Positions 1-64,000 of a stretch of DNA of 64,000 nucleotides are shown piece after piece. How positions within the stretch are numbered: position 1 is the first letter of the stretch; the number at the start of each line of letters is the position of its first letter. The DNA is taken from contig DASUFV010000064.1 in assembly GCA_036274415.1 (NCBI GenBank), forward strand, positions 2,064 to 66,063, read 5' to 3'. Made by a program: the position numbers and the translations under genes. The notes below the pieces were generated by a model. That model was given only the letters and a program-made list of their open reading frames with translations, did no database searches and was not told the DNA's origin. The DNA is from Actinomycetes bacterium. GTDB lineage: Bacteria > Actinomycetota > Actinomycetes > JAHEKZ01.

Positions 1-138
1 GAGGTTGACTGGAGCGAACGGGCGAAGGGTATGATCCACGTCAAGCTCATGGGCCGCACCGGCAAGCTCAAGCAGCGCTTCACCTATGCCCTGATCGCCG
101 TCCGCTCGATCGAGAGCAAGGTGGAGGAAGACGAGTGA
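1..138 (+). CDS. 3' end of a gene of unknown function (partial, continues upstream of the window)
   Basis: Frame 1 is open from base 1 to TGA at 136-138. High GC3. The next gene starts at a GTG overlapping this stop. Confidence 0.45.
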   Translation, partial: EVDWSERAKGMIHVKLMGRTGKLKQRFTYALIAVRSIESKVEEDE

Positions 139-440
139 GGTCCGAGTCCGAGATCCGCTGGGTCCGCGTGCGGAACAACGTGGCTCAGGCCGTCAAGTAC
201 AGCGACTGGCACGCCATCATCCCGGGCTACGGGTCGCTGGACATCCCGCCCGGGACGGCCTGCGGCGTGTCGCTGACGGGCAGTACGCAGTTCGAGCCGC
301 ATAGCGGGATCCGGCACAAGGACGGCAAGATCCACGACCGCTGCATGGCGCTGGCCGAAGCGTGGGTCGCTGGCATCGACCCCGAGCCCGGCCCGTGGAC
401 ACCGGATCCCGAGCCGCCCGAGCTGGCGCCACCGGGATGA
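135..440 (+). CDS. hypothetical protein
   Basis: ORF-track ORF with a GTG start overlapping the upstream stop. Stop overlaps the next ATG (ATGA). Confidence 0.5.
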   Translation: MRSESEIRWVRVRNNVAQAVKYSDWHAIIPGYGSLDIPPGTACGVSLTGSTQFEPHSGIRHKDGKIHDRCMALAEAWVAGIDPEPGPWTPDPEPPELAPPG

Positions 441-739
441 ACGGGCCGTACGTCAATGGCGACGGCGACGTTTGGATCGAGCGCGGGACAGCCCCTTGGC
501 CGCGCATCCAGCGCGAAGCCTTCAATGTGCTCTACGAGATGGGGTGGGGCCGTGCGGATGGGTACTCGATGGAGTACCAAGGCGCCGAGAAAGACGTTCG
601 AGTCTCCGATGAGCACGAGTATCCGCACGGCGACGATGACGGTTGCGCTGACTATCAGGGCAAGGATTACAACGACCCGGGCTTCGAGCCATGCTGCCGA
701 TCCATCGAGGCGCACCACTTCCGGGGAGTCGAACGATGA
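437..739 (+). CDS. hypothetical protein (acidic, D/E/G-rich)
   Basis: ATG at 437 overlaps the upstream stop (ATGA). This is the coding part of track ORF 362..739. Confidence 0.5.
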   Translation: MNGPYVNGDGDVWIERGTAPWPRIQREAFNVLYEMGWGRADGYSMEYQGAEKDVRVSDEHEYPHGDDDGCADYQGKDYNDPGFEPCCRSIEAHHFRGVER

Positions 740-939
740 AACCGATCGATCCTGATGCGACACCCGTCCATATCGCTCGCCAGCGCGGCGGCCGCACCGG
801 GCTCGTCCACGGCCCGGCACCGATGCTCCCCCGGGAGTTCACCCGGGCCCACGCCCTGAAGGACCGCAAGGGTCGGAAGGGCGCCAAGGCCCGAGCCAGG
901 ATGAAGCGCTGCCTGTTGCGGAGGTACGGCATCGCATGA
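736..939 (+). CDS. hypothetical small basic protein
   Basis: ATG at 736 in an ATGA overlap with the previous stop. Part of track ORF 691..939. Confidence 0.45.
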   Translation: MKPIDPDATPVHIARQRGGRTGLVHGPAPMLPREFTRAHALKDRKGRKGAKARARMKRCLLRRYGIA

Positions 940-1178
940 GTCACCCCAACGAGGTCAGCTGGCCCGAGGTGCCCGGAATGATCCAGATGACCCTGGCGAC
1001 TTTTGTCCCCGGGAAGGGCTGGCTGACGACGAAGCGATCAATGATCTACGGCGGTAGGCACGGGGAACCGCCGATGATCGACGACATCGAGAAGGCACAC
1101 GAGATCATGTCGCACGAGTTGAGGACCGGCCTCCGGGCCATGAAGCATCGACTGGACCAGGAAGATGATCTGGCTTGA
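936..1178 (+). CDS. hypothetical protein
   Basis: ATGA overlap at 936-939. 80-aa ORF. Confidence 0.5.
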   Translation: MSHPNEVSWPEVPGMIQMTLATFVPGKGWLTTKRSMIYGGRHGEPPMIDDIEKAHEIMSHELRTGLRAMKHRLDQEDDLA

Positions 1179-1404
1179 CGAGCCGTACCCCGTGCGGCTA
1201 GCGAGCGGCTTCGAGGCGCTGATCCACGGGTTCTACGTGACGTTTGCCCCGAACCAGGTGTTACGCCAGTCGCTTTGCGTGATGCTGGTCGACGAGGAAG
1301 GCGTCCTGTCGGGCTTGCCGGTCGACGAACTCGGGATCGAACTTCCGTGGCGCTACGACCGCCAGGCCCGCAAGTGGGTCAATACTGAACTGGCTGAGAC
1401 GTGA
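1165..1404 (+). CDS. hypothetical protein
   Basis: 79-aa ORF that abuts the next gene. ATG 1405 immediately follows its stop. Confidence 0.5.
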   Translation: MIWLDEPYPVRLASGFEALIHGFYVTFAPNQVLRQSLCVMLVDEEGVLSGLPVDELGIELPWRYDRQARKWVNTELAET

Positions 1405-1596
1405 ATGGACCACTCCCTCTACGATCCGGGCCTTGCGAGCCCGCCGTCGCCCTATGACGATCCGACGCCCTGCCCCGAATGCGGTGTCGAGGACATGGAG
1501 TATGGCGAGCACGAGGAGGATTGCCCGAGCGGCTACCCGACCAAGGAGAGCTACGACTCCAACTGGCACCCCGTTCTCGGGCCAGGTCCCCGATGA
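1405..1596 (+). CDS. small acidic Cys-containing protein (CPECG...C, zinc-ribbon-like)
   Basis: 63-aa ORF with high GC3. The overlapping alternative-frame ORF 1433..1639 looks spurious. Confidence 0.5.
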   Translation: MDHSLYDPGLASPPSPYDDPTPCPECGVEDMEYGEHEEDCPSGYPTKESYDSNWHPVLGPGPR

Positions 1597-1635
1597 GTGT
1601 GCCCGCCTGACCCCACCCGCAGAAGGAGCTGAGAC

Positions 1636-1782
1636 GTGATCCGTTTTCACCATTTGCACCAGAGGCCGGTTAGCGGCATGAATCAAGTGTTGAAGTTCTA
1701 CCGTCCCTTCACGGGTTTCGGACTCGGCATCGTGATCCTGCGCCACGAGTTCTCGGTCACGCTGGCCGAGCGAAGGAGCTGA
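1636..1782 (+). CDS. hypothetical small protein (49 aa), below the ORF-track size cutoff
   Basis: GTG at 1636 is preceded by GAAGGAGCTGAGAC. The frame is open to TGA 1780-1782. GC3 about 79%. Confidence 0.3.
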   Translation: MIRFHHLHQRPVSGMNQVLKFYRPFTGFGLGIVILRHEFSVTLAERRS

Positions 1783-1785
1783 GAC

Positions 1786-1992
1786 GTGAGCGAGACAGCG
1801 CCGGGACCGTGCATTTGGAAGCCGTGCGTGGCGACCTGGAGGCATTGGCACGGCGGGTTCCCCGGCGGCTATGACAACCCCGATGATCCCGAAGGCCCGC
1901 CCATCCCATTCGAGGGCGACGATCCTGAGCCCGGAGCAGTCCGCGACTACAACGGCGCGATCCTAGCCGCCTCCGAAGGAGCTGAGACGTGA
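1786..1992 (+). CDS. hypothetical protein (N-terminus MSETA)
   Basis: GTG start embedded in the repeated cassette CGAAGGAGCTGAGACGTGAGCGAGACAGCG. Confidence 0.5.
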   Translation: MSETAPGPCIWKPCVATWRHWHGGFPGGYDNPDDPEGPPIPFEGDDPEPGAVRDYNGAILAASEGAET

Positions 1993-2252
1993 GCGAGACA
2001 GCGACGGCACAACGATCCATTGACCGTTTCAACGAAGCAGACGAGTACATGCGTGACGCGGATGTCCTGTATGCCGACGTTGACAGGATTGCGGAAGCCC
2101 TCCGACGCGCGGACTACATGAACTGGACGGCGGCTGAGGTCGCCGAAAAGATCGCCGGTACCGTTGAGCACTTGATCTGGAAGGCGTATGACCGCGGAGT
2201 CACACACGGGATTGAGTTCGCCCGCCTCCGAGGAGACACCGATGAGTCCTGA
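1989..2252 (+). CDS. hypothetical protein (N-terminus MSETA)
   Basis: GTG start in the second full copy of the cassette. GTGA overlap with the upstream stop. Confidence 0.5.
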   Translation: MSETATAQRSIDRFNEADEYMRDADVLYADVDRIAEALRRADYMNWTAAEVAEKIAGTVEHLIWKAYDRGVTHGIEFARLRGDTDES

Positions 2253-2493
2253 CGAGCTGGCGGCGATCAGGGAGCGGCATGAAGCCGCGATGGCCGAAAC
2301 GCCGCGCCCCACCAATGAGATGTGGTCTCGCGAGAGGGTCGGGGAGGCGTACCTTCAGGCGATCCTCGACCGCCGCGCCCTCCTCGCCCACATCGACGCG
2401 CTGGAGGCGACCGTAGGCAACCACGACGAGAACTGCGACGATCACTGCACGCTCCGAATGGAACTCGAAGCCCTCCTCCGAGGTTGCCTATGA
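2242..2493 (+). CDS. hypothetical protein
   Basis: ATG at 2242 (MSPDELAAIRE...) overlaps the upstream gene by 11 nt. Coding part of track ORF 2188..2493. Confidence 0.45.
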   Translation: MSPDELAAIRERHEAAMAETPRPTNEMWSRERVGEAYLQAILDRRALLAHIDALEATVGNHDENCDDHCTLRMELEALLRGCL

Positions 2494-2594
2494 CCCGCGA
2501 GCCGCACGACGACCACCGCGACACCCTTCTCCAAGTGGCTGTGGTTTGGCTTGGGTTCCTTGGCATCATGTTCGTTTGGTCGTTGGCACGATGA
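2490..2594 (+). CDS. small membrane protein (34 aa, one TM helix)
   Basis: ATG at 2490 in an ATGA overlap. Hydrophobic stretch VVWLGFLGIMFVWSL. Confidence 0.35.
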   Translation: MTREPHDDHRDTLLQVAVVWLGFLGIMFVWSLAR

Positions 2595-2706
2595 CCCGCG
2601 CGCCGCGGACACTGGAGCAAACCCCCTAGACGCGCCAAACCGCACGCGTGTAGGATCGCGTGCAGCACAACACATAGTCAGCCCGCAAGGGCAGATCCGG
2701 ACGGTC

Positions 2707-2745
2707 GGGTCGGTCGCTCATCTGAGCAGACCGACCCTTCTTTAT
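2707..2745 (+). terminator. candidate intrinsic terminator
   Basis: 9-bp stem GGGTCGGTC/GACCGACCC (2707-2715 and 2729-2737) followed by TTCTTTAT. Confidence 0.4.
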
Positions 2746-2760
2746 GCCACCGAGGAACCG

Positions 2761-3126
2761 ATGGAGCTCTCCGTTACGGTCTCGGCCCACTTCGATGCCC
2801 AGCATCGCATCGCCGATTACCCACCCTGCGCGGATCCGCACGGTCATAGCTGGACGGTCGAGGCCACCGTGTCAGGCGACCTCGACCCGAAGTCGGGCTG
2901 GGTCCCTGGTTCGACGTTTCTCGAGCAGGACGTACGACTCATGGCCGAGGAGCTCAACCGCAGCGATCTCAACGTCTTGCTCCCGGGAACGGTGACCAGC
3001 CCGCTCGGCATCGCCGGGTACTTCCTCGAACGACTCGCTCTGCGCTTCCAGCGCCTGACGAGCGTGCGGGTCTCGTGCTCTGACGGCACGGCGGGAGAAG
3101 TCCGACGGACGCCGCGGCAGTTGTAG
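2761..3126 (+). CDS. queD: 6-pyruvoyl-tetrahydropterin synthase / QueD-like protein
   Basis: ATG 2761 preceded by GAGGAA. Cys...HGH motif (PPCADPHGHSWTVEA) typical of the PTPS/QueD fold. About 121 aa. Confidence 0.55.
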   Translation: MELSVTVSAHFDAQHRIADYPPCADPHGHSWTVEATVSGDLDPKSGWVPGSTFLEQDVRLMAEELNRSDLNVLLPGTVTSPLGIAGYFLERLALRFQRLTSVRVSCSDGTAGEVRRTPRQL

Positions 3127-3182
3127 GCGAACTCCAGTACTTCTCGTCGAGCACGCTCGTTCCCAACACGTGGAACCCGAAC

Positions 3183-3746
3183 GTGATGACCGTCGAGGAG
3201 CGAGATCGCCTGGCGCACGTGATCCGCACATTCGGGTTCCTCGACCCGCTCACTGTGCGGAAGCACCCGGCGATGGCCGGGAAGATGGAGATCATCGACG
3301 GCGAGAACCGCTGGACAGTAGGCATCGGTGAGGGGCTGTCGGAGTTCCCGTGTTGGGTGATCGAGGCAGATGATGCTGTCGCGCGTCAGCTAACCCCGAT
3401 CCTCAACGAGCTCCACGGCACGCCGGACCAGGACAAGCTGCGCGAGCTGCTGACCGACCTGCAGGAACGGGTCGGAGAGGAACGGCTGCGCGAGGCCATG
3501 CCGTTCAGCCGCGAGCGGTTCGACGAGATCATGGGTCAGATCAGCGTCGACTGGGGTGCGCTCGAACAGAAGCGTGCCGCGATTGAGCACGGTGGTGAGG
3601 AGCGCTGGGTGGAGCGGGTGTACCGGATGCCGCTCCTCGTGGCCGAAGTCGTCGACCAGGCCATCGCGAAGGCGAAGGACGAAGCCAACGCCGAGCTCGA
3701 CTGGCAAGGATTGGAGTTCGTCTGTGCAGAATTCATGGGACGGTGA
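3183..3746 (+). CDS. ParB-like nuclease-domain protein
   Basis: N-terminal motif LDPLTVRK...EIIDGENRW resembles the ParB/Srx N-domain. Such genes are common next to phage packaging genes. Confidence 0.55.
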   Translation: MMTVEERDRLAHVIRTFGFLDPLTVRKHPAMAGKMEIIDGENRWTVGIGEGLSEFPCWVIEADDAVARQLTPILNELHGTPDQDKLRELLTDLQERVGEERLREAMPFSRERFDEIMGQISVDWGALEQKRAAIEHGGEERWVERVYRMPLLVAEVVDQAIAKAKDEANAELDWQGLEFVCAEFMGR

Positions 3747-3780
3747 CGACAAGCACGAAGGACCGCACTTCACCCTGACG

Positions 3781-4005
3781 GTGTTCCCCGACGGGAAGGC
3801 GATCCTGACCACACCCGATGACGTCGAGCCCGATCAGTTCGAGTCCATCCAGACGATGATGCGCCAGTGGGTGGCCGACAAGGCCAACCGCCCGCTGTTC
3901 ATCGGCAAGTGCGTCGTCCAAGTCATGGCGCTGCCGCTGCACGAGTTCAACGTCGTGCCGGGATCCATGCAGGCCGACAACTTCGCCCGGCCGGGAGAGG
4001 CATGA
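3781..4005 (+). CDS. hypothetical protein (start uncertain)
   Basis: Coding-looking C-terminal part of track ORF 3556..4005. Its upstream part is the off-frame of the ParB-like gene. The first in-frame GTG after the upstream stop is at 3781. Confidence 0.4.
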   Translation: MFPDGKAILTTPDDVEPDQFESIQTMMRQWVADKANRPLFIGKCVVQVMALPLHEFNVVPGSMQADNFARPGEA

Positions 4006-4601
4006 ACAGCAAGTACGATTGGGAGGCACTCGAGCTCGAGTTCGTCACCGGACCCGAGGACCAGAGCGTCCGGTCGTTCGCTGCAGCCAACGGCATCGAC
4101 TCGTGGAGTGTGGTCAACGACCAGGCCAACAAGCGCGAGTGGAAGCGCAAGCGCGCTGAGCACCACGCCGACAAGCGGCGCAAGTCGATCGTGGCGATCG
4201 AGGATGCGACCGCCGAGAAGATCGCCAAGGTCAAGACCGACGCGCTCGACGTGATCCACGCCGCGATCCTGAAGATGGGTCTCGACCTGCAGGACCGGGT
4301 GGTGCTCGACTACGACCACTCGACCGGCAAGCAGTACCAACGAACCATCCCCGGCCAGACGGTCACGCCCGCCGACCTGGCGAAGCTCGTCGACAAGCTG
4401 CTCGTCCTGACAGGCAGCCCGAGCGCGATCCAGGAGAACCGGAACCTTGGCCTCAACCTCAACGGCGGCGATGCCGGATCCGGAGAAGTACCGCCCACCA
4501 TCCTTGAGCTCCTTGCGAGCGTCGCTGGAGAGCGTGGATCTTCCTCCGGAGACGTGGGACGAGCTACGCTCCCAGGCGCTTCGCGCGCTCGTACGAACTG
4601 A
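4002..4601 (+). CDS. terS: terminase small subunit
   Basis: ATG 4002 in an ATGA overlap. N-terminus MNSKYDWEALELEFVTGPEDQSVRSFAAANGID is a typical TerS HTH-type N-terminus. The 3' 131 nt overlap terL in a frame with poorer GC3. Confidence 0.65.
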   Translation: MNSKYDWEALELEFVTGPEDQSVRSFAAANGIDSWSVVNDQANKREWKRKRAEHHADKRRKSIVAIEDATAEKIAKVKTDALDVIHAAILKMGLDLQDRVVLDYDHSTGKQYQRTIPGQTVTPADLAKLVDKLLVLTGSPSAIQENRNLGLNLNGGDAGSGEVPPTILELLASVAGERGSSSGDVGRATLPGASRARTN

Positions 4602-5961
4602 CGCAGTCGAAGGGCTGATCGCCCACAACGAGTATGTCTTCGGGAACAAGGTCTTTCCGCATCACCGGCAGATGCTCGAGCACATCTTCGAGGGCATCGC
4701 CGAGCGGCGGCACAACGTCAACCTGCTCCCGCGCGGCGCCGCGAAGACGACGCACGGCAACACCGGGCTGTGTTCTTGGCTGATTGGCAACTTCCCCGAC
4801 ATCGCGATCGGCTTGATGTCGAACACGCAGGACATGGCCGATGCCATGAGCAAGGCGGTGCGCGACACCGTCGAGTTCAATCCACGCTTCACCGAGCTGT
4901 ACGGCAACCTGAAGTCCGACAGCAAGTGGACCGACAAGGAATGGACCCGGTCAGGGTCGAAGCTGATCGGCACCAACAACCGCACGATGTTCGCCCGGGG
5001 CGTGGGCGGGTCGATCATCAGCAAGCGCTTCGACATCATCATCCTCGACGACATCCTCGACCCGGAGAACACCGAGACTCCGGAGCAGCGTGCGAAGGTC
5101 ACCGAGTGGTTGCTCAAGGTCGTCCTGCCGTGCCTGAAGCCGGACGGCGTGGTGGTGGTGCTCGGCACCCGGTGGGCCGTCGAGGACACCTACGAGCTGC
5201 TGATCACCCCAGAGGATCAGCTGGTCGGCAACGAGCACGGCAAGGGTTGGGACCTGCTTCTGCTGAAGGCCCTCGAGGGCGACCTGAACGACCCCTCCTC
5301 GTTGACCAGCTACTGGCCTGAGTACTGGCCGGTCGACAAGCTGCTCGCCAAGCGCAAGGACCTCGGCACGCCGCTGTTCCTGTGCGCGTACCAAAATGAC
5401 GTCGAAGGACTGATGACGGGCTCGGTCTTCCCGGGCTCGTTCGAGTACTTCGACAGGCTGCCCGAGGGCAAGAGCTACACGATCCGGATGGGCATCGACC
5501 TGGCCAGCTCCGAGAAGGAGCGCGCCGACTGGACGGCCCGGGTCACGACGGCCGAGGACGAAGACGGCAACTTCTACGTCCTGTCGGTGGTCCGCGACAA
5601 GCGCGAGACGCACCATGCCGAGTTCATTCACGAGGGCTGGCTGGCTTACCCGACGATGGGTCTGGTCATCTGCGAGAGCCAGCAGTTCCAGTCGACCCTG
5701 ATCCAGGAGGTTATGGCCGACTACCCACGGATCCCGATCGAGGGTCGCCAGCAGGACACCGACAAGACCACCCGGGCGCGCGCGGTGGCAGCGAAGTATG
5801 AGGCCGGTCGGGTCAAGCATCGGAGCACCCTCCAGGGGTCCGACTTTGAGACCGAGCTCAAGGCGTTCCCGAAAGGGCACGACGACATGGTCGATGCCCT
5901 CGGGTACTCCATGGACCTCGGCGGCGATGAGTTCTTCTTCGCCGCCGTGCAGCGGAGGTAA
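4471..5961 (+). CDS. terL: terminase large subunit
   Basis: Walker A-like LLPRGAAKTT and Walker B IIILDD. C-terminal nuclease region. ATG 4471 is preferred over TTG 4447. Confidence 0.9.
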   Translation: MPDPEKYRPPSLSSLRASLESVDLPPETWDELRSQALRALVRTDAVEGLIAHNEYVFGNKVFPHHRQMLEHIFEGIAERRHNVNLLPRGAAKTTHGNTGLCSWLIGNFPDIAIGLMSNTQDMADAMSKAVRDTVEFNPRFTELYGNLKSDSKWTDKEWTRSGSKLIGTNNRTMFARGVGGSIISKRFDIIILDDILDPENTETPEQRAKVTEWLLKVVLPCLKPDGVVVVLGTRWAVEDTYELLITPEDQLVGNEHGKGWDLLLLKALEGDLNDPSSLTSYWPEYWPVDKLLAKRKDLGTPLFLCAYQNDVEGLMTGSVFPGSFEYFDRLPEGKSYTIRMGIDLASSEKERADWTARVTTAEDEDGNFYVLSVVRDKRETHHAEFIHEGWLAYPTMGLVICESQQFQSTLIQEVMADYPRIPIEGRQQDTDKTTRARAVAAKYEAGRVKHRSTLQGSDFETELKAFPKGHDDMVDALGYSMDLGGDEFFFAAVQRR

Positions 5962-5963
5962 TC

Positions 5964-6524
5964 GTGAGTTTCGACTGGGCAAGCCGTCAGAACGAGCTGG
6001 GTGGTCACAAGCACCTCGCGGTGGACATCATCGCCGAACCAGAGGCTGGCGAAGCGATCGTTGTCTATCGCAAGGCCATCGTGCTAACGAATGCCCAGAT
6101 CAATGCGCTGCCGACAACACCAATTGAGGTCATTGCCGCGCCTGGCGAGGGGCGCATTCTACAGGTCATCGGAGGTGTGCTGTCGAAACATTTCGTGGCG
6201 ACCCATTCAAACCTCGATAACGCAGCGATCTGGGCGCTTTGGTATGGCTCTGGGTCTGATGTCCTTGACAATTACCAGATGGCGTCGAGTCCCTGGCGGT
6301 TCAACGGATCGAGTGGCGACTCGTATACCTCGCTTGGGACCCCGGTATTTCCAGGCACTGGCGCGACTGACGGCTACATCATCCGCCAGTGGTCTGCTGA
6401 CGCTACCGTTGCGGTGAATCAGCCTGTCGCGCTCGCCATCGATAACGCTTCTGCGGGTGATCTGACAGGCGGCACATCCGATACCGTGACCCTCACGGTG
6501 CACTACACCACGGTGGAGACGTAA
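5964..6524 (+). CDS. hypothetical protein in a compositionally atypical gene (lower GC, AT-rich third positions)
   Basis: GTG 5964 follows GGAGGTAA. 186 aa. Noticeably lower GC than its neighbours. Confidence 0.6.
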   Translation: MSFDWASRQNELGGHKHLAVDIIAEPEAGEAIVVYRKAIVLTNAQINALPTTPIEVIAAPGEGRILQVIGGVLSKHFVATHSNLDNAAIWALWYGSGSDVLDNYQMASSPWRFNGSSGDSYTSLGTPVFPGTGATDGYIIRQWSADATVAVNQPVALAIDNASAGDLTGGTSDTVTLTVHYTTVET

Positions 6525-6528
6525 CTGC

Positions 6529-6879
6529 ATGGCCGGGATCCGGGTGCAGCATCCAGAGCAGCGCAACGTGCGCTACACCGTCGTCGAGCCGAACATCCCC
6601 TATCCGGTCCCCTACGTGTGTACCCCGCCTGAGTTCGGCGGCTGCGGGTCCACGCACCTGTTCAAGACGCATCACCTGAACCTGGACTCAACCGGGGCGG
6701 TGATCGTGTCGACCGGCGTCTTCGCGCGGATCAAGGACCGCCTGGCGCTGGATGGCTTCGTTGTTGCCAACGAGGTCAAGAAGCCGCCGAAGATCGGTAT
6801 CGGTATGAGTGCCGACAAGAGGGGCATGACCCCCGGCATCCAGATCGTCCGCTCACCACACAGCAAGGAGCCTCTCTGA
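6529..6879 (+). CDS. hypothetical protein
   Basis: 116-aa ORF. Stop overlaps the next ATG. Confidence 0.55.
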   Translation: MAGIRVQHPEQRNVRYTVVEPNIPYPVPYVCTPPEFGGCGSTHLFKTHHLNLDSTGAVIVSTGVFARIKDRLALDGFVVANEVKKPPKIGIGMSADKRGMTPGIQIVRSPHSKEPL

Positions 6880-7295
6880 TGGCCAACGCGGTCTACGTTC
6901 CCTTCCGGAATGGTGTCCTTGGTTCGCACACGACCCGTGTGGACCTCGATGCCGACAACATCAAGGCTGTCCTGACCGACCACGGCGCCGACACGCCGAA
7001 CGTCACGACGGACGACTTCCTCAACGACATCAGCGCGGGCACGATCGCGACGTCGGCGAACTTCACCGGCAAGACGATCGGCACGGTCGCAGCTGGCGTG
7101 TTCGATGCCGACAACATCACGTTCACGGCAGTGTCGGGCGCCAGCGTCGAGTCGGTGAACATCTACAAGGACTCGGGCACCGCGGCGACCAGCGACCTGA
7201 TCGCCTACTTCGACACGGGCACAGGACTCCCCGTCACGCCGAACGGTGGCGACATCACGGTCACCTGGAACGCGTCGGGCATCTTCACCTTCTAG
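6879..7295 (+). CDS. hypothetical G/T/S/A-rich protein (fibre or decoration-like)
   Basis: 138 aa. ATGA-type overlap. Confidence 0.55.
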   Translation: MANAVYVPFRNGVLGSHTTRVDLDADNIKAVLTDHGADTPNVTTDDFLNDISAGTIATSANFTGKTIGTVAAGVFDADNITFTAVSGASVESVNIYKDSGTAATSDLIAYFDTGTGLPVTPNGGDITVTWNASGIFTF

Positions 7296-7304
7296 GGGGG
7301 CCTG

Positions 7305-7865
7305 ATGGCTGACAACGTCGGGTATACGCCGGGATCCGGGGTCAGCGTCTCCACCGAGGAGGTGACGACCCTCAATGGTGGCGCTGTTTCCGCCCAGCAC
7401 GTTCAGCGCGTGGCGAATGCGCTGCGCACAGCTGACGGCACGGCGATCGACCTGCCGGGTGACTCGACCAACGGACTCGACGTCGACGTCACCCGGCTTC
7501 CTGTCCCGCACGCCTCGATCGGGACCCCTCTGTCGATCGGACTTGCGACCAGCTCGACCCAAACGAGCGCCAACCTCGTCGCGGGCACGGGCGGTCAGAG
7601 GATCTACGTCACCCATCTGACGATCGCCACCGCGGGGACCACCTCGGGTCGCGTGTCGATCTACTGGGGGACCGGCGCGTTCACGGCGGGCACGAGCCCG
7701 ACCCTGTTCGACGGCGAGTTCAAGCCATCGTCTACCAGGGAGGCCGGAGTGGCGCTGGTATTCCCATTCCCGGTCGGTGGCGCGTCTGCCACCGGCGACA
7801 ACCTGCGCATCACAACCAGTGCCGCGATGACGATCTATGTCACCGGTCAGTGCTACAAGGCGTGA
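7305..7865 (+). CDS. hypothetical G/T/S/A-rich protein
   Basis: 186-aa ORF with the same composition as its neighbours. Confidence 0.55.
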   Translation: MADNVGYTPGSGVSVSTEEVTTLNGGAVSAQHVQRVANALRTADGTAIDLPGDSTNGLDVDVTRLPVPHASIGTPLSIGLATSSTQTSANLVAGTGGQRIYVTHLTIATAGTTSGRVSIYWGTGAFTAGTSPTLFDGEFKPSSTREAGVALVFPFPVGGASATGDNLRITTSAAMTIYVTGQCYKA

Positions 7866-7868
7866 CGC

Positions 7869-8567
7869 GTGGCAATCACGCGAACGGCCAAGGGAACAGC
7901 CTCGCTCAAGACGTCCGGCACGACGCTGACGTTGGCGTCGGTGGCGATGACGACCGGGCATCTCCTTGTCGTCTCGCTGGCCTACGACGACCAGACGCTC
8001 GACTCGGTCACGTGGGGATCTCAGGCCCTGACACTTGGTGACGCCGTCCTCGGAGCCGGGGTACGAACCCGCTTGGCGTGGGGAACGATCGTCTCTGGTG
8101 GGACGCAGACCATCACAGCGACGTGGGCTGCGAGCCTCGTCGCCAAGGCATTCACCGCGTCGTCCTACAACTCGAGCGTAGGCGGGATCGTTCCGACCGA
8201 GGACAGCAACGCGACCAACACCGGGATCGGCACCAGCGCGACTACGGCCGCGCTGGCCGCGATCGTGGGTGGAACCGAGTCAATCCTCGTCGGCGTCGTC
8301 GGCACCGAGGGACCATCTGGCGACACAGCTGGCACGTGGTCAACCCCGAACACCAACGGGCAGCGAGTCGGGACGACCGGCAACCCAGCCGCTGGCAACG
8401 TGACGTGCTCTGAGGCGTATCAGCTCGCGCCGTCCGCGGCCAGCACGCCCTCGCTGTCCAAGACGGGCATGACCAGTCGGGATTGGGGAGCCGCGCTGCG
8501 CGCGTTCTACTGGGCGGCCCCGGCGACCGACACAGGTGGCCTACTCGGTAGTGGCTTCTTCGGCTAA
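7869..8567 (+). CDS. hypothetical G/T/S/A-rich protein
   Basis: GTG start. 232 aa. Confidence 0.55.
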   Translation: MAITRTAKGTASLKTSGTTLTLASVAMTTGHLLVVSLAYDDQTLDSVTWGSQALTLGDAVLGAGVRTRLAWGTIVSGGTQTITATWAASLVAKAFTASSYNSSVGGIVPTEDSNATNTGIGTSATTAALAAIVGGTESILVGVVGTEGPSGDTAGTWSTPNTNGQRVGTTGNPAAGNVTCSEAYQLAPSAASTPSLSKTGMTSRDWGAALRAFYWAAPATDTGGLLGSGFFG

Positions 8568-8578
8568 GGAGGTAATCC

Positions 8579-11500
8579 ATGAGCCTCCTGACGCTGCTCC
8601 AGACGACCGTCACCGCGCCGAGTGATGCCTACGGGGCGGCTGTATTCGAAGACCAGCCTATTGCGTTCCTGCGGCTCGACGAAGCCTCTGGGGCCGCCGA
8701 TGACTACATGTCGCCGGGCCGGACTTGGTCCAACAACGGGACGATCACCCAGGGCGTTAGTGGGGTCTTGAACGCACCTGGTGGCACGGCAGTCGAGTTC
8801 GACGGGGTGAACTCGGGTTACTTCCAGAGCCCAGTATCGACTGCTCTCGACATAGCTGACGTGTTCACGCTTGAGGCGTGGATCAAGCCAGACACGTTCA
8901 GTGGTGGCAAGGTCATCCTCCAGAAGGGCACCGGCACGGGCCGGATCACGTGGGAGATGATCGCGACCACGTCACTGGGCCTGTACGTCAATGGCGTCGA
9001 GGCGGCGCATACAGGCGATGTATTCACGGCGGGCCAGCCGTACCACGTCGCTGTCACCAAGAACGGATCGACGACCAAGCTCTACGTCAACGGCGTCGAT
9101 CAGACGATCTTGGGCACCAACAACACGGTCGGGTCAAGCGGTGACACGTGGCGGATCGGTGAGCACAACTCGGGCGGTGAGCTGTTTGACGGCGTCATCG
9201 ACGAAGTCGCGATCTACAACACGGCGCTGTCCGCGGCCCGGGTCAAGGCTCACTACGACGTCGGTGCGAGCGCGTACGCCCGCGAGGTGTTTAGCGACAG
9301 CCCCGTTGCCTACTACCGCATGGGCGAGCCGTCCGGCGACGTTCTCGACGACATGGGCGGGGACTCCGGCGCCGCCACTGGCTCGCTCACGCGCGATGTC
9401 GTCGGTGGCCTGAATACCAGCAACGACGACGGGGCGATCGACTTCGACGGCTCGACCAGCTACGTCTCGGTGCCCCATCAGTCCAAGCTCAATCTCGGCA
9501 ACGGCCCGATGTCGTTCGAGTTCTGGATCAAGCTCGGGAACCTTGGGCTCACCGAGCAGAAGATCATCGACAAGGACACGACCGGTGCGTACCAGGTCGT
9601 CAAGCTGTCGTCGGGAGCGGTACAGCCGAACGGCATCGCGTTCGGCAAGGCCGATGTCGCGTTCATCGCGTCGTCGACGGTCAGCCTTGACTTGGATTGG
9701 CATCACGTCGTCATCACGAAAAGCGGCTCGACGACGAAGATATACATCGACGCCGTCGATCGAACCGGAACCGTGACCGATCAGACGCTCGGCGACACCG
9801 GCGGATCGCTTTACATCGGCTCGCGGCGCGGCGGTGCATTGGAGTTCCTCGACGGCAGCCTCGACGAGCTCGCGATCTACAACACCGAGCTGAGCTCTGC
9901 TCGCATTGCTGCACACTACGACGCGGGAAAGTCGACCGGCGCGCAGTCGGTCAGCGTTGGACTGATCAACCAGGCGGCGACGACGTTCACGCCGACGGTT
10001 ATCGCAGTACGGAACCTGTCGGTCGGCCTGATCAATCAGGCTGCGGCGACGTTTACGCCGACCGTCCTGCAGCAGCAGTTCGTTTCAGTCGGCCTGATCA
10101 ACCGAATGGCCACAGCCAGCACGCCGACCGTCACCTCGCTGGCGACGGTGTCGGTCGGGCTGATCAACCAGGCGGCTACGGCGTTCGCGCCGACGGTCCT
10201 GCAACAGCGGTTCGTCAGTGTGGCGCTGATCAATCGCACAGCGACAGCGTCGACGCCCACGATCACGTCAGTAGCGACGGTCAGCGTTGGTCTGATCAAC
10301 CGCACAGCGGCCACGTTTGCGCCAACGATCACGACCGGCGCGGCGGCGCTCACGGTCGGGCTGATCAATCAGACAGCGGCCACCTTCGCGCCGACGGTCA
10401 TTCCGGGCGCCGTCAACGTCAGCGTTGCGCTGCTGAGCCAGGCCGCGTCGGCGTTCGCACCGACCGTTGGCCGGAACGTCAGCGTTGCTCTGATCAGCCA
10501 GGCTGCGGCGACGTTCACACCGAACATCGGCCGGAGCCTGTCGGTCGGCCTGATCAACCAGACAGCGGTCACATTCACGCCGAGCGTCGGCCGGAACATC
10601 GGCGTTGGGCTTGTCAACCGGACGGCGGTCGCCTCGGCGCCGACCGTCACGAGCGTCGCCTCGATCTCGCTGGCCCTGATCAACCGGACGGCAGTCGCCT
10701 TGGCGCCGACGATCGACGCCGGGCAGGCGGCGATCAGCACGGGGCTGATCAACCAAGCAGCGGTGGCGCTCACGCCAACGGTGACCTCGCTGGCCACGGT
10801 CAGCGTCGGGCTGATCAACCGGACGGCAACGGCCAGTACGCCGACGATCCAGCAACAGCAGTTCGTCGGGCTTGCGCTGATCGACCGGACGGCGGTTGCC
10901 CAGACGCCAATCGTCACGAGCGTTGCCTCGGTCAGCTTCGGGCTGATCGACAGGACGGCCCAGGCGCACGCGCCAGCGATCAGCTACCAGCAGTTCGTCT
11001 CGCTGGGCTTTGTCAGCCAGACGGCGGTTGCCCAAGAACCGACGATCACGACCGGCGCAGGCAGCGTGGTCGTCGATACGATCAACCAGGCGGCGACGAC
11101 GTTCACGCCGACCGTTACGACGGGCGCAGCGACAGTCAGCGTCGCGCTGATTGATCGAACTGCCGCGGCCTTCGCCCCAACGATCACAACCGGCGCGGTT
11201 GGGATCAGTGTCGAGCCCATCAATCAAACGGCAGCAGCGCTCTCGCCGTCGGTCGCGAACATCTACACGATCAGCGTTGGGCGGATTGATCGAACCGCCA
11301 CAGCGTTCAGCCCGGGGATCGTCCAGGCCGGGTTCATCTCGCTGGGTCGCATCAATCAGGAAGCTGCCACGTTCGCTCCGGCGATCACGTCGGGCGAGGC
11401 GCAGGTCGTTGTCGGACTCGTCAGCCAGTTGGCTGCGACGTTCGCCCCGGCCATCGCCGCTCAGGCGTCGATCAGCCTGGGACAGGTCAACCAGACCGCC

Positions 11501-11737
11501 GCTGCATTCGACCCGACGCTGACGACGTTCGCGACGATCAGCTTCGGGAGGGTCGACCAGCCCACGGCGGCGTTCGCGCCGACCGTGAAGCAGTTCGGCG
11601 ACACGCTGCCGTACCCGGTGGACGTGTCGATCTATGTGGAAGCCAAGCCGAGCGCCAGCCTCACCGTCGAGGACGGCTACAAGGCTGAGCTCGCCGCGGA
11701 CGGCTCAATGCTCGCCACCCTGACGAGAGGAACCTGA
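8579..11737 (+). CDS. large fibre-like protein with 2 LamG (concanavalin A-like lectin) domains and about 25 tandem 22-aa repeats
   Basis: 1052 aa. The two LamG signatures are FTLEAWIKPD...DEVAIYNTALSAARVKAHYD and FEFWIKLG...DELAIYNTELSSARIAAHYD. These are followed by repeats of the form VSVGLINQAAATFAPTV, then a C-terminal unique domain. Confidence 0.85.
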   Translation: MSLLTLLQTTVTAPSDAYGAAVFEDQPIAFLRLDEASGAADDYMSPGRTWSNNGTITQGVSGVLNAPGGTAVEFDGVNSGYFQSPVSTALDIADVFTLEAWIKPDTFSGGKVILQKGTGTGRITWEMIATTSLGLYVNGVEAAHTGDVFTAGQPYHVAVTKNGSTTKLYVNGVDQTILGTNNTVGSSGDTWRIGEHNSGGELFDGVIDEVAIYNTALSAARVKAHYDVGASAYAREVFSDSPVAYYRMGEPSGDVLDDMGGDSGAATGSLTRDVVGGLNTSNDDGAIDFDGSTSYVSVPHQSKLNLGNGPMSFEFWIKLGNLGLTEQKIIDKDTTGAYQVVKLSSGAVQPNGIAFGKADVAFIASSTVSLDLDWHHVVITKSGSTTKIYIDAVDRTGTVTDQTLGDTGGSLYIGSRRGGALEFLDGSLDELAIYNTELSSARIAAHYDAGKSTGAQSVSVGLINQAATTFTPTVIAVRNLSVGLINQAAATFTPTVLQQQFVSVGLINRMATASTPTVTSLATVSVGLINQAATAFAPTVLQQRFVSVALINRTATASTPTITSVATVSVGLINRTAATFAPTITTGAAALTVGLINQTAATFAPTVIPGAVNVSVALLSQAASAFAPTVGRNVSVALISQAAATFTPNIGRSLSVGLINQTAVTFTPSVGRNIGVGLVNRTAVASAPTVTSVASISLALINRTAVALAPTIDAGQAAISTGLINQAAVALTPTVTSLATVSVGLINRTATASTPTIQQQQFVGLALIDRTAVAQTPIVTSVASVSFGLIDRTAQAHAPAISYQQFVSLGFVSQTAVAQEPTITTGAGSVVVDTINQAATTFTPTVTTGAATVSVALIDRTAAAFAPTITTGAVGISVEPINQTAAALSPSVANIYTISVGRIDRTATAFSPGIVQAGFISLGRINQEAATFAPAITSGEAQVVVGLVSQLAATFAPAIAAQASISLGQVNQTAAAFDPTLTTFATISFGRVDQPTAAFAPTVKQFGDTLPYPVDVSIYVEAKPSASLTVEDGYKAELAADGSMLATLTRGT
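9950..11580 (+). repeat. in-frame tandem repeat array (period about 63-66 nt, about 25 copies) inside gene 8579..11737
   Basis: Recurring GGNCTGATCAAYCRGRCNGCNRYNRCNTTYRCNCCNACN units seen directly in the sequence. Confidence 0.85.
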
Positions 11738-12108
11738 TGGCCACGAAGCTGCTTGTAGACCGCGGCGACGACGAGATCATCCACATGGCCATCACCAAGG
11801 ACAACGTCGCTGTCAATCTCGAGAACTGCAAACTGTGGTGGTACATCGGCACCTCGTCTGTCCCAGCCGTCGTTCCGAATGCGATCGTGACCAAGGACAC
11901 CGACGGGGCCGACATGGTCGTGATCGACGAGCCGGGCGGACTGATCGACATCACGCTGCATCCAGAGGACACCAACGACATCGCGGTGGGCTTCCTGAAC
12001 AAGGACCTGCCGTGGGAGGTCCAGATCCTCGATGCCGGGGGCAAGATCCAGACGATCGCCCGGGGCACGATCAAGATCCAGGCAGACATCATCCGAGCGG
12101 AGGCGTAG
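11737..12108 (+). CDS. hypothetical protein
   Basis: ATGA overlap at 11735-11739. 123 aa. Confidence 0.55.
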   Translation: MATKLLVDRGDDEIIHMAITKDNVAVNLENCKLWWYIGTSSVPAVVPNAIVTKDTDGADMVVIDEPGGLIDITLHPEDTNDIAVGFLNKDLPWEVQILDAGGKIQTIARGTIKIQADIIRAEA

Positions 12109-12109
12109 C

Positions 12110-12307
12110 GTGCCGGAGCTGAAGTTCCGCGACGGCAAGCGCGTTGTGCCCGACTACATGGCGCGCCTGATGGCTGGGATCGAGGTCAAGAACATGACCT
12201 ACGAGGAGGCCATTCGCGCGATGAACCACAAGATGGAGAACGACCACGTGGAGCGGGCTATGTCTCGCATCGTGGACCGCCACTTCATGGAGAACCCCCG
12301 CGGATGA
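12110..12307 (+). CDS. hypothetical small protein
   Basis: GTG 12110 two nt after the upstream TAG, preceded by GGAGG. Coding part of track ORF 12032..12307. Confidence 0.45.
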   Translation: MPELKFRDGKRVVPDYMARLMAGIEVKNMTYEEAIRAMNHKMENDHVERAMSRIVDRHFMENPRG

Positions 12308-13602
12308 GCGTGATCGACACGATCCGGGATTACGTCAGCCGCCCGACGCGCGTGCCGAACAACGTGGCGATCGCTGTGGCGTCTACCGAGCGCGGCCGCG
12401 TCGCCAAGACGAACGCGCGTCGGCTTCGGACGTGGTCGGAGCGATCCGAGTGGATCCGTGCTGCGATCAACATCCGCAAGACGCAGGTGTCGGGTGCTGA
12501 GTGGGACATCGTCCCCGCCGACCCGGATGGGCCTGCGATCGACCTCGGGCTGCAGAAGGAGATCCGGGACCGGCTCGAGTTCGCCAACCCGAAGGCCGAG
12601 AACTTCAACGTCCTGATGGACAAGATCGTCGAGGACATCATCGTGCTCGACGCAGGCGTGATCGAGATCGAGCCGAACCTGATCGGTGAGCCGCTGTACT
12701 TCCATGACGTGGCTGGCGAGGAGGTCCGCGTCAGCTCCCTGTGGGACGGCATGGATCCCGACGAGCCGCGCTACTTCTGGTATCCGGACAACTTCGAGCG
12801 GGGACGCTGGACCAACGATCAGATCGTCTACATCATGGAGACCAGCCGGACGAACTCGGTGGTCGGCCTCTCCAAGCTCGAGACGCTCGCGCTGTCGATC
12901 GACAGCGAGCTCGACGGCCACGCGTTCAACGCGCGCCAGGTGCGCAATGCGGCGCCGGACGGCCTGTTGCACCTCGGCAAGGGCGCCAAGCAGGAGAACG
13001 TCGAGAGCTTCCGCGCCTTCTGGCAGGCCGAACAGGGCCGCGGCGCGATGGCCATCACGGGCGGCAGCGATGCCCCGGCGTGGCTCAAGTTCCACGACAG
13101 CAACCGCGACATGCAGTTCCTGGAGTGGCAGATCTACCTCGTCCGCAAGATCGCCGCGGTCATGGGCATGGACCCGGGCGACCTGGGCATCGGCATGGAC
13201 ATCAACCGCTCGACGGCCGAGGTCCGCGACAACCAGACCGAGGACCGCGGCATCCGGCCGCTGATGAACACGCTGGCCAAGCACATCACGCGCGAGATCG
13301 TCTGGCACCCGGGCTTCGGCGGGCAGGACAACAACCTGCGCTTCCACTGGACGAAGCTGAACCTCAAGGAGTCGGCTGCTCGGGCGGCGATCTACAAGAT
13401 CGCGCTCGGCGGCACGCCGTACATGAGCGTCAACGAGGCTCGCAAGGAGACCGGCCGGGATCCGTGGGGCCCCGAGTTCGACGATCCGATCATCACCAAT
13501 CCACAGGGCACGTTCTCACTCAAGGACATCCCGACGATCCGGGAGTTCCTCGACATGAAGAACCAGGCCAAGGAGTTGCCGAGTGGGGCGACGGACGATT
13601 GA
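12304..13602 (+). CDS. portal protein
   Basis: 432 aa with an HK97-type portal region (...QFLEWQIYLVRKIAAVMGMDPGDLG...). ATGA overlap at the start. Confidence 0.85.
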   Translation: MSVIDTIRDYVSRPTRVPNNVAIAVASTERGRVAKTNARRLRTWSERSEWIRAAINIRKTQVSGAEWDIVPADPDGPAIDLGLQKEIRDRLEFANPKAENFNVLMDKIVEDIIVLDAGVIEIEPNLIGEPLYFHDVAGEEVRVSSLWDGMDPDEPRYFWYPDNFERGRWTNDQIVYIMETSRTNSVVGLSKLETLALSIDSELDGHAFNARQVRNAAPDGLLHLGKGAKQENVESFRAFWQAEQGRGAMAITGGSDAPAWLKFHDSNRDMQFLEWQIYLVRKIAAVMGMDPGDLGIGMDINRSTAEVRDNQTEDRGIRPLMNTLAKHITREIVWHPGFGGQDNNLRFHWTKLNLKESAARAAIYKIALGGTPYMSVNEARKETGRDPWGPEFDDPIITNPQGTFSLKDIPTIREFLDMKNQAKELPSGATDD

Positions 13603-13798
13603 CCGCCCGCCGACCAAACGACAGATCGAGTGCTTTGAGACCTACGCCAGGTTCGGCGACGGCGCAGAAGCTGCTCGCAGGCTGGGCATCAGCATTCAGC
13701 AGTTGAAGCGCATGTGCGGCCAGTACTATCGTCGCGTCGGCGCCAACAGTGGCGTCCAGGCCGCCTACCTGACGTGGGGCCCGAAGGACAACGCATGA
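13583..13798 (+). CDS. small HTH protein (sigma-70 region 4 / LuxR-like helix-turn-helix)
   Basis: GTG start after AAGGAG. TKRQIECFETYARFGDGAEAARRLGISIQQLKRM. Confidence 0.55.
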   Translation: MGRRTIDRPPTKRQIECFETYARFGDGAEAARRLGISIQQLKRMCGQYYRRVGANSGVQAAYLTWGPKDNA

Positions 13799-14418
13799 TC
13801 GAACTCGAGCCGGTCGATCCCGAGTTCTACGACCGGGAGTACTACACCAGCGGGACCAAGTCGAACTACGCGCCGTACGGCCCCGGGTCGTGGGCCGACT
13901 GGATCGTCGATATGGCCATGAACCACGTGAAGCCGAGGCCGTCGAGCGTGCTCGATGTCGGTTGCGCGTATGGCTTCCTGGTGGAGCGGTTCTGGAACCG
14001 GCTGGGAGTTCCGGCCTGGGGGTTCGACATCTCCCGGTACGCCATCGAGAAGCAGGGGTTTCTCGGGCGGACATGGGTGGGCGATTGCGCGGATCCGGCT
14101 GCATGGAAGACCGTCGACCTTACGCTCGCGTGCGAGCTTGGTGAGCACCTGACGCCAGCGCAGGCACAGCAGATGCTTCGGAACGCATTCACGTTCAGCA
14201 ACCGAGCGTTGATGCTCATCGCGGTTGACCTGGGCGACTACGACAGTCACGCAGAGACCGATGGATCGCACATCCACGTGGTGCCGATGGCCTGGTGGGA
14301 ACAGGCAGCACGAGAGGCAGGCTGGAGCGTCGCGGACGCCAGCGCGTTCAATGAAGACTGGCGTTCGAGCCAGATGGGTTGGTCGGGCCGCTGGCTCTAC
14401 CTGACAAAGGAGGCGTAA
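13795..14418 (+). CDS. class I SAM-dependent methyltransferase
   Basis: ATGA overlap. Motif I VLDVGCAYGFLVERF. Confidence 0.75.
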   Translation: MIELEPVDPEFYDREYYTSGTKSNYAPYGPGSWADWIVDMAMNHVKPRPSSVLDVGCAYGFLVERFWNRLGVPAWGFDISRYAIEKQGFLGRTWVGDCADPAAWKTVDLTLACELGEHLTPAQAQQMLRNAFTFSNRALMLIAVDLGDYDSHAETDGSHIHVVPMAWWEQAAREAGWSVADASAFNEDWRSSQMGWSGRWLYLTKEA

Positions 14419-14421
14419 GCA

Positions 14422-14979
14422 ATGGCAGCTGCCATCACCGCCCGAACAGGATCGGGCAGCGTCGTCAAGGCCAAGACGGCGGTCCATGTCGAGGTCACCG
14501 GGGCCGAGGCCAACGTCGGCGACACGGGTCCCGTCAGTGTCACCGCAGCGTCGGTGGCGAACCCAACGCAGCTCACCACCGCCACGGCCCACGGGCTGAC
14601 GACGGGCGAGACGGTGACGCTCGCCGGGTTCGACACGACCCCGACGATCAACGGCTCGCGGGTCGTAACCGTGGTCGACACGACGCACTTCACGGTCCCG
14701 GTCAACGTGTCCGCCGTCACCGACGGCACGGGCACCGTGGAGCGGACGAAGAACGTGGCAGGGCTCGAGGTCGGCACCGAGAAGCGCTACTACCTGCTGG
14801 TGGACGCTCCGGCCGGTGTAGATGACGCCCGCAGCCACGTGTTCCAGACGTCCGCCGACGGCAAGCACGTCTGGGACGACTACATCTTCCCCGCGGCCGG
14901 GTCGTACACGATCCGCCTGCGAGACATGCTCGACGACAGCGACGTGGCGACCCTCGCGGTCACCGTCGACGCTGCCTGA
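14422..14979 (+). CDS. hypothetical T/G/V-rich protein (possible virion or decoration protein)
   Basis: 185-aa ORF. Confidence 0.55.
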   Translation: MAAAITARTGSGSVVKAKTAVHVEVTGAEANVGDTGPVSVTAASVANPTQLTTATAHGLTTGETVTLAGFDTTPTINGSRVVTVVDTTHFTVPVNVSAVTDGTGTVERTKNVAGLEVGTEKRYYLLVDAPAGVDDARSHVFQTSADGKHVWDDYIFPAAGSYTIRLRDMLDDSDVATLAVTVDAA

Positions 14980-14991
14980 CCGGAGGGCCAG

Positions 14992-15735
14992 ATGGCAACA
15001 CAGCGCAAGACCACCCGGCGGCAGCCGACCCGGAAGCCTCGGGCTGCTGCCAAGCCGACAGCCGCGGCCGAGACCTCTGCTGATCTCGAAGCGGGCAAGG
15101 TCGCAGCTGAAGTCAACGCCGACCAGCAGGACTCGACGCTCACGACCGATGACGGGCGCGACATCGAGGAGCTTCGCAAGGAGCGTGCCGACCTGATCCG
15201 CGAGATCCAGGAGCTCGAGGAGAAGAAGGTCAAGGCAGCCCAGGACGCCGCCGCGAAGGCGGGCCAGGTTGCCAAGATCGACGACGCCGGGGCGCTGGAG
15301 CAGCAGGAGGCAGCGCGTGACTCCGGTCGCGAGCTGTACGACAGGCTGGGCATCCTCGAAGGTCCGCCTGTCGTTGCTCCTCAGCTCGACAATCTCGACG
15401 GCAAGGTCAAGGTTGTCTCGCGCCGCGAGGGCGACAGCTGGAACAAGTCGGTCAACAAGCTGCGCTTCGTTGGGTTCGTGGCCCACGTCGTGGGCGAGGA
15501 TCTGCCGTGGCCCGCGGAGATCATTGTCGACATCCGCCGCAAGGACGGCAGTGACCACCAGCGCTTCAGCGCGTGGAGCGAGAACGGGACGATCGACGTC
15601 CCGCTTCCGGGGATCACCGGCGTGGGCGACTACGTCCTCCACCTGGAGCACCTGGAGACACGCGTCGGCGAGGGCAGCGACGAGCGGCTGCCGATCGTCC
15701 GCGAGTCCAAGCCCCTCGAGATCAACCTGTACTGA
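14992..15735 (+). CDS. hypothetical protein with a basic N-terminus and a coiled-coil segment
   Basis: 247 aa. EELRKERADLIREIQELEEKKVKAAQD. Confidence 0.55.
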   Translation: MATQRKTTRRQPTRKPRAAAKPTAAAETSADLEAGKVAAEVNADQQDSTLTTDDGRDIEELRKERADLIREIQELEEKKVKAAQDAAAKAGQVAKIDDAGALEQQEAARDSGRELYDRLGILEGPPVVAPQLDNLDGKVKVVSRREGDSWNKSVNKLRFVGFVAHVVGEDLPWPAEIIVDIRRKDGSDHQRFSAWSENGTIDVPLPGITGVGDYVLHLEHLETRVGEGSDERLPIVRESKPLEINLY

Positions 15736-15743
15736 GGTGCCGC

Positions 15744-16037
15744 ATGGCTGACGACGAGAAGCAGGAGGAGGCCCCGAAGGGCTTCGTCTCCACCGCCGAG
15801 GGAGCTGAGACCAACGAGCCACTCGGCTCGGATCAGGAGCGCCCGAAGCAGACCCCGGACCAATTCTTCGACCCGAGTCGCGATCGCCCGGACGCGGCCG
15901 AGGCGCCGAAGAGCCATGCCACCAAAGGCATGACCAGCCTCGGCTACACCGAGGCCAGTCGGCTTGAGAACACCGCCGAGCAGCAGGAGCGCGATCGCAA
16001 GGCCGCCGAAAGGCTGGCCACGAAGTCGAAGGACTGA
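15744..16037 (+). CDS. acidic low-complexity protein
   Basis: ATG 15744 within track ORF 15573..16037. Contains SLGY. Confidence 0.5.
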   Translation: MADDEKQEEAPKGFVSTAEGAETNEPLGSDQERPKQTPDQFFDPSRDRPDAAEAPKSHATKGMTSLGYTEASRLENTAEQQERDRKAAERLATKSKD

Positions 16038-16096
16038 CGCTAGGGCGGCACCGCACTCTGAGTTGGCGTGGGCGTCCACGCCAACAAGGAGGCCAT

Positions 16097-16222
16097 ATGC
16101 CTGAAGTCAAGCGAGAGCAGACCAAGGGCGGCAAGACGGGCTCGACCCCGAAGCTGCCGACCAAGGGCGCCGAGAAGGGCGCGAAGTCGACCGAGGAACG
16201 GGTCGAGAAGCAGGAGCGCTGA
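16097..16222 (+). CDS. small lysine-rich protein (41 aa), below the track cutoff
   Basis: AAGGAGG precedes ATG 16097. MPEVKREQTKGGKTG... Confidence 0.3.
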   Translation: MPEVKREQTKGGKTGSTPKLPTKGAEKGAKSTEERVEKQER

Positions 16223-16519
16223 GTGGCACGCGAGAAGGCCAAGGGCGTCGACAAGCCCGACAAGGATGCCATCGCGGAGGCGGGTGAGGCCGATGTCTCG
16301 ACCGCCGACGGTGGCGACGACGCAGCCGATCTCGAGGGCTACACGGGTCCGGACGGATCCAAGAGCCTCGGCTACCTAAAGCACGCGCCGGTCGAGGACA
16401 ACAGCGGCCTCGGTGCGGATGCCGACGATGCGGGTCGCACGACCCAGGAACCGGGTCAGAACTCGGGCGCCGGGCAGCCGCAGAACGAGAACGAGTCCAA
16501 GCCGGTCAGCGAGGCGTAA
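16223..16519 (+). CDS. acidic low-complexity protein
   Basis: GTG 16223 directly after the upstream TGA. Contains SLGY. Confidence 0.5.
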   Translation: MAREKAKGVDKPDKDAIAEAGEADVSTADGGDDAADLEGYTGPDGSKSLGYLKHAPVEDNSGLGADADDAGRTTQEPGQNSGAGQPQNENESKPVSEA

Positions 16520-16527
16520 CCAACTAA

Positions 16528-16559
16528 GGCCCCCGACCCCCAGCGGGGGCCTTTCCTTT
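16528..16559 (+). terminator. intrinsic terminator
   Basis: GGCCCCCG-acccccag-CGGGGGCC followed by TTTCCTTT. Confidence 0.7.
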
Positions 16560-16780
16560 CCGGCCGTCACCCGCTATCTTGCGGGGGACTAGGGCTCCCG
16601 GGCCCAACGCCGGACGGACGGTGCGCAATGCGCTGTCCGACCGACCCGGTCGATCCCCACGGGAAGACGTGGTTCCCCGAGCCGACGTGATCTCGGCGAG
16701 TGGGGTATGGGACCACGCACCGGGTCTTTCTCTTTCAACCATCAGCCGGGCGTGAGTGCGCGTCCGGCGTGGAGGTATGC

Positions 16781-18049
16781 ATGGCGCGGGTTCTTTGGAT
16801 CGGTGACGCTGGCTCGCACACGGGCTTCGGCCGCGTGACCCGCGAGCTCACCACTGGGCTCCTCGATCGCGGACACGACATCACGGTCCTGGGGCTGAAC
16901 TTCACGGGCGATTACGACCCGGACATCGACCAGCGGCTGAAGGTGTACCGAGCCGACCTGTACGGCTACAACGATATGTTCGGGGTGCGGCGCGTACAGG
17001 AGATGGTCGACCACGTCGAACCCGACGTCAGCGTCGTCATGCACGATCCGGCGGCAGTATGGCAATACCTCTGGGAGAACCCATACGACCCGGGGCAGAG
17101 GCTGTTCAGCCGTCCGGTGCTGGCCTACTGCCCGGTGGATGGGTACGACTACCCCACCGACTGGACCGAGATGCTGCCGCAGGCCACGAACTTCGTGACC
17201 ATGAGCCAGCACGGCGCGAGCATCTTCAAGCCGTCCGCCGTCGTTCCACACGGCGTGCGGTCGGAGTTCTTCTATCCCGTCGCGGAAGGTGAGCTGCTGA
17301 CGGACGACGGGCAGGTGCTGGGCTCCAAGGAGGAGTGCAAGGAGCACCTCGGGATCGACCCGTCTCGGTTCCTGGTCCTTCGCGTCGACGCGAACTCGGG
17401 TCGCAAGGACTTCGCCGCCACGATCCGCGCCGTCGCTCCGCTGTTGGAGCGTCAGCGCGACATGACGATGTGGTTGCACACCAACACAGATCCGCGGTCG
17501 CCGGGCGTGAAGATCCGCTCGATGCTCAACCGCTACGACCTGGCCCCAACCCAGGTGATGCTGTCGGACTTCGGCAACGGCACCAAGGGCTGGCCAGAGA
17601 ACAGATTGCGCATCCTCTACAACGCAGCGGATGTGTTCGTCAGCACGAGCCGGGGAGAGGGCTTTGGCCTGACGATCGCCGAGGCCATGGCCTGCGGCGT
17701 CCCCGTCATCGCGCAGAACGTGTCGGCGATCCCCGAGACCGTCGGGCCAGGCGGCGTCCTGATCGACTCCGACCGGCGCATCACTGTACCCGCGGGCCAG
17801 GACTTGTGCCTGGCCGACATCGACGCCTTCACCGAGGCCCTCGAACGGCTCTACACCAACGAGGTGTGGCGCACCGAGCTCGGGCAGGCAGGCCGGAAGC
17901 ACGTCACCGAGTCCTTCAGATGGGACACCGCGGTGGACAGCTTCCACGACTTCATCGAGCGGATTGCCGCTCGCTGGAGAGCATCGCAGGAGGCACCAAC
18001 CGATGGATCTGAACGAGCAGATCTCCCTGATGAAGGCGCTGGGGGTTGA
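16781..18049 (+). CDS. GT4-family (GT-B fold) glycosyltransferase
   Basis: GGAGGT precedes ATG 16781. EGFGLTIAEAMACGVPVIAQ is the GT4 E-x7-E region. About 422 aa. Preceded by a terminator and a roughly 220-bp leader. Confidence 0.85.
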   Translation: MARVLWIGDAGSHTGFGRVTRELTTGLLDRGHDITVLGLNFTGDYDPDIDQRLKVYRADLYGYNDMFGVRRVQEMVDHVEPDVSVVMHDPAAVWQYLWENPYDPGQRLFSRPVLAYCPVDGYDYPTDWTEMLPQATNFVTMSQHGASIFKPSAVVPHGVRSEFFYPVAEGELLTDDGQVLGSKEECKEHLGIDPSRFLVLRVDANSGRKDFAATIRAVAPLLERQRDMTMWLHTNTDPRSPGVKIRSMLNRYDLAPTQVMLSDFGNGTKGWPENRLRILYNAADVFVSTSRGEGFGLTIAEAMACGVPVIAQNVSAIPETVGPGGVLIDSDRRITVPAGQDLCLADIDAFTEALERLYTNEVWRTELGQAGRKHVTESFRWDTAVDSFHDFIERIAARWRASQEAPTDGSERADLPDEGAGG

Positions 18050-19280
18050 CCTCCAGAAGGACGCCGAGTATCTCGAGCCGGTCGAGGCCACCGAGATCAA
18101 GTTCAAGATCTATGCGCGCGACCACGACGGGCACGGGGCTGCGCTCAAGGCGTGGACCGAGAAGATCGCCGACAGCGACGAGGAAGACTGGCTGCTGTCG
18201 GGCATCGCGTCCTCGACGATCAAGGACCTGCACGGCGACACCATGCTGCCGTCGGCGCTCATCGACATGGAGCGCAGCGCCAAGAACAACCTGACGATCT
18301 TCGGGAACCACGAGTACCATGTCCCCGAGGACGTCTACGGATCGGTGCTCGCGGCGTCGATCGTCGCGTCGGGCGAGGTCGACGAGAAGACCGGCGCCCC
18401 GCTGTACGACCTGAACTTCGAGAAGATCCGCGTCAACAAGCGAAACGAGCGGGCCAAGAACAGCTGGCTGGCCATGAGCGATGGCACCAAGCTCGGCCTG
18501 TCGATCGGCGCGCGGATCCCCGAAGGCGGCGCGATCCGCAACAAGAAGACCGGCACGCTGCTGATCGCCCACGTCGACCTGCTCGAGACGAGCATCGTCG
18601 GCATCCCGGCGAACCCGCGCAGCTGGATCGACAGCGCCACGCGCGCCGTCAAGGCGTACGAGGTGCAGACAGCCAAGACCGCATCCGGTATCGAGGTGCC
18701 GGTCACGGTCAAGGTCGCCACGGTGACCGAGCCAACCGAGACCACGCTCGGAGAGGACGGCGTCGAGGAGGGCAAGACCCCCGAGACCATCGTCTCCGAT
18801 GACAAGGCGGGGGAGCCCGCCGATCCTTCCACCAACACTGACGCACCGTCGCAGGACGCTCAGCTGAGCCAGCCTGAGAACGATGGGGCAGACGCCGCGC
18901 CCGAGGTCATCGCAGCTGCGAACGATCTTCTGGACGAGACCGCCAACGCTCAGGTGCCGGACGAGGCGAAGGAACTCCTGATGAGCCTTCGCGAAACACT
19001 CGCCACCGTCACCGCCGAGTTGATTGATGTGGACGAAGCCCGGAAGGCCGCAGAGCAGCGAGTGGATGAGCTCGAAGCGAAGCGCGTCGAGGAGCACGAG
19101 GAGGCGAAGGACATCGTCACTCGGGCTCTTGATCTGGTCAACCAGGTGGGCAAGCTGCCTGCTGGCCGGATCGCATCGTTCAAGCACATCCAGCGCACCG
19201 CCGACCAGCTCTCGGACGACTACGAGTCGCTCGGGTTCGTGCCGGAGGTCGCCAACATGCTCAGGCAGAGGAACACATGA
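18003..19280 (+). CDS. prohead protease (HK97/S78-like) fused to a coiled-coil scaffold-like C-terminal region
   Basis: AGGAGG precedes ATG 18003. LSGIASSTIKDLHGDTMLPSA. C-terminal ELIDVDEARKAAEQRVDELEAKRVEEHEE. Confidence 0.75.
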   Translation: MDLNEQISLMKALGVDLQKDAEYLEPVEATEIKFKIYARDHDGHGAALKAWTEKIADSDEEDWLLSGIASSTIKDLHGDTMLPSALIDMERSAKNNLTIFGNHEYHVPEDVYGSVLAASIVASGEVDEKTGAPLYDLNFEKIRVNKRNERAKNSWLAMSDGTKLGLSIGARIPEGGAIRNKKTGTLLIAHVDLLETSIVGIPANPRSWIDSATRAVKAYEVQTAKTASGIEVPVTVKVATVTEPTETTLGEDGVEEGKTPETIVSDDKAGEPADPSTNTDAPSQDAQLSQPENDGADAAPEVIAAANDLLDETANAQVPDEAKELLMSLRETLATVTAELIDVDEARKAAEQRVDELEAKRVEEHEEAKDIVTRALDLVNQVGKLPAGRIASFKHIQRTADQLSDDYESLGFVPEVANMLRQRNT

Positions 19281-20686
19281 GCGACATCACCCCGACGGTT
19301 CGGAACGCGGAGGAGTCCCTGGAGAAGATCTCGGGCTTCCTCGGGCTGTCCGGAACGCCTTCCGCCGACCCCGTGGCTCTTGCGGCCCAGCAGGCGGCCG
19401 AGATCCAGGCCCAGGCCGCGCAGGCAGCTGCGCAGGCCGCAGCTGGCTCGGTCCCGACCGAGGGCATCGAGAACCAGTTCCGGTCCTTCATGGACCAGAT
19501 CGCCGCGAAGCAGGCGGCCGCCACCGAGGCGCGGCTCAACGTCAAGCGCGAGCTCCGCAAGCGCGAGACCGACGAGCTGCTCTACATGTTCGCCAAGCAG
19601 GCCCGGGCCAAGAGCGTCGGCACGCCGCTCGACTTCTGGCTCGCCTCGGGCGGCCAGATGCGGATGGACGGCTTCGGCCAGCTTCCGGGCCAGGTCGAGC
19701 CGGACGTCGCCCGCGCGATCGACACGTCGACCGCGACGGCGCTGATCCGGCAGGACCTCGAGCCGATCATGTACGAGCTGTTCGTCCGGGAGTTCCCGGG
19801 CTTCGAGCGGTTCCGTCGTGAACCGGCCAACGGCCTGACCCACACCTGGAACCAGGTGACGAGCTACGGCGACGCCCAGTTCATGGGTGAGCTGGGTACC
19901 GTCACCGACGACCGCAGCAACTACGTCCGGCAGACGACCAACGTCGCGATCATCGCGACGCGGCGCGGCGTCTCGCTCAAGTCGCAGTTCGCGGTCATCG
20001 CGGGCGGCGCCGGGTTCAACCCCGAGCAGCTCGAGCTCCTGGGCGGCAACCGGGCCCTGGCGCACCGGATGCAGTACCAGATCTTCTCCGGCCACTCGAC
20101 GGACAACACGGGCACAGCGAACAACGAGCTGGGTCTCTACGACCCCAACGCGTTCACCGGCCTGCGCTCGATCCTGAACACGGCGCGGGCGAAGAACGTC
20201 GACCCCCTCGCGTCCACGCCGCAGGACATCCGCCGGGCGATCAACCAGGCGGCGGTCGAGGTCATCCAGCAGGGCGGCCGGGTCTCCATGATGTGGGGTT
20301 CGCCCCTCGACAAGGAGGTCTTCGACGCCCAGCAGGACAAGAACGTCCAGTACATCAACAGCCTGGTCAACGTCGCCGTCGGCGTGACCACGAACGCGGT
20401 CAACACCGTGTTCGGCGCGCTGCCGTACGGCGTTCTCGTCGGTGACGCGATCGGGTCGTACGTGCCGGAAGTCCTGCCCTCTGGCTGGACCAACGCGCGG
20501 GACCTGTACCTGCTCGACGAGTCGACGATCACGATGCCGTACCTGGGCTCCGAGGGTCCGACGATCCTCGACATCCCGATCGGCATCAGCGGCCAGCTGA
20601 CGCACCTGTTCATCATCTTCGGGATGTGGGGTCTCGCCGTGAAGGCGCCGACCTTCAACAACAAGGTGCGCATCCGCGCCAGCTGA
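19277..20686 (+). CDS. major capsid protein (HK97-fold type, with an N-terminal Q/A-rich delta-like region)
   Basis: 469 aa immediately after the protease. ATGA overlap. A strong terminator follows. Confidence 0.75.
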   Translation: MSDITPTVRNAEESLEKISGFLGLSGTPSADPVALAAQQAAEIQAQAAQAAAQAAAGSVPTEGIENQFRSFMDQIAAKQAAATEARLNVKRELRKRETDELLYMFAKQARAKSVGTPLDFWLASGGQMRMDGFGQLPGQVEPDVARAIDTSTATALIRQDLEPIMYELFVREFPGFERFRREPANGLTHTWNQVTSYGDAQFMGELGTVTDDRSNYVRQTTNVAIIATRRGVSLKSQFAVIAGGAGFNPEQLELLGGNRALAHRMQYQIFSGHSTDNTGTANNELGLYDPNAFTGLRSILNTARAKNVDPLASTPQDIRRAINQAAVEVIQQGGRVSMMWGSPLDKEVFDAQQDKNVQYINSLVNVAVGVTTNAVNTVFGALPYGVLVGDAIGSYVPEVLPSGWTNARDLYLLDESTITMPYLGSEGPTILDIPIGISGQLTHLFIIFGMWGLAVKAPTFNNKVRIRAS

Positions 20687-20707
20687 TCTGGGCTTCAGCC
20701 TATCTCC

Positions 20708-20750
20708 GGAGGGGCGACCTCTCGCCGCTGGTCGCCCCTCCTTCGCACCC
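20708..20750 (+). terminator. candidate terminator after the capsid gene
   Basis: 12-bp perfect stem GGAGGGGCGACC/GGTCGCCCCTCC. Confidence 0.55.
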
Positions 20751-20761
20751 TCGGAGGGCAG

Positions 20762-21661
20762 ATGTACCTGACGCCTGCCCAGTACCGGGCGCGCAACTAC
20801 GCGGTCGACGTGTCCTCGTGGTCTGACGCCCAGCTGGCTGCTCAGCTCAACCGAAGTGCATCAGCAATCCATGCCTACACGGCGGCGCCGACGCTCCCGA
20901 CCCCCCACGACTTCCGCGGGGGTTCGATCGTTGGCGAGACCCATACCTGGCGGATCAGCGACTACGAGCCGGTCACGCGCCGGGTCTTCCTGTTCCATCG
21001 CCCGGTGAAGGCGGTTAGCACGCTGCGCATCTACGCGACCGACAGCCAGTACGTCGAGTTCGCGGCCGACGAGATCTACTACGAGGCCGCTGAGGGCTGG
21101 ATCGAGCCAGCCAGCGCCAACCTCACGAGCTACGGCCTGTTCGGGGCAGCGGTGATCCCGTTCGTCGGCCTGTCACAGCCGCACGTCTACGCCAGCTACA
21201 CCTACGGGCGCCGGATCCCGATCGAGGAGCAGATCTACCCGATCGGTGGAAACACCTGGCTTGCGTCGATCGGCGCCTGGTCAAGCGATGTCGGCGACGA
21301 GCCGGTCATCGCGGTCGGCGGCGTCGTCAGACCCGACACCGACTACACGATCGACTACCGGTCGGGCCAGGTCACCTTCGTGGTCAACGAGCCCGCCAGC
21401 GCGGCCACCGTCGTCGCGCAGTTCTACACCGGGTTGCACCCGGACATCGCCGAGGCCGAGGGCCTGATCACCACCGGGGCGATCGCCGACCGCTCGTATG
21501 TGGCAACGCTGGGCGGGCTGCGCCGCCTGACGGTTGCCGAGATCACCATCGAGCGGGCTACGGATCGGGCCGGGGGCGGTGCTGCCCAGCCGGTCACGAT
21601 CTCCGAGGAGGCGGCTGCGCTACTCGATCCGTTCATCTTCCGATCGGTGGCGTTCGCATGA
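20762..21661 (+). CDS. hypothetical structural protein (connector or adaptor region)
   Basis: 299 aa. GGAGGG precedes the ATG. Confidence 0.55.
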   Translation: MYLTPAQYRARNYAVDVSSWSDAQLAAQLNRSASAIHAYTAAPTLPTPHDFRGGSIVGETHTWRISDYEPVTRRVFLFHRPVKAVSTLRIYATDSQYVEFAADEIYYEAAEGWIEPASANLTSYGLFGAAVIPFVGLSQPHVYASYTYGRRIPIEEQIYPIGGNTWLASIGAWSSDVGDEPVIAVGGVVRPDTDYTIDYRSGQVTFVVNEPASAATVVAQFYTGLHPDIAEAEGLITTGAIADRSYVATLGGLRRLTVAEITIERATDRAGGGAAQPVTISEEAAALLDPFIFRSVAFA

Positions 21662-22026
21662 TCAACATCGACCTGGGGCCACTGCAGGCGCTCGCCGAGC
21701 AGTTCATGCAGAGCGAGGTGGAGATCGAGCACCGCTCAGCGCCAGCGCAGGACCCGGGCGACCGCACGGGCGACAACACCGTGTCGTACGAGACCAGTAC
21801 GACGACGACCAAGGGCTGGTTCGTCGACCAGGGCACGCACACCTTCAGTGGCGGCCGGATGGTCGAGGTCACCGACCGCCCGCTCCTGCGGGTTCCAGTC
21901 GGTACCGAGATCGCCAAAGGCGACAGGGTGACCATCAACGGCGGTGACACGTGGACCGTGGTCGACGCTTCCAGCGACGAGACGTGGCCGGTAATGGTCA
22001 AGGTCGAGCTCGTCAGGATCGAGTAG
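21658..22026 (+). CDS. head-tail joining / head closure-like protein
   Basis: 122 aa. ATGA overlap. Position and size match this role. Confidence 0.45.
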   Translation: MINIDLGPLQALAEQFMQSEVEIEHRSAPAQDPGDRTGDNTVSYETSTTTTKGWFVDQGTHTFSGGRMVEVTDRPLLRVPVGTEIAKGDRVTINGGDTWTVVDASSDETWPVMVKVELVRIE

Positions 22027-22794
22027 ATGGCCGGGCCCCGGGTCGTCATCGACTTCGCCAAGATCGAGGCAACGTTCGAGCGAGCCATTCGCCGGGCAGG
22101 CGACAACTCGGCGAGCTACGTCGAGGACCGAGCCAAGCACCACGCCCCGGTGCGCAAGCTGTTCCGGGGAACCAGCTATCGAACCAGCACCGCCGGGTTC
22201 CGCGAGCCGCGTATTCGCCAGGTCCGCTTCCGGGACGTGGAGGGTACGCGGACCAGCGGACACGCGAACTCGCTGACGCCGCTGTTCCGAACACGAACGC
22301 GCGGCGGCGGGCGGGCGGTGCTGGCGGGCGACTTCCGAGTCGTCGATCGACGCACTCGGACGCTCAAGGCGGTGAAGGCCGACCTGTTCCTCGGCGTTCG
22401 AGGTGGTAAGGCCGAGACTCATCGCACCGAGGAGATCAGCGCCGAGGATGTGCGCGTCAACGGCGGCAAGGCGCTGACGCGCCGAGGGCGCTACGAGGTC
22501 CGCTCCGGGCGAGCGGACTTCAAGGCCCCGGGCAGCAGGACCACCCGTGTCGGTGGTCGGCTCCGGGGAGAGATCCATGTCGAGGGGCCGGTCGACGAGA
22601 ACGGCACTCTCTGGTGGTACGTCGTGTCGGCGACCAAGGACCCGGAGACGGGCCGCCTGTATCCGAAGGATCAGGAGTTCGGCACACGCCGCCACAAGCC
22701 TCATCCGTTCTTGCGCCCCGGCCTCCACGACGGCCGGGAGACGTTCAGACGGAACGTGCGTCGTGAGATCCGGGAAGTGGCGAGGAAGCGATGA
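22027..22794 (+). CDS. neck protein (HK97 gp10-like?)
   Basis: 255 aa, basic. N-terminus ...EDRAKHHAPVRKL... Confidence 0.45.
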   Translation: MAGPRVVIDFAKIEATFERAIRRAGDNSASYVEDRAKHHAPVRKLFRGTSYRTSTAGFREPRIRQVRFRDVEGTRTSGHANSLTPLFRTRTRGGGRAVLAGDFRVVDRRTRTLKAVKADLFLGVRGGKAETHRTEEISAEDVRVNGGKALTRRGRYEVRSGRADFKAPGSRTTRVGGRLRGEIHVEGPVDENGTLWWYVVSATKDPETGRLYPKDQEFGTRRHKPHPFLRPGLHDGRETFRRNVRREIREVARKR

Positions 22795-23225
22795 CACGCA
22801 CCCAGACCCACCACCCGATCACGAACGCCGTCGTGGCGCGCATTCGCGCCGTCGGCCGCCCGGCTGCTCTGGAAGCCTTGAAGGGCATCTACCAGGGGGT
22901 GGCGCCCGAGAAGACCGAGTACCCGTTCGTCGTCTACAACCTCGCTGCCGCTCCGTACGACTACCTGTTCGGGGACGACACGACGTTGATCGCGATGATC
23001 GATCTCACCGTCTACTCGAGGAAGTCCATCGAGGCTGAAGACCTTGATGCGGCCCTCGCCGGGTGGCTGAGCGATCAGTCTCTGCCGGTGACCGGCCAAA
23101 CCACCCTTCTGTGTCGGCGGGTCGCGACGATCCCAACGTCACCCGACGTCGATGACGAGGGAAACGTCATCTATTCCTGGGGCGGGACCTACGAGGTCCA
23201 GACCGACGCCCCGCCCCTCGCGTAG
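22791..23225 (+). CDS. tail terminator / completion-like protein
   Basis: 144 aa. ATGA overlap. Position just before the major tail gene. Confidence 0.45.
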   Translation: MTRTQTHHPITNAVVARIRAVGRPAALEALKGIYQGVAPEKTEYPFVVYNLAAAPYDYLFGDDTTLIAMIDLTVYSRKSIEAEDLDAALAGWLSDQSLPVTGQTTLLCRRVATIPTSPDVDDEGNVIYSWGGTYEVQTDAPPLA

Positions 23226-23237
23226 AAAGGGAAGTCA

Positions 23238-23654
23238 ATGGCTGCGAACACCGGCACCAAGCTGCACGGCAAGAACGGTGCCATCTACATCGGCGGCCCG
23301 AAGGGCACGGGTATCAAGGTTGCCACCAAGTCCGAATGGACGCTGAGCCTCGGGCGCGACTACGTCGACGCCACGACGTTCGGTGACACCAACCGGACGT
23401 ACCTGGTTGGCCTGCGCGACGTCTCGGGCACCTTCTCGGGCCTGATGGACGTCTCGGGCGACTTGCTCATCAACGCGACCACGTCGGACATCGTGCAGCT
23501 CTACCTGTACGCGGACGACGGCGCGTCGCCGATCCTCCTGGCCTCGGGCCCTGCGCTCGTCGACGGCCAGATCAGCGCCAGCAACGCGGACGCGATCCGG
23601 ATGTCCGGCAACTTCCGCGCGGCAGGCAACTGGACCATCTTCACGGGCGCGTAG
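23238..23654 (+). CDS. major tail (tube) protein
   Basis: KLHGKNGAIYIGG...IKVATKSEWTLSLGRDYVDATTFGD. 138 aa. Confidence 0.7.
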   Translation: MAANTGTKLHGKNGAIYIGGPKGTGIKVATKSEWTLSLGRDYVDATTFGDTNRTYLVGLRDVSGTFSGLMDVSGDLLINATTSDIVQLYLYADDGASPILLASGPALVDGQISASNADAIRMSGNFRAAGNWTIFTGA

Positions 23655-23675
23655 GCGCTTCCCCGCACTGGTAGA

Positions 23676-23703
23676 CTCCGGTCGCCCACCAAAGCGACCG
23701 GAG
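23676..23703 (+). promoter_or_regulatory. hairpin CTCCGGTCGC-ccaccaaa-GCGACCGGAG overlapping the RBS of the next gene
   Basis: 10-bp inverted repeat. Its 3' arm contains GGAGG five nt before ATG 23709. Confidence 0.35.
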
Positions 23704-23708
23704 GCGCC

Positions 23709-24053
23709 ATGGGGATCCTGTGGAACAAGATCGACGGTACGAGAGCTGAGATCCAGATCCCAGCCCTCGGCATCGTCGTCGCTCGACTGATGCCCCCCTT
23801 GGCATTGGTACGACGGCGTGAGGTTGCTTCCCCTGAACTGGGGCGGTACGACCTTCACGCCGTCGTTTCCTATTTCAACCAGCCTCTCTGGGAGGACCCC
23901 GACTACCAGAAGGCGATCAAGTTCTGGATCGGGGGCAGGCCGCGCAAGGTCTTCATGTTCGATGGGACGACGCTCGTCCGACCCGACCCGAAGACACTGC
24001 GGATGGAAGGAGTGGAACCCGAGTGGGACGAGGAGCGGCAGCCGACGACATGA
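23709..24053 (+). CDS. hypothetical protein (tail-assembly region)
   Basis: 114 aa. Stop overlaps ATG 24050 (ATGA). Confidence 0.5.
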   Translation: MGILWNKIDGTRAEIQIPALGIVVARLMPPLALVRRREVASPELGRYDLHAVVSYFNQPLWEDPDYQKAIKFWIGGRPRKVFMFDGTTLVRPDPKTLRMEGVEPEWDEERQPTT

Positions 24054-24439
24054 CCAATCGCTTCTTCAGCGAAGTGGTCCAGCTGCGAGGCAAGGTCTAC
24101 GAGATCCGCGAGCTGTCGGCACAGAAGTACAACAAGACCGTCAAGCAGGCGACGAACATCGACGAGGAGACCAAGGTCGAGAACTTCGACCAGGAGGGTC
24201 ACACCAAGATCCTCATCGCCCAATGCGTGACGGTCGGCAGCAAGGTCGCCAAGGGCGAGGACAAGAAGCTGCATCTGGTCGATGGGCAGCCGATCGACCT
24301 CGATGACCTGCTCGCCGAGGGCAACCGGGTCTGGCGAGCCATCCAGAAGCGCGTCCTGGCCATGAACCTCGACGAGGAGCCCGAGGAGGAGATCGTCGAG
24401 CTCGTGGGGGAAACACAGGAGGCAACGGCGAGTTCGTAG
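24050..24439 (+). CDS. tail assembly chaperone (gpG-like)
   Basis: ATG 24050 in an ATGA overlap. Acidic 129-aa protein immediately upstream of the tape measure gene. Confidence 0.6.
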   Translation: MTNRFFSEVVQLRGKVYEIRELSAQKYNKTVKQATNIDEETKVENFDQEGHTKILIAQCVTVGSKVAKGEDKKLHLVDGQPIDLDDLLAEGNRVWRAIQKRVLAMNLDEEPEEEIVELVGETQEATASS

Positions 24440-24642
24440 GGTTCGCCGACCTCTGCTACATCTTCGGTGAGAAGTTCGGGCTCGACCCCGCCATCGTCGC
24501 GGAGTGGCCCACCCACAAGTTCAACGCGATCAAGCGAGCGCACATCCGTGCTGCCAACCGGCACACCAGGGCGCTCGCTCGAGCTCGCGGCGAAGACGTC
24601 GTTGAGTGGGGCGCTGACGCGTTCACGCGGCCCATGAGCTAG
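24050..24642 (+). CDS. tail assembly chaperone GT-like extension product (inferred programmed -1 frameshift near GUGGGGGAAAC 24404-24414)
   Basis: Frame 1 from 24409 to TAG 24640-24642 has no start codon and no stops. It has about 84% GC3 and reads EFVGFADLCYIFGEKFGLDPAIVAEWPTHKF..., a protein-like sequence. It ends 15 nt before the tape measure RBS. Confidence 0.45.
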
Positions 24643-24657
24643 GAAGGAGGTGCGGTC

Positions 24658-27600
24658 ATGGCTGGCGAGACAATCGACGCGATCCGAGTCGGACTTGGCA
24701 TCGACCGCACCGCCCTCCGGCAGGACATCGCTGCAGCCAACCGCGAGTTCAACGCGCTGCCGTCGCAGAAGACGGTCAACATCCACGTCGCCGTCCACAC
24801 GCCCACTCGAGCTGTGGAGCAGGCGTACGAGAGCATCCAGAAGCAGTTCGACTTTCGGCAGCGCCAGGCTGGGTCCGAGGCGCTCCGGATCAGCCCGCGG
24901 ATGGTCGTCGACCCGCGGGTCATGCGCGACTTCCGGCGCGACATCGAGCGCAACATGCGCCAGTCGGCGCAGCAGGGCCAGGCGATCCGCGTTCCCGTGC
25001 GCTTCAACGGGGATGTGCGCAGCTTCATCGCCAGCGTCCAGCAGGCCGTCCGCAACGAAACGGTCACGATCGGCGTCAAGGGCGACTGGCGGGGCGGCCC
25101 GGGTGGCGGGACCGGCGGTGGTGGAGTAGGCCGCACTGGTCCGAGTCAGCGCCCGCCGACGGGCGGCGCTCCGGCGGCTCAGCCCGAGCCTGCTCGATCG
25201 CGCCCGGCTACCGCTCGTGCCCGCGGCACCGCCACCGAGGTGCGTTCCGGTGACGTCTATGAGGCCCAGGAGCAGCCGCCGCGCACGCCGCGCCAGCAAC
25301 GTCAGACACAGCGGCGTCAGCGCATGGGCGCTGGCGCTCCGGCTGGCGCGCCAGCGCCTCTCCCTGCGGCAGTCATGCCTGCAGACGCGCGTGGCCGCGT
25401 CGACATCGGCAACGTGCGCCAGTCGAGCAGCGGCGTACAGGAGCTGCAGGGCGAGGAGCGCACCGCCTACATCAGCCAGCAGCGCGCCCGCCCGACACGC
25501 CCGATGGGCCAGTTCCGCCAGCGTGGCGAGCGCGTTCTGACGGCAGCCGACCTGCTGCAGATCAGCAACCAGCAGGAGGTCAACGAGTACCGCTCGCAGG
25601 ACGAGCGTCGGCAGGCTGCGCGCGCCCGGGGTATGTCGCCACGCGACGTCGCTACGCGCGAGCACATTCGCTCTGGTTTCCACTCGCTCGATCCCGATCT
25701 GGCGGCCCTCTATGACCGCCTTATGGACCCGGAGCCCAACTTCAGCTTTGACCAGTTCATACAGGCCGCCGAGGCTGGGCGCGAGGCGTACGGCACGGCG
25801 TTCCACGGCTCGCCGAAGCAGGTCCGTCGCCAGCGTGCCGTCGCGCGCGGGACGAAGAAAGGCGACATCAACGAAGTCGACCCGACTCTCCTGGTGTTCG
25901 ACGCCGCGCTCGACGCTGCCCGTGAGTTCCAGCGCAACATGATGGATCCGCTCAACGCGGTTCGAGCGGGCGACAACAAGCGGCGTGGCCGTGGCGGGAA
26001 GGTCGGTCAGATCGGCGGGCGGAACGCAGGCCGACTGGCATCGACGTCGATGGCGCCAGAGGATCTTGAGGAGCGCATTCGCAAGGAGTCGCGGCGAGCA
26101 GCGCGGCTCCGGCAGCAAGCTGCTCCAGACATTGTCGCGGGGCAGGCGTATGGCGGTGGTGCCGAGATCATTGCACAAGGGCTGGCGCCGTCGATCGCGG
26201 GTGGCCAGGGCCTGACGCGTGGGTCGGGGGTCAAGGCCCGGGGTCGAGCACAGATCGACATCGACATCGAGAAGATGAACGCCGGGCAGATGACCCGCGA
26301 GGAGTTTGAGCGGCGCCATCGCGCCCGCATCCAGGGCTTCGCCGAGGGCGGCCGGATGCGCCGCAACTGGGGCGATAACGAGTACATGCGCGGCCTGTAC
26401 GGTCGCGACATCGGCGCCTCGTTCGGGGCGCCCGAGGGGCACGAGAACGTCGCCCGGGCCAACACTACCGAGTGGAAGCGGACGCGCCGGAACCAGCTGC
26501 GCGAGCAGCCCTTCTGCGCTCACTGTGGCATCGGTCGCGCCGAGGCCCGCTCTCGCGGGATCCCGCTCTCGGCCGACAAGATCCGGAGCCAGGCGCAGGG
26601 CGGCAACCCGTTCGACCCGAGCAACCTGCAGACGCTGTGCAGCTCATGCAACAGCCGGAAGTCGGGTTCATCGGCCCAGCCGCTGATGACGTGGACCCAT
26701 CCGCGCCCGAACATCGGCAGTCACCCGAAGTGGAGCCAGGTTCCCGAGGGTGAGTTCCTGCCGACGGGCAAGTTCTTCGGTGTCTCGTCACTGTCCGAGA
26801 TGCTGTCGCGCTCGAAGGGGCAGGGGCAGGTCGAGAAGCGCGCCGAGGGCGGTCAGGTCAAGCACGGCGGCCTACTCCAGCGGATGGCGCAAGCTGGCCA
26901 CCAGCCGTCGATCACGCTGGTCGGCGAGCGCGGCCCGGAGCTGCTCGTCACCGATGAGAAGACGGGCGAGACCGAGGTCGTCCCGACTCACAAGGTCCCG
27001 ACTTGGCTGCAGCGCGCCCAGGGATCTGCCAAGGGTCTCGCGAAGGACATGACCGAGCGTGGCGGTGGCGGTCGCATGGCTCGGATGTGGAAGTGGGGCG
27101 GCGGCTACGCCGAGGGCGGCCAGCTGCGGATGCGTGACACCCTCGGTCGCCCGGCTCGCGCCACAGAGGCGCGGATGACCGGCGGCGTGCTGGCCGGTGG
27201 CGACATCACCCGCGTGTTCGTCGTCAACTGGCCGAACCTGCTGGCCAGCCCGGGGCAGTTCGCTCAGAGCATGGGCCAGGCACAGGCACAGGCGGCGCGG
27301 AGCAACCCACAGCAGGCTCGGGCTGCGTCCCCGCCTCCTGGTCAGCAGCAGAACCAGCAGGGGCCGCAGGGCCCCGGTGCTGGCGCTCCTGCAGGCGCTC
27401 CGGCGCCCGGCGCGACCACGGCTGCGCGTCTCGGCCGCGTCGATCCGCTCCTGCGTGTCCGTGCCCGACGAACGGGCTTCCAGGCGGTCGGCGCCCTCGA
27501 GGAGGAGCTGCAGACCGCGCAGGCCGGGATTGGCGAGGCGCTGCAGCGAACACCTGTCCGCGCCCTGTCGGTTGCCTTCGGGCAGATCGCACAGAACGTC

Positions 27601-30504
27601 ATCGGTGGTCGCGAGCAGATCCTGACCCGCGCCGCGCGGGCTCGTCGTATCGCGGGTCGCGCACAGCAGGAAGTCACCGCCCTGCGCGAGCTCGAGTCGC
27701 AGCGCTCAGAAGCACGTCAGGTGGCGCGCCTCACCCGTAGCGCTGCGCCGGGTACGGATGAAGCGAACCAGTACGCCGCGGCGACCGAGCGGATCCGCGA
27801 GCTTCGGCCCGCGATCGGCGAGCAGCGTGAGGTCGCCGGACGGCGTGTTGCTGAGGCGCAGGTAGCCCAGGGCAAGATCCTCACTACCGGCCAGCAGGTT
27901 ACGGCGCAGGCGGTCGGCCTCGGCGGCATCATCGCCGGTACCGCGACCTTCTCGTCGGCCATCGCGGCGTTCCAGTTGGCCACGCAGGCTGGCGCTGCTG
28001 CGCTCACGCCACTCGTCGACGCTCTGACTGGCTTCCCGGCGGCGATCGAGCGGTCGACCACGGCTGTCCGCGATGCGATCACCCAGTCGCGGGGTCAGGT
28101 TGGCGTTGGCGTTGCGGCGGCCGTAGCGCCGACCGGCCTGTCGGCCCAGTTCCTCGATCAGACCGGCGGCAACTTCGTCCAGACCGCCGTCAACCGCGCC
28201 GCTCAGGCAGCCGCCCAGCAGGCGACCGACATCATCCGGTCGCAGGGCGCTCTCCGTGGTGGCGACCGCGGACTGTACGAGGGTGTTGGCGGCCTGTTCG
28301 GCACCAACATCGGCACGGAGCTGTTCGGCGGTCAGGCAGGCTTCCTGCAGGAGATCCAGGCCCAGCTGGAGGCGCTGGATCCGCGTCGGGCGACGCTGGG
28401 TGGCGGGATCAACCAGCTGCGGGGCCCGAACAACGTCGGGACTGGCACGGACCCTGTTGGCGACCTGCTGTTCGGTCGAGGTGGTGGCGACCGAGGCGTG
28501 CTCGGCCAGTTCACGTCGCCTCCGGCAGAGATCACGAACAACGAGAAGGAACGCCAGCGGCTGGTTATCGAGCAGAACAAGGTCGTCGACGAGCTCAACC
28601 GCAGCCTGCGCTCAGCCGCCGACTACGCTGGCGACGCGTCGGAAGCGTTCCAGCTGACGACTCGGGCGACGAAGGAACAGACCGACGCCATGATCGCGTC
28701 GGCCGCGGCGATCAGCGACGAGGCGAAGACCCGCGCACAGGGCCTTGCTCGCGCTGGCGTCACGGTCCTCGGCCCCGGCGGGCGCGCGCTGCAGGGACGC
28801 GACTTCGAGGCGTTCGCTCGCCAGCAGGCTCGCGGCCAGCTGATCCAGGACCCAGCACTCCTGCTGCGCCAGACTGAGCCGCAGCGCCGGGCGCGCGCGG
28901 AGCAGCTGCGGCGCCAGGGCGAGTTCACCCGCCGTGAGGATCTTCCGGCCGCGTTCGCGCTGCAGCAGCTGGCCAATCCCCCGCTCCGCTTCGGGACGAC
29001 CTTCAACGCGCAAGGCCAGGGGCTGGAGAACAGCGCTGAGGGCCGCGCCACACTCCAGAACATCGCCAAGTACAGCCAGTTGGCTGCCGATGCCTCAGCG
29101 GACAACGCCCGGGTGTTCGACATGGGCATGTCGGCGCTCGAGAAGATCGTCTCGCGGCTCGACAACCCGACGCTCGCGGGCGGGATCACGCCACGAACCA
29201 CGGCCCGGCGTCCGTCGGGTCCGGGCTTCGTGCAGGCCACGCAGCAGCAGGCTGGCCCGAACCTCACCGCATTCCGCGGCCTCATCTCCGACATCGGCGA
29301 GATCGGCACGCAGATCGCCGACATCCAGTCGGGCCTGAACCTGCGCCAGGTCAACCTGCAGGTCAAGGAGTACAACAACCAGATCCGGATCACGCAGCGC
29401 TCGCTGCAGGACGCTAACGACTTCTGGGCGGCGATCCACGGCAACGTCAGCGACACGGTCGGTGGGCTGCAGGGCCAGAACGCCCTGCTGGAACGCCAGA
29501 ACCAGCTCCTCAGCCGTCGCGCCCAGCGGCTGGCGTTCAAGAGCGAGGACATCGGCTTCAAGCAGGCCGACCTGCAGTTCCAGGCTCAGCAGCTGCAGTT
29601 CCAGCTGTCCCAGCGCCAGATCAACTTCCAGCGTGCCGTGGCTGGGTTCAGCGCGCCGGGCTCAACGCCGGAGGAGCGCGCCGCGCGGATCAACGAGGCG
29701 AAGGTCGAGGCCGACTTCGCCCAGAAGCAGCTCGACCTCCAGATCAAGATCGCCGACATGGCTCGCGAGCAGCTCGAGATCGCGAAGCAGCAGGCGGGCG
29801 TCAACCGCGAGATCTTCGCCAACTCGGTCCAGCAGCAGGACAACCAGTTCGCGATCCAGATGATCGAGGCGCAGCGCGCCGTGCAGGACATCGCCGCCCA
29901 GCTGTCGCTGCTGCAGGAAGGTCGCGCGGTGGTCATCGACACAGCCGCGGCCGAGGAGGCGATCGAGCGCCTGCGCAAGCGCCAGGCCCGCCTCATCGAG
30001 GCTGCGCAGAGCTACATCGAGCAGGGTCAGGAGGTCCGCAGCCAGGTGCTGTCCGACATCAACGACCTGCAGGCGGCCACCGGCAAGGGCTTCAGCTCGC
30101 TGGTCAGCAACGTCCAGAAGGCATGGAGCGAGGCGTTCCGCAGCTCGTACACGAACTACCTGCTGCCGCTGATGAACTCGCTCAACCAGCTGGGCAGCGC
30201 CAAGTACGGCAACTACGGTGCGCCGGGCGCCTACCGGCCGCAGGCTGAGGGCGGTATCCACGATGTCAGCACGCCGACGCGGTTCATGGCAGGCGAGGCT
30301 GGCCACGAGAAGGTGCTCGTGATCCGCAATCCGCAGGAGGGCATGTTCATGCCGTCTGGCGGGATGGGTGGCGGCACGGTCGTCAACATCGGCGGGATCA
30401 CGATCTCGGTCGAGGGTGGCGGCGGCACCGAGGAGGATGCCGAGCGCCTCGCCGCGGCCGTTGAGCGCCGGATCTCGACCAAGCTCGCCATGATTGGAGG
30501 TTAG
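24658..30504 (+). CDS. tape measure protein
   Basis: 1948 aa. GGAGGT precedes the ATG. Long Q/A-rich coiled-coil segments. Located between the G/GT chaperones and the minor tail genes. Confidence 0.9.
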   Translation: MAGETIDAIRVGLGIDRTALRQDIAAANREFNALPSQKTVNIHVAVHTPTRAVEQAYESIQKQFDFRQRQAGSEALRISPRMVVDPRVMRDFRRDIERNMRQSAQQGQAIRVPVRFNGDVRSFIASVQQAVRNETVTIGVKGDWRGGPGGGTGGGGVGRTGPSQRPPTGGAPAAQPEPARSRPATARARGTATEVRSGDVYEAQEQPPRTPRQQRQTQRRQRMGAGAPAGAPAPLPAAVMPADARGRVDIGNVRQSSSGVQELQGEERTAYISQQRARPTRPMGQFRQRGERVLTAADLLQISNQQEVNEYRSQDERRQAARARGMSPRDVATREHIRSGFHSLDPDLAALYDRLMDPEPNFSFDQFIQAAEAGREAYGTAFHGSPKQVRRQRAVARGTKKGDINEVDPTLLVFDAALDAAREFQRNMMDPLNAVRAGDNKRRGRGGKVGQIGGRNAGRLASTSMAPEDLEERIRKESRRAARLRQQAAPDIVAGQAYGGGAEIIAQGLAPSIAGGQGLTRGSGVKARGRAQIDIDIEKMNAGQMTREEFERRHRARIQGFAEGGRMRRNWGDNEYMRGLYGRDIGASFGAPEGHENVARANTTEWKRTRRNQLREQPFCAHCGIGRAEARSRGIPLSADKIRSQAQGGNPFDPSNLQTLCSSCNSRKSGSSAQPLMTWTHPRPNIGSHPKWSQVPEGEFLPTGKFFGVSSLSEMLSRSKGQGQVEKRAEGGQVKHGGLLQRMAQAGHQPSITLVGERGPELLVTDEKTGETEVVPTHKVPTWLQRAQGSAKGLAKDMTERGGGGRMARMWKWGGGYAEGGQLRMRDTLGRPARATEARMTGGVLAGGDITRVFVVNWPNLLASPGQFAQSMGQAQAQAARSNPQQARAASPPPGQQQNQQGPQGPGAGAPAGAPAPGATTAARLGRVDPLLRVRARRTGFQAVGALEEELQTAQAGIGEALQRTPVRALSVAFGQIAQNVIGGREQILTRAARARRIAGRAQQEVTALRELESQRSEARQVARLTRSAAPGTDEANQYAAATERIRELRPAIGEQREVAGRRVAEAQVAQGKILTTGQQVTAQAVGLGGIIAGTATFSSAIAAFQLATQAGAAALTPLVDALTGFPAAIERSTTAVRDAITQSRGQVGVGVAAAVAPTGLSAQFLDQTGGNFVQTAVNRAAQAAAQQATDIIRSQGALRGGDRGLYEGVGGLFGTNIGTELFGGQAGFLQEIQAQLEALDPRRATLGGGINQLRGPNNVGTGTDPVGDLLFGRGGGDRGVLGQFTSPPAEITNNEKERQRLVIEQNKVVDELNRSLRSAADYAGDASEAFQLTTRATKEQTDAMIASAAAISDEAKTRAQGLARAGVTVLGPGGRALQGRDFEAFARQQARGQLIQDPALLLRQTEPQRRARAEQLRRQGEFTRREDLPAAFALQQLANPPLRFGTTFNAQGQGLENSAEGRATLQNIAKYSQLAADASADNARVFDMGMSALEKIVSRLDNPTLAGGITPRTTARRPSGPGFVQATQQQAGPNLTAFRGLISDIGEIGTQIADIQSGLNLRQVNLQVKEYNNQIRITQRSLQDANDFWAAIHGNVSDTVGGLQGQNALLERQNQLLSRRAQRLAFKSEDIGFKQADLQFQAQQLQFQLSQRQINFQRAVAGFSAPGSTPEERAARINEAKVEADFAQKQLDLQIKIADMAREQLEIAKQQAGVNREIFANSVQQQDNQFAIQMIEAQRAVQDIAAQLSLLQEGRAVVIDTAAAEEAIERLRKRQARLIEAAQSYIEQGQEVRSQVLSDINDLQAATGKGFSSLVSNVQKAWSEAFRSSYTNYLLPLMNSLNQLGSAKYGNYGAPGAYRPQAEGGIHDVSTPTRFMAGEAGHEKVLVIRNPQEGMFMPSGGMGGGTVVNIGGITISVEGGGGTEEDAERLAAAVERRISTKLAMIGG

Positions 30505-30506
30505 GC

Positions 30507-31082
30507 GTGGCGCCTAGTGTTACCCACGTGTACGTCAGCTCACTGAGCGACGACGCGGATGCCGATACCGTCAGCCCGTCGCACTGGAATGATGGCCATG
30601 TGCTCACCGGGTTTGGCACGGGCCTGGTCGATGCCGCGTATCTCAACTACACCGCTGGCGACATCACCTGCACCGCCAACAACGTCTGGGAGAACATGCC
30701 CAGTGTCGGAACGATCACGCTGAATGCGTCGACGGGCGACCTGATCGAGGCCGGTGCATCGTTCGGCGTGTTCAACACCACCGCCCAGAGCATCTCCTTC
30801 GACATCGCCACGGTCGTGTCGGGCTCGCCCGTCCACCACCTCAGCGATGGTGGCGCCCCCAACGACTCGAACTTCGGCATCTCGGCGTGGCGCGTTCCGG
30901 CGAGCGCCCAGGGTTCGGCGGGCGGCTCAGTCATGTATACGCTGCAGTCGAGCGACATCAGCGGCGGCACGGTGACCCTTCAGCTGCGCGATCACCCAGA
31001 GGGCAGTACGGATCGAGTGGTCAACGCCAGCGCGACTCGTCCACTGCACTTCTGGGCGAAGAACCTCGGGCAGGGCTTCTGA
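30507..31082 (+). CDS. minor tail protein (paralog A, HWNDGHV motif)
   Basis: GTG start after GGAGG. 191 aa. Confidence 0.55.
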   Translation: MAPSVTHVYVSSLSDDADADTVSPSHWNDGHVLTGFGTGLVDAAYLNYTAGDITCTANNVWENMPSVGTITLNASTGDLIEAGASFGVFNTTAQSISFDIATVVSGSPVHHLSDGGAPNDSNFGISAWRVPASAQGSAGGSVMYTLQSSDISGGTVTLQLRDHPEGSTDRVVNASATRPLHFWAKNLGQGF

Positions 31083-31591
31083 TGGCTACTGGCGACATCA
31101 CCCACGCCCTCGTCGCTGACGGGACTCCGCTGGTCGATGACGGTCACTGGAACGACGGCCACGTTGTCGATCTCGCGTTTGCCATCTACACCCGCTCGGC
31201 GGGCAACTACTCGACGAGCAGCACGTCGTTCGTGGACATCGACAGCACGAACCTCGTGTTCACGATTACCACCGGAGCTCACCGCGTCAGGCTGAACCAG
31301 GTGGTGCATGTGCTAAGCGGCGCGACGGCGAACCAGCAGATCTACTTTGACGTGATGATCGACGGCGTCCGGCAGGGTGGTGCGACGGGGTTGTTCGGGT
31401 TCCGAAACGCGAACGACACGACGCAGCGGCGCTGGGGCGCGAACTTCAGCTGGCTGACCGACGTGTTGACCGCCGGATCGCATACGTTCAAGTTCCAGTA
31501 CGCGGTCGGGTCGGGCACGGCGACCCTCGTGACGGACGGTACGAACAGCATCGGCCAGTGGTCGGTCGAAGAAACCCTGTTGACGACGTAG
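31082..31591 (+). CDS. minor tail protein (paralog B, HWNDGHV motif)
   Basis: ATGA overlap. N-terminus MATGDITHALVADGTPLVDDGHWNDGHVVD. Confidence 0.55.
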   Translation: MATGDITHALVADGTPLVDDGHWNDGHVVDLAFAIYTRSAGNYSTSSTSFVDIDSTNLVFTITTGAHRVRLNQVVHVLSGATANQQIYFDVMIDGVRQGGATGLFGFRNANDTTQRRWGANFSWLTDVLTAGSHTFKFQYAVGSGTATLVTDGTNSIGQWSVEETLLTT

Positions 31592-31614
31592 GGTCCTGAT
31601 ACCGGAGGGCCCTC

Positions 31615-34600
31615 ATGCCGACCTTCAACAAGGGGTTCTTCGACCCGAACATCTTCGACACCGGCCCAGTCGGCGAGGCGTTCCAGAACAACGCCTTCCA
31701 GCACGACGCGTTCCAGGTCGGAGACGTCGTCGTCGGGTTCATCAACCAGACGGCGACGCCCTTTGCCCCGACGATCTCGACTGTCGGAGCGCAGACCTAC
31801 AGCGCGCCACTGATCGATCGAACAGCGGTCGCGTTCGCCCCGACGGTGTCGCTCAGCCTCTCGGTCGGGTTGATCAACCAGGCCGCGGTTGCGTTCGCTC
31901 CGCTGGTAGCGAAGAAGCAGACCGTCACGGTCGCGCGGATCAACCAGAATGCGGTCGCCAATGCGCCAGCCGTCGTTCTGGGCGAGTACGCGGTCCTGAT
32001 CGTGTCGCACACCCCGGTCGCCTACTGGCGACTCGGAGAGGCATCCGGCACCACCGCCGGGGACTCGTGGGACAGCCATCCCGGCTTCTACGAGAACACG
32101 CCGACGCTGGGCGTTACAGGCGCCCTGGCCAACGACACGAACAAGGCGGTCACGCTCAATGGCACCAACGAGTGGATCAGCGTCGCCGATCACTCGGACT
32201 TCGACTACGAGGGTGACTTCACCTTCGAGGCGTGGGTCAAGCACTCGGGCGTCTTCGGCACCTTCCACGACGCACTAATCGGCAAGGGGCCGGGCAATGT
32301 CCCGTTCTGGTGGATCGCGCCCGACGGCGACATGGTCCTGCGCGACGGCAGCCTGTCGACGAACGTCAGCAGGACCGTGGATCCGGTCATCACCGACACG
32401 AACTGGCACCACCTTGTCGTCACCTACGAGAAGGGCGTCGAGTGTCGGATGTTCGTGGACGGCGTCGAGGTGGCCGTCGACGGGTTCAACGATGCGACGT
32501 TCGTCAACGGCTCCGGGTCGGTGGGCCTGGGCTCCGGCTGGGGTTCGGTCTGGTCCGATGGCTGGCATGGGTCGCTCGACGAGATCGCGATCTACAACTA
32601 CGTCCTGACCCCGACGCAGGTCACCCAGCACTACCTCGTCGGGGCTGGCGTCGACGTCATCCTGCCGCGGATCAACCAGGCCGCCGTCGCGTTCAGCCCG
32701 TCCGTGGTTGGCGGCACGCTGTTCGTCACCCTGCCGCTGATCAATCAGGCCGCCGCTACGTTCGCGCCGACCGTGGCCGGGCCGCAGGACGTCGCCCTGG
32801 GGCTGATCAACCAGGCGGCGGCGACCTTCGCGCCCACGATCACCGGCGGCACGGTCTTCACCGATGCGTCAGCGAGCTTGGCGGTCTCGCTGGACATGAC
32901 AGCCACCGCCTCGAGCGACGTGGTGGGCGGCGCCAGCCTGGGGATCGACGTCAACCTGACCGCCACAGCTGAGCGCGACCTGCCGTTGCCGACCCCGCCT
33001 GGTGGCGGCGGCAGTGGCGGGACGGGCGGCAACTCAGGCGGCCCCTATCCACCGTCTATCACCGTGATCAAGGTCAACGGTGTAGATGTGTCTGACGACG
33101 TCCGCTATCGGGACGCCACGTTCACGTCCCAGGTCAACGGCACTCCCGGCGAGTGCTCGTTCGCCATCCGCGATCTCGGCCACGAGCACGGTTTCAAGTT
33201 CGGCCAGACGATCACCGTCGACGTGAACGGGAAGCGCCAGTGGCGCGGCTTCGTCCGCCAGGTCAAGCGCCAGTACACGGCGCCGGTCGTCGATACCACC
33301 GATCCCGACACAACCGCGCGCTGGTTCCTGATCATCGGCTGGGACATCAACGTCCTGCTTCAGAAGCGGATCGTCTGGAACAAGTCCAACCCGACCAAGG
33401 GTCTGCTCACGCCGCCCTCGAGCCTGCGCGATCCGAAGCACGCTGGCCAGTGGGTCGAGGACTCCCCTGTCGAGGACGTCGTCCGCTATTGCCTGCAGAA
33501 CTACACCGACCTACCCGCGGACGGCGTGTCACTGTCGGGCATCGACATGGCGGGAACGCCCAACCCCGACTTCGCCGCAGCCTACTCGGGCGCGATGCCG
33601 ATTGATGCGTTCATGCACGACCTCAATCGCCTGCTGTCGGGGATCTACTACATCACCCCGCACATGCGGTTCTGCTACCACAGCGTCGAGAAGACGACGA
33701 CGCCGTACATCATCTCTGATGCGCCACACCTGGCCGGGAGCTATGGCGTAGGTCCGCGCGAGTATGAGCTGGTCAGCGACGGCGCGCAGATGGTCAACGA
33801 CGCGATGCTGTGGGGCACGGCGCCGGGCGTTGATGTGCCCGGTGGCGGCGTGGCTGTGTTCAGCCGGACGACGGACTCCGACTCGATCGACCGTCACGGC
33901 CGCTGGCAGTTGGGCGATACGAACTTCGGGATCTACAAGCAGACGAGTGCCGACCAGCGCACCGAGTCAATGGTGTATGGCAACGACGCCTCGCGGATCG
34001 CGCCGAAGGACGACCGCATCAGCGTGCTTGCGACCGTGTTCGAGCCGCTATTCGAGCTCGGCGACGTGGTGCGCTGTGAGCAGCGCGTGTTCGACGGCAC
34101 GCCGGACACTCCGTTCGAGACCGACGAGGACTACGTCGCGATCAACCTGCCCGTCCGGCGGATGACGCTGACGTTCCCAACCAAGACCGCGACCCGCTGG
34201 CAAGTGCTCCTCACCCAGGAGCTCGACGAGCCGTGGTCGATCTACGAGTACATCTTCCCGAAGATCCCGGGGTTCCGGTTCCCGCCGTGGCCGCCGTTCG
34301 GCCCTTGGCCCCCTCTCCCGTGGCCGGATATCCCGGAAGGCTGGGGACCGGGTGATGGCGGCTGCACTGACGAGGTCTGCGGCATCACCGATACGTTCAG
34401 CCGGACGGTGCTCGGCGGTTGGGGCACCAGCGATGCTGGAGTTGCCTGGACGACGGCTGTGCTTGGAAGCGGGACGACCTCGATAAACGTGCTCGGGAAT
34501 GTGTATGGGTCGCTCCTGAACTCAGGGTCTTCCGCCGGTACGAGTGTCGTTGCCACGCTCGGCGGCACTGTCCCGAACGAGTACGTCACGAGGTGGGATC

Positions 34601-36654
34601 CCACGAAGGTCAAGACCATCCGGTTCCAGTGGGCTAACGTGGACCCGATCTACTCGGACGATCACTTCTACATCAACTGGGGCGTCTTCAGGGCGGTTGG
34701 GCAGCCACTCCCGAGCATCGTGTGGCGTGGCGACCTCGGCGGGGCCAGCGGCGGTACGAGCGGCTCGTGGCACATCCGCACGACTGGCGGCCTGCTTGAC
34801 GGAACGCTGATCCCCAACAGCTTCTGGAACGACTTCACGATCTATACGTGGACGTGCTACGACGACGGCGGGACGTTCTACACCTCGATTACCGATGGCG
34901 TCGACACGTATACGGCAAGCCAGGGGTACAGCGGCGACCAGGACATGCGACTCGGGCTCACGTTCCATTCCGCCCTGCAGTTCCCCTTCGACGAGACCGG
35001 ACGATCGATCGCGATCCACGACATCGACATCCCTGAGATCAACGCTTGCTCCGAGTACCGCTTCGACAACTTCAACCGGACGGTGTCTGGCAACTGGGGC
35101 GTCTCAGATCAGGGTGATCCGTGGACTAATACTGGCCCCGGTGGCTATACGGCCAAAGCGGTTGCCGATGGTTACGGCAAGATCGAGCAAGGTCCGGGCT
35201 TCACGGGTGGTCTGACCGGGGTCAAGGTCAACGGCAGCCAGTCCGGCTCCGGTCGCTGGAAAGACACCATATTCTCCTGTCTCACCAGACTAAAGATCCA
35301 AGCGTCCAGCGCGGGCAGTAACGGCACAGCTGGGTTCTTCTTCGATCAAACTGCGAGCCCGTTTGGCAGAACCGGCTTCGGGATCAACAAAGGCACCGAT
35401 GTAATCGAGCTGTTCTTCGGTGACGCCTTCTCGTCGAGCACCTCCATCAGTGCGGCAACGACCCTGACGGTCGGTAGCCACTACCTGATCCGCTATGAGC
35501 GCACGGAAGACAGCCATCGCGTGAAGATCTGGGCAGATGGCACAGCCGAACCGACCAGCTGGACGCTGGAAGACGACGGGATCACGTGGGGTGGCGCAGA
35601 CGACTTCACGATCTACCACCAGCGCAGTTCCTCGTCCAGCCTCGACTGGAAGGTCTGGTACGACTACATCGACTTCGACTACGAGGGCAAGCCGTGCCAC
35701 TGCTCCGAGATCGGCGAGACCGTCGTTCTTGACGACTTCAATCGGTCGAGTGGGGGCCCTGGATGGGGCGTAGCCAGTTCGGGCTTTGAGTGGTTCGAGC
35801 ATTTCGACTGGTCCGGGTTGTCGGTTGACGGCACGCGAGCGGTGGCGCACTGGGGATCGTCAGACAGCGATACATTCGGCACCTGGCTAGGCAGCCCGCT
35901 CTCTGCGGGTGGGACCGGCCCGTGGGCGACGTACCCATCGTGGGAGATGACGGCCCGCTGGAGGTTTGACGTAGTAGCGAGCATCCCCAGCATCGGTGGC
36001 GGATCGCCTGACGCTGCCCTTCAGTTCGTGATTGCGAATACGCCTGGGTCGATCAGGCTCCGCGTCGACGTCACTGATACGTCGAGCTACGATCCGATCA
36101 TCTACATCGACAACGCTTCGGGTGGGAACTCAGCCGTTGCGAACTGGGTAGCCCTCGCGAACACCGATTACCTGATCAAGTGGCAGTACGCCAGCGGAGT
36201 TCATCGAGCAAAGATCTGGCAGGCAAGCGCGGCTGAACCTCCATGGATGGTCACCGCTGTGGCGCCTGCGACGCTCAACCCGACCTCGTTCACGGTGAAT
36301 CAGACCTACAAAGACTCGATTACGCTGACGACTCCGTGGAGAGAACGCAATCAGTGGATCGACTACATCTCCTTCACCGAAGTTGGGTGCGTCGAGGGCG
36401 GGGGCGGCGACGGCCTGCCAAACAGCGGCTTTGTGTGCGAGACCCTTGAGCACTCAGGCGGCAACGGCCCGTTCTTCGCCAGCCGCAGCTTCGGATATGG
36501 CACGCTCGAGGTCTACATCAACGGGGAGCTGCTGTTCCCTGACCAGTACACCTCCACCAGCGCGTCGTTCACCCTGGAGGCGACGATCGCGTCGAACGCG
36601 CAGCTTCGGATCTGCTACAACGCCCTCGGCCCAACCGCACTGGGAGACGTCTGA
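31615..36654 (+). CDS. large multi-domain minor tail / fibre protein
   Basis: 1679 aa. Domain order: 7 copies of the LINQAAATFAPTV repeat, a LamG domain, a module homologous to the N-terminus of gene 36654, then three roughly 230-aa repeated C-terminal modules (F-R-V-GWG-SD-G-W). Confidence 0.85.
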   Translation: MPTFNKGFFDPNIFDTGPVGEAFQNNAFQHDAFQVGDVVVGFINQTATPFAPTISTVGAQTYSAPLIDRTAVAFAPTVSLSLSVGLINQAAVAFAPLVAKKQTVTVARINQNAVANAPAVVLGEYAVLIVSHTPVAYWRLGEASGTTAGDSWDSHPGFYENTPTLGVTGALANDTNKAVTLNGTNEWISVADHSDFDYEGDFTFEAWVKHSGVFGTFHDALIGKGPGNVPFWWIAPDGDMVLRDGSLSTNVSRTVDPVITDTNWHHLVVTYEKGVECRMFVDGVEVAVDGFNDATFVNGSGSVGLGSGWGSVWSDGWHGSLDEIAIYNYVLTPTQVTQHYLVGAGVDVILPRINQAAVAFSPSVVGGTLFVTLPLINQAAATFAPTVAGPQDVALGLINQAAATFAPTITGGTVFTDASASLAVSLDMTATASSDVVGGASLGIDVNLTATAERDLPLPTPPGGGGSGGTGGNSGGPYPPSITVIKVNGVDVSDDVRYRDATFTSQVNGTPGECSFAIRDLGHEHGFKFGQTITVDVNGKRQWRGFVRQVKRQYTAPVVDTTDPDTTARWFLIIGWDINVLLQKRIVWNKSNPTKGLLTPPSSLRDPKHAGQWVEDSPVEDVVRYCLQNYTDLPADGVSLSGIDMAGTPNPDFAAAYSGAMPIDAFMHDLNRLLSGIYYITPHMRFCYHSVEKTTTPYIISDAPHLAGSYGVGPREYELVSDGAQMVNDAMLWGTAPGVDVPGGGVAVFSRTTDSDSIDRHGRWQLGDTNFGIYKQTSADQRTESMVYGNDASRIAPKDDRISVLATVFEPLFELGDVVRCEQRVFDGTPDTPFETDEDYVAINLPVRRMTLTFPTKTATRWQVLLTQELDEPWSIYEYIFPKIPGFRFPPWPPFGPWPPLPWPDIPEGWGPGDGGCTDEVCGITDTFSRTVLGGWGTSDAGVAWTTAVLGSGTTSINVLGNVYGSLLNSGSSAGTSVVATLGGTVPNEYVTRWDPTKVKTIRFQWANVDPIYSDDHFYINWGVFRAVGQPLPSIVWRGDLGGASGGTSGSWHIRTTGGLLDGTLIPNSFWNDFTIYTWTCYDDGGTFYTSITDGVDTYTASQGYSGDQDMRLGLTFHSALQFPFDETGRSIAIHDIDIPEINACSEYRFDNFNRTVSGNWGVSDQGDPWTNTGPGGYTAKAVADGYGKIEQGPGFTGGLTGVKVNGSQSGSGRWKDTIFSCLTRLKIQASSAGSNGTAGFFFDQTASPFGRTGFGINKGTDVIELFFGDAFSSSTSISAATTLTVGSHYLIRYERTEDSHRVKIWADGTAEPTSWTLEDDGITWGGADDFTIYHQRSSSSSLDWKVWYDYIDFDYEGKPCHCSEIGETVVLDDFNRSSGGPGWGVASSGFEWFEHFDWSGLSVDGTRAVAHWGSSDSDTFGTWLGSPLSAGGTGPWATYPSWEMTARWRFDVVASIPSIGGGSPDAALQFVIANTPGSIRLRVDVTDTSSYDPIIYIDNASGGNSAVANWVALANTDYLIKWQYASGVHRAKIWQASAAEPPWMVTAVAPATLNPTSFTVNQTYKDSITLTTPWRERNQWIDYISFTEVGCVEGGGGDGLPNSGFVCETLEHSGGNGPFFASRSFGYGTLEVYINGELLFPDQYTSTSASFTLEATIASNAQLRICYNALGPTALGDV

Positions 36655-38240
36655 TGCCGACCGGCTCCACGATCGCCATCAAGATCGCGGGCGTGAACGT
36701 CACGAGCTATGTGCTGCCGTCGACGTGCCGCTTCGAGAGCCAGCTCAACGCCGTTGCTGGGACGTGGCAGTTCACGCTCAAGGACGTCGACCACACGCTG
36801 GGTCCGTTCGAGACCGGCTCGATCATGGACCTGACCGTTGACGGGACGCAGCTGTACCTCGGCTTCTTGCTCCAGGTGAGCCGGACCTACCCGTTCCCGG
36901 CGATGGACACGGTCAATACGCCGCCTGACGAGACCCCTCGCTACTGGACGTTGCGCGGCGTCGACTTCAACCGGCTGTTCGACAAGCGGGTGCTGCGCAA
37001 CCCGGCCGACTTCTATCACCAGCTGCCGAACTTCCCGAGCACGTCGATGGACGGCGACCTGATCCAGCAGCTGTGTGATGACTTCCTCGACCTCGACGGG
37101 CTGGTCGACTACACCACCCATGTCGAGAACATCCGACCGCCGTTCGAGGGGCAGGACGAGGGCGCCTGGCTGGCGCAGGGCACGCCGTGGCGCAAGCAGA
37201 TGGAGGACTTCGCCCAGTTCTCGGGCGCCGTCTGGTACCTCGGCCCGAAGAACGCCACGACGGCGTACCTCTGGTACAAGGAGATCGAGGACGCTGTGCA
37301 TCGCTGGGGGTTCAGCGACAACCCCAACTACAACTCGATCAGCGCGTCTCCGACGAGCTTCCAAGGCGCCACGATCGGCCCGCGCGAGATCGAGGCGACC
37401 GAGGCAGGTGACCACATGGTCAACGACGCCCTGATCTGGGGAGGCAGCTCGTGGGCGGGCGGCACCGGCGGCATCGTGTTCGCCCGGGAGACCAACGCGA
37501 CCTCGATCACCGAGCACGGCCGCTGGCAGTACGCCGAGGTCCACATCGGCGAGGAGGGCTACAAGCTGCAGGAGGGCGTTGACGTTCGCGCCGACGTCAT
37601 CGTCAACGGTCCCCCTGGTGCGGTCGATGCCGACCAACAGCGCGGTCTGCGCTACCCCCAATGGAACGTGCGCCTGACGTGGTTCGCCCATCAAGTGCCG
37701 ACCATCTCAGGCGTTCCGGATCACCTCTACCCGGGCGCGCTGTCGACGATCGAGCTGCAGGTGTTCGAGGACGGCGATCCACTCACGCTGCTGTTGCCGT
37801 GCCGCCAGATCACGATCACGATCCCATCGCTCGATCCGAATGGCGATGGCTACGTGCAGTTCGGCGGGTTCTTCGGCCTGCAGCCTGACGATCCGTACAC
37901 GCTCTGGCGGTTCCTGCTCAAGGCTCAGCGGACGGCGCAGCAGGCGCTCATCGCAGTCGTCGACGAGAACTCAGATGCGACCCAGTACGGCGCAATCGGC
38001 AACTTCATCCCGACACCGGCGCCGAACGGGTCCGCAACTGTGTTCACCTGCGCGTTCGGCTACATCGCGGGGACCACGAGGGTCTACCTCAAGCCAGCCG
38101 GATCCACTGGCGGCGGCCTGCTGCTCTATCCGGGCCTCGACTACACCGAGTCGGACCCGATCGCGGGGCAGATCACCCTCAACGTGGCGCCCGCCACGGG
38201 CTCGCAGCTGATGGTCAACTGCCGGACGCTCGGCTCGTAG
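36654..38240 (+). CDS. minor tail protein (N-terminal module shared with 31615..36654; Dit-like?)
   Basis: 528 aa. ATGA overlap. IAIKIAGVNV...FTLKDVDH...GF.LQV.RTY aligns to an internal segment of the upstream protein. Confidence 0.65.
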   Translation: MPTGSTIAIKIAGVNVTSYVLPSTCRFESQLNAVAGTWQFTLKDVDHTLGPFETGSIMDLTVDGTQLYLGFLLQVSRTYPFPAMDTVNTPPDETPRYWTLRGVDFNRLFDKRVLRNPADFYHQLPNFPSTSMDGDLIQQLCDDFLDLDGLVDYTTHVENIRPPFEGQDEGAWLAQGTPWRKQMEDFAQFSGAVWYLGPKNATTAYLWYKEIEDAVHRWGFSDNPNYNSISASPTSFQGATIGPREIEATEAGDHMVNDALIWGGSSWAGGTGGIVFARETNATSITEHGRWQYAEVHIGEEGYKLQEGVDVRADVIVNGPPGAVDADQQRGLRYPQWNVRLTWFAHQVPTISGVPDHLYPGALSTIELQVFEDGDPLTLLLPCRQITITIPSLDPNGDGYVQFGGFFGLQPDDPYTLWRFLLKAQRTAQQALIAVVDENSDATQYGAIGNFIPTPAPNGSATVFTCAFGYIAGTTRVYLKPAGSTGGGLLLYPGLDYTESDPIAGQITLNVAPATGSQLMVNCRTLGS

Positions 38241-38292
38241 GCGACTATCGTCTCCCTGTCGCAAGACACCTACCTCGTCGCACCATAGGGTC

Positions 38293-38517
38293 ATGTCCTA
38301 CCCCGTTGAGGTTGAGGTCGTCCTCGAACGCAACGCGCGGACCTTCGAGGTCCACCGCCGCGTCCGCCTCCCAGGTCGCCCGGGGTTGATGTCGTACGAA
38401 CAGTGCAACCGTGACGCCACGGACACTTTCCTCGAGATCCCCGATCTCACCGAGATCAAGACCAAAGAGGAGCTCTGCGGCATCTGCTTCGACCTCTCTG
38501 AGCTGATCGAGGAGTAG
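38293..38517 (+). CDS. hypothetical small protein
   Basis: 74-aa ORF between the tail genes and the lysis genes. Confidence 0.45.
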   Translation: MSYPVEVEVVLERNARTFEVHRRVRLPGRPGLMSYEQCNRDATDTFLEIPDLTEIKTKEELCGICFDLSELIEE

Positions 38518-38521
38518 CCCC

Positions 38522-39646
38522 ATGGGCGCGTACGAGCCGATGAGCGCGGTCATGTCGAAGGCCGTCTCGCTTGCCGAGAAGAACCTCTCCTTCCAGCAGT
38601 TCGGCCAGGTCGACGACGAGAGCGCGTGGGACGGCGCCGCGGCCTGTACGCACGTCGTGTGCCAGTTCCTCGCGTTGCTGTGGACGGGGCGGCGCCTGAC
38701 GATCGACCAGGTGAGCGCCAAGGCTGGCTACCCGTACCGGCCGCGCAACAGCGCCGGTCAACCGCGCGGCATGAACAACACCGAGCTCGCCCGGTTCTTC
38801 TCGAACATGGGCCTGCCATACGTCATCCGCTTCGGCCAGACGTTCGACACGATGGCGTCGTTCCTCAAGTACGGCCCGGTGTTCCTAGGTGTCCGCCACG
38901 GCTCGATCCCCGAGTGGAAGGACTTCGTCTACTTCGGCACTCGCGCCGACGGCAGCCCCAACGGCTATGCGCGCCGGTACGGCAGGACGCAGCTGACGGG
39001 CTTCGAGAACGGCCGCCACGCGGTGCTGCTGCTCGGGCGGCGGCAGTACGTGAGCGACTCGGCTTCGGCCACCGTGACGTGCGACACGATCGTCAGGCGC
39101 GGCGCGACGATCTCGTCCCAGAAGCTCGGTGCGATCAGCAAGGGCGCGACGGTCCACATCACGGCCACCGTGGACGGCAGCCATTGGTCCGGGTGTGGCA
39201 AGGACGGCACGCGGTGGCACCGGATCACCTCGATCAATGGCAAGTCGACCAGGGCGCGCTACGGGCGCGCGTACGCCTACATCGCGTCTGGCCTGACGAC
39301 GTCGCCCGGCCCGGTGGTGCTTCGCACTGACGTGTGGCGCAAGGATCCCAATCACAACAGCGGGTCGCGGCCTGAGAACCCGCCCTACGACGTCATCCGC
39401 AATGGCCAGTCCGAGGTCGAGTACCTGCACTACCGGACCAAGCTCGGGTCGACGCTGTACGGAGCGATCCCAACACGGCGACTCGGCGTGGTAGGGCTCA
39501 GCGAGGCCGAGGACATTGCCGCGGAGCTTGGGCTTGATGACGAGCCTCTGACCATCCCCGAGAACCTCGGGGAACCACCCGACGAGGACGGTGCAGATGA
39601 TGCCGTTCCGAGCGACGAAGCAGTAGGGAGTGAACTTCATGGATGA
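38522..39646 (+). CDS. putative endolysin: N-terminal Cys/His peptidase-like domain plus central SH3b-like domain
   Basis: AAACTHVVCQ...GRHAVLLLG suggests a catalytic Cys/His pair. TVHITATVDGSHWSG...WHRITSINGKSTRARYG is SH3b-like. Confidence 0.55.
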   Translation: MGAYEPMSAVMSKAVSLAEKNLSFQQFGQVDDESAWDGAAACTHVVCQFLALLWTGRRLTIDQVSAKAGYPYRPRNSAGQPRGMNNTELARFFSNMGLPYVIRFGQTFDTMASFLKYGPVFLGVRHGSIPEWKDFVYFGTRADGSPNGYARRYGRTQLTGFENGRHAVLLLGRRQYVSDSASATVTCDTIVRRGATISSQKLGAISKGATVHITATVDGSHWSGCGKDGTRWHRITSINGKSTRARYGRAYAYIASGLTTSPGPVVLRTDVWRKDPNHNSGSRPENPPYDVIRNGQSEVEYLHYRTKLGSTLYGAIPTRRLGVVGLSEAEDIAAELGLDDEPLTIPENLGEPPDEDGADDAVPSDEAVGSELHG

Positions 39647-39896
39647 GCGATATGTGCAGGCGGGGATCAGGTTCGTCATCGCGTTGATCCTGGGCGCCGT
39701 GGGCGCTGGGGCCGCGAACTACACGATCCTGTCGAGCCTCGTCAGCGATCCGATCTACTCGACCATCGTGGTCGCGGTGATCTTCGGCGTGCTGAACTTC
39801 ATCAGCAAGGCCGTCGGCGGGCCGACGGTGCCGTCCCCGATCAACGTGGGGCTCGGTGCCGCAAAGCCGGAGCGCCCCAACCCTCTGTCGGTGTAG
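39630..39896 (+). CDS. holin-like membrane protein (2 TM)
   Basis: Hydrophobic segments IRFVIALILGAVGAGAA and IYSTIVVAVIFGVLNFI. Overlaps the 3' end of the lysin gene. Confidence 0.5.
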   Translation: MNFMDERYVQAGIRFVIALILGAVGAGAANYTILSSLVSDPIYSTIVVAVIFGVLNFISKAVGGPTVPSPINVGLGAAKPERPNPLSV

Positions 39897-40057
39897 ATGG
39901 ATGCCGGAGCGGCGCGCCAGCGGGAACCGTTCGGCTGGCCGCTCCGGTGTCCAACTTGCACCGGGGGGTCATACTTCGGGAGGCTGAAGGTCCCCGGTGA
40001 TGCCGCCGGGAACAAGATCAGTTTGAAGTGCCCTAACTGCGGGTCGAGGCTGGTGGC

Positions 40058-40381
40058 ATGTCGCCCGAACAGCTGATCACGACCGGCAGCGGCATCCTCA
40101 TCCTCGCGGCAATCGTGATCGCGTTCTACACCGACCGTGTTCTGACGAAGTCAAACCACGAGGCGTCGATCAAGGCCCTGACTGAGATGTGGGCCGACCG
40201 GTTCGCCGATGAGCGAGCTGAGAAGGAAGCCTGGAAAGCCCAGGCTCAGCAGCTTGCCCCGGCCGTCGCCGAGATGGCCGAGGAGCTGGAGGCAGCCAAT
40301 GCACGAGACGAGGCGTGGAAGACCGCGTTCCTGTCGAAGATTGACTCGCCCGAAGGCGCGCCCGATCGGCGTCAGCGATGA
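40058..40381 (+). CDS. membrane-anchored coiled-coil protein (lysis accessory or spanin-like?)
   Basis: N-terminal TM ILILAAIVIAFY, then EAWKAQAQQLAPAVAEMAEELEAANARDEAWK. Confidence 0.45.
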   Translation: MSPEQLITTGSGILILAAIVIAFYTDRVLTKSNHEASIKALTEMWADRFADERAEKEAWKAQAQQLAPAVAEMAEELEAANARDEAWKTAFLSKIDSPEGAPDRRQR

Positions 40382-40599
40382 GTTGGCTCAGCCGACTGAT
40401 CCTCGCTAGGGTCGCCCGGATGCATCAGGAGCCGCCCGTGCGCAACCCGGATCCAGAACTGGTCGACCACGCGATCAAGACATCGCGCGCGCTGTCCAAG
40501 TCAGACCGTGCGCTGGAGGCTCGCCGTCGCCTGAACCTCGAGCTCGAATATGCCGAGGATGTCATTCGGAGAGCACGTGTCGATCGAGCTTCTGGTTAG
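40378..40599 (+). CDS. hypothetical protein
   Basis: ATGA overlap. 73 aa. Confidence 0.4.
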   Translation: MSWLSRLILARVARMHQEPPVRNPDPELVDHAIKTSRALSKSDRALEARRRLNLELEYAEDVIRRARVDRASG

Positions 40600-40939
40600 C
40601 CTTGCGAGCACCGTCATCCTCGCCCTCCTCGTACTTCGTGGGATCCGGGCGACCTACAAGATCCACCTCATCTACGCGCAGGACGAGCGCCACCCGAAGT
40701 CGTCGATCCTGGCCACGATCCGCTACGGGTCGCTCATCAAGGTCCTCGCTGCGCTGTGGTTTCTGATCTGGGCGATGGTGGGTATCTTCCTCACGCCCGA
40801 CAACGAGGTTCTACTGTTTGCCCGGGTAGGTGGCGTCGTGTGGGCGGCCTTCGTGCTGGATCTGCCGACCCGCTACCTGAACATGATCCATTCCATCCAG
40901 GACGGGGCAACGGTTCCGCCAGGAGACACCCATGACTGA
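40550..40939 (+). CDS. integral membrane protein (3-4 TM)
   Basis: Hydrophobic segments ELLVSLASTVILALLVL, AALWFLIWAMVGIFL and GGVVWAAFVL. Start could be ATG 40550 or 40559. Confidence 0.5.
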   Translation: MPRMSFGEHVSIELLVSLASTVILALLVLRGIRATYKIHLIYAQDERHPKSSILATIRYGSLIKVLAALWFLIWAMVGIFLTPDNEVLLFARVGGVVWAAFVLDLPTRYLNMIHSIQDGATVPPGDTHD

Positions 40940-41624
40940 CAGCATGATCCAGCTGAAGGGGCGGCACGTCACTGCTGACCGGCGCCTGGATCGGATCCCC
41001 GAGTTCGATCCGAAGTCGCGTCGCTTCGGGGTTGCCCCCGTGCTGCCCGACAAGCCACCGCGCTCCTTCACGTGGCGCACCTCGTTCGTGCTCGACCAGG
41101 GGCAGGAAGGCGCTTGCGTGGGCTTCGGCTGGAGCCACGAGCTGCTGGCGCGCCCGATCATCCAGCCCGGAGTCAACAACGCCTTCGCCCAGCAGCTGTA
41201 TCGCGAGGCGCAGCAGCTCGACGAGTGGCCCGGCGAGGACTACTCGGGCACGTCGCTGCTGGCAGGCGCCAAGGCGGTCCAGGCGCGCGGGCACATGAAG
41301 GAGTACCGCTGGGGCTTCAGCATCGACGACCTGATCATGGCCCTCGGCTACCAGGGGCCAGTCGTGCTCGGGCTCAACTGGTACACGGGCATGATGAACA
41401 CCGATGCCGAGGGCTACATCCGGCCGACCGGCCAGGTCGAGGGCGGCCACTGCATCGCCGCGCTCGGGTGGAACGTCCGGCTCAACCGGGCCGAGCTGGT
41501 CAACAGCTGGGGAGTCGACTGGGGCAACGGTGGCTTCTGCTACATCGGCCGCGATGACCTCGAGCGCCTGCTCCACGAGCAGGGTGAGCAGTGCATCCCG
41601 GTGGGGCGCGTCAAGGTCGTCTAG
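40932..41624 (+). CDS. papain-family (C1A) cysteine peptidase
   Basis: QGQEGACVGFGWS carries the Gln and the Cys-Trp active site. GGHCIAALGW carries the His. NSWGVDWGNGGFCYI is the Asn-Ser-Trp-Gly motif. Confidence 0.75.
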   Translation: MTDSMIQLKGRHVTADRRLDRIPEFDPKSRRFGVAPVLPDKPPRSFTWRTSFVLDQGQEGACVGFGWSHELLARPIIQPGVNNAFAQQLYREAQQLDEWPGEDYSGTSLLAGAKAVQARGHMKEYRWGFSIDDLIMALGYQGPVVLGLNWYTGMMNTDAEGYIRPTGQVEGGHCIAALGWNVRLNRAELVNSWGVDWGNGGFCYIGRDDLERLLHEQGEQCIPVGRVKVV

Positions 41625-42023
41625 GTGGACGCATCCGACTACTTCGAGAACGCCATCCTCAACTGGTTCCGCGGGACAGCGTTCCCGGCGGCAACCGGCT
41701 CGGTCTGGGTCGCAGCCTTCATCACAGCCACCACCGATGCTGGCGGCGGTACGGAGGTCAGCGGCGGTTCATACGCCCGCGTGGAGATCCCGAAGGCATC
41801 GGGCGAGTGGTCGGCGCCGTCAGGGGGCACGATCAACCAAGTCGACGACGTCGTGTTCCCGACCGCCACCGCCAACTGGGGAACGATCACCCACATCGCC
41901 CTGTTCGACGCATCGTCGGGCGGCAACATGCTCGTCCATGGCGCCCTGAACGCCTCCCGAACGATCAACAGCGGAGACACCCTCAGACTGCCGTCAGGAG
42001 AACTGTCACTCGCCGCAGCGTAA
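41625..42023 (+). CDS. hypothetical Gly-rich protein
   Basis: GTG start directly after the upstream TAG. 132 aa. Confidence 0.5.
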   Translation: MDASDYFENAILNWFRGTAFPAATGSVWVAAFITATTDAGGGTEVSGGSYARVEIPKASGEWSAPSGGTINQVDDVVFPTATANWGTITHIALFDASSGGNMLVHGALNASRTINSGDTLRLPSGELSLAAA

Positions 42024-42042
42024 TAGGGTCGCCCAGAGAAAA

Positions 42043-42084
42043 CCCGCCGGGTCCATGGAGGGGCACCCGGCGGGTTTCCTGTTT
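42043..42084. terminator. strong bidirectional intrinsic terminator at the junction of the two arms
   Basis: AAA-CCCGCCGGGT-ccatggaggggc-ACCCGGCGGG-TTTCCTGTTT. Confidence 0.7.
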
Positions 42085-42266
42085 GAGGGGCCGGACTTCA
42101 GCCGTTGGCCCCGGTCTCCTCCACGATCCCGGGACGGCCTCCCGCTCCTGTCACGGTCACGGGCGACTCCTCGGCTGCAATGTACTTGACAGGCACCCCG
42201 AGACGCAAGTAGCCTACGCAGCGTTCCCGATGGCCGTCGGGGACATCGAGATGACGGAATGCCCCT

Positions 42267-42434
42267 CTAATCCGGGGGCAACGTAGCGCCGGACTTCATT
42301 CGCGGGTCCACCCCGAGCACGATCGCCCCCGTGTTGTAGGTCATCCCCTCGGTCTGGATGATCTGGCTCTGGCCATTCAGCCAGGTGACCTCGATCTGCC
42401 CCTTCTTCAACTCGACCGGCTTCTTCGCCGCCAT
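42267..42434 (-). CDS. hypothetical small protein (55 aa)
   Basis: AGGAGGtggaacgATG on the minus strand. Coding part of track ORF 42267..42518. Confidence 0.45.
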   Translation of the reverse strand: MAAKKPVELKKGQIEVTWLNGQSQIIQTEGMTYNTGAIVLGVDPRMKSGATLPPD

Positions 42435-42460
42435 CGTTCCACCTCCTGCTGCCTGATACC

Positions 42461-42481
42461 AAAAAGCCCCGGCGAACCGGG
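42461..42481 (-). terminator. candidate minus-strand terminator
   Basis: Minus-strand reading CCCGG-ttcg-CCGGG followed by GCTTTTT. Confidence 0.3.
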
Positions 42482-42745
42482 ACTTCTGGCTCGAGGCGGG
42501 ACTCCTGTATACCCGCACCGGGGCCGACGTCCTACAGTCGCTAGGACGACCCCAGACTCACCGTTACCGTGGCACCCGCCAGGCTCTTACCCCTGACGGC
42601 GGATTGACCTCTTTGACCCTGCCCGGGCCCGCTCGTCCACTCTGACCGGCCATCCTCATCGGCGTGGCTTGTTCCTCGAGACGCCGCCCGACAAGACGAT
42701 CATCCCGATGTTCGCCGTGAAGCAGTTCCGGGTGCCAGCCGTTCG

Positions 42746-43147
42746 CTAGTACCAGTCGCGGATCTTGTCGACCGCTGCGTAGAGGATCACCATGACATCG
42801 CGCGCGGTGTAGCGTTCGGCGTGCCCACGTGTCGCTGCCCGCGCGCATAGCCACTCGGCGGTGTCGGGGATCGGCTCACCGAGGACCATCACCCGGTAGA
42901 GCACTTCGTATTCGCGTAGTGAACGCTCGCGCAGGCGCTTGACGGCCCGCTTGAGCCGCGCTCGGTCCTCGTCGCCGTCACGGCTCGTCGTTCCGTCCAG
43001 CCAGTGGACGAACTGCGGGTGGAGCTCGGGATTGCCGTCGTCTCCTAGGTCTCGCAAGTGGAGCCTGAGCGGGACGTTGCTCGTCCAGAGATCGCGAAAC
43101 CAGCCGATCCACTGAGCGGTTTCCGACAGGTGCGTGCCCGTGATCAC
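42746..43147 (-). CDS. hypothetical protein, possible HTH DNA-binding protein
   Basis: 133 aa. C-terminal RERSLREYEVLYRVMVLGEPIPDTAEWL. Confidence 0.5.
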   Translation of the reverse strand: MITGTHLSETAQWIGWFRDLWTSNVPLRLHLRDLGDDGNPELHPQFVHWLDGTTSRDGDEDRARLKRAVKRLRERSLREYEVLYRVMVLGEPIPDTAEWLCARAATRGHAERYTARDVMVILYAAVDKIRDWY

Positions 43148-43539
43148 AGTTCCTCCTCCGCGTCGAAGTATGCGCGGACTTGCTGCTGCCAGATCGCATC
43201 CGGATCGTGCTCGCCTACTCGGGCCAGCGTCTCTCCCAGGATGAAGCTGTAAACGGGGACGTTCTTGTCGATGGCCGACTCGACGACGTGGCCTGTGCCC
43301 CCCTCCATCATGCGGCCTGGCGCGAAGAACGCGAGCACCAGATCTGACGCCGCAACCATCTCGTTGTCACGCAGGAACGCTGCCCCTGGGCCAGCCGCGG
43401 GATCCGGCATGACCCAGCGGTACTCGAGGTGGACGGCATATGACCGGATGATCTCGCGGACGAGCCGCTCGAAACGCCCGGGATCCGACGCGTTGCCGCG
43501 GCGCAGCAGGACCGTCGTTTGGGCCGGGAGGGCGTCCAT
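43144..43539 (-). CDS. hypothetical protein (start uncertain)
   Basis: Track ORF 43144..43695 overlaps rusA for 124 nt, but GC3 is about 51% in that frame versus about 79% in the rusA frame. The gene is therefore placed at the first ATG after the rusA stop. Confidence 0.4.
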   Translation of the reverse strand: MDALPAQTTVLLRRGNASDPGRFERLVREIIRSYAVHLEYRWVMPDPAAGPGAAFLRDNEMVAASDLVLAFFAPGRMMEGGTGHVVESAIDKNVPVYSFILGETLARVGEHDPDAIWQQQVRAYFDAEEEL

Positions 43540-43571
43540 GAGGAAGTGGTACAGGCGGTCGGGGATTGCGT

Positions 43572-44003
43572 TCAGGGAGGTGGCACCAACGATGCATACG
43601 CGGAGAGGTCGGGCTGGTCGTCGAGGATAACCACGATCTTCCTCTGGCTCGGTCGGAGCCCAGTCGTCTTGAAGATCGCTCTCGGCAAGAACCACTTGTC
43701 ATCGACTCCTGTTGCGGCTTCGATCCCGTCGTTGACCAGCTTCATCACATTGTCGCAGTCGATGTCGCGGCCGAGGAAGTAGTAGAACTCGACGACCACG
43801 AGGCCGGTCGGCGACCAGCCCCTGGGGCGCTTCTCCTGGCAGCGTCGCATGGCCAGCCCGGTGTACGCCACGGCCTTGTCGGTCTTGACGATCGTGCGCA
43901 CCTCGCGCGGCCGCCGGTTGTACGCCCTGCGATTGACGACGCCGATCCCGTAGGCGGCGTTCCAGCTGACCGGCTGACCCTCGACCTGGAAGCCCCATCT
44001 CAC
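43572..44003 (-). CDS. rusA: RusA-family Holliday junction resolvase
   Basis: LVVVEFYYFLGRDIDCDNVMKLVNDGI matches the RusA signature region. 143 aa. Confidence 0.7.
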   Translation of the reverse strand: MRWGFQVEGQPVSWNAAYGIGVVNRRAYNRRPREVRTIVKTDKAVAYTGLAMRRCQEKRPRGWSPTGLVVVEFYYFLGRDIDCDNVMKLVNDGIEAATGVDDKWFLPRAIFKTTGLRPSQRKIVVILDDQPDLSAYASLVPPP

Positions 44004-44197
44004 CGCTGCCCCTCGTGCCAGTTCGGACAGGACGGCTCATGCTGGTACGACAGGGTCGACTGACAGCAGCGTCGCATGATCCCCTGACAGGACGGGCAGC
44101 GCAGGTCCTTCGGGCCAGCGTACGGGTGCTCGCAAGTCGCCCGGTCGGCAAGAAGGACCTGCTGCGCCTCTTGCACGGCGTCCTCAGCCGACGTCAA
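44000..44197 (-). CDS. small Cys-rich protein
   Basis: ATGA overlap with rusA. CEHP...CPSCQG...CC...CPNWHE. Confidence 0.45.
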   Translation of the reverse strand: MTSAEDAVQEAQQVLLADRATCEHPYAGPKDLRCPSCQGIMRRCCQSTLSYQHEPSCPNWHEGQR

Positions 44198-44272
44198 CCC
44201 GGATGCCCACGAGCCACAGGATGGCGAGGATGACGAGGATCGCGATCAGGATCCAGAGCCAGGAGGGGGAGT

Positions 44273-44728
44273 TCACGGAGTCTCCGATCGTTCTGACTGG
44301 CCGCCCTTGGTGCCCGAGCACTTTCTCGAGCACGTGCGGCCGTAGCCCCTAATGTAGTCTGCCCAGCGGGGCCGGAACAACTTCTTGCACACCTCGCACG
44401 GTACCTGCATGTCCTTCGCCTGGGCCCACTCACCCGGCGTCTTGGTGAACTTCCCGCGCTGGCAGGTGATGCAGCTGGCCGCCAGATTGCTCGCAACGTT
44501 GGTGCCACCCTTGGCGAAGGGTATGACGTGGTCGAAGCTGACGCCCTTCCAGTCGAGGTCGATCCTGCAGTAGGCGCACCTACGGCCAGCGCCGGTGAAG
44601 ACGACCGCCAGCTGCGCGGCGGTGACGCGACCCGTGGCACCGAGCTTCGCCGCCTTCTGGTTGATCGCCGCCGCGAGCTTGCTGAACCGCCGCTCAGGGC
44701 CGCTCTGCTTTGAGCGCACGGAGCTCAC
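44273..44728 (-). CDS. HNH endonuclease (start uncertain)
   Basis: CAYCRIDLDWKGVSFDHVIPFAKGGTNVASNLAASCITCQRGK is a complete HNH motif. The N-terminal region of the track ORF is S/T-rich and competes with the 44694..44786 frame. Confidence 0.6.
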   Translation of the reverse strand: MSSVRSKQSGPERRFSKLAAAINQKAAKLGATGRVTAAQLAVVFTGAGRRCAYCRIDLDWKGVSFDHVIPFAKGGTNVASNLAASCITCQRGKFTKTPGEWAQAKDMQVPCEVCKKLFRPRWADYIRGYGRTCSRKCSGTKGGQSERSETP

Positions 44729-44790
44729 AGACCCAGCAGCAGGTCCAGACCTCGTAGTCGATGAGCCCGCCGTATTCGTCATACATGGGC

Positions 44791-45168
44791 TCACAGAACG
44801 TTTCGGTTGCGTGGACCCCAATGTGGTGCAGCGCAATATCCTTCAGGTCGCGCAGCAACAAGCGCAAGGAGTCGAGGGCGCCAGGTCTGCCCGCCTTCGC
44901 GATGGACCTGCTCGTGGTGCTCTCGGCAGAGCGCGATCCCGTTGGCGAGCTCATCCTTCCCTCCTTGGCTCCGGTACAGGATGTGGTGCGCGTCGGTCGC
45001 GCGGCGGGAGCACCCAGGCATCCGGCAACGCCCCCCGTCCCGCGCCATGACGTCGGCTCTCCACTTCGATCGCCGCTCGGAGCGGCGTGTGGCGATGGCC
45101 TTGGCGCTGACAGGACGGATCCTTGAGCGCTTCAGCGGGGTGCGTCGCTGCAGCGAGCCGGGCTTCAC
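44791..45168 (-). CDS. HNH endonuclease
   Basis: CRMPGC...DAHHILYRSQGGKDELANGIALCREHHEQVH. 125 aa. Confidence 0.75.
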   Translation of the reverse strand: MKPGSLQRRTPLKRSRIRPVSAKAIATRRSERRSKWRADVMARDGGRCRMPGCSRRATDAHHILYRSQGGKDELANGIALCREHHEQVHREGGQTWRPRLLALVAARPEGYCAAPHWGPRNRNVL

Positions 45169-45338
45169 GCCACGAAGTGTAACGAGAGCCTTGCGGAGAC
45201 GAAAGTCTCGGGTGTAGGATCACGGTCCCTCAGACGTGAAGGCGCCGCCTCGGAACTACCTCCCCCAGAGGAGCTGCAACAAGGCGGCGCAGGCACGGAG
45301 GGTCGCCAAACTCGACCGTGCGCGCCGATCGTACCGTC

Positions 45339-45350
45339 ACAAGTACTTGT
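45339..45350. promoter_or_regulatory. perfect palindrome ACAAGTACTTGT (operator-like), copy 1
   Basis: Self-complementary 12-mer. The 14-mer CACAAGTACTTGTG is also palindromic. Lies in a 590-bp ORF-poor region. Confidence 0.45.
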
Positions 45351-45378
45351 GCGCAAGAGGTAAGTTTCGCGGACAGCA

Positions 45379-45407
45379 TTGAGCCCCGACACAGGGCCGG
45401 GGCTCAA
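45379..45407. other. 10-bp perfect stem hairpin TTGAGCCCCG-acacagggc-CGGGGCTCAA
   Basis: Seen directly in the sequence. No U-tract on either strand. Confidence 0.4.
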
Positions 45408-45450
45408 GATCGCGTTGTTGCTACCGCGCGATCTCCAGAATGAGCCTTCG

Positions 45451-45462
45451 ACAAGTACTTGT
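45451..45462. promoter_or_regulatory. perfect palindrome ACAAGTACTTGT, copy 2 (within the 14-mer GACAAGTACTTGTC)
   Basis: Second identical 12-mer, 112 bp from copy 1. Confidence 0.45.
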
Positions 45463-45761
45463 CAAGGCGGCAGTTACAGCCCCCCTTGCTGCGAGGGAAC
45501 CGGCGACCTGAAGGCCGGAGGCTCCTGAAAGAACGGAGCTGAGCGCCGGTCCTCGTGGGCCGGATGAGCCCATCGAAGAAACGTCCTGGTCCCCGCGAGG
45601 GGAGGCAGCGACAGGTGTGGGTCTTCCCGCCGGGGCCAAACGAGCGGGGCAAACGCCAGACACGAGCCCGAGTACCTGTCGATCCGTGCTGAAGCGCGAC
45701 GCGATCCGTCGTACGGCACGCACTGTCCACCGGCAAGGTGGCAGTGTGCCTCGCGCTCGCT

Positions 45762-46049
45762 CTACGTCACCGGCAATGAAGGCAGCTCGTCCTCGCTGTA
45801 GACAATCTCACCGTCGACCTTGATCACGACGCTGTACCGCTCCATCCCGCAGTCCTGATCTTCGCCCTCGTAGTCCGCTGCGTTAGGATCTTTCCCGGCC
45901 GCTCGCTCGAACCACAGGAAGCGGTTGCAGTCGCAGGCGAAGTTGCCGTCTTCCCAGAGGAACTCAGCCGTCTCGTCCCAGCGACCCTGCTCAACGTGTT
46001 CGCGGGTTTCGCCGGTCGTCGCATCGGTGATGTGTACCGTGTAGGCCAT
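45762..46049 (-). CDS. hypothetical acidic protein
   Basis: 95-aa ORF with typical codon bias. Confidence 0.5.
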   Translation of the reverse strand: MAYTVHITDATTGETREHVEQGRWDETAEFLWEDGNFACDCNRFLWFERAAGKDPNAADYEGEDQDCGMERYSVVIKVDGEIVYSEDELPSLPVT

Positions 46050-46120
46050 GGCGGAATGATAGAGGCCCGCCGTTCCTCCAACGACGGGCCTCTTGCCGGG
46101 TCAGGCTAACGGGGGTCGGG

Positions 46121-46567
46121 TTAGCCTCCCTCGGCTGTTTCCTCGTACTCCGGCTTGTAGGTTTCCCACGCTGGGAGATCACGGCTGGGCTCGAGGGCAA
46201 AGGCCACTTGTCCGGCCCTCACCCCGGCCCAGTGGGTGCGTTCGTAGGGACGCGCAACCCTGACTCGGCGCTCGTGGTATTCACGCTCCGACTCGGGAAA
46301 CTGCCCAAACCGATGTTGGACGCGTGATTGGACGGGCGGAAGAACAACCCAGCCTGCCTGCAGTGCGTCGGTGATGGCCCAGCCGATTGCCATGTCGAGC
46401 TCCCAGTCAACGAACTGACGATGGTCGTCGATCCGCTCCTGTGGCTGGCCCTCGTAGATCGGTAGCGAGTACGCGACGTGAAGCCACAACTCCCCGGTGT
46501 ACTGGCTCGTGACGACCGCCTCGTCGAGGTTCGTCTTCTTGCGGAGCTTCACTCCGAGACCTCCCAC
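46121..46567 (-). CDS. hypothetical protein (start uncertain, GTG?)
   Basis: Coding part of track ORF 46121..46639. Its N-terminal stretch overlaps the upstream gene's 3' end. Confidence 0.4.
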   Translation of the reverse strand: MGGLGVKLRKKTNLDEAVVTSQYTGELWLHVAYSLPIYEGQPQERIDDHRQFVDWELDMAIGWAITDALQAGWVVLPPVQSRVQHRFGQFPESEREYHERRVRVARPYERTHWAGVRAGQVAFALEPSRDLPAWETYKPEYEETAEGG

Positions 46568-46571
46568 GCGG

Positions 46572-47312
46572 TCATGTCGGCGGCACCACACCGAAGCCGT
46601 TGCAGCGCGGGCACTCCTGGCTGGGCTTCTTCGGGTCACGGGTGAACGACTCGTAGCCGAGCACCCTGCTGTCCTTTCGTGGCTTGCCTGTCACCGGGTC
46701 AGCCTCCTTGATCGCTCGTCGGACGTTGTGACAGCGCGGGCATGGGACCGTGGAGCCGAGCCCGAGCTTCTCGGGCATCTTGGTGAACCGCGCCGCGTCC
46801 TCGACCTTGACGCCCATGCTGATCTGACCGTCGGCGATGGCCTGCTTCGTGGCGAGGACCGCCTGTGTCTCCTCGGACACCACGGCCACGTACTGGCCGG
46901 TGGCCTCGTCGTAGGCAAGGCCGCCACCGAAGCGCTGCTTGCCTGGATTGGGCGGCGCGTGGGGCACCTCCGGCGGCCGCTCTCGAGCTGCTGGTAGGTG
47001 TTCGGCGTCGATCGGCTCGACCGGCCACACCTCGGTGAGGCGATACTGGTAGATGTCCAGCTGAGGGTTCGGGTGCTTCCGCATCTGGATCTCGTATCGC
47101 CCCTGCGACTCGAGGTCGACGCGCAGTTCACGCAGTCGCTTCAGCCCCTCCGAGCCGCCGATCTGTTCGTTGGCGATGTCAGGTCCGTCGACCCATGCGT
47201 TGAGCCTGGCCTTCAGATAGGCAAAGACCTGCTCCTTACGTGTCAGATCGCTCTTGTTGGCCACTGTGTGCCTCCTGCCAGCCCTGCTCGGCCTGGGTCC
47301 TGATCGCTTCAT
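46572..47312 (-). CDS. putative DNA-binding protein with a C-terminal zinc ribbon (CPRC...CPRC)
   Basis: 246 aa. N-terminal winged-helix-like LTRKEQVFAYLKARLNAW. Confidence 0.45.
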   Translation of the reverse strand: MKRSGPRPSRAGRRHTVANKSDLTRKEQVFAYLKARLNAWVDGPDIANEQIGGSEGLKRLRELRVDLESQGRYEIQMRKHPNPQLDIYQYRLTEVWPVEPIDAEHLPAARERPPEVPHAPPNPGKQRFGGGLAYDEATGQYVAVVSEETQAVLATKQAIADGQISMGVKVEDAARFTKMPEKLGLGSTVPCPRCHNVRRAIKEADPVTGKPRKDSRVLGYESFTRDPKKPSQECPRCNGFGVVPPT

Positions 47313-47496
47313 CGAGGACCCGCCGAGTGGCCTTGATCCTTGCGTTGAACCTGTTCACCGGATCAGCTCCGGTACCACGCACTGTGTCCCTGCCATCGAG
47401 GAGGTCTTCGACGTGCTTCCCCAGCGCCTCGATGACCTCCTCCAGCCCTTCACGGTAGACGCGGATCCGAGCCCTGCCGGTCTTGGCGTCCTCCAT
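47236..47496 (-). CDS. hypothetical protein
   Basis: 86 aa. Overlaps its neighbours at both ends. Confidence 0.4.
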   Translation of the reverse strand: MEDAKTGRARIRVYREGLEEVIEALGKHVEDLLDGRDTVRGTGADPVNRFNARIKATRRVLDEAIRTQAEQGWQEAHSGQQERSDT

Positions 47497-48479
47497 CAGT
47501 GAGCGTCGGTGTCTTCGTCGTACGTCGCCAGCGCCACGGCGTCTGCTTCGCCGACCGGTTGATCCTTGGCGTCGACGAGATCGCTGATCAGGGCGCCAGC
47601 GTCATCGCCGGACATCTTGGCCAGGGCGCCCTTGATGACGTCCTGCACGTCGCCATCCTCGGGAAGGACGAGCTTAGCAGGCAAGTACTTGTTGAGGAAG
47701 CGGTCGACGAATGTCTCGGGCGTCAGCTCGAGGTCCTTGATCAGGCTCCCGATCTGGGCCATCTGCGCCCGGGTGATGGCCTCCGACTTGCCGCCGCGCC
47801 GGACGCCGGTGATCTCCCGGCCCTCGACGCGGACGCCGCGGTCGGCAGCAGACCCGGCCTCGCGGTCGGCAGCACGCAGGTCGGCTCGGTTGTCGGACTC
47901 CAGGTCATCCTCGCCGCCGATCTGGAACAGCTTGATCAGCCAGTACTTCATGGCGGCGGTGAACGCCTTGTTAGCGCCCTTGTCGCCGGTGTCGTCGCCG
48001 TAGCCGAAGCCGACACCCGTGATCGAGTCGCCCGAGTCGCCGTCGATCACAGTGAAGCGGATCTTCAGCTTGGTGACCCAGCTGGTCCCACCCTTGGCGG
48101 TCTTGGTCTCGACCCACGACTCCTCGACAACGTCGGGGACGACCATGAGCCGGAGCGCCGCCATTCGGGGCCGGATGACGCCGTTGACCTGCTTATCGGT
48201 GATGTACTTGTAGCCGAAGTGCCTGTTCTCACCGGCAGGTTCCAGGGTCGGCAGCTCGGCCATGATCTGGGCGAGCTTGATGATCACCGGCCGCTTAGCC
48301 GTTTCGTCGAGGCTCGCCATGTCGTCCTTGAAGATACGCTCAGCCTCGGCCTTCGGGTCGATGAACTTGTGCTCGACTGTTTCGTCGTGAGGCTTGAGAT
48401 TGCACATCCCGTCCGGCGTCATCACGCCGCAGATCTGGCTCTCCAGCGGTTCCTTGGCCGCTGTCTTACGTGCGGGCAT
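47496..48479 (-). CDS. ERF-family single-strand annealing protein (putative)
   Basis: GVGFGYGDDTGDKGANKAFTAAMKYWLIKLFQIGGEDD resembles the ERF core. Sits next to an exonuclease. Confidence 0.55.
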   Translation of the reverse strand: MPARKTAAKEPLESQICGVMTPDGMCNLKPHDETVEHKFIDPKAEAERIFKDDMASLDETAKRPVIIKLAQIMAELPTLEPAGENRHFGYKYITDKQVNGVIRPRMAALRLMVVPDVVEESWVETKTAKGGTSWVTKLKIRFTVIDGDSGDSITGVGFGYGDDTGDKGANKAFTAAMKYWLIKLFQIGGEDDLESDNRADLRAADREAGSAADRGVRVEGREITGVRRGGKSEAITRAQMAQIGSLIKDLELTPETFVDRFLNKYLPAKLVLPEDGDVQDVIKGALAKMSGDDAGALISDLVDAKDQPVGEADAVALATYDEDTDAH

Positions 48480-48693
48480 TGGCCTCCTCGATCTTCAGGA
48501 TGAAGCTGCGGCGCGTCATATAGGGCTCCCACTGGCCCTGGTAGTCGTCGGGCATATTCCAGCCGCCGTCGTATTGCCACGTGTCTCCGGCCACGAACCG
48601 GCCGCGCGGGTTCGGATTGCCGAAACGATCAACGTATCGAGCGTGTTCCAGCCAGAGCGATCCATTGCCTGGCTCAATGACGAGGACGTTCAT
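48466..48693 (-). CDS. hypothetical small protein
   Basis: Internal ATG (MNVLVIEPG...) in an ATGA overlap with the exonuclease gene's stop. Confidence 0.4.
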   Translation of the reverse strand: MNVLVIEPGNGSLWLEHARYVDRFGNPNPRGRFVAGDTWQYDGGWNMPDDYQGQWEPYMTRRSFILKIEEANART

Positions 48694-49517
48694 CCGGTGT
48701 TCCTTGCCATGGGTGACTCCTTGTAGGCGGGGCAGATGTCGCGGTAGCCGCACCAACTGCACGCCCCTGACTTCAGTCCGTTGGCCGGGAAGATCCCGGC
48801 CTTGATCGACCGCATTGCGGTCTCTGCGATGTCAGCGAAGGCGATGATCGAGGCGTCCGAGACGGGGCCAGCGCTCTTGATCGGCACCATCTTGGGTTCC
48901 TTGGTCATCACCACGTGATCGAGTTCGACTCCCGACTCGATCTCGCCCGTCAGCTTCCGGTAGCCGATCGCGTAGCCGACCATGTTCAGCACGTATGCGT
49001 CGGCGCTCGACGGGCTCTTGGACGTGAACTTGTGGTCGATGACGGTGCGTCCCTTGGTCGCCAGGTCGAGCGTGCCGGTCCACGGGATGTCGTTGATCAC
49101 GAAGCTGATCGGCTGCTCGACGTACTCGGGGTCGATGGTCGGTGCCACCTCCTTGTGCCAGAGCTTGACGCCCCTGGCCCCCTTGTCCTTCCAGTCGCCC
49201 TTCTCGTTCTTGGTGTCCTCGGCGTCCTGCGCCTCGATGTCAAACGAGTCGCTGAACGCGTCGAGCACGACGTCGAGGGGCGCGTCCTGCGCCGTCTCGA
49301 GCTTGCCCACCATGTGGACCTCGATGGCGCGATGTCCGGCGGTGCCGGTGACCATCCGGAGTGCCGGTGGTCGCTTGAAGCGGTAGACGTACGCGTACTC
49401 CCACTGCCGTGCGCAGCGGAGGAAGGTGTTGAGGCTGGATCCGGACAGGACGTCGATTGGGCCGTCATCGACAGTGGGGAACAGGTCGATGCCGTCAAAC
49501 AGGTCCAGGTCGGTCAT
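48690..49517 (-). CDS. Cas4/RecB-like PD-(D/E)xK exonuclease with Fe-S cluster cysteines
   Basis: N-terminal FLRCARQWEY, VIDHKFTSKS and C-terminal CSWCGYRDICPAY, giving one N-terminal plus three C-terminal Cys. Confidence 0.65.
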   Translation of the reverse strand: MTDLDLFDGIDLFPTVDDGPIDVLSGSSLNTFLRCARQWEYAYVYRFKRPPALRMVTGTAGHRAIEVHMVGKLETAQDAPLDVVLDAFSDSFDIEAQDAEDTKNEKGDWKDKGARGVKLWHKEVAPTIDPEYVEQPISFVINDIPWTGTLDLATKGRTVIDHKFTSKSPSSADAYVLNMVGYAIGYRKLTGEIESGVELDHVVMTKEPKMVPIKSAGPVSDASIIAFADIAETAMRSIKAGIFPANGLKSGACSWCGYRDICPAYKESPMARNTG

Positions 49518-49550
49518 GCCAAGTAGTCTGGCTCCTATGCGTGACAGCTA

Positions 49551-49601
49551 GGGTGTCGCGGCCCCCGGGTCAGCGAAAACATCGGTGGCGCCGCGACACC
49601 C
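49551..49601. other. large hairpin, 12-bp stem GGGTGTCGCGGC/GCCGCGACACCC with a 27-nt loop
   Basis: In a 345-bp ORF-poor region immediately upstream (minus-strand sense) of the exonuclease gene. Confidence 0.4.
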
Positions 49602-49862
49602 CCGGATTATCTCACACGCGCTGGCTGAGAACGTGCCGAAACTCGCGGCCGTGTGGCCTCAGCTCACACCGTGCGCTCGACTCCGGACGCCCGTTCTCGG
49701 GCCACAGCGCTTCACAGCGCGGGCCCTCACCGGTCCACTCAGCCGGGTGGTCAACGGACGAACGGAACTCCCAGGTGGGCTTGGGCCGCGCGGCGCCGAT
49801 TGGAATGGCCCGAGCACGCTCACCGGTGGCGGCGTCCAGCGTGCTCGGCCGGGGAGGCTGGG

Positions 49863-50144
49863 TCACGCCTCGGGGAAGTCGGGCAGGTCGGGGTTGTCGT
49901 TCCCGGGGTTGCCCGCTTCGAAGTCGGGGTTGTCGCTCAGCTGCGGTAGAGGATACGTCGCCTCTCGGGCGTCGTTGCGCCACTGCTGGGCGATCTCCTC
50001 GCGGAGCGTGACGAGCGGCGTGGTCTCCCAGCCGTCGATCCCGTAGTCCTGCGCGATAGCTCGGACATCGGCCTCGTCCATCGCGGCCAGGTCCCCGTCG
50101 CGGAATGTTTTGGTGGCTTGCTGGATGCGGATGTCGAGCGCCAC
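49863..50144 (-). CDS. hypothetical protein
   Basis: GTG 50144 one nt after the upstream TGA. AAGGAGGG sits upstream. Confidence 0.45.
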   Translation of the reverse strand: MALDIRIQQATKTFRDGDLAAMDEADVRAIAQDYGIDGWETTPLVTLREEIAQQWRNDAREATYPLPQLSDNPDFEAGNPGNDNPDLPDFPEA

Positions 50145-50145
50145 G

Positions 50146-50343
50146 TCAGCCCTCCTTGTCGACCGACCCGACGTCGGCCCGGATGTCGATCGGATCGAGG
50201 TTGCGCTCATAGCGCTCGGCCTCGGGGTAGGCGGTCTCGAACCGGGCGTGCCCGGTCTTCTCGAGCTCCTCGCTGAGGATCGGGCTCTGCTCCTGGTCGA
50301 AGCCCTTGGTCTCGGGCAGGTTGTCGTTCTTGCGAACCATCAC
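50146..50343 (-). CDS. hypothetical small protein
   Basis: 65 aa. ATGA-type overlap. Confidence 0.45.
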   Translation of the reverse strand: MMVRKNDNLPETKGFDQEQSPILSEELEKTGHARFETAYPEAERYERNLDPIDIRADVGSVDKEG

Positions 50344-50897
50344 GTCTCCTCAAACCGTCGGAGCCACTCGCGTACCTCCTCGGTTGACATCTTACTGAGC
50401 CTGTCACGCACTTCGCGCAGCATGTCGTCTGACGCACGCTGCGACGCTGCCTCAGACGCACGCCGGAACAGGTCCGACGCTTCGCCAGCGCGGTGAGTGA
50501 ACTCAGCTTCGAACCCGGCGTCGCTCGGGAACGTGAATCCCTCGCGGCGCAGGGCCTCTTGTGCCTTGGCCTTGCGAAGCACCTCGTCCAAAGGTGAAGC
50601 ATCACGTGCATCGGCCGTGAAGAACTCTGCCTTGAAGAAGTCGCCGTCGAAGTCGAAGCTGCCGTCAAAGGCAGGCCAGTCGGTGGTACCGTACACGCGA
50701 GAGGTCGCTTGACGTCCAGCGGGTCGTGCGGCCGGGCCCGTGGGTGGAGCATAGTCGACTCGGATGTTCCGCCGCTCCCTCTCCGGCTTCATCTTCGCGA
50801 GCAGCGAACGAGCGTTGGCTCGCTCACCCTCAGTGGCGCCGGATCCCGGTGCGATGACGGCCTCGAGCTTCTGGCGGCGTGTCCTCGTGTCAGGCAT
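50340..50897 (-). CDS. hypothetical protein (start at internal ATG)
   Basis: Coding-looking part of track ORF 50340..51050 begins at MPDTRTRRQKLEAV. Confidence 0.45.
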   Translation of the reverse strand: MPDTRTRRQKLEAVIAPGSGATEGERANARSLLAKMKPERERRNIRVDYAPPTGPAARPAGRQATSRVYGTTDWPAFDGSFDFDGDFFKAEFFTADARDASPLDEVLRKAKAQEALRREGFTFPSDAGFEAEFTHRAGEASDLFRRASEAASQRASDDMLREVRDRLSKMSTEEVREWLRRFEET

Positions 50898-51117
50898 CGG
50901 GTTTCTCCGAACGAGCCGAACGAGCGGTCGCGGCGAGATAACGGTCGAGCGCGCGCGAGCGCGCCCGACCCAGATTGTGCGTGATGTGTCGAGACCGCAT
51001 GGCGGCCGGGTGGGACCGGGCGAGCGTCGCCGCCCGGTCCATCCAGCCACGGTCGATCATGGCGCGCAGCTCGTACACGAGGCGCCGCTGCGAGAGCGGC
51101 TCAACGGGCCGTCTCAT
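50890..51117 (-). CDS. hypothetical small protein, HTH-like?
   Basis: MRRPVEPLSQRRLVYELRAMIDRGW... ATGA overlap with the upstream gene. Confidence 0.35.
   Translation of the reverse strand: MRRPVEPLSQRRLVYELRAMIDRGWMDRAATLARSHPAAMRSRHITHNLGRARSRALDRYLAATARSARSEKPDA
50905..50975. repeat. GC-alternating repeat family, copy 4 (variant with a roughly 20-bp insertion)
   Basis: GAGCCGAACGAGCGG...GAGCGCGCGCGAGCGCGCCCGACCC. Confidence 0.5.
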
Positions 51118-51362
51118 CTGAGCGCTCGCGCGATGTGTCCGGCGTAGGTGGCGGTCGCCTTCCAGTAGGCGGCCATCGGCCCCTTCGACCGGCGCCAGGA
51201 GTCCTCGGCCTTGGCGCGCGCGTCTGCTCGGATGTCGAGCAGAACGGCCCGCAGCGCGGCCCGTGAGGGTTCGTCCAACTCCGTCAGGGCTGCCGCTGCG
51301 GGCAGCCCGAGGACGGGGTTGCGAACGATGGTGGCGTCTCGCATTAGTCGTCGTAGCTCCAT
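51114..51362 (-). CDS. hypothetical protein
   Basis: 82 aa, helical-looking. Confidence 0.4.
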   Translation of the reverse strand: MELRRLMRDATIVRNPVLGLPAAAALTELDEPSRAALRAVLLDIRADARAKAEDSWRRSKGPMAAYWKATATYAGHIARALR

Positions 51363-51742
51363 CTGATGATCGCGTCTCGCAGGTCCGGCCCGACCGACCC
51401 AGGATGGGCGGCAAGCGCAGCCCGCACCCGAGACCGATCCTCGTGTGCGAAGGACCGCGGGAAGCGGACCCCGATGTTCTCACCGAGGTCCACCGCCGTC
51501 ACGTTCTCGAGCCAGATGCGCTCGGCAGTCGGCAGGGCCAGGCTGCCGAGCTTCACCTGGGCCACCAGCTTGAGGAAGTTCCACAGCCCGCGCCGGACCA
51601 CGATCCGGGGCTTCCAGTGGACCGTGGTCGCGTCGGTGTAGCCCCTCGTGTGCTGCTCCAGCGCGTACTCCTGACAGCGCCGGTTGCAGAGGTTGACGCG
51701 CAGCTTCTCGGCGACCTCCTGATATGTCTGGGGCAGGCTCAC
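51344..51742 (-). CDS. hypothetical protein
   Basis: GTG in a GTGA overlap with the upstream stop. Confidence 0.45.
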   Translation of the reverse strand: MSLPQTYQEVAEKLRVNLCNRRCQEYALEQHTRGYTDATTVHWKPRIVVRRGLWNFLKLVAQVKLGSLALPTAERIWLENVTAVDLGENIGVRFPRSFAHEDRSRVRAALAAHPGSVGPDLRDAIIRWSYDD

Positions 51743-51939
51743 AGCTCCTCGCTCTTGCGTACGCAGTCGTCGTGGAAGACGTCCATGAAGCTCGGCTCGG
51801 TGCCGGGCTTGCGTGGTGCGTCGACGTCGAACGTCTTGCCGCACCACGTCACGTAGATTAGCGTCGTCCCCGACTGCTGCGTCTCCCAGATCAGGTGCCA
51901 GACGTCTCTGATCACGTCGTGGACCCACATGCCCTTCAT
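51739..51939 (-). CDS. hypothetical small protein
   Basis: Internal ATG (MKGMWVHD...) in an ATGA overlap. Confidence 0.4.
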   Translation of the reverse strand: MKGMWVHDVIRDVWHLIWETQQSGTTLIYVTWCGKTFDVDAPRKPGTEPSFMDVFHDDCVRKSEEL

Positions 51940-52106
51940 CCCGCTGCCACCGTGTCGCCTTTCTTCTCGTGTGCGCGTCGATGCGCCTCGGCGATCCACG
52001 ACAGGTTGTCCTCGTGGACCTTCTTCGCGTTGAGCTTGAGCGGGCCGCAGACCGAACAGGTCACGCTGGACGGCGCCACGGTGTACTCGATTTCGACAGG
52101 TTTCAC
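51936..52106 (-). CDS. small C2H2-like zinc-finger protein (56 aa), absent from the ORF track
   Basis: GGAGGAAGCG precedes a GTG start. VKPVEIEYTVAPSSVTCSVCGPLKLNAKKVHEDNLSWIAEAHRRAH. Confidence 0.35.
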   Translation of the reverse strand: MKPVEIEYTVAPSSVTCSVCGPLKLNAKKVHEDNLSWIAEAHRRAHEKKGDTVAAG

Positions 52107-52591
52107 CGCTTCCTCCGTGACGCAGCCTTTGGTGTCTTGCGCTCGTCGCCGATGATGCGGCCAGCCTCCCGGTAGCTGTACCAGTCGCCGCCGGGCTCGA
52201 CGACGACGTGGTCCTCGAACACCAGTCCGAGGGCGTTCGCGCCGGTCATCACCTTCTCGGTGAGGTTGTTGTCGCTCACGCTGGGGATGGCCAGCATGGT
52301 CGGGTGGTTGTGGGCGATGCTGAACATCGGCGCCGATGTGGCGACGACGGCGGTGAACAGCGACGACAGGTCGAGATCGACGTGGTTGTGGAAGCCCCGG
52401 TTGACCTCGATGATCCGGTACAGGTTGCCGTTCTCGCCGTAGGTGATGGCCCAGACCACCTCCTGGGTCTGCGTGTGGAGGCCGAGCTCCTTCACCAGCT
52501 CGGCGATGGCCAGGCCGCCACGGTGCAGCCGTTTGGTGCGCTCGACGTCGAGGTGCAGGCGCACGAACTCGATGTCAGTTGTCATGGGCAA
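52103..52591 (-). CDS. RadC-like JAB/MPN domain protein
   Basis: IAHNHPTMLAIPSVSDNNLT carries the H-x-H...S-x-x-D JAMM motif. Confidence 0.7.
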   Translation of the reverse strand: MPMTTDIEFVRLHLDVERTKRLHRGGLAIAELVKELGLHTQTQEVVWAITYGENGNLYRIIEVNRGFHNHVDLDLSSLFTAVVATSAPMFSIAHNHPTMLAIPSVSDNNLTEKVMTGANALGLVFEDHVVVEPGGDWYSYREAGRIIGDERKTPKAASRRKR

Positions 52592-52808
52592 TGGACTCCC
52601 AGAAGTTGTGGCATGGGCGGCACTGCCCGTCGTCGAGCACCGGATCGGCCGGGCTCAGGCACTGGTCCTTGTGGTTCATGCAGGCCCGGCACAGGCAGTG
52701 GCCGATCCGCTTCGCCTTGCATGGCGGACACTCCTGCGTCCGGGGGAAGATGGCCCCCCGGTTCATCCCACAGGTGGCGCACACCATGCTCGTCATGGCG
52801 ACGTTCAC
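52575..52808 (-). CDS. small Cys-rich protein
   Basis: CATCG...CPPC...CLCRAC...CRPC. Confidence 0.45.
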   Translation of the reverse strand: MNVAMTSMVCATCGMNRGAIFPRTQECPPCKAKRIGHCLCRACMNHKDQCLSPADPVLDDGQCRPCHNFWESIAHDN

Positions 52809-53143
52809 GCGTGCTCGAGGTGGTCGAGGTACGCCGACGTGTCGCCAGCCTCGTCGTCGTTGACCGCCACGATCCCCTGTGCGCCGAGGATCTCGAAGCG
52901 GTCGATCACGAAGTAGTCAGGCTCGCCGAGGCTGGTGTCACCGCGAACCTCGTCACCGACATTGAAGTCGCCGATCGACGTCCGGCCGGTGAGCAGGACG
53001 TTCTCGCCGTCCTCGACCTTGATGCGTTCCCCGCCCTGGCAACCGTCGAGCTGCTCGTGGGCCCACTCCTCCCCGGCGTCGTCGCTGAACCAGTCGCTGC
53101 GGTCCCCGCAGCTGAGGCAATACAGCACGTACTCGGTGGTCAC
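52805..53143 (-). CDS. hypothetical acidic protein
   Basis: GTG in a GTGA overlap. Coding part of track ORF 52805..53350. Confidence 0.45.
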   Translation of the reverse strand: MTTEYVLYCLSCGDRSDWFSDDAGEEWAHEQLDGCQGGERIKVEDGENVLLTGRTSIGDFNVGDEVRGDTSLGEPDYFVIDRFEILGAQGIVAVNDDEAGDTSAYLDHLEHA

Positions 53144-53418
53144 TGGCGATCCCTCCAGCTGGACAGCGCCCACTCCACGATGTCGGGATGGGCGCCTCGT
53201 CGTGCGGCGTCGTCGATCTCGGCCTTGGTGATGTCCCAGCGGATCAGCGGCGGCCCGACGTACACGTCGTCGCCGAAGAACGGGTGTAGCTCCGGGCATA
53301 CCCGGCTGAAGCGAAGCTCGCCGGTCACCGCGGACACGTCGAGCCCGCACTCGTGCCCGTCCATGCAGACGCCCTGGTCCTCGTCGATCAGGGACATCGT
53401 CGCGTCGATGCTGGTCAT
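53140..53418 (-). CDS. hypothetical protein
   Basis: 92-aa ORF. Confidence 0.45.
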   Translation of the reverse strand: MTSIDATMSLIDEDQGVCMDGHECGLDVSAVTGELRFSRVCPELHPFFGDDVYVGPPLIRWDITKAEIDDAARRGAHPDIVEWALSSWRDRQ

Positions 53419-53473
53419 ACCAGCGGCACCGACTCGATGTGCTCGAGCTCGATGCCGAGGTCTTCGAGGTAGC

Positions 53474-53733
53474 TCACAGGTCGCCTTTGGCCTCGCGCCA
53501 GGCGATCACCTTCTCGATCGAGCCCCACGCCTTGCGCGGGCACTCGTTGTAGAGCCATTGGGCGTACGACTCCATGGCTGCCTTGTTGGTCTGATCGGCG
53601 TAGCCGAAGGCGTCCACGAGGTTGTTTGACAGCACCGCCGTCAGGAACCCGCCTACCGCCTCGCCCCGCTCGACGTAGTCGCGCAAGGGCTCGCGCATGT
53701 GTTCGGGCAGCATGTCGTAGTTGACGTCCATCA
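53474..53733 (-). CDS. hypothetical protein
   Basis: Internal ATG (MDVNYDML...). Its stop overlaps the FtsK-like gene's ATG. Confidence 0.45.
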
Positions 53734-54474
53734 GCGGACCTCCGTTCGCTGCTTGATGACCTTCTCGACGTCCTCGATCGAGACGTTCCGGCCCTTGAGC
53801 CGCTGTAGCCCGCGCACTCCCGGGATGCGGGCGAGCATGTCGCCAGCGCCCAGCAGGTTTTCGGCTCCGGGCTGATCGAGGATGACCCGGCTGTCGATCT
53901 GGCTGACCACCTGGAAGCTGACGCGAGCCGGGATGTTCGCCTTCAGCAGCCCCGTCACGACGTCCGTGGTCGGACGCTGCGTGGCGAGCACAAGGTGGAT
54001 GCCAACCGCACGCGCCATCTGCGCGAGGCGCGTGAGCGGCAGCTGGACCCGATCCTTGGCGGGCCCGAGCATCAGGTTGGCGAGCTCGTCGATGACGATC
54101 ACCAGCCGGGGCAGCTGATCGTCGAGCGGGCTGATCTCGTTGTACGTGTCGAGGTCCCGGCAGTGCCGTCGCTCCAGGCGCTCGAACCGCTCGTCCATCT
54201 CCTGCGCCGCCCACGTCAGGATGGCCACCACGTCGTCGTCCTCGACGTAGACGTAGGTGACGAACGGCTTGTACGGGGCGAACTCGACCCGCTTCGGGTC
54301 GATCAGGATGTAGCGTGCCTCGGCGCCGTCGCCGATCAGGTCGAGCAGCAGGCTGTTGAGGAACACGCTCTTGCCTGACCCGGTCGTGCCAGCCACCAGC
54401 AGGTGCGGCAGCTTGGCCAGATCGAGCCAGGTATCCCGGCCATCAGCTGTCCCGAGCTTGAACTTCAGGCTCAT
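53731..54474 (-). CDS. FtsK/SpoIIIE-family ATPase (motor domain only, 247 aa)
   Basis: Walker A GTTGSGKS, Walker B LVIVIDELANLM, and LATQRP. Confidence 0.8.
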   Translation of the reverse strand: MSLKFKLGTADGRDTWLDLAKLPHLLVAGTTGSGKSVFLNSLLLDLIGDGAEARYILIDPKRVEFAPYKPFVTYVYVEDDDVVAILTWAAQEMDERFERLERRHCRDLDTYNEISPLDDQLPRLVIVIDELANLMLGPAKDRVQLPLTRLAQMARAVGIHLVLATQRPTTDVVTGLLKANIPARVSFQVVSQIDSRVILDQPGAENLLGAGDMLARIPGVRGLQRLKGRNVSIEDVEKVIKQRTEVR

Positions 54475-54737
54475 TCGTCGCCGTCGATCTCCGGGTAGTA
54501 CTGCGGGTCGTCCTTAGCGATGGCGTAGTAGCCCTCGTCGTTCTGGTAGATCGAGCTGTCGAACTCGGTCGGGTCAATCACTTGCTGACGTACGTCGGAG
54601 AACTTCAACGACCCGGCGTCATTCCAGTCGTCGATGACCAAGTCGGCTGCGAGCTCGAGCGCCTTGTCCAGCGACTCGGCCTCGACCTTCACGATGACGG
54701 ATCCGCCGATCTCGTTGCGGATGTGGTACTCGGCCAT
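54471..54737 (-). CDS. hypothetical acidic protein
   Basis: ATGA overlap. 88 aa. Confidence 0.45.
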   Translation of the reverse strand: MAEYHIRNEIGGSVIVKVEAESLDKALELAADLVIDDWNDAGSLKFSDVRQQVIDPTEFDSSIYQNDEGYYAIAKDDPQYYPEIDGDE

Positions 54738-54774
54738 CAGTCGTACCTCGGGTCTGCGATCTCGTCGTAGCGGT

Positions 54775-55044
54775 TCATTCGCCGAACACCACCTTGGTGC
54801 GTGCCGTGCTGGCCTCCAGCGCCTGGGGCCAGCGCAGCAGGGAGGAGCGCAGGTCGAGGGTCAGCTCGCCCGGCGCGATGTCCTTGATGCGGAACCACTT
54901 GATCTGGCCGGTCAGGTACGCCCGCATCAGCGTTTCACCCAACCCGTAGGCGCCGCCATAGGGCGCCTTGACGTAGAACCGGGCGACCCGGCCGTTGACG
55001 CCCGACTTGTACTCGACCTTGAAGACGAACTTAGACTGGGTCAC
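54775..55044 (-). CDS. hypothetical protein (start uncertain)
   Basis: Coding part of track ORF 54775..55149. Confidence 0.4.
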   Translation of the reverse strand: MTQSKFVFKVEYKSGVNGRVARFYVKAPYGGAYGLGETLMRAYLTGQIKWFRIKDIAPGELTLDLRSSLLRWPQALEASTARTKVVFGE

Positions 55045-55267
55045 CTTCGCCCTCCAGTGACAGGTCGTACCTGATCTGCTCGTCAAGCTGCTCGAAGGTG
55101 GCTGTTGGGGAAACTTCCCAGACCTGCGGGTCCACGGCCTTGCGGACATCCAGCAGGCTCTTGATGTACATGGCCTCGGAACCAGTCAGGTTCGCGAACT
55201 CCTGGTGCTGGTCCATGCCGTCGTCGTGCGTCCACTCGACGATGTAGAGGTACCTCTCGACTGTCAC
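55031..55267 (-). CDS. hypothetical protein
   Basis: GTG start. 78 aa. Confidence 0.45.
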   Translation of the reverse strand: MTVERYLYIVEWTHDDGMDQHQEFANLTGSEAMYIKSLLDVRKAVDPQVWEVSPTATFEQLDEQIRYDLSLEGEGDPV

Positions 55268-55436
55268 TCAGTCCTCCGGGAACTCAGGAACACCGGCCCA
55301 CTGGAGCAACACGACGTCGCCCGGGTCGATGTACTCGGCCAGGGTCTGCAGCTCGTAGAGCTCGCCGTAGCTGATGTCCTCGGCCTCGATCGCACTGCGC
55401 AGGTATTCGAGGCGCTCCTTGATGTCGGCCGGGTTC
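55268..55436 (-). CDS. hypothetical small protein (56 aa), absent from the ORF track
   Basis: GTG start VNPADIKERLEYLRSAIEAEDISYGELYEL... Fills the gap between flanking genes. Confidence 0.3.
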
Positions 55437-55647
55437 ACTCTCGCCTCGCTAGTTGCAGGGAAACCACAGTCACGCCCTCGTCGTCCTCGCCGAGGGTGTC
55501 GAAGTCGGCGTGATAGAGCCCGGTGTCGATTGCCTCACGTGCCGTCGAGTTCTCGACGACGGCCTGTACGGCGAGGTCGAGCTCATCGTCGGCAACCTTG
55601 TCAGGAGCCTCGACCACTAGGTCGAGCGTGTAGTACGCGGTCTTCAT
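55435..55647 (-). CDS. hypothetical protein
   Basis: Internal ATG (MKTAYYTLDLVVEAPDK...). Confidence 0.4.
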   Translation of the reverse strand: MKTAYYTLDLVVEAPDKVADDELDLAVQAVVENSTAREAIDTGLYHADFDTLGEDDEGVTVVSLQLARRE

Positions 55648-55844
55648 CAGACCTCCCCATCTGCCACGCACACGGCGCAGCTGTGTTCCTGCCAGCAGTC
55701 CACACTCATGCAGCGCAGCACGCAATCTGCGTTGTGGCCGTCCTCGTCGAGAGCGTTGGCGAGCTTGTCGTAGGCGGCCCACGCTTTCTCGCGCAGCTTG
55801 TCGATCTGCACGCGCCGTGCGTCAGTCGTGTTCGTAGGGGGCAC
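55647..55844 (-). CDS. small Cys-rich protein
   Basis: ATGA overlap. CVLRCMSVDCWQEHSCAVC. Confidence 0.4.
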   Translation of the reverse strand: MPPTNTTDARRVQIDKLREKAWAAYDKLANALDEDGHNADCVLRCMSVDCWQEHSCAVCVADGEV

Positions 55845-56229
55845 GAGACTCGGACTCCTGCCAGCGCAAGGCGTGGTCGAGCGAGCTCTGGATGTCGGCC
55901 CGGAGTCGCTCGGGCAGCCACGGCTGGGCCAGAATCTCCCGGACGTCGGGGATGGCGTACTGCTGGTTGGGCGGGTCGTCAGCCTCGCCCTCGACGTTGT
56001 CCCAGTCGATCAGGATGAACTCGTACGGGAGGTCCTCGTGCGCGAGGTCGTAGTAGCTGCCGTCCGACTTGTAGTGCCCGTCCTCGGCCACCCCGCCCGA
56101 GACGGACACGTAGATGATCGGGCGCGCGTCAGCTGCTGCCGACGCCTCGCGCTCCTCCATCCACTCGTCGAACTCGAGCGGGTGTTTGCGCACGATGTCG
56201 CTGAGCAGCCCCTTGACATTGGCGCTCAT
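55822..56229 (-). CDS. hypothetical acidic protein
   Basis: Internal ATG (MSANVKGLLSD...). Confidence 0.45.
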   Translation of the reverse strand: MSANVKGLLSDIVRKHPLEFDEWMEEREASAAADARPIIYVSVSGGVAEDGHYKSDGSYYDLAHEDLPYEFILIDWDNVEGEADDPPNQQYAIPDVREILAQPWLPERLRADIQSSLDHALRWQESESRAPYEHD

Positions 56230-56239
56230 CGTTTCGGTC

Positions 56240-56494
56240 TCAGCCACGGTAAGCCTCCACCTCGTCACCCGCGCCCAGCGGGGCGTCGTTCGCCGGGTGG
56301 GCGGCGAGCCAGTCGATGTACTCGTTGCCCGTCCCTGCGTTCCGGGCATTGATGAACTGGAGCACCTCACCGTAGGTCAGGTCTGGCTCCAGCAGGATCT
56401 GGCGGATGATCGAAAACTGGGTGTCCGTGATCCGGCGTTCCATCTCGAGCGAGAGCAGGCTCCCGCGTCGGCGGATGGTCAGTTCGAGGGTCAT
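56240..56494 (-). CDS. hypothetical protein
   Basis: 84-aa ORF. Confidence 0.45.
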   Translation of the reverse strand: MTLELTIRRRGSLLSLEMERRITDTQFSIIRQILLEPDLTYGEVLQFINARNAGTGNEYIDWLAAHPANDAPLGAGDEVEAYRG

Positions 56495-56896
56495 TCAGCC
56501 CTCCAGCTTCTGGCGGGACTCGAAGGCGAGGATCGACTCGACGTTCTTGCGGAACTGCCGTGCTCGCCCGTTGTAGTTGTCGCCCGGCACGGCCTGGCCG
56601 GGCAGCAGCAGCTTGTGGACCGCCCTCGACAACGCGAGCGCGTCGATCAGGCGCCCCTTGTCGGGGATGTCGGTGTCGAGGATGTTCCCGGTGCTGCTCC
56701 GAGCCATGTCCTCGATCATCTCGTCGCGGCTCAGCACGCCGAGCTTCTCGACACCGCCCTTGAACTGCAGCCTGTCGGTGGCCCGGTTGTACCGGAAGCC
56801 GAACTTCGGCAGCTGCTCGTCGACGAGCGCGACGTCGTAGACGCCGTGCCCGGTCAGTCGATCGAGCAGCTCCCCCACCGTCTGTGGATCGTTCAT
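56495..56896 (-). CDS. hypothetical protein
   Basis: 133-aa ORF. Confidence 0.5.
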   Translation of the reverse strand: MNDPQTVGELLDRLTGHGVYDVALVDEQLPKFGFRYNRATDRLQFKGGVEKLGVLSRDEMIEDMARSSTGNILDTDIPDKGRLIDALALSRAVHKLLLPGQAVPGDNYNGRARQFRKNVESILAFESRQKLEG

Positions 56897-57111
56897 CGGG
56901 GCAGTCGCTCCATCTCCTCCTCCGTCAGCCAGTTGGCCGGATGCGTCAACGTCACGGCGTCACTGTCGAGCCGGGCGTCGTTGTTCTCGACGTCGTCGAG
57001 GATTGCCTGACGATGTGCCTCGTCGTCGTAGCCGCGGCTCATCGCAAGGGCGAGGATGTCGGGCTGATAGATCGAACCGGTCAGGTAAGACGCAACATCA
57101 GACATCGTCAC
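56893..57111 (-). CDS. hypothetical protein
   Basis: ATGA overlap. 72 aa. Confidence 0.45.
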   Translation of the reverse strand: MTMSDVASYLTGSIYQPDILALAMSRGYDDEAHRQAILDDVENNDARLDSDAVTLTHPANWLTEEEMERLPR

Positions 57112-57322
57112 CCTCCTGAACGATCGTCACCGGCGCCTCCCAGTGGTCGGCCCAGTCACGAGCGCCCTGTGTCGCTTCCTCGCGAGTGCTGTACGGCCCG
57201 CTGTACCCGCCCCGGCGCTCCATGGCCGGGAAGTTGGACCAGTAGATGCCGAACGTCGTACCGACGGACGTCCGGCGGATCGTGGCGATGCCGGGGTTGT
57301 CGGCGGTGGGCCAGTCAGACAC
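57098..57322 (-). CDS. hypothetical protein
   Basis: 74 aa. Confidence 0.45.
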   Translation of the reverse strand: MSDWPTADNPGIATIRRTSVGTTFGIYWSNFPAMERRGGYSGPYSTREEATQGARDWADHWEAPVTIVQEGDDV

Positions 57323-57587
57323 CGTCCTCCTCCGATGCGGCGATCATGGCGATCGACCAGTCGCGTAGCTGGGCGAGGTCGCCCGCCGTCAGTTCCACCC
57401 CAACTGTGAGGCTGGCGCGGTCCTCGACGTTCGTGGCCGTCAGGATTACCGCCGCGACGGTCGATCCCTCGCCGCGCGGCGCGTACACCATCTCGAGTTC
57501 GACGTCGGCGCTGAGTTCGTTCGGGTAGATCGGGTCGCCGACGAACCCCGGCCCAGACGGGATTACGTTGCGTGCGTCAGTCATGCG
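57315..57587 (-). CDS. hypothetical protein
   Basis: Internal ATG (MTDARNVIPSG...). Confidence 0.4.
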   Translation of the reverse strand, partial: RMTDARNVIPSGPGFVGDPIYPNELSADVELEMVYAPRGEGSTVAAVILTATNVEDRASLTVGVELTAGDLAQLRDWSIAMIAASEEDGV

Positions 57588-57749
57588 GTGGCGTCCACTT
57601 TCTCCACGAGGTCGATCGCCTCCTGTTCGGTGATGTCCTCCTCGAGCGTCTCGAACGCAAGCAGGCCAGGCAGCGAAGTCACCGCCTCCCACGTGTCGGT
57701 GGTGTCCTCGACGGCGACGATGTAGACGGCGAAGCTCACGAATATGCCC

Positions 57750-58145
57750 TCATCGGTACCAGAACTCGCGGCCTTCGATCTCGATCGACGTGTAGTCCTG
57801 CTTGAGCTGTTCGGCGGCCTTGGCCCAGTCGATCGGCGGCCAGCTGCTCTCGCGCTGGGCGGCACCGATGTCGTAGGCGAACTCCTCGGCATAGGCCGGG
57901 AAGTAGTGGTCGGCATACAGGTAGGTGTGCCGCACCTTGTCTTCGGCGTAGCCCTCGATCTCGTCGATGATCTCGATCAGCTTCTGCCGTTCAGCGACGA
58001 GATCCTGATCGGCGCCGACCATGATCGTCTCGCCGTCCGGGTCCATGATCTCGTCCTCGATGTCTTCGAGGCGCTTCTCCAGATCTTCGCCGTCGATGTA
58101 GTCGCTGCGCGACATCTCGTAGAGGTCACGCTGGAGGATATTCAC
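57750..58145 (-). CDS. hypothetical acidic protein
   Basis: GTG in a GTGA overlap. Coding part of track ORF 57750..58409. Confidence 0.45.
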   Translation of the reverse strand: MNILQRDLYEMSRSDYIDGEDLEKRLEDIEDEIMDPDGETIMVGADQDLVAERQKLIEIIDEIEGYAEDKVRHTYLYADHYFPAYAEEFAYDIGAAQRESSWPPIDWAKAAEQLKQDYTSIEIEGREFWYR

Positions 58146-58375
58146 TGCGGCAGGCCCTCGAAGATCACGATGTCGGACCAGTGGCTGCCGTCGTCGTCCT
58201 TGATCCAGTCGCCGCTCGTCGTGATGTGCGCGATGTCGCGGTCGTTGAGCGTGTCGCGCATCAGCGCGTAGGTCAGCTGCACTGCCTCGGGCAGCTGTAC
58301 GCCAACCTCGTCCGGCTCGTTCGGATACTGCTCGGCCATCGCGTCCGACTTGAGGAATGACACCATCAGCGCCAT
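58142..58375 (-). CDS. hypothetical protein
   Basis: Internal ATG (MALMVSFLKSD...). Confidence 0.4.
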   Translation of the reverse strand: MALMVSFLKSDAMAEQYPNEPDEVGVQLPEAVQLTYALMRDTLNDRDIAHITTSGDWIKDDDGSHWSDIVIFEGLPQ

Positions 58376-58674
58376 CACCGTCCCTCCTGCGGGTGCTGTC
58401 CTGTGCCACTGCACGTCTTGATCTCGTAGGGCTCCCCGCGAAGCTGGATGATCCATGCGGCCGGGTTGCCCTTGAGCCCGCCCTGCACAGCGACGTGGAA
58501 CATGCCGTTCGGCCCGTCAGCCACGAGGGCTGGAACGCCCGACCGTGCCAGGTTCCAGAGGTAGAACTGCGCGTCCTTCTTGGTGCCCTCGCCGATGCAC
58601 GTCCACGTGTCAGCGAAGATGCCGAGCGCCTCGTATGGGTCGCGCGCGTCAGTTGCTTGCGATGCTTCGCTCAC
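58375..58674 (-). CDS. hypothetical protein
   Basis: 99 aa. Confidence 0.45.
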   Translation of the reverse strand: MSEASQATDARDPYEALGIFADTWTCIGEGTKKDAQFYLWNLARSGVPALVADGPNGMFHVAVQGGLKGNPAAWIIQLRGEPYEIKTCSGTGQHPQEGR

Positions 58675-59063
58675 CCGAACACCACCTCTCCAAACACGCC
58701 TAGCTGTATGACGCAGTCGGCTGCGTCAGCGTCCATTGCCGCGCGCTCCTCGACGTCGCGCATCTGGTCTTCGAGGTCCCGCCGGATCTTGCCGCCCTGA
58801 AGGGCAAGCTCGATGCCGCGCCGGATCACCTTCGGCGTGATGGTCGAGTTCTGGCGGCCAGGCCCGATCGGGTTCTCGAGCGTGATCAGGTAGAACACGA
58901 ACGAGTCCCCGACATCGAGGGTGTCCAGCCAGTCCTCGGTGTGCCAGCGCCTCGGGTCGTAGTTGGGGATGCGTGCCCAGTAGTTGATGCCGCCCTCGGC
59001 GGCCGTCACGGCGATGTCGCCGCATTCCTTGCCCGTGAGATCGGGCACCTCAATCAGCATCAT
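58671..59063 (-). CDS. hypothetical protein
   Basis: ATGA overlap. 130 aa. Confidence 0.5.
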   Translation of the reverse strand: MMLIEVPDLTGKECGDIAVTAAEGGINYWARIPNYDPRRWHTEDWLDTLDVGDSFVFYLITLENPIGPGRQNSTITPKVIRRGIELALQGGKIRRDLEDQMRDVEERAAMDADAADCVIQLGVFGEVVFG

Positions 59064-59398
59064 TCGCCCTCCCCATTGCGATAGCGCGTCCAGGTTGTGT
59101 CGTCGGCTGGATCGACCACCTCCGCAATGTCTTCGAGCTTCGGTGCTGTCTCGAACAGCAGCGCAGGCTGCTGGTCACGGTTCATCGGGTGTCCCCACGA
59201 GCCGTGCCAGTACTCGCACTTGTCGTTGTCGCAGCCAACGCCGATGATCGTCTCCTCCTCCCAGTAGCACTCGTCGCCCCAGCCACGGCTGAGATACTCA
59301 CCGTCCGGCCTGATGCCCACCGAGCGAGGGACGAGGCTGATCTCGTGGATCGTGTCGATCTCGCCACAGCCCTTGCAGCGGTAGAGCTTGTCAGCCAA
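59060..59398 (-). CDS. zinc-ribbon protein
   Basis: CKGCG...CDNDKCEYWHGSW. Confidence 0.5.
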   Translation of the reverse strand: MADKLYRCKGCGEIDTIHEISLVPRSVGIRPDGEYLSRGWGDECYWEEETIIGVGCDNDKCEYWHGSWGHPMNRDQQPALLFETAPKLEDIAEVVDPADDTTWTRYRNGEGE

Positions 59399-59600
59399 GT
59401 GGCACGCTCCAATTGCCGCAGATCAGGTGGGTCGGCGTCTCTTGCACGAGGTCGTCGTACTTGGCGTACGTCCACGTGTTGTAGTCACCGAGTTCGTCTT
59501 GCGCATAGGCGTTGCGAACGGCCTCACGAGGCGTGATGCCGACGTACATCCTCTGCTTGTCCTCGTGCATGTGGAACACCCACACTGGTTCGTAGCTCAT
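59391..59600 (-). CDS. hypothetical protein
   Basis: 69 aa. Confidence 0.45.
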   Translation of the reverse strand: MSYEPVWVFHMHEDKQRMYVGITPREAVRNAYAQDELGDYNTWTYAKYDDLVQETPTHLICGNWSVPLG

Positions 59601-59640
59601 GCGAACGTAAGCTCACGCATCCTTCCAACAGCAGTCGTGC

Positions 59641-60417
59641 TCAGTCACGCCAGAGACTCCCGTTCTCGGTGAACCGATACTCGTTGGCCTCGGCCATCTC
59701 CAGCAGCGCCTCCTCGCTGGTGGCGTACTCGATCTCGTCGCGCATCAGCGCGATCACCTCGTGGCACAGGTCCGACAGCAACGAGTTGCAGTCGTCCTTC
59801 GTCTGCTCGCTGAGTCCGTCGTAGTGGTAGTCGAGATCGAACTCGCTTGGCAGACGGCCACCCCACAGGCTGTTGACCGAGTGGATCACCAAGCCCTGCT
59901 CGCGGATGATCCGGGCGTCCCTCGAGCGCAGGTCGAACACACGCTGCTCGCGCGGGCTCGCCGCGAGCGGCCTCGGTGGCGTTGGCTGGCCCCACTGCAA
60001 CTCGGGCAGGTCCCGGATGTCCTTGCCAGCGAGGTACCACTGAAGCGCGCGCAGGAACGCCCGCTCATCGACGACGGCACGGCGGTTCAGCGTGAACTCG
60101 CCTCGGTCCACGTCGTACGACTCCCAGATCGTGTCGTCGCGCGTGACCATCTTGGTGATCGGCTTGTGGTGCTCGTCCCAGGTGAACTTGCCGTTCTCCT
60201 TGACATGCACGACCTCGGTCTTCTGCGGGACCGTGATGCCAACAGCCTTGAACAGCTCCACCGCGTCGTTGTCGAGCGTCGACTCGACTACGTAGTCGTC
60301 CATCAGGACGTGTTCACGCAGCGTGTCCAGCGCACGCTCATAGCCCCCGCTGGCGCCCTCCTCCTCAAGCTCGGGGAGGGCGTACGTTGTGACCTCGATC
60401 ACGTGTGTCTCAGGCAT
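59641..60417 (-). CDS. hypothetical protein
   Basis: 258-aa ORF with good codon bias. Confidence 0.55.
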   Translation of the reverse strand: MPETHVIEVTTYALPELEEEGASGGYERALDTLREHVLMDDYVVESTLDNDAVELFKAVGITVPQKTEVVHVKENGKFTWDEHHKPITKMVTRDDTIWESYDVDRGEFTLNRRAVVDERAFLRALQWYLAGKDIRDLPELQWGQPTPPRPLAASPREQRVFDLRSRDARIIREQGLVIHSVNSLWGGRLPSEFDLDYHYDGLSEQTKDDCNSLLSDLCHEVIALMRDEIEYATSEEALLEMAEANEYRFTENGSLWRD

Positions 60418-60616
60418 CGCGTGCCTCCTGCTCGAAGCGCTTGCCGTGGATGTCGCAGTGTTCGCCGTTGAGTCCGCACGGGCGACAACGATCTGTGCGC
60501 GGGTGTGTGTCCGCGAGCCAGCGTTCCTGTTTGGGCGTCAACGAGCGCGCGCGCGAGCCAGGTAGCTGCGACCCCTCGCGCGCGCTACGAATGAGCGGGT
60601 TGCCGTCCATCACCAC
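60410..60616 (-). CDS. hypothetical small Cys/His protein carrying one copy of the GC-alternating repeat
   Basis: 68 aa. GC3 about 78%. CRPCGLNGEHCDIHGK. Confidence 0.35.
   Translation of the reverse strand: MVMDGNPLIRSAREGSQLPGSRARSLTPKQERWLADTHPRTDRCRPCGLNGEHCDIHGKRFEQEARDA
60541..60600. repeat. GC-alternating repeat family, copy A
   Basis: AACGAGCGCGCGCGCGAGCCAGGTAGCTGCGACCCCTCGCGCGCGCT, an imperfect inverted repeat around a 17-18-nt loop. Confidence 0.6.
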
Positions 60617-60873
60617 GAATGCTCCTGCTCGAAGGCGAAGTACGCCTCGTCCTGCGGGAACACGCCCAGGATCAGGTCACCATTGGCGAGCCTGATCCAC
60701 AGGTACTCCGAGCGCGTGAACCCATCTTCGAGATCAGGATTGGCGGCGAAGATCGCCACCGCAGCGTCGATGCTGGCGGGCTTCATCCACCCGATCTCGG
60801 GTAGCGATGCTCGGTCGTCAGGGTGGTCGAGTACCAATGTCTTCTCGCCAAGTCGTGCCATATCAGTACCCAT
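60610..60873 (-). CDS. hypothetical protein
   Basis: 87 aa. Confidence 0.45.
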   Translation of the reverse strand: MGTDMARLGEKTLVLDHPDDRASLPEIGWMKPASIDAAVAIFAANPDLEDGFTRSEYLWIRLANGDLILGVFPQDEAYFAFEQEHSW

Positions 60874-61065
60874 CCGCTACGATGCCGCTCCGCGTCACAT
60901 AGAGCGCGTACCTGAATAGGTAGCCATCCGCGTCCGTCGCCACCACGCGCAGGATCCCTGGCTCGTAGGGCTCGATGCGGATGGACTGGAGCCGGAACCG
61001 TTCCTCGTTCTCGTCGTCGATCAGCTCAAGCAGCTCGCTGACTGCGTTGGGCACGAGCGTCCAGT

Positions 61066-61617
61066 TCACAGCCGCTCGACCTCGTAGAGCAGCGCCTGGT
61101 AGGCGGCGTTGCCGAGGAAGTGACGCAGGCTCTTGGCGACCTCGCCGCACGCGTTGTAGATCTTCTCGGCCTTGCGGCTGTCGGTGTCGTAGCCGAGGTC
61201 GTTTGCGAAGTCCTCGAAGTTGCGTGCGTTCTCCCATGCCGAGGCATCGGACGCCAACGAGTCGAGCACGTCGGCGGCTGTCGGTGGCGTGGGCTGGTAG
61301 AGCGGCAGGCTCTCGGCCCACTGGCTGAAGTACTGCAGCTTGCGCGTGCGCTTGACGTGTGCGATGCCGCTTCGGAACGGCGTTGCGATCCCTTGATGAT
61401 CGACGCCGGGCGTGCCGCGGTTGAGCGTCACGCTCCACGCGAAGTGCCGCCATCCGTCCTCGTCGGCCGAGGGCGTCGGCATCATGCCGGACGGGCGGCG
61501 CTGGAACGGTTCGACGTACGGAACGAAGCCGGGCTTCTCGTCCACCCGGATCGTCTCGATCGTGATCCCGTGATCCTCGATGAACCGATCGAGCGGGATC
61601 AGCTCCGTGTCAGTCAA
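61066..61617 (-). CDS. hypothetical protein (TTG start inferred)
   Basis: GGAGGG, a 7-nt spacer, then TTG in a TTGA overlap with the upstream stop. Coding part of track ORF 61066..61890. Confidence 0.4.
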   Translation of the reverse strand: MTDTELIPLDRFIEDHGITIETIRVDEKPGFVPYVEPFQRRPSGMMPTPSADEDGWRHFAWSVTLNRGTPGVDHQGIATPFRSGIAHVKRTRKLQYFSQWAESLPLYQPTPPTAADVLDSLASDASAWENARNFEDFANDLGYDTDSRKAEKIYNACGEVAKSLRHFLGNAAYQALLYEVERL

Positions 61618-62096
61618 CGAAAGTCCCTCCTGTGGCGCCAGGCATAGGCGATTTCGTCCGCGTCGTTCTCGGAGCGGAACTTGCCGCAGATGTAGCCGTC
61701 GCTCGTGCCTTCGAGCCCTCGGTGCTGTTCGCGCGTGCCGCTGTTGCAGCGCACGCACCATTCCTCGTCCCACTCGAGCATCCCGAGCGCCTCCTCGTCG
61801 GCGATCGGGTAACGATCGAGGCGTTCGGCCCACGCGCGCATGGCGTGCTCGGCGTTGGATCCTGGGCGCACGAGCAGGTGGTCGATCCACCCGACAGCCC
61901 AGTTGTTCATGCGCTCGATCGCCGCATCCTCGGGATGCGCTTCGAGGATGGCCGGAACGATCACGTCCCAGTTGCTGCGTTCGATGGTGTCCGAATCCCG
62001 GTGGACCGAGAGCGTGATCAGCCAGCCTTCGCGCGCACCGTAGTAGACGAAGCTCGCGCGGTGGTCGGTGTGGATCGGCTCGAAGTCGATCACCAC
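61614..62096 (-). CDS. hypothetical protein
   Basis: 160 aa. Confidence 0.5.
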   Translation of the reverse strand: MVIDFEPIHTDHRASFVYYGAREGWLITLSVHRDSDTIERSNWDVIVPAILEAHPEDAAIERMNNWAVGWIDHLLVRPGSNAEHAMRAWAERLDRYPIADEEALGMLEWDEEWCVRCNSGTREQHRGLEGTSDGYICGKFRSENDADEIAYAWRHRRDFR

Positions 62097-62304
62097 GTCA
62101 CCGAACGCCAGCGATCTTCGGCGTAGAGCTGAGCCCAGCGCCGGTAGACGCGCGCCCAGTAGTCGCGTGTTTCATCGTTCGAGCGAGCGTGGAAGAACAG
62201 CCGTGCGCCATACACGGCCTCCATCCACGCATCGCGGACGAGCTGGTCCATCAGTAGTCGCCTCCGTTCTCCTGTAGAGCATCTGGTGCCCGCATGTGGT
62301 CATC

Positions 62305-62365
62305 ACGCCAAACGAGCGAACGAGCGCGCGCGAGGCAGTTGGCTGCGACGCCTCGCGTACGACGT
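62305..62365. repeat. GC-alternating repeat family, copy B
   Basis: AACGAGCGAACGAGCGCGCGCGAGGCAGTTGGCTGCGACGCCTCGCG. Confidence 0.6.
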
Positions 62366-62389
62366 TGATCGCGTCCTCGTAAGCGCTCA

Positions 62390-63067
62390 TCAGTCGATGA
62401 TCCCGAACGCGCCATTGAACTCGGGCTGACCCTCACGCCAGCCGCCGTCCTCGTTCGCCTCATCGAGCCAGTCGTTGTAGGCGTGCTGGTCGTTGTCGAA
62501 TGCGATCTCGGCCGCCTCGGCGTTGAGCGCGTGGTAGGCGTAGACGAACCCCGAGCTGTCCTCGCTCAGCATCCAGCTCTCGGGCTCACGCGACCACGGC
62601 ACGTCGAGGTCGAGGAACACGCCGAACCACAACCCGTACTCGTAGGTGTCGCCGTCGCTGGCGTGCATGTACTCGCTGTGGTCGTACAGCCAGCGAGCCT
62701 TGAGCTGATCGCTGCGAGCGACGCCCTCGAACTTGCCCGGCCCAACGTAGGGCGCAAAGCGAGACAAAATCCTGAGCGCGAGAGATCGAGGCCACACGCG
62801 CCAGAAGAACGGCCGTGTCACGAGCCGCCTGATCCAGACCCTGCGATAGCCACGAGCGCCGTCCCACGGGCTCAGCCGATCAACGAATGCCATCAGCCGA
62901 GGACGTTGGTCGAGCGTGTAGTAGGCCCGTGCAGACAGGCCATCGATGCGCCATTCGAGGCGTTCCTTGGTCTCGACGAGCCACAGGCGAATGGCCCATC
63001 GAACGAGGTCGAGGTAACGAGTCACTGTGCGCCTCCGGGCTGAGAGTTCAGTATACGTGTGGAACAT
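62390..63067 (-). CDS. hypothetical protein (start uncertain)
   Basis: Coding part of track ORF 62390..63373 (MFHTYTELSARRR...). Confidence 0.45.
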   Translation of the reverse strand: MFHTYTELSARRRTVTRYLDLVRWAIRLWLVETKERLEWRIDGLSARAYYTLDQRPRLMAFVDRLSPWDGARGYRRVWIRRLVTRPFFWRVWPRSLALRILSRFAPYVGPGKFEGVARSDQLKARWLYDHSEYMHASDGDTYEYGLWFGVFLDLDVPWSREPESWMLSEDSSGFVYAYHALNAEAAEIAFDNDQHAYNDWLDEANEDGGWREGQPEFNGAFGIID

Positions 63068-63093
63068 CCACACGCCAAGGTATTCGCCGCCGG

Positions 63094-63297
63094 TCAGTCG
63101 GTGAACCTGACGCCAACCGCGCGAGAATGTGCGATCGAGGAGTTCACGTACGAGCGTTGCGACATGCTCGATCCGCGGTACGTGCCGAGCATCATGTCGA
63201 TGAACTCGCGCGCCTCCTTGCGGGCTTCGGCGCGCGTCAGCGGGCCAGAGCCGCTGTTTACCTCGACGGTGATGACGAGCGCGACCTTTCGTTTCAT
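63094..63297 (-). CDS. hypothetical protein
   Basis: Internal ATG (MKRKVALVITVEVNSG...). Confidence 0.4.
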   Translation of the reverse strand: MKRKVALVITVEVNSGSGPLTRAEARKEAREFIDMMLGTYRGSSMSQRSYVNSSIAHSRAVGVRFTD

Positions 63298-63500
63298 GGC
63301 CGCGCGACCTGGGTGACGAGCTCGCGCACCGCGCGCTCGACATCCTTGCCGAACGCCTCGGCCCACTCACCATCCGGGCGAGTGGTCCAGACCTTGACGC
63401 CGTCGGGCGTGACCGTGCCCTCGGGCTTGGCGAAGTCGCGGAACGCGAGCGCCATCTGCTGCTGTGGTGTGAGAACGGGCAGGATCGTGGGCGTGGTCAT
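63294..63500 (-). CDS. hypothetical protein
   Basis: Internal ATG (MTTPTILPVL...). Confidence 0.4.
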   Translation of the reverse strand: MTTPTILPVLTPQQQMALAFRDFAKPEGTVTPDGVKVWTTRPDGEWAEAFGKDVERAVRELVTQVARP

Positions 63501-63790
63501 CAGTTGACCTCCTCTGCTGTGACACCGAGCACGATGTCGCTGTAGGTGACGCCGTTGTTGAGGCCGATGAGCGGGACCCATTCGGAGGACTCACGCTCGA
63601 GGAACGCGAGCGAAGCTCCCTCGGACACGAGGATGAACTTGCCGAGGTAGAAGTTGGGGTCGAGCGACTCGATCCAACCAGCGTCAACCGAGCGGAGATC
63701 GACGCGCGTGAGTTGCAGTTCACCGGGCACGGTGAACGGGCCTATCGGCGGGTTATTGCCGATCTTGTCCACGAACGTGAACGTCATCAT
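63500..63790 (-). CDS. hypothetical protein
   Basis: 96 aa. Confidence 0.45.
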   Translation of the reverse strand: MMTFTFVDKIGNNPPIGPFTVPGELQLTRVDLRSVDAGWIESLDPNFYLGKFILVSEGASLAFLERESSEWVPLIGLNNGVTYSDIVLGVTAEEVN

Positions 63791-63957
63791 CGGTAGCCCT
63801 CCGGGTGCGCCTGATAGCGCGAGCTGTGGCGCGCGTAATGGAGCCGAACGAGCGCGCGCGCGAGCAGTTGCCTGCGACCCTCACGCGTGCGCTCCAACCA
63901 CTGGTCGAGCGTGGCCAAGATGGCCACGCACGCCAGGAAGATCGCTACCTCGCCCAT
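63787..63957 (-). CDS. hypothetical small protein (56 aa, N-terminal hydrophobic segment), absent from the track. Contains repeat copy C
   Basis: ATG 63957. ATGA overlap with the downstream gene at 63787-63790. Confidence 0.3.
   Translation of the reverse strand: MGEVAIFLACVAILATLDQWLERTREGRRQLLARALVRLHYARHSSRYQAHPEGYR
63847..63895. repeat. GC-alternating repeat family, copy C
   Basis: GAGCCGAACGAGCGCGCGCGCGAGCAGTTGCCTGCGACCCTCACGCGTGCGCTC. Confidence 0.6.
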
Positions 63958-64000
63958 GCCTGGGCCCGGGCGGACGACGATCCACCCTGCTCCCGGTCGA

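Follow-up and report, generated by a model that had tools for sequence, protein, structure and literature searches.

Seven genes (g1-g7) lying between the large terminase subunit gene (terL) and the portal gene of an uncultured siphophage constitute a mobile cassette that moves as modules among related phages, and we put the chances at about even that they encode a dispensable, glycan-binding accessory fibre of the virion, most likely situated at the tail tip. The siphophage is our reading of the source, a contig of 66.6 kb assigned to a MAG labelled 'Actinomycetes bacterium'; the cassette lies inside its late operon. Below, the window is the whole 64,000-nucleotide stretch of this contig that was analysed, and L-numbers (L003, L030, L057 and so on) designate the contigs or loci of other phages used in the comparison.

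Gene content and boundaries of the insert

The original prediction had held that terL and the portal gene are usually adjacent, and this is the case in 56 of the 62 related contigs, where a gap of 188-375 bp accommodates only g8. Since g8 alone separates the two genes in these contigs, it is a core gene and the insert comprises g1-g7 (5964..12108). All eight genes said to intervene are present, tightly packed on the + strand (Table 1), but the number inserted is therefore seven rather than eight. The gap here amounts to 6.3 kb, and the sole comparable contig is L030, whose gap of 5.7 kb carries homologues of g4 and g5. At the left boundary, a GGAGG motif overlaps the end of terL, whose stop codon TAA occupies 5959-5961 and whose real start is probably downstream of 4447, and g1 begins with GTG. 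At the right boundary, g8 most likely starts at GTG 12110, because GGAGG precedes it at 12099 and because its homologues (~63-76 aa; L030, L057, L077 and L093) have their starts at the equivalent point; this start fits better than 12032, as proposed earlier, and g7 and g8 consequently do not overlap. No promoter-like sites were found in the g1-g7 block, terminator-like sites were not in excess, and the genes are coupled without seams.

Two compositional features that had been pointed out were recovered as well. The first gene is indeed lower in GC (58.6%, with a GC3 of 0.67 as opposed to 0.80-0.92 in its neighbours), and the combined fraction of Gly, Thr, Ser and Ala reaches 0.39-0.56 in the products of g1, g3, g4, g5 and g6 versus 0.26-0.28 in terL and the portal protein.

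Table 1. Positions in the window of the insert, its flanking genes and the related tail-tip gene
Feature	Coordinates	Strand	Description
terL, large terminase subunit, left boundary of insert	4447..5961	+	phrog_38, 8e-81; Terminase_6C
g1, 186 aa	5964..6524	+	orphan, lower GC
g2, 116 aa	6529..6879	+	conserved Cys and His, zinc-knuckle-like
g3, 138 aa	6879..7295	+	homologue of Bxb1 gp31 'tail wing arm'
g4, 186 aa	7305..7865	+	Gly/Thr/Ser/Ala-rich
g5, 232 aa	7869..8567	+	all-beta (AlphaFold2)
g6, 1052 aa	8579..11737	+	two LamG domains, 25 repeats, 41-aa C-terminal tail
g6 LamG domain 1, aa 79-222	8813..9244	+	best Pfam stretch, PF13385
g6 LamG domain 2, ~aa 290-450, boundaries approximate	9446..9928	+	second PF13385 stretch
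g6 repeat array, aa 458-1011	9950..11611	+	25 units, named here the LINQTA repeat
g7, 123 aa	11737..12108	+	phrog_1084, 8.5e-11
g8, 65 aa, core gene, right boundary of insert	12110..12307	+	homologues directly 5' of portal gene in most relatives
portal	12304..13602	+	PF04860, 1e-27; phrog_12
large tail-tip protein, 1679 aa	31615..36654	+	3' of putative tape measure gene; PF13385, 2.7e-19

The LamG and repeat protein g6

The two LamG domains noted earlier in the 3.2 kb gene g6 are clear: PF13385 (Laminin_G_3) matches two stretches with an E-value of 1.5e-45 and a score of 155.5 bits, against a gathering cut-off of 27.6 (Pfam HMM), and the region of the second domain is in addition matched by PF02210 (aa 337-416) and phrog_8510 (aa 277-452). 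The tandem repeats, described as about 25 near-identical units, were confirmed in number (25) but are not near-identical, their 17-residue cores being on average 52% identical in protein and 63% in DNA, with 84% for the best DNA pair. Individual units measure 20-25 aa, mostly 22, and the core reads [VI]-S-[VL]-G-L-I-[ND]-[QR]-T-A-x-[AT]-F-x-P-T-[VI], with Pro15 kept in 25 of 25 units and Ala10 in 24 of 25. The array is also detected in the DNA (TRF and a repeat finder), with periods of 60, 66 and 132 nt.

The LINQTA repeat is rare. It was found in just 25 proteins among 5.8 billion clusters and is absent from all cultured phages searched; no Pfam family covers aa 458-1011 and no solved structure matched them. 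The collagen-like G-X-Y pattern is absent, the period being 20-25 aa. An AlphaFold2 monomer of aa 440-1052 was predicted as all-beta with a low-confidence pLDDT of 57, so that any fibre shape of the repeats may be read only from a low-confidence model; a Foldseek search of the PDB with it returned no match with E <2, its top non-significant matches being mostly beta-solenoids. Apart from the LINQTA units and the paralogous LamG stretches, the window has no repeat families, and it contains no long direct-repeat pair above ~85% identity that could serve as the template/variable repeat pair of a diversity-generating retroelement.

The g6 gene itself is not in the tail module after the tape measure gene, where a paralogous unit is instead carried by a 1679-aa protein encoded 3' of the putative tape measure gene. 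The N-terminal 410 aa of this protein are a g6 paralogue (32% identity over 319 aa by BLASTP, plus many repeat matches), consisting of four LINQTA repeats (31726..32004), a LamG domain (32158..32622) and three more repeats (32656..32844), followed by a Gly-rich linker and then a hub-like domain. The motif scan and the DNA repeat family both place LINQTA copies at the g6 and tail-tip loci. The label hub-like is a putative one, given because of where the gene lies and of homology to relatives that are themselves uncharacterised; residues 480-883 are homologous to an M23-peptidase protein encoded after the tape measure gene in L084, and the domain found no match in the PDB or in cultured phages. 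LINQTA repeats are likewise fused to the same hub-like domain in two metagenomic proteins, and in L080 the gene order runs Dit (phrog_33), g2, g3, P0020 and a tail protein, where P0020 carries repeats together with a g5-like and a hub-like domain.

The smaller cassette proteins

Judged by its alignments, g3 is a member of the Bxb1 gp31 'tail wing arm' family (phrog_644, 2e-34). Its residues 38-138 align with residues 7-106 of Bxb1 gp31 (PDB 9d93_Ra, 'Tail wing arm, gp31', E 1.8e-14), to which it is 39% identical by tblastn (5e-13), and the same search retrieved 447 records from cultured phages, among them Bxb1 gp31 and Blessica gp61, the latter annotated as a minor tail protein. The g2 gene is always found directly 5' of g3. 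Its family numbers 177 cluster representatives, nearly all of them unfused proteins of 100-130 aa, in which H8, C31, C39, H43, K46 and H49 are invariant, and its product is 58-79% identical to those of the genes immediately 5' of g3 homologues in L057, L077, L080 and L086-L093; the PDB and Pfam gave no match for it. Cultured phages yielded no match whatever for g1, g2 or g4, and g1 also had none in Pfam, PHROGs, the PDB or the loci compared.

The g4 protein has more than 203 metagenomic homologues; a module of ~65 aa at its N-terminus and a region of ~120 aa at its C-terminus are conserved separately from each other. Over the first 65 aa it shares 82% identity with P0115, a protein from the tail-tip locus of L084, a relative whose genes there run in the order tape measure, M23 peptidase protein, 548 aa, 191 aa, P0115, and a g4-like gene lies immediately 3' of g3 in L098, L101, L103, L104, L107, L108 and L112. 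The model of g5 (pLDDT 89.9, pTM 0.88) matched in BFVD, by Foldseek, entries labelled 'minor tail protein' from phages of Mycobacterium and Gordonia with probability 1.0 and TM 0.5-0.73; these labels are largely synteny-based annotations. No significant match to the PDB was found. Profile-profile comparison aligned the g5 family with the N-terminal domains of LamG- or repeat-carrying proteins (hhalign 96.5%, E 8e-10), and the g5-like domain is accordingly recognised by homology, in other phages, as an N-terminal fusion to LamG domains and 22-aa repeats. As for g7, the small gene that follows the large protein in L003, L011 and L051, in the same position, also matches phrog_1084, and those of L003 and L011 additionally match the N-terminal parts of minor-tail-protein PHROGs.

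A cassette that changes place

Comparison with related genomes, which had been proposed as a check, revealed a variable block, absent between terL and portal in the same 56 of 62 contigs. Its genes are nonetheless found elsewhere in relatives at 64-83% identity, versus 36-65% for portal and terL, which bears out the suggestion of a displaced, mobile cassette. Thus g2 and g3 are 71-83% identical to genes located directly 3' of the portal gene in L057, L077 and L086-L091 and 3' of the capsid gene in L093, contigs whose portal proteins are just 36-49% identical to that of the window, and g5 shares 64-78% identity with genes located elsewhere in L030, L042 and L083. Conservation is far higher among cassette genes than in the core genes on either side, which points to exchange.

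The place occupied here is, however, less odd than it had seemed. LamG and fibre genes were thought to be out of place before the portal gene, whereas in many uncultured lineages the g3-led cassette usually comes directly after portal or terL; it directly follows the portal or capsid gene in about a dozen relatives. The gene immediately 5' of the g3 homologue is the portal gene in L100, L101, L124, L129 and L139 (four portal PHROG families), terL in L099 and L126, and in L117 a large gene that matches the 'head-tail adaptor' family phrog_332. Among 103 ORFs upstream of g3 homologues at 25 loci, terL and portal were the commonest families, and no tail family was in the top 25. The original prediction had offered a fibre or decoration system of the head, a displaced side-fibre cassette or an acquired host-range module; its fibre-like nature and its displacement as a mobile cassette have stood, and the abnormality of its position has not.

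Relation to known systems

The Bxb1 tail wing is composed of a base (gp30), an arm (gp31) and a brush (gp33), of which gp31 and gp33 attach to gp30, itself a D-Ala-D-Ala carboxypeptidase; the wing is dispensable, since one natural relative has none of the three genes and deletion of gp30 leaves a viable phage (PMC12646305, which summarises Freeman et al., Cell 2025). Downstream of the arm gene, Bxb1 and the present phage alike encode Gly/Thr/Ser/Ala-rich proteins, and in both the module seems dispensable, given a Bxb1 relative without it and its absence at this site from most relatives here. The two arrangements differ in several respects. Neither the surroundings of g3 nor the window proteins scanned (Pfam, PHROGs) yielded a gp30-like carboxypeptidase, the small Cys/His protein g2 preceding g3 instead; no similarity to the gp33 brush was detected; the present cassette adds LamG domains and a protein with a 25-unit repeat; and the Bxb1 wing lies at the end of the tail genes, unlike the cassette between terL and portal. 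When the cassette genes were compared with the tail-end regions of Bxb1 and Blessica, g3 alone matched.

Similar mixtures of likeness and difference emerge elsewhere. The minor tail proteins of the SEA-PHAGES collection (Corndog, Blessica gp57-62, and Gordonia and Mycobacterium BFVD entries) share the g5 fold (probability 1.0), include the 51% identical counterpart of g3 in Blessica gp61, and have N-terminal domains that the g7 family resembles, but their genes are located 3' of the tape measure gene. Cluster O mycobacteriophages (the Corndog group) carry glycosylation genes within the head gene module and, like the present phage, have a methyltransferase gene and glycosyltransferase gene(s) in the interval from portal to protease (PMC4351075). 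In those phages, by contrast, the g3 homologue sits with the rest of the minor tail genes after the tape measure gene, whereas here the cassette joins the head-proximal variable region. In this cluster, Catdawg gp60, which from its position and size is apparently the counterpart of g3, was detected by mass spectrometry in purified virions (PMC4351075). Finally, two clear Laminin_G_3 domains ally g6 with LamG virion proteins (PF13385; phrog_8510 and phrog_701, 'virion structural protein'), a domain type that also occurs in cyanophage structural and baseplate proteins and in the phage's own tail-tip protein; what sets g6 apart is the pairing of LamG with a LINQTA array and a g5-like partner, which is limited to a few uncultured phages.

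Where might the cassette proteins act?

The tail tip is suggested by the homology of g3 to the tail-wing arm, the g5 fold of minor-tail entries and the recurrence of the g6 unit in the tail-tip protein, together with the tail-locus order of L080, the g4 N-terminus in the tail locus of L084 and the likeness of the g7 family to minor-tail N-termini. On this basis, g2 and g3 would serve as an adaptor or arm, the repeat array of g6 as a long beta stalk holding out the LamG domains, and g4, g5 and g7 as further subunits or attachment domains. Such a fibre, most likely assembled at the tail tip, would bind cell-envelope glycans, and this binding would aid reversible adsorption and shape host range. 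Gene position, as read from the contigs, speaks against the tail tip, because the cassette resides among head genes (after portal, terL or the capsid gene) both in relatives and in unrelated lineages. On the tail-tip reading, the portal-side position would represent a recombination-tolerant junction used by the cassette in many lineages, and it need not reveal where on the particle the proteins are located.

The same position is the main argument for placing the g1-g7 proteins instead on the head or neck, as capsid fibres or collar whiskers, with the g3 arm docking onto the capsid or the portal-connector region, an alternative that we hold to be rather unlikely. It would explain why cassette genes are so frequently encoded beside portal or capsid genes: a cassette of g2-g3 and a repeat protein follows the portal gene in L057, L077-L079 and L086-L091, and in L092 and L093 it has the capsid gene on one side and connector genes on the other; portal or terL precedes g3 homologues in other lineages, of which L099 and L126, two unrelated ones, repeat the terL, cassette, portal order of the window; and in L083 and L085, which have a lambda-E-type capsid, g4- and g5-like genes come directly 3' of the capsid gene and adjoin GT4 glycosyltransferase genes. 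(The capsid gene is adjoined by cassette homologues in L083, L085, L092 and L093, an adjacency not seen in the window.) Against it, Bxb1 gp31, the sole family member of known location, is at the tail tip (PMC12646305), hub-like tail proteins contain the repeats, LamG and the g5-like domain as physical fusions, and no match to head decoration or head fibre families (phi29 gp8.5, T4 Hoc, lambda gpD/HDPD and similar) was found for g1-g7 in Pfam, PHROGs or the PDB. Moreover, position is a weak guide: members of the same families are encoded in tail loci as well (L080, L084, and cluster A and O mycobacteriophages). Extended to the other lineages, the idea would be that the g3-led cassette is an unrecognised head/neck fibre system, widespread in uncultured tailed phages, whose arm docks lectin fibres at the portal vertex or capsid. 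We think this broad form unlikely; it would account for the placement of the cassette next to portal, terL or capsid genes in no fewer than five unrelated lineages of portal and terminase and, were it true, would make the LINQTA repeat a novel fold for building fibres.

The products might also not belong to the virion at all, being encoded by late accessory genes, for example secreted or surface lectin-like proteins that might alter the host envelope, block superinfection, or act as targets or partners of the phage glycosyltransferase. Portal-flanking junctions of actinophages do take non-structural insertions (methylases, Endo VII, orphans; PMC4991695, PMC4324244), methyltransferase and glycosyltransferase genes share this region here and in relatives, and g1 and g2 have no structural annotation. 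Nevertheless, we judge this highly improbable, in that the g3 family is present in the virions of Bxb1 (solved structure) and apparently of Catdawg (mass spectrometry), both g5, by its fold, and g7, by its family, match annotated minor tail proteins, the g6 domains recur in the tail-tip protein, and no N-terminal hydrophobic segment resembling a signal peptide was noticed when the translations were read by eye. That the arrangement is just the standard, conserved one for these phages, with nothing special about the block, would sit well with the recurrence of cassette families in many relatives and lineages, but it is contradicted by the 56 of 62 related contigs with g8 alone at the junction, by the variation of cassette position and content from contig to contig, and by the exchange to which the conservation of cassette over core genes points; we regard it as hardly credible.

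Implications

A rare 22-residue beta repeat linking LamG lectin domains to tail hub proteins is now defined, and it offers a target for structural study and for host-range engineering in actinobacterial phages. If the accessory fibre proposed here is real, accessory adhesion fibres of the Bxb1 'wing' type would occur beyond mycobacteriophages and away from the far end of the tail operon. In many uncultured phages their genes would move together as a cassette that inserts before or after the portal gene, and annotation by gene order would routinely mislabel them. Does the recurrent association with the portal gene mark the site where the fibre is mounted, or merely a site that tolerates insertion? 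The question is a testable one.

A recurrent insert beside the portal gene

Every open reading frame of the block lies where the original prediction had placed it, and eight genes (g1-g8) do separate terL from the portal gene of this siphophage, but the last of them is not part of the insertion. A portal-based scan of IMG/VR yielded 73 related contigs (portal ~36-54% identical), and the terL-portal gap was measured on the 62 fetched contigs, two Logan contigs included, that carry both genes. Because in 56 of them this gap (188-375 bp) holds a g8 homologue alone, g8 belongs to the core and the insert consists of g1-g7. The remaining gaps span ~0.7 kb (three contigs), 1.7 kb (L057) and 5.7 kb (L030), with 6.3 kb in the window, and the distant contig L070 is organised differently. 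Homologues of g8 are ~63-76 aa long, and g8 itself probably begins at a GTG that has GGAGG ahead of it. Within the 3' end of g7, a 24-nt unit in two tandem copies (83% match) encodes GGKIQTIARGTIKIQ and, read in another frame, gives the long g8 ORF a spurious N-terminal extension rich in Arg and Ser.

The lower GC noted for g1 was borne out (58.6%, GC3 0.67; 65% for the window), as was the richness in Gly, Thr, Ser and Ala, which characterises g1 and g3-g6. The terL stop and the g1 start are 2 nt apart and have one GGAGG in common, and the block genes are translationally coupled. Neither promoter-like sites nor an excess of terminator-like sites were found in the block, and no signal of either kind marks the cassette boundaries.

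The comparison with relatives thus upholds an insert, but one that recurs at several positions. Its genes are clearly more similar between contigs than the core genes are: g2 and g3 share 71-83% identity with the genes that immediately follow portal in L057, L077-L079 and L086-L091, and there this pair is followed by proteins carrying the 22-aa 'LINQTA' repeat found in g6, such as the 838-aa P0001 (repeats, LamG, repeats) or a 1674-aa protein in L087. In these contigs the glycosyltransferase (GT4) gene lies further downstream, with protease and capsid genes beyond it in L077-L079. Other arrangements comprise capsid gene, g4-like gene, g2, g3 (L093), and g2, g3, a 558-aa protein with a g5-like domain and repeats, connector genes (L092). 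In L030, where the insert occupies the same gap as in the window, a phrog_240 gene comes first, followed by genes for a 476-aa protein whose C-terminus is g4-like, a g5 homologue of 64-66% identity and a protein of 795 aa, and then by a small gene resembling g7. Most other relatives have sugar-modifying enzymes and a different large protein (~800-1330 aa) between the portal and glycosyltransferase genes; Pfam and PHROG scans of these large proteins gave almost no matches. A small protein usually follows, which, like g7, matches phrog_1084 where tested (L003, L011, L051).

The phage and its late genes

Since two block proteins are identical to entries (NCBI VFX15_02815 and VFX15_02820) on a 66,577-bp contig of a metagenome-assembled 'Actinomycetes bacterium', the window is a nearly complete phage genome, binned together with an actinomycete. 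The window has no tRNA genes; the + strand carries the late structural genes, from ~3.8 to 42 kb and in the order tabulated, and the - strand the early genes, past that point. There is no close reference genome, because terL is at most 30% identical to that of any cultured phage, and megablast of the block against cultured phages returned no match.

Late genes in order along the window (from Pfam and PHROG scans), with features of related contigs at the end
Feature	Position	Length
terS-like gene		
terL	4447..5961	
Cassette, g1-g7	5964..12108	
g6	8579..11737	1052 aa
Tandem repeat in g7	12030..12076	
GTG, probable start of g8	12110	
Portal gene	12304..13602	
SAM-dependent methyltransferase gene	13714..14418	
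Three small genes, among them		
Thr/Ala-rich protein gene	14422..14979	185 aa
GT4 glycosyltransferase gene	16700..18049	
Protease gene		
SU10-type major capsid protein gene	19277..20686	
Connector genes	21658..23225	
Major tail protein gene		
Putative tape measure gene	24658..30504	1948 aa
Tail-tip protein with hub-like domain	31615..36654	1679 aa
Paralogue of the hub-like region	36654..38240	528 aa
phrog_16701 peptidase gene	40932..41624	
phrog_240 gene	41625..42023	132 aa
PTPS and ParB_N genes, L077	1888..2858	
PTPS and ParB_N genes, L078	2372..3405	
P0037 gene, L083	10001..11155	

Several late genes deserve a remark of their own. The methyltransferase and GT4 genes both lie between the portal and protease genes, an arrangement that resembles their placement in Cluster O mycobacteriophages and suggests glycosylation of the virion; the GT4 gene directly upstream of the protease gene is kept in many relatives, and some have epimerase-like and GT2-like genes in the portal-protease region, to judge from N-terminal sequences. 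The 185-aa Thr/Ala-rich protein, for which no family match was found, has a C-terminal ~60 aa conserved in ~30 related contigs, in genes downstream of the portal gene, and may serve in the head as a conserved accessory or decoration protein. The putative tape measure protein contains an in-frame HNH endonuclease domain (aa 600-685; several HNH PHROGs down to 3e-12), and its 2110-aa counterpart in L084 also matches HNH_5; this could be an intein-type or domesticated HNH insertion. At the end of the late region, the 132-aa protein (phrog_240, 'head protein', 3e-28) is 39% identical to the product of the gene that opens the post-terL insert of L030, so that its family, too, switches between the two variable loci; the adjoining phrog_16701 peptidase (1e-54) is possibly a lysin. 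Finally, in L077 and L078, two relatives with the post-portal cassette, the terminase genes are closely preceded by a ParB_N gene and a gene for a 6-pyruvoyl-tetrahydropterin synthase (PTPS) of queuosine/archaeosine type, a hint that phages of this group may modify their DNA bases.

The repeat protein g6 and its tail-tip paralogue

The two LamG domains ascribed to g6 are present and clearly belong to Laminin_G_3 (E 1.5e-45). The predicted array of about 25 near-identical units of 21-22 aa fared less well: there are indeed 25 tandem units (aa 458-1011), but they vary from 20 to 25 aa and have diverged (mean core identity 52% at the protein and 63% at the DNA level). Each combines a 17-residue core, [VI]S[VL]GLI[ND][QR]TAx[AT]FxPT[VI], in which Pro15 is invariant and Ala10 nearly so, with a linker of 3-8 residues, and the alternation of TSLAT/TSVAT with LQQQF linkers accounts for the 132-nt super-period given by TRF. 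A recent expansion of the repeat was rejected, as units are on average only 63% identical in DNA; so were a collagen-like array, whose repeat pattern is not that seen here, and DGR-type hypervariation, there being no template/variable repeat pair. AlphaFold2 models the array, at low confidence (pLDDT 57), as all-beta with about two short strands per unit; the best fold matches of this model are mostly beta-solenoids, none of them significant, so that a beta-solenoid, a triple beta-spiral and other folds are all possible.

A search with the repeat region among 5.8 billion protein clusters found 25 proteins, all metagenomic, in which the repeat is partnered by LamG, a pectate-lyase-type beta-helix, a g5-like domain, a small fibronectin-like C-terminal domain or a hub-like domain, the last in P0020 and P0022. 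The window has its own example in the 1679-aa protein, encoded two genes downstream of the putative tape measure gene: its N-terminal ~410 aa hold a LamG domain, 32% identical to that of g6, with four repeats before it and three after it, followed by a Gly-rich (poly-Gly/Ser) linker and then by the hub-like domain, which is homologous to a protein encoded after the tape measure gene in L084. The L084 protein has no repeat/LamG extension and carries a Peptidase_M23 domain instead. In this phage the repeat/LamG unit thus serves to extend a tail-tip protein, and g6 is its enlarged, free-standing paralogue. The adjacent gene encodes a 528-aa paralogue of the hub-like region; other tail proteins measure 191 and 234 aa.

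The other cassette proteins

By sequence, g3 is a member of the family of Bxb1 gp31, the 'tail wing arm' (PDB 9d93_Ra, E 1.8e-14; phrog_644), and tblastn against cultured phages gave 447 matches, for the most part in mycobacteriophages. Pseudomonas phages of the genus Hollowayvirus have a homologue, 47% identical to g3, among their structural genes. The Bxb1 tail wing is the closest known system; a wing-base partner (gp30-like) was absent from the window proteins scanned, and the genomic context differs. As summarised in PMC12646305, gp31 and the brush, gp33, attach in Bxb1 to the base, gp30; a natural relative is devoid of all three wing genes, and deletion of gp30 is viable.

Always upstream of g3 lies g2, whose family of 177 cluster representatives consists almost entirely of small stand-alone proteins and has invariant H8, C31, C39, H43, K46 and H49. 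This pattern looks like a zinc knuckle; Pfam scans of the family gave zinc-finger matches at chance level at most, and no known relative was found. PDB sequence searches returned nothing significant for g1, g2 (single sequence and profile), g4, g5, g7 or the hub-like domain, nor did tblastn against cultured phages match g1, g2, g4 or the hub-like domain; g1 is an orphan. More than 200 metagenomic homologues exist for g4, and a g4-like gene stands directly 3' of g3 in a separate lineage. The first 65 aa of g4 share 82% identity with P0115, from the tail locus of L084 (tape measure, M23-peptidase protein, 548 aa, 191 aa, P0115).

The model of g5 is confident and all-beta (pLDDT 89.9). Foldseek found no significant match in the PDB and many matches of probability 1.0 in BFVD, including proteins annotated as minor tail proteins of Mycobacterium and Gordonia phages. 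Profile-profile comparison relates the g5 family to the N-terminal domains of P0002, P0006, P0007, P0016, P0020 and proteins of 482 aa (L077) and 558 aa (L092) (hhalign 96.5%, E 8e-10), whereas a plain hmmsearch barely detects them; these proteins run on into LamG, 22-aa repeats or both, a fusion pattern that ties g5 functionally to g6. A recurrent C-terminal domain of ~100 aa ('...TPTLEF...HFxIQIDTANTFDT...DQTGWEYWDGAAW...YRRVRAG'), without a Pfam match, ends g5-like and LINQTA-repeat proteins (P0037, P0003, P0009) and is probably a distal binding domain. As for g7, related small proteins of its family (phrog_1084) also match N-terminal parts of minor-tail-protein PHROGs; shared PHROG matches are all that connects it to the small proteins following the large ones, since hhalign of g7 and its L051 homologue with those of L003, L011, L030 and L071 reached a probability of 4%, which is not significant.

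Tail or head?

Where on the virion would such a cassette belong? We favour an accessory fibre at the tail tip, a reading that stands an even chance of being right. It draws on the solved location of gp31, on hub-like proteins to which repeats, LamG and the g5-like domain are physically fused, on the L080 order (Dit (phrog_33), g2, g3, P0020, tail protein) and on the g4 N-terminus held in common with a tail-locus protein. An appendage of the head or neck, the rival reading, is unlikely, and the evidence for it is positional throughout, if striking. Within the phage group the cassette always sits among head genes, and at 25 loci from other lineages terL and portal families dominate the ORFs upstream of g3 homologues. 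Directly upstream of g3 homologues, half of ten loci have a portal gene (four different portal PHROGs) and a sixth a large phrog_332 'head-tail adaptor' protein; terL and a tail-fibre-like gene take this place in two each. In L099 and L126 the order is again terL, cassette, portal, as in the window, with terL and portal genes that belong to unrelated families, and in L083 and L085 g4- and g5-like genes follow lambda-E-type capsid genes and adjoin a GT4 gene.

Gene position, however, contradicts itself, as the cassette families occur in head and tail loci alike, and the structural and fusion evidence for a tail-tip fibre was therefore given more weight. Head-decoration families gave no match to cassette proteins. 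That the cassette acts outside the virion altogether is very improbable; Catdawg gp60, at the position of the g3 homologue, was detected in purified virions (PMC4351075).

Insertions between terL and the portal gene are known in actinophages, the reported cases being small non-structural genes (PMC4991695, PMC4324244), and a limited literature search turned up neither the 22-aa repeat nor any fibre cassette that flanks the portal gene. The finding brings together an accessory cassette of wing or fibre type, a repeat for which that search gave no earlier description, and a location next to the portal gene that recurs.

Follow-up and report, generated by a model that had tools for sequence, protein, structure and literature searches.

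The tandem repeat shared by two large genes of the uncultured, probably actinobacterial phage described here is a feature of the proteins, and the DNA copies that encode it are old and strongly diverged. In the 64,000-nucleotide stretch analysed (the window), a unit of about 22 amino acids occurs 25 times in gene A and seven times in gene B. The best explanation, to which we give a probability of roughly 60%, is an old beta-repeat shaft that would display LamG domains, conserved as a protein module and slow to change in copy number.

The repeat unit and the two genes that carry it

8579..11737, + strand: gene A, 1052 aa; two LamG domains, a 25-unit array and a 47-aa C-terminal tail
8624..9943, + strand: pair of LamG (concanavalin-A-like) domains of gene A, aa ~16-232 and ~233-455 (PF13385, blastp)
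9947..11602, + strand: array of gene A, 25 tandem units of 20, 22 or 23 aa (unit HMM)
31615..36654, + strand: gene B, 1679 aa, 3′ of a tape-measure-like gene
31723..31986, + strand: units B1-B4 (unit HMM)
31975..32652, + strand: LamG domain of gene B, aa ~121-346 (Pfam E 2.7e-19, 70.3 bits against a cut-off of 27.6)
32653..32853, + strand: units B5-B7 (TRF, unit HMM)
33058..34179, + strand: conserved core of gene B, aa 482-855
36654..38240, + strand: paralogue of the gene B core, 528 aa (phmmer E 8.6e-30)

Gene A has its own GGAGG Shine-Dalgarno sequence 6 nt 5′ of the ATG, and its product is identical to HEX5016502.1 (NCBI, 'LamG domain-containing protein [Actinomycetes bacterium]'). Laminin_G_3 (PF13385) matches two stretches of the protein (E 1.5e-45, 155.5 bits against a Pfam gathering cut-off of 27.6), and the two domains are 35% identical to each other by blastp. 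The array that follows has unit periods of 60, 66 and 69 nt and the consensus x-V-S-V-G-L-I-N/D-Q/R-T-A-x-x-F-x-P-T-V/I, completed by a linker of 2-5 aa; all units share an invariant Ala and an invariant Pro. Units were called with a profile HMM, every one in genes A and B at i-E < 0.01, and TRF and a repeat-finding program return the same arrays, whereas in a six-frame translation of the window no ORF outside the two genes reaches i-E < 0.6. An earlier note on this DNA had counted about 25 copies in gene A and seven more in gene B, with LamG domains in both, and this inventory is confirmed, PF13385 matching gene A twice and gene B once.

The product of gene B, identical to HEX5016526.1, runs from four units through a LamG domain, for which AlphaFold2 gives a confident model (pLDDT 80-97), to three further units, a Gly-rich linker, a conserved tail-tip core and C-terminal globular modules. 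The core is common to P0030, P0037, P0040, P0048 and P0055 as well as to the next gene in the window, and has no Pfam or PDB relative with either a single sequence or the family profile as query. Its position after the tape measure suggests that gene B encodes a tail-tip or Tal-like protein, which would bear, N-terminal of the tail-tip core and joined by a glycine linker, a small cassette of the order units-LamG-units. In Tal-like members of the family the units are N-terminal to the conserved core.

A rare and previously unannotated repeat family

Database searches indicate that the 22-aa unit represents a previously unannotated repeat family that is rare but real. At E <= 1e-3 the family comprises 242 clusters among 1.84 billion (1.84e9), and all annotations of these about 240 clusters read 'hypothetical' or 'LamG domain-containing'. 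The repeat itself (aa 455-1010 of gene A) has no match in Pfam, NCBIfam or PHROG and none in the PDB by phmmer. When ten family members were scanned with Pfam, the sole match was Peptidase_S49 in P0002, which at 20.1 bits falls short of the cut-off of 24.9 and gives no reliable domain. The linker subtypes TSLA, TTGAV, GR and TSVA recur in different proteins. Comparison of gene A with cultured phages, at both the nucleotide and the protein level, yields distant LamG matches only, and a scan of viral contigs gives no match. The unit is used by a rare clade of high-GC phages, probably with actinobacterial hosts.

Divergence of the repeat DNA

Nucleotide identity over the 51-nt core of the unit averages 62.7% with a maximum of 84%; over full units it averages 59%, the best pair (A8/A9) reaching 83%, and TRF reports 68-76% matches in the arrays. 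Exact runs extend to at most 33 nt inside gene A and at most 20 nt from one gene to the other, which is incompatible with the description of these repeats as near-identical DNA in the earlier note.

9964..9996, + strand: 33-nt exact repeat in gene A, copy 1
11080..11112, + strand: 33-nt exact repeat in gene A, copy 2, in frame and 1116 nt from copy 1

This pair is the only stretch of 23 nt or more that recurs exactly inside gene A, with none between A and B and none inside B. The best 200-nt windows are 71% identical within gene A and 59% identical between the genes, and in-register exact runs of at least 13 nt are found in 21 of 300 gene A unit pairs.

Given the same amino acid, the same codon is used with a frequency of 0.53 within gene A and 0.585 between A and B, where codon usage alone predicts 0.48-0.56 overall and 0.48-0.54 for the value of 0.53; the synonymous sites of the units are saturated, and the repeats thereby show the kind of divergence that the earlier note had itself named as enough to prevent homologous recombination. 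Two further arrays behave alike: the 23 units of L001 have a mean nucleotide identity of 61% (maximum 74%, same-codon frequency 0.525) and the 34 units of L011 one of 62% (maximum 83%, same-codon frequency 0.56). Because synonymous sites are saturated and no unit pair reaches at least 85% DNA identity in any of the three arrays, there has been no recent duplication or gene conversion. Similarly, since blastp gives 29-30% identity between the LamG domains of the two genes and gene A units are equally close to units of unrelated proteins as to one another, there is no trace of recent exchange between A and B or of concerted evolution. The proposed shuffling of domains between the two genes finds no support in these LamG values or in the exact segments.

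Copy number shifts only slowly in the family, in which arrays hold 3 to 34 units. The single documented event is an indel that separates the genes of P0004 and P0007, which are 95.4% identical and differ by exactly one unit; its junction lies in the conserved unit core and carries a 13-nt microhomology, and we read it as a microhomology-mediated deletion rather than homologous recombination of near-identical copies. In L010 and L011, 99.9% identical, there is no unit-sized indel over about 11 units. A comparison of repeat counts among relatives, as the earlier note had recommended, comes out both ways, and a change in unit number of the kind that it had envisaged is sustained for the family by the spread of unit numbers and the one indel. 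Genes A and B are both singletons, with no variants on record.

It is against this background that recombinogenic DNA repeats have to be judged as an explanation, with frequent homologous recombination resizing the fibre, shuffling domains between A and B and diversifying host range. The phage does have genes for an annealing protein of the Erf type and for a PD-(D/E)XK nuclease; Erf/Exo pairs still recombine 800-bp substrates that are 78% identical, and Red-beta needs an exact segment of no less than 23-27 bp (PMC3945230). The in-frame 33-nt repeat, the unit pairs with exact runs of at least 13 nt, the one-unit difference between P0004 and P0007 and the range of unit numbers in the family all fit such a process. 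However, mean identities of 59-63% and the best 200-nt windows lie beyond the divergence tested for annealing recombinases, A and B share no exact segment of the required length, and the saturated synonymous sites, the dissimilar LamG domains and the unchanged arrays of L010 and L011 (two samples) all speak against it. Genes A and B are, moreover, in direct orientation, and the 22.6 kb that separate them contain portal, capsid, tail and tape-measure genes, so that a simple crossover would remove 22.6 kb of essential genes. We consider frequent recombination of this kind very unlikely.

A diversity-generating retroelement (DGR), which the earlier note had likewise dismissed, is rejected: mismatches between units show no DGR-like adenine bias (A takes part in 44% of them, and C/G is the most frequent class), the repeat search found no near-identical template/variable pair, and there is no reverse transcriptase among the roughly 40 window ORFs scanned.

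A probable accessory cassette upstream of gene A

6529..6879, + strand: 116-aa Cys/His-containing protein, first of a conserved pair
6879..7295, + strand: 138-aa gp31 homologue, second of the conserved pair (PDB 9D93, phrog_644)
7869..8567, + strand: 232-aa ORF, ending 11 nt before gene A

The 138-aa protein matches gp31, the 'tail wing arm' of Bxb1 (9D93 chain), with E 1.8e-14 over residues 38-138. The conserved pair precedes array-protein genes in the window and in L001, L005, L007 and L010-L018, and L006 has a homologue of the 116-aa protein that is 31% identical; as a pair of 116 and 139 aa, the two proteins are encoded 5′ of array proteins in five contexts, the 139-aa member being 51-88% identical. 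The arm homologue occurs in many phages without arrays, only 2 of 64 viral loci having one. In the light of these gene neighbourhoods, gene A may encode the variable cargo of an accessory cassette that is conserved and comprises the 116-aa protein and the gp31-like 'wing arm'. In the window the cassette is situated between terminase and portal, in the head-gene region and outside the tail genes.

The Bxb1 wing is a non-essential accessory of the tail tip, its arm connecting a base to a distal brush (PMC12646305), and the brush protein gp33 is a glycine-rich polyproline-II bundle (PMC13243192). A PDB search with the cassette ORFs at 6529-6879, 6879-7295, 7305-7865 and 7869-8567 and with the repeats and C-terminus of gene A returned the arm alone as a match to 9D93. 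No homologue of the wing base gp30 or the brush gp33 was identified among the cassette ORFs searched, and Pfam scans contain no domain of the gp30-like D-Ala-D-Ala carboxypeptidase type.

L005 encodes a 1413-aa array protein whose N-terminal 225 aa share 78% identity with the product of 7869..8567; there the domain is fused directly to the repeats. A likeness by eye between this product and the N-domains of P0006-type proteins was not borne out (hhalign probability 21%), the true relative being the N-terminus of the L005 protein. The idea that a frameshift fuses 7869..8567 to gene A was rejected as well; the ORF ends in a TAA stop, followed by the strong GGAGG and an ATG in another frame.

Structure and possible function of the array

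AlphaFold2 renders the 25-unit array as all-beta and regular in its strands, with one 7-residue strand and short bridges per unit, at a pLDDT of only 61, and in short arrays (gene B aa 1-470) the repeats have a pLDDT of 37-65. Foldseek of the array model, at that pLDDT of 61, returned nothing significant from the PDB, the top matches being beta-helices, all at E > 0.6. As modelled, the unit is an all-beta repeat, with a beta strand in each repeat of ~22 residues and a putative fold. The array probably serves as an old modular shaft or spacer that holds LamG-type, predicted carbohydrate-binding modules off the virion; on such a shaft the modules would contribute to host-surface adsorption, binding being presumed from the family name. 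The two genes would share the unit through ancient reuse of a module, the DNA having since diverged to synonymous saturation.

Other roles for the units are conceivable. Choline-binding repeats of pneumococcal and phage lysins, roughly 20 aa in length, offer an analogue for an array that is itself the adhesin, a multivalent beta-hairpin or solenoid in which N/D-Q/R-T binds a repetitive cell-wall polymer while LamG is secondary. The polar triplet is conserved in every unit, many family members have arrays without a recognisable lectin domain, and high copy number suits avidity. On the other hand, no binding repeat matches in sequence or fold, the conserved polar residues are equally explicable as structural ladders, and the way in which arrays adjoin or are interrupted by separate globular domains (P0001, P0008, P0030-P0055 and the 1413-aa protein of L005) is a better fit to a connector, all of which makes an adhesive array rather unlikely. 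Yet another option is that the Thr/Ser/Pro/Ala-rich units are acceptors for a phage glycosyltransferase, forming a glycan brush to shield the virion or to mimic the surface of the host. A GT4 gene is found in the vicinity of a repeat-protein gene in the window (at 16700..18049) and likewise in L001 and L005, and L005 encodes an epimerase and a GT2 besides; P-T and a linker rich in T/S are part of each unit, and glycosylation of mycobacteriophage capsid proteins by phage glycosyltransferases has been suggested (PMC11256854). This support is purely circumstantial, however, in that GT4 also adjoins protease and capsid genes, the usual suspected targets, the gene B array is 15 kb from GT4, and no glycosyltransferase lies close to the family members of L004, L006 and L007; a glycan brush is highly improbable.

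The shaft reading can be taken further, in a form that is speculative and, on balance, improbable. The unit would represent a new fibre or solenoid fold, which one clade of actinobacterial phages would use in place of the polyproline 'brush' on the gp31-type arm; the reach of the lectin modules through the host envelope would depend on the number of units (3 to 34), and codons would be kept scrambled since arrays of similar DNA would be destroyed by the Erf recombinase of the phage itself.

Significance and comparison with known systems

However striking a protein repeat may be, its DNA need not be recombinogenic, and the two can be told apart with a simple codon test. While the repeat finding opens no new mechanism, it flags an unannotated family of about 240 clusters together with a conserved cassette of the 116-aa and gp31-like proteins, which together probably form accessory structures for the adsorption of actinobacterial phages. 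Its use is modest and lies in the annotation of minor tail proteins and in structural targets among mycobacteriophage-like tail accessories.

The phenomenon that the earlier note had in mind is exemplified by the tail-fibre gene of Enterococcus phage EfV12-phi1, in which new, identical 1.8-kb tandem duplications arise within days (Wandro et al. 2019, PMC6365445) and vary within one lysate (PMC6365445). Common to both is a repeated segment of a fibre gene beside a domain predicted to bind carbohydrate; the units described here, by contrast, measure 60-69 nt, are ~60% identical and are synonymously saturated. With DGRs they share a repeated sequence in a gene of the receptor-binding type, but neither adenine-specific mismatches nor a near-identical pair nor, among the ~40 ORFs scanned, a reverse transcriptase.

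The Bxb1 tail wing (gp30 base, gp31 arm and gp33 brush; PDB 9D93) resembles the cassette in that a gp31 homologue lies two genes 5′ of gene A, and in that the cassette looks accessory, with cargo that varies among relatives and a differing placement in the genome. The differences are that LamG and a 22-aa beta repeat without a PDB relative make up the cargo in place of a polyproline-II brush, that no gp30-like carboxypeptidase base was found, that the 116-aa Cys/His partner is not described for Bxb1, and that the cassette resides in the head-gene region.

Siphophages of Gram-positive hosts have 'evolved' Dit/Tal proteins, into which carbohydrate-binding modules are inserted. Gene B resembles these proteins in adding a lectin-type LamG module to a predicted tail-tip protein encoded after the tape-measure gene, but differs in the undetectable Pfam or PDB kinship of its core and in the layout of the module, which is N-terminal, flanked by 22-aa repeats and set on a glycine linker.

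Tandem modules on phage virions are also known in the form of the BACON repeats of crAssphage (PMC6949934) and of Ig-like domains. Like the array here, these are protein modules in tandem on virion surface proteins, differ in number from one relative to another and have a link to carbohydrate binding; each of their units is a complete folded domain of ~80-100 aa that belongs to a known family, whereas the repeat described here is a 22-aa strand-turn element of a family that lacks annotation.

Two phage genes share a diverged family of protein repeats

The window, taken from a 66.6-kb contig of a MAG labelled 'Actinomycetes bacterium', is the genome of a tailed phage and has one rightward arm, which is structural, and one leftward arm; no close cultured relative was found. 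Genes A (8579..11737, +, 1052 aa) and B (31615..36654, +, 1679 aa) were confirmed as ORFs, and their products are singletons whose sole name is 'LamG domain-containing protein'. In the gene A product, residues 457 to about 1008 form a regular repeat, and the same motif returns in gene B (residues 37-124 and 347-413). Searched with a unit HMM, gene A has 25 copies and gene B has 7 (each i-E < 0.01), with periods of 60, 66 and 69 nt; no other ORF in a six-frame translation of the whole window has one at i-E < 0.6. The consensus from a three-unit alignment is xVSVGLINQTAxAFAPTV followed by a linker of 2-5 residues, with one Ala and one Pro invariant per unit. Together with Pfam PF13385 (Laminin_G_3) matches, two in gene A and one in gene B, these results bear out the unit counts, coordinates and LamG domains of the earlier note; the repeat sharing is real and well above chance expectation.

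With the repeat region as query, 30 proteins were matched among 5.8 billion, and a three-unit profile searched against 1.84 billion representatives matched 242 clusters, 131 at E <= 1e-10; Pfam, NCBIfam, PHROGs and PDB contain no match to the repeat. Family members carry 3 to 34 units, most commonly with periods of 22, 23 and 20 aa. In gene B and seven other family proteins (P0030, P0035, P0037, P0040, P0044, P0048 and P0055), the array lies on the N-terminal side of a Gly-rich linker followed by a conserved tail-tip core. Gene B, P0001 and P0008 have array units on either side of LamG, and in a 1413-aa protein of the related locus L005 the array is broken by other globular modules. AlphaFold2 models the array as all-beta, with one 7-residue strand and short bridges per unit (pLDDT 61); in gene B the short arrays are modelled poorly and LamG confidently. 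Foldseek returned no significant match for the array model, the top non-significant ones being beta-helices. Most likely, the repeat is an ancient protein element, conserved and shaft-like, by which accessory adsorption structures present LamG and further globular modules, the arrays acting as putative spacers in the virion and LamG as a candidate lectin.

Other sequence elements recur in these proteins. A second globular module, starting D-x-F-x-R-x-V...W-G, was found twice in the C-terminal half of gene B by motif scan (about 34390-36000; aa 926 and 1151, with a third at about 1370 seen by eye only), and is a single insertion between arrays in the L005 (5760-10001) and L011 (10133-15157) proteins; its copies show weak BLAST similarity (49% over 41 aa, E 8e-8). 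Many array proteins, gene A not among them, close with a conserved acidic peptide, ...FxPxVERSDDEVLLGLSDEDLLVLV (P0001, P0002, P0004, P0007, P0031, P0033 and L011 10133-15157), possibly a signal for attachment or for a chaperone. A 15-nt short tandem repeat (31681-31716) encodes AFQNN/AFQHD at the gene B N-terminus; the Tal-like relatives P0030, P0036, P0040 and P0048 have another N-terminal repeat of about 17 aa (SQxPVExxxSPTSxKAR).

DNA divergence and recombination

The earlier note described near-identical DNA repeats that would be a recombination hot spot. Pairwise identity in the 51-nt core averages 62.7% (maximum 84%), and full units average 59%, the top pair being A8/A9 at 83%. The same amino acid is encoded by the same codon in 52.8% (A-A), 58.5% (A-B) and 63% (B-B) of cases, close to the 48-57% expected from codon usage alone; synonymous sites are therefore saturated. 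Residual local synonymous similarity persists in the pairs 10415/10475 (0.86, n=14) and 10793/10925 (0.76, n=21), which are nonetheless 17-27% diverged. A single exact shared segment of at least 23 nt exists in gene A (33 nt, at 9964 and 11080, in frame), and none exists within gene B or between A and B, where the longest is 20 nt (10157 and 32800). The best 200-nt windows reach 71% (A-A) and 59% (A-B) identity, and adenine bias is absent among unit mismatches. Two independent arrays of the family have diverged alike: L001 (P0001, 23 units) has a mean identity of 61%, a maximum of 74% and a same-codon rate of 0.525, and L011 (34 units) has 62%, 83% and 0.56, with one 23-nt exact repeat. 'Near-identical' is thus a misnomer.

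Two closely spaced minus-strand genes constitute a phage-encoded recombination module:
47496-48479, -, Erf-family single-strand annealing protein
48690-49517, -, PD-(D/E)XK nuclease

Pairs of this type still recombine 800-bp stretches that have diverged by 22%, and the exact segments they require are about 23-27 bp long (PMC3945230); the arrays fall outside this range, the single 33-nt segment excepted. Nor is there any sign of exchange or concerted evolution between A and B: LamG identity is 29-30% between the genes and 35% between the two domains inside A, gene A units resemble their sister units as much as those of unrelated family members, and the linker subtypes TSLA, TTGAV, GR and TSVA are each found again in several proteins. 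The genes are direct repeats 22.6 kb apart with portal, protease, capsid, tail and tape-measure genes in between, so that a single A-B crossover would be expected to kill the phage. For this phage, the hot-spot reading is unsupported.

Copy-number change

P0004 and P0007, from different samples, share 97% aa and 95.4% nt identity, and one has exactly one 22-aa unit more than the other. The junction may fall at any point inside a 13-nt exact repeat, TCGACCAGACGGC, coding for the conserved DQTA core. Outside the 13 nt, the two adjacent units are 52% identical; we read the difference as a probable microhomology-mediated deletion, and recent duplication is ruled out as its origin. In gene A, in-register exact runs of at least 13 nt occur in 21/300 unit pairs and 4/24 adjacent pairs. 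L010 and L011 (two samples, 99.9% identical) show no unit-sized indel across about 11 units. Unit number in the family drifts slowly, and the sole documented change is flanked by short microhomology.

Neighbourhood of gene B and other genes

In L004, the homologue P0030 occupies the position of gene B, following the tape-measure gene. Directly 3' of gene B, 36654-38240 (+) is a paralogue of its conserved core (aa 482-855; E 8.6e-30); a like tandem is suggested in L004 (862 aa, then 511 aa). An HNH endonuclease motif occupies about aa 600-685 of the 1948-aa tape-measure-like protein (24658-30504, +), with matches to Pfam PF01844 (E 2e-4) and to several PHROG HNH families (best 2.9e-12); neither an intein nor a Hint domain was detected in this protein. 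Further genes are:
3183-3746, ParB N-terminal domain protein
13714-14418, +, methyltransferase, head-gene block, just upstream of protease and capsid genes
16700-18049, +, GT4 glycosyltransferase, same position in the head-gene block
52103-52591, RadC-like JAB protein
53731-54474, FtsK/SpoIIIE-type ATPase

GT4 is also present in L001 and L005, the latter having an epimerase and GT2 besides; glycosyltransferase genes in the head block suggest possible virion glycosylation.

The gp31-arm cassette

Upstream of gene A lies a small-gene cassette:
6529-7295, +, conserved pair of a 116-aa Cys/His protein and a 138-aa gp31 'tail wing arm' homologue

The pair precedes the array protein in the window, L001, L005, L006 and L007. 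Across these loci, identity is 51-88% for the 139-aa member and 31-77% for the 116-aa member, and by this measure the pair is much better conserved than its array-protein cargo. It occupies the terminase-portal interval in the window and follows the portal in L001, L005 and L011; in L001 and L005 the array protein is in the head-gene region, near GT4. The 138-aa protein matches PDB 9D93 'Tail wing arm, gp31' (E 1.8e-14) and has 447 phage homologues, mainly in mycobacteriophages, some annotated 'minor tail protein' amid tail genes. Pfam, PHROG and PDB contain nothing that matches the 116-aa protein. Of 64 viral loci that encode an arm homologue, the nine whose arms are about 80% identical also have this protein, and L060 and L061 match it less strongly (E 8.4e-11). 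Arrays occur in just two of the 64, L010 and L011, which belong to the close nine, so the array protein is optional cargo.

ORF 7869..8567 (+, 232 aa) shares 78% identity with the N-terminal domain of the array protein in L005; there, the homologous domain is joined directly to the repeats. In the window it stops at TAA, 11 nt upstream of gene A, which starts in another frame behind GGAGG; the arrangement resembles the outcome of a gene fission or fusion among relatives.

The gene A array would form a shaft on the gp31-arm cassette, and the gene B array would be part of a tail-tip protein. In the Bxb1 wing, which is not required, gp30 is the base and binds the tail spike, while the arm, gp31, and the brush, gp33, both bind gp30 (PMC12646305). 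Bxb1 gp33 is a polyproline-II bundle (PMC13243192), from which gene A differs.

Follow-up and report, generated by a model that had tools for sequence, protein, structure and literature searches.

A variable glycan-enzyme locus between the portal and prohead protease genes of an uncultured high-GC phage suggests glycosylation of its virion proteins

We hypothesize that a gene block between the portal and prohead protease genes of an uncultured, high-GC phage serves the cytoplasmic glycosylation of its virion proteins with a methylated sugar, which we consider the best reading and, on balance, a somewhat probable one. If this is correct, the locus would sugar-coat the phage's own particle, as some mycobacteriophages have been shown to do. 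A GT4 glycosyltransferase, presumably co-transcribed with the prohead protease and capsid genes, would, late in infection, move a sugar in the cytoplasm from a host nucleotide-sugar onto a phage virion protein (candidate acceptors being subunits of the capsid or tail, or p185, an Ig-like protein conserved alongside GT4), and a SAM methyltransferase would next O-methylate the added sugar. The sequences themselves show the gene content, the folds, the catalytic motifs, the synteny and the swapping of cassettes, from which acceptor, donor sugar, methylation target and transcription units are inferred.

Gene content of the portal-to-protease interval

The gene content and positions originally predicted for this block were confirmed in the window (the whole 64,000-nucleotide stretch analysed): every listed gene between 13583 and 18049 is present on the + strand, in a frame supported by the profile of GC at third codon positions (GC3), which served as the frame check. 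The features of the interval and its flanks are:

12304..13602, + strand: portal protein of 432 aa, bounding the variable interval on the left
13583..13798, + strand: HTH71, a 71-aa HTH-like protein in the GC3 frame; 20-nt overlap with the portal stop
13795..14418, + strand: class I SAM methyltransferase of 207 aa, its start overlapping the HTH71 stop in ATGA
14422..14979, + strand: p185, an Ig/FN3-like beta-sandwich into which an E1-FCCH-like barrel is inserted; Ser+Thr content 22%
14992..15735, + strand: p247, with a disordered N-terminus, a helical (coiled-coil-like) segment of ~60 residues and a C-terminal FN3-like beta-sandwich
15747..16037, + strand: ac96, an acidic low-complexity protein, pI 4.8; GC3 frame
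16097..16222, + strand: bas41, a Lys-rich basic protein, 41 aa, pI 9.8; AAGGAGG ribosome-binding site, correct GC3 frame
16223..16519, + strand: ac98, an acidic low-complexity protein, pI 4.1; GTG start abutting the bas41 stop
16526..16561, + strand: intrinsic terminator with a 10-bp GC-rich stem, 8-nt loop and U-rich tail (hairpin 16526-16553)
16610..16626, + strand: invariant 17-mer CCGGACGGACGGTGCGC inside the leader
16781..18049, + strand: glycosyltransferase of family GT4 (GT-B, retaining-type), 422 aa; opens the GT4-protease-capsid unit
18003..19280, + strand: fusion of prohead protease and scaffold, 425 aa, bounding the variable interval on the right
19277-20686, + strand: capsid (SU10_MCP 4.7e-5)

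The portal protein matches Pfam Phage_portal (1.1e-27) and has about 73 relatives in IMG/VR at 37-58% identity. The protease/scaffold protein matches the NCBIfam families scaf_prot_MCP2 (2.4e-8) and proheadase_HK97 (4.4e-5) as well as Peptidase_S78 (4.9e-4, below the cut-off), and the L087 homologue aligns with it from residue 1 of the start at 18003. The block had been described as an inserted island, which is contradicted both by the standing of GT4 as the fixed first gene of a GT4-protease-capsid unit in 13/13 contigs (window included) and by a GC and GC3 content the same as in the rest of the genome, a search for flanking repeats having found none. The accompanying idea of a modification module fares better with respect to GT4, the methyltransferase and the glycan enzymes of relatives, although most of the 4.4 kb is non-enzymatic, being taken up by the genes of three small disordered proteins and of a pair of accessory proteins with Ig/FN3 folds.

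An apparently intact GT4 at a fixed site in the head operon

Assignment of the glycosyltransferase to the GT4 family is supported by Pfam (Glyco_trans_1_4 3.4e-17, Glycos_transf_1 1.4e-16), PHROGs (phrog_2170 9e-38) and PDB matches (MshA-type 7qsg 1e-15, chlorovirus B736L 3e-11). Its EX7E motif corresponds to E293...E301, and because this motif and the R208/K209 pair are invariant (R208, K209, E293, E301) across 21 GT4 homologues, cultured-phage ones included, the enzyme looks catalytically intact as judged from its sequence. The gene starts at ATG 16781 behind a GGAGG at 16771-16775 and its 3' end at 18049 overlaps the start of the protease ORF by 47 nt, bearing out the predicted ribosome-binding site and 3' overlap. 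GT4 enzymes in general very commonly use lipid-linked or small-molecule acceptors, a counterpoint to glycosylation of virion proteins.

Phage GT-B enzymes are also able to glycosylate DNA (review PMC12619734), and with a Pfam GT4-conflict match (3e-11) this raises the question of whether GT4 helps the phage evade restriction by hydroxymethyl-pyrimidine glucosylation or hypermodification of its DNA. We regard this as very improbable, given that the gene sits in the head operon, not in the replication module, that the larger early genes scanned (ERF, PD-(D/E)XK nuclease, RadC, FtsK-like protein) include no dCMP/dUMP hydroxymethylase or thymidylate-synthase-like gene, and that a PADLOC search returned no match.

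In each of 12 further metagenomic contigs that are related and extend as far as the protease (portal identity 41-70%), GT4 lies directly upstream of the protease and capsid genes, and the fixity of this site across such divergence speaks for a function in making the particle and against a moron. During infection, GT4 and the methyltransferase could instead act on a glycan of the host cell envelope or on a lipid-linked precursor, masking receptors such that progeny are not lost on debris and infected cells, or changing the wall before lysis, with the head-operon position supplying late timing only. Such a role would agree with the nearest characterised GT4 kin, which use non-protein acceptors (MshA, PimB/PimA-type, EPS, teichuronic acid and glycogen enzymes in PDB and NCBIfam), although the GT4 matches to those enzymes reflect generic C-terminal-domain similarity far under family cut-offs; it would also agree with the JGI annotation of GT4 homologues ('glycosyltransferase involved in cell wall biosynthesis') and the PHROGs category of the family ('moron, auxiliary metabolic gene and host takeover'). 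However, GT4 strictly adjoins the protease in the other contigs, unlike typical seroconversion or moron genes, and relatives carry SunS/GmaR-like protein glycosyltransferases at the same locus. The block also lacks a membrane-spanning partner (flippase, Gtr-type protein or polymerase): no transmembrane-grade hydrophobic segment was found in its proteins, hence no flippase- or Gtr-type component. We therefore consider envelope modification unlikely, if still deserving some weight.

Swapping of glycan enzymes among relatives

Virion glycosylation draws further support from synteny, since the portal-to-protease interval of relatives holds additional glycan enzymes. The zone between portal and GT4 varies from 1.7 to 9.9 kb and is a site of gene swapping, with GT2s, an NAD epimerase/dehydratase, an acyltransferase and methyltransferases, whereas GT4 is retained and a p185-like gene is located between portal and GT4 in most of the contigs. 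Matches in the relatives' interval include an epimerase/dehydratase (1.7e-34), a hexapeptide acyltransferase (7e-25) and GT2, with further GT2 matches at 6e-22, 1e-6 and 1.8e-5; other relatives combine Methyltransf_24 or Methyltransf_11 with a GT2, L092 having the epimerase too. In L077, L089 and L052, a GT2 stands directly upstream of the p185 homologue, which is the slot of the methyltransferase in the window, and both enzymes may thus tailor the same glycan. The same GT2 family is found upstream of p185 in L006, L014, L036 and L038, and its profile has SunS (8e-10), ThuS (3.5e-6) and GmaR (1.2e-5) as best PDB matches. The exchange of glycan enzymes in and around this slot in sister phages suggests that the locus diversifies the glycan shown on the particle.

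A probable glycan methyltransferase

The methyltransferase, whose start is most likely ATG 13795, bears the VLDVGCAYG motif and is a class I SAM enzyme above the Methyltransf_23 cut-off (7e-7; 29.6 bits vs a cut-off of 27), with a further match to phrog_27380 (5e-19). Its sole cultured-phage homologues occur in sugar-metabolism clusters of HTVC008M and SynMITS9220M01, with a glycosyltransferase, carbamoyltransferase and UDP-glucose dehydrogenase, or a heptose isomerase/epimerase and glycosyltransferase, as neighbours. This genomic context, together with weak sub-threshold matches to the MftM oligosaccharide methyltransferase (2.8e-4) and a pseudaminic-acid-associated methylase (5.5e-4), points to a probable glycan O-methyltransferase.

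The contextual nature of this sugar assignment leaves room for the enzymes to act separately or on a phage protein outside the particle: the substrate of the methyltransferase could be a small molecule, or a protein methylated at Lys, Arg or Glu, and not a sugar, or GT4 could glycosylate the scaffold/protease or a disordered acidic protein and so control assembly. There is a precedent in mycobacteriophages, where tail-protein methylation matters and is performed by a host enzyme (PMC13445384); moreover, the GT4 gene overlaps the protease/scaffold gene and the acidic proteins are conserved beside GT4 within the subfamily. Nevertheless, most of the family lacks the acidic proteins and p247 but retains GT4, and the methyltransferase slot is filled by a glycosyltransferase in three relatives, and we judge a target of this kind to be doubtful.

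Accessory, disordered and HTH-like proteins

Both p185 and p247 have Ig/FN3 folds, which are typical of exposed phage structural proteins, and would be surface accessory proteins; p185 is likely a virion surface accessory protein and a candidate glycan acceptor. The original prediction had also pointed to Ser/Thr-rich virion proteins suited to O-glycosylation, and the richness is real (21-27% Ser+Thr in the ORFs named, 6879, 7305, 7869, 14422, 30507 and 31082, vs 9-13% in enzymes and early proteins) but loses its force as a sign of acceptors, as fibre-like beta-proteins are typically so composed. Ser/Thr richness in fibre-like proteins is not glycoprotein-specific, and no obvious Ser/Thr-rich extension was found at the C-termini of the capsid and tail tube here.

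The three disordered proteins (ac96, bas41 and ac98) and the HTH-like protein would be subfamily-specific additions. An acidic/basic/acidic trio does exist as proposed, but its basic member is the 41-aa bas41 and not the 103-aa ORF at 16068-16379, which we rejected as being in the wrong GC3 frame. The ac96 motif HATKGMT[SVT]LG[YW][TS]EASR[LI]EN is kept in L077, L087 and L089, and searches of Pfam, NCBIfam, PHROGs and PADLOC gave no family match for this protein; bas41 has an 80% identical homologue in L087, located there before ac96; and ac98 shares with relatives the motif GY[TR]GPDGSKSLGY..SGLGADADDAGR. SLGY is indeed present in both acidic proteins, as a small overlap of two different conserved family motifs, and was rejected as evidence of paralogy. 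HTH71 homologues are found at the equivalent site in L077, L087 and L089; the LuxR/sigma-r4 label of this 71-aa protein rests solely on sub-threshold profile matches (HTH_1 in 4/4 members, best 6e-5; GerE 1.6e-4; Sigma70_r4_2 1e-3).

A conserved terminator and leader

The predicted strong terminator and leader of about 220 bp are both real, the leader between terminator and GT4 measuring 227 nt, but the hairpin, with a dG of -21.1 kcal/mol, outdoes shuffled sequence only modestly (z -2.1). The terminator was also detected by a terminator scan and is conserved in four relatives; hairpin and T-rich tail line up across the window, L077, L087 and L089. The 17-mer occurs as one copy per leader in L077, L087, L088, L089 and L090 and as a single exact copy in the window, where matches with <=3 mismatches are no commoner than chance; an Rfam search of the window found no family. 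We infer that terminator and leader divide portal-to-ac98 from a GT4-protease-capsid transcription unit.

Comparison with known systems

The architecture had been thought undescribed, but it is already published for Cluster O mycobacteriophages, in which an O-methyltransferase and three glycosyltransferases (Corndog gp35-38) lie between portal and protease (PMC4351075) and the capsid and tail tube are glycosylated. Corndog and the present phage, both high-GC actinobacteriophages of siphovirus type, have in common that glycosyltransferase gene(s) and one for a SAM methyltransferase come after the portal gene and before that of the capsid-maturation protease (PMC4351075). The resemblance is one of architecture only, because BLAST of the window enzymes against gp35-38 detected no similarity, and the enzymes here appear not to be homologous to those of Cluster O. 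The three Corndog enzymes (annotated glycosyl-, galactosyl- and glucosyltransferase) have no detectable GT4 similarity, whereas this phage has a single GT4 of GT-B type; and, unlike in Corndog, the interval here adds Ig-like accessory, disordered and HTH-like proteins with an internal terminator and leader, and is hypervariable across its lineage.

Homologous GT4s are encoded by S-CBS4, TJE1 and phiPsal1 (24-27% identity, E 1e-21 to 1e-24, invariant catalytic residues shared). In cyanosiphovirus S-CBS4 the GT4 shares the portal-protease interval with a GalT and a SAM methyltransferase (gp14-gp16); in Tetrasphaera phage TJE1 its companions are a nucleotidyltransferase, a kinase, an epimerase and a methyltransferase (orf9-14); and Pontimonas phage phiPsal1, whose paper discusses the phage no further, has a GT1, a methyltransferase and a GT2 between capsid and neck genes (gp10-12). 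The methyltransferases of these phages have no detectable relation to that of the window, and their loci are without p185-like, p247-like and acidic proteins.

The peptide- and protein-glycosylating GT2s SunS, ThuS and GmaR resemble the slot GT2 of L077, L089 and L052, an enzyme that the window lacks, with a likeness that covers the GT-A catalytic domain alone and from which acceptor specificity is not readable. Chlorovirus B736L (PDB 3oy2), the second-best PDB sequence match to the window GT4, is a virus-encoded GT4-type enzyme of a eukaryotic giant virus; the likeness is confined to its C-terminal, nucleotide-sugar-binding domain, and its own acceptor is not established. Chloroviruses glycosylate their own capsid protein using virus-encoded enzymes.

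Gene organization of the head region

The window has a GC content of 65%, with an even composition along the phage genome; its late genes lie on the + strand up to ~42 kb and its early genes on the - strand. The gene order of the + strand was established by combining an ORF listing with an analysis of reading frames by GC at the third codon position (GC3).

Features of the terminase-to-capsid region of the window
4447-5961, + strand: terL (47-70% identity to terL of portal-family contigs)
5964-11737, + strand: extra block of Ser/Thr-rich beta-proteins, the last a 1052-aa LamG-repeat protein (Laminin_G_3, 1.5e-45)
11737-12307, + strand: g11737 and g12032
12304-13602, + strand: portal (Phage_portal, 1e-27)
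13583-13798, + strand: HTH71 (HTH matches, all sub-threshold)
13795-14418, + strand: methyltransferase (Methyltransf_23 above cut-off; motif VLDVGCAYG)
14422-14979, + strand: p185 (Ig/FN3 fold)
14992-15735, + strand: p247 (FN3-like C-terminal domain)
15747-16037, + strand: ac96 (acidic, without family match)
16097-16222, + strand: bas41 (basic, 41 aa)
16223-16519, + strand: ac98 (acidic, without family match)
16526-16561, + strand: hairpin terminator (dG -21.1 kcal/mol)
227 nt, + strand: leader between the terminator and GT4
16781-18049, + strand: GT4 (Glyco_trans_1_4, 3e-17; E293-X7-E301)
18003-19280, + strand: protease/scaffold (Peptidase_S78, weak)
19277-20686, + strand: capsid (SU10_MCP, weak)

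The original prediction described the block between portal and protease (13583-18049) gene by gene, and ORF listing, GC3 and family searches bear this description out with three corrections. Within the proposed acidic/basic/acidic trio, the two acidic proteins stand, but the basic member is a 41-aa ORF (bas41) with a strong AAGGAGG ribosome-binding site (RBS); the 103-aa basic ORF that overlaps it (16068-16379) is out of frame by GC3 and was rejected as a high-GC frame artefact, as was an 835-aa antisense ORF (13765-16272). The SLGY sequence common to the two acidic proteins is a four-residue coincidence in which two different conserved motifs overlap, which rules it out as a sign of paralogy. 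HTH71, described as a sigma-r4/LuxR-type protein, has HTH-like matches, but its class is no more than putative, every Pfam match being below cut-off: RWP-RK (1.7e-3), HTH_8 (4.7e-3) and HTH_1 (0.019) for the window protein, and HTH_1 in four of four homologues (best 6.4e-5), GerE in one of four (1.6e-4) and Sigma70_r4_2 in one of four (1.1e-3). Against the PDB, GerE (1fse) was matched at an E value of 0.2.

The sequence is deposited in an "Actinomycetes bacterium" MAG, where the window makes up 64 of the 66.6 kb of a 66,577-bp contig (locus tags VFX15_0285x) and reads as phage genome all through; this contig has protein entries identical to p185 and GT4. The source contig looks like phage sequence binned with a bacterial genome. 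No tRNA genes were found in the window.

Other features of the late region deserve mention. In most relatives terL adjoins g12032/portal, but the window carries between them ~6 kb (5964-12108) encoding four or five Ser/Thr-rich (17-27%) beta-proteins and the 1052-aa protein, which contains two LamG domains and ~30 tandem copies of a ~17-residue "VSVGLINQAATTFAPTV"-type repeat and has BLAST similarity to the tail proteins at 31615-36654 and 36654-38240. The 116-aa product of g6529 (6529-6879) has a 76%-identical homologue in the related metagenomic contig L060 (8182-8523), downstream rather than upstream of a portal only 47% identical to that of the window, and g6529 looks like a recently exchanged moron. 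At approximately residues 610-670, the tape measure protein (24658-30504, 1948 aa) has a Cys/His motif that is HNH-like (CAHCG...NLQTLCSSCNSRK), and the homologous gene of a second related contig (L089) has a weak precomputed Pfam HNH match.

A glycosyltransferase gene fixed at the protease junction

The C-terminal domain of the GT4 protein scores well above Pfam cut-offs (Glyco_trans_1_4, 63.5 bits against 27; Glycos_transf_1, 61 bits against 26.4), as expected of CAZy family GT4 (retaining GT-B glycosyltransferases), and 21 homologues all share the EX7E motif (E293 and E301) and the phosphate-binding R/K pair (R208 and K209); the N-terminal Rossmann domain is sub-threshold (Glyco_transf_4, 24.9 bits against 28.5; Glyco_trans_4_4, 23.1 bits against 29.7). 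As originally predicted, the gene has its own RBS (GGAGG, 5 nt 5' of the ATG) and its 3' end overlaps the protease gene, by 47 nt.

Megablast with this region gave no match in 50,697 phage records, and there is hence no close cultured relative at the nucleotide level; portals of the SPO1 group share ~24% identity with that of the window. In IMG/VR, 73 contigs encode a portal of 37-58% identity, and we mapped the window proteins onto these and four further contigs (handles of the form L006 to L092). The common order in the mapped relatives is terL, g12032, portal, a variable interval, GT4, protease and capsid. GT4 lies immediately 5' of the protease in all 12 of the other contigs that reach the protease (L006, L033, L063, L075, L077, L078, which is the L014 contig, L079, L080, L087, L089, L091 and L092). 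The family has at least 883 homologues at E ≤ 1e-10, and the best 120 of these (≥45% identity) are nearly all on contigs of ≤77 kb, which fits phage genomes. Given this fixed place and a large family found mostly on phage-sized contigs, GT4 is, on the evidence of gene order and homology, a core head-operon gene in the lineage. The L067-L073 clade is more distant (portal ~38% identical): its protease and capsid genes precede the portal and are encoded on the other strand, and the available contig sequence yielded no GT4, so that the GT4-bearing arrangement is specific to one sub-lineage.

A variable interval between portal and GT4

From the end of the portal to the start of GT4 it is 3.2 kb in the window, as little as 1.7 kb in L063 and as much as 9.9 kb in L014; in L063 and L014, GT4 comes straight after the upstream gene with no leader. 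The interval in relatives encodes an NAD-dependent epimerase/dehydratase (1.7e-34), GT2 enzymes (including additional ones at 6e-22, 1e-6 and 1.8e-5), a hexapeptide acyltransferase (7e-25) and, alongside GT2, Methyltransf_24 or Methyltransf_11 proteins, to which L092 adds an epimerase. The C-terminal domain of p185 is present in most loci with enough downstream sequence. Several contigs also encode an 800-1170-aa protein followed by a ~105-aa BppU_N-like protein just 5' of GT4, where the window instead has its ~6-kb block between terL and g12032/portal, and a large fibre-like gene pair may thus have moved across the portal; g11737 shows no similarity to the BppU_N-like protein of the relatives (103 aa).

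The closest subfamily (L077, L087 and L089, with capsids 73-79% identical to that of the window) retains the window order of HTH71, enzyme, p185, p247, small disordered proteins, terminator and leader, and GT4. L087, the closest relative with the methyltransferase, has an Endonuclease_7 gene inserted between methyltransferase and p185 (2478-2759), and its small basic protein precedes ac96 instead of following it, indicating that the interval is being rearranged even among close relatives. The synteny therefore recasts what had been proposed as an inserted island: the block is a conserved variable region of the lineage, not an insertion peculiar to this genome. A recent insertion was also rejected at the level of the sequence itself, as a search for mobile-element marks at the block found no flanking repeats beyond short, chance-level ones and no composition shift, GC and GC3 being uniform. 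Exchange of cassettes, with the position in the head operon staying fixed, appears to be how the locus evolves.

The window's own enzyme is a class I SAM methyltransferase (VLDVGCAYG motif I; Methyltransf_23, 29.6 bits against a cut-off of 27) that matches phrog_27380 at 5e-19; sugar-methyltransferase families are sub-threshold (MftM, acting on oligosaccharide, 20.3 bits against 200; Pse-associated methylase, 20.1 bits against 112), and a PDB search gave no match. Homologues in cultured phages fall into only two groups, each within sugar clusters, with a glycosyltransferase, a Nol-like carbamoyltransferase and a UDP-glucose dehydrogenase as neighbours in HTVC008M, and a heptose isomerase/epimerase and a glycosyltransferase in SynMITS9220M01. 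The enzyme slot holds a methyltransferase of 72.5% identity in L087, and in L077 and L089 a 237-aa GT-A protein replaces it. In L052, too, a member of this GT-A family directly precedes the p185 homologue, and in L006, L014, L036 and L038 members lie at a greater distance upstream of it; six of seven have GT2 Pfam matches, and the family's profile matches are led by SunS (8e-10), ThuS (3.5e-6) and GmaR (1.2e-5), all peptide or protein glycosyltransferases, followed by TarS. By its gene context and the slot swap with GT2, the methyltransferase is best read as a putative glycan-tailoring enzyme.

Of the accessory proteins, p247 consists of a disordered N-terminal part, a helical stalk and, at the C-terminus, an FN3-like domain, and ac96, bas41 and ac98 are low-complexity proteins conserved only in the L077/L087/L089 subfamily, for which profile searches gave no family match. 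A PADLOC defence search gave no match for any of the eight proteins of the block.

Terminator and leader upstream of GT4

The hairpin 3' of ac98 aligns across the window, L077, L087 and L089, and an invariant 17-mer lies ~60-85 nt past it in an otherwise divergent leader.

Positions of the 17-mer CCGGACGGACGGYGCGC
16610-16626: window
9514-9530: L077
5032-5048: L087
5514-5530: L089

The 17-mer is present in one exact copy in the window and in one copy per related leader, and near-matches in the window are no more frequent than chance, ruling out a repeated promoter or operator. The 17-mer partly overlaps a possible hairpin (GGACGGTGCGC-AAT-GCGCTGTCC) and could be a promoter, operator or processing site. 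An Rfam search over the window returned no family, and an alifold of the four leaders, in which that of L087 is off-position, gave weak pairs only. Partly autonomous transcription, as originally predicted, would be plausible.

Possible targets of the glycan enzymes

We propose that GT4, produced along with protease and capsid, would glycosylate a virion protein in the cytoplasm and that the methyltransferase would then methylate the added sugar, with sister phages employing other tailoring enzymes from the same locus. The mycobacteriophage analogy makes capsid and tail-tube subunits candidates for the acceptor, to which the co-conserved, Thr-rich, surface-type p185 can be added. This is the best-supported reading, on circumstantial evidence: GT4 is conserved and coupled to head genes, glycan enzymes (including protein-glycosyltransferase-like ones) populate the interval across the lineage, the encoded proteins are soluble only, and mycobacteriophages provide experimental precedent. 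It is thus reasonable to regard the block as a glycosylation module.

Because GT4 enzymes very often act on lipid or small-molecule acceptors, modification of host envelope glycans instead of the virion stays a real rival; however, the block encodes no membrane flippase/glucosyltransferase partner as in Gtr-type seroconversion, and none of its eight proteins has a membrane-spanning segment (the 19-residue Kyte-Doolittle mean never exceeds 1.4). Glycosylation or hypermodification of DNA is unlikely, since no dCMP/dUMP hydroxymethylase is found among the ten largest early-region ORFs; the large early genes encode ERF, a PD-(D/E)XK nuclease, RadC and an FtsK-like protein.

Virion glycosylation might take a more elaborate form, which we consider improbable: p185, as glycan carrier, and GT4 would constitute a dedicated glycan-display system on the head, the portal-GT4 genes would be exchangeable tailoring cassettes (methyltransferase, SunS-like GT2, epimerase, acyltransferase), and the terminator and leader 17-mer would adjust how much GT4 is made compared with the products of the upstream genes. 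Were this true, the locus would correspond in phages to an O-antigen locus and vary the virion surface among close relatives.

Virion glycosylation has been demonstrated in few mycobacteriophages only. The present locus suggests that, with unrelated enzymes, it may belong to the core traits of a large phage lineage from the environment. If so, GT4 directly 5' of the protease would be a genomic marker for glycosylated virions in metagenomes, and the lineage would provide a natural series of cassette variants to link enzyme sets with glycan structures. None of these points would surprise a phage specialist.

Comparison with known systems

The architecture had been thought undescribed, but the same layout is published for Cluster O mycobacteriophages such as Corndog, in which an O-methyltransferase (gp35) and three glycosyltransferases (gp36-38) lie between portal (gp34) and protease (gp39) and for which the authors proposed capsid modification (PMC4351075). 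Later work, as cited by others (PMC11600133, PMC12619734, PMC12363180), places mycobacteriophage glycans on capsid and tail-tube subunits and reports that virion glycosylation weakens the neutralising-antibody response to the particle (PMC11600133). As in Corndog, the window has its GT4 between portal and protease in the structural operon and a co-located SAM methyltransferase of putative O-methyl specificity; in contrast, BLASTP of all window and block proteins against gp34-41 gave no match at E ≤ 0.01. With the same architecture and probable logic but unrelated enzymes, the locus is, by these comparisons, analogous to the Corndog cassette and not a member of it. True cultured-phage homologues of GT4 occur in the cyanosiphovirus S-CBS4, the Tetrasphaera phage TJE1 and the Pontimonas phage phiPsal1, each with methyltransferases and further sugar enzymes as neighbours; that of S-CBS4 likewise lies between portal and protease. 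What is new is the different enzyme set (GT4, of GT-B type), the constant GT4-protease junction that, throughout a large uncultured lineage, has a zone of cassette swapping upstream, and the association with Ig-like accessory proteins.
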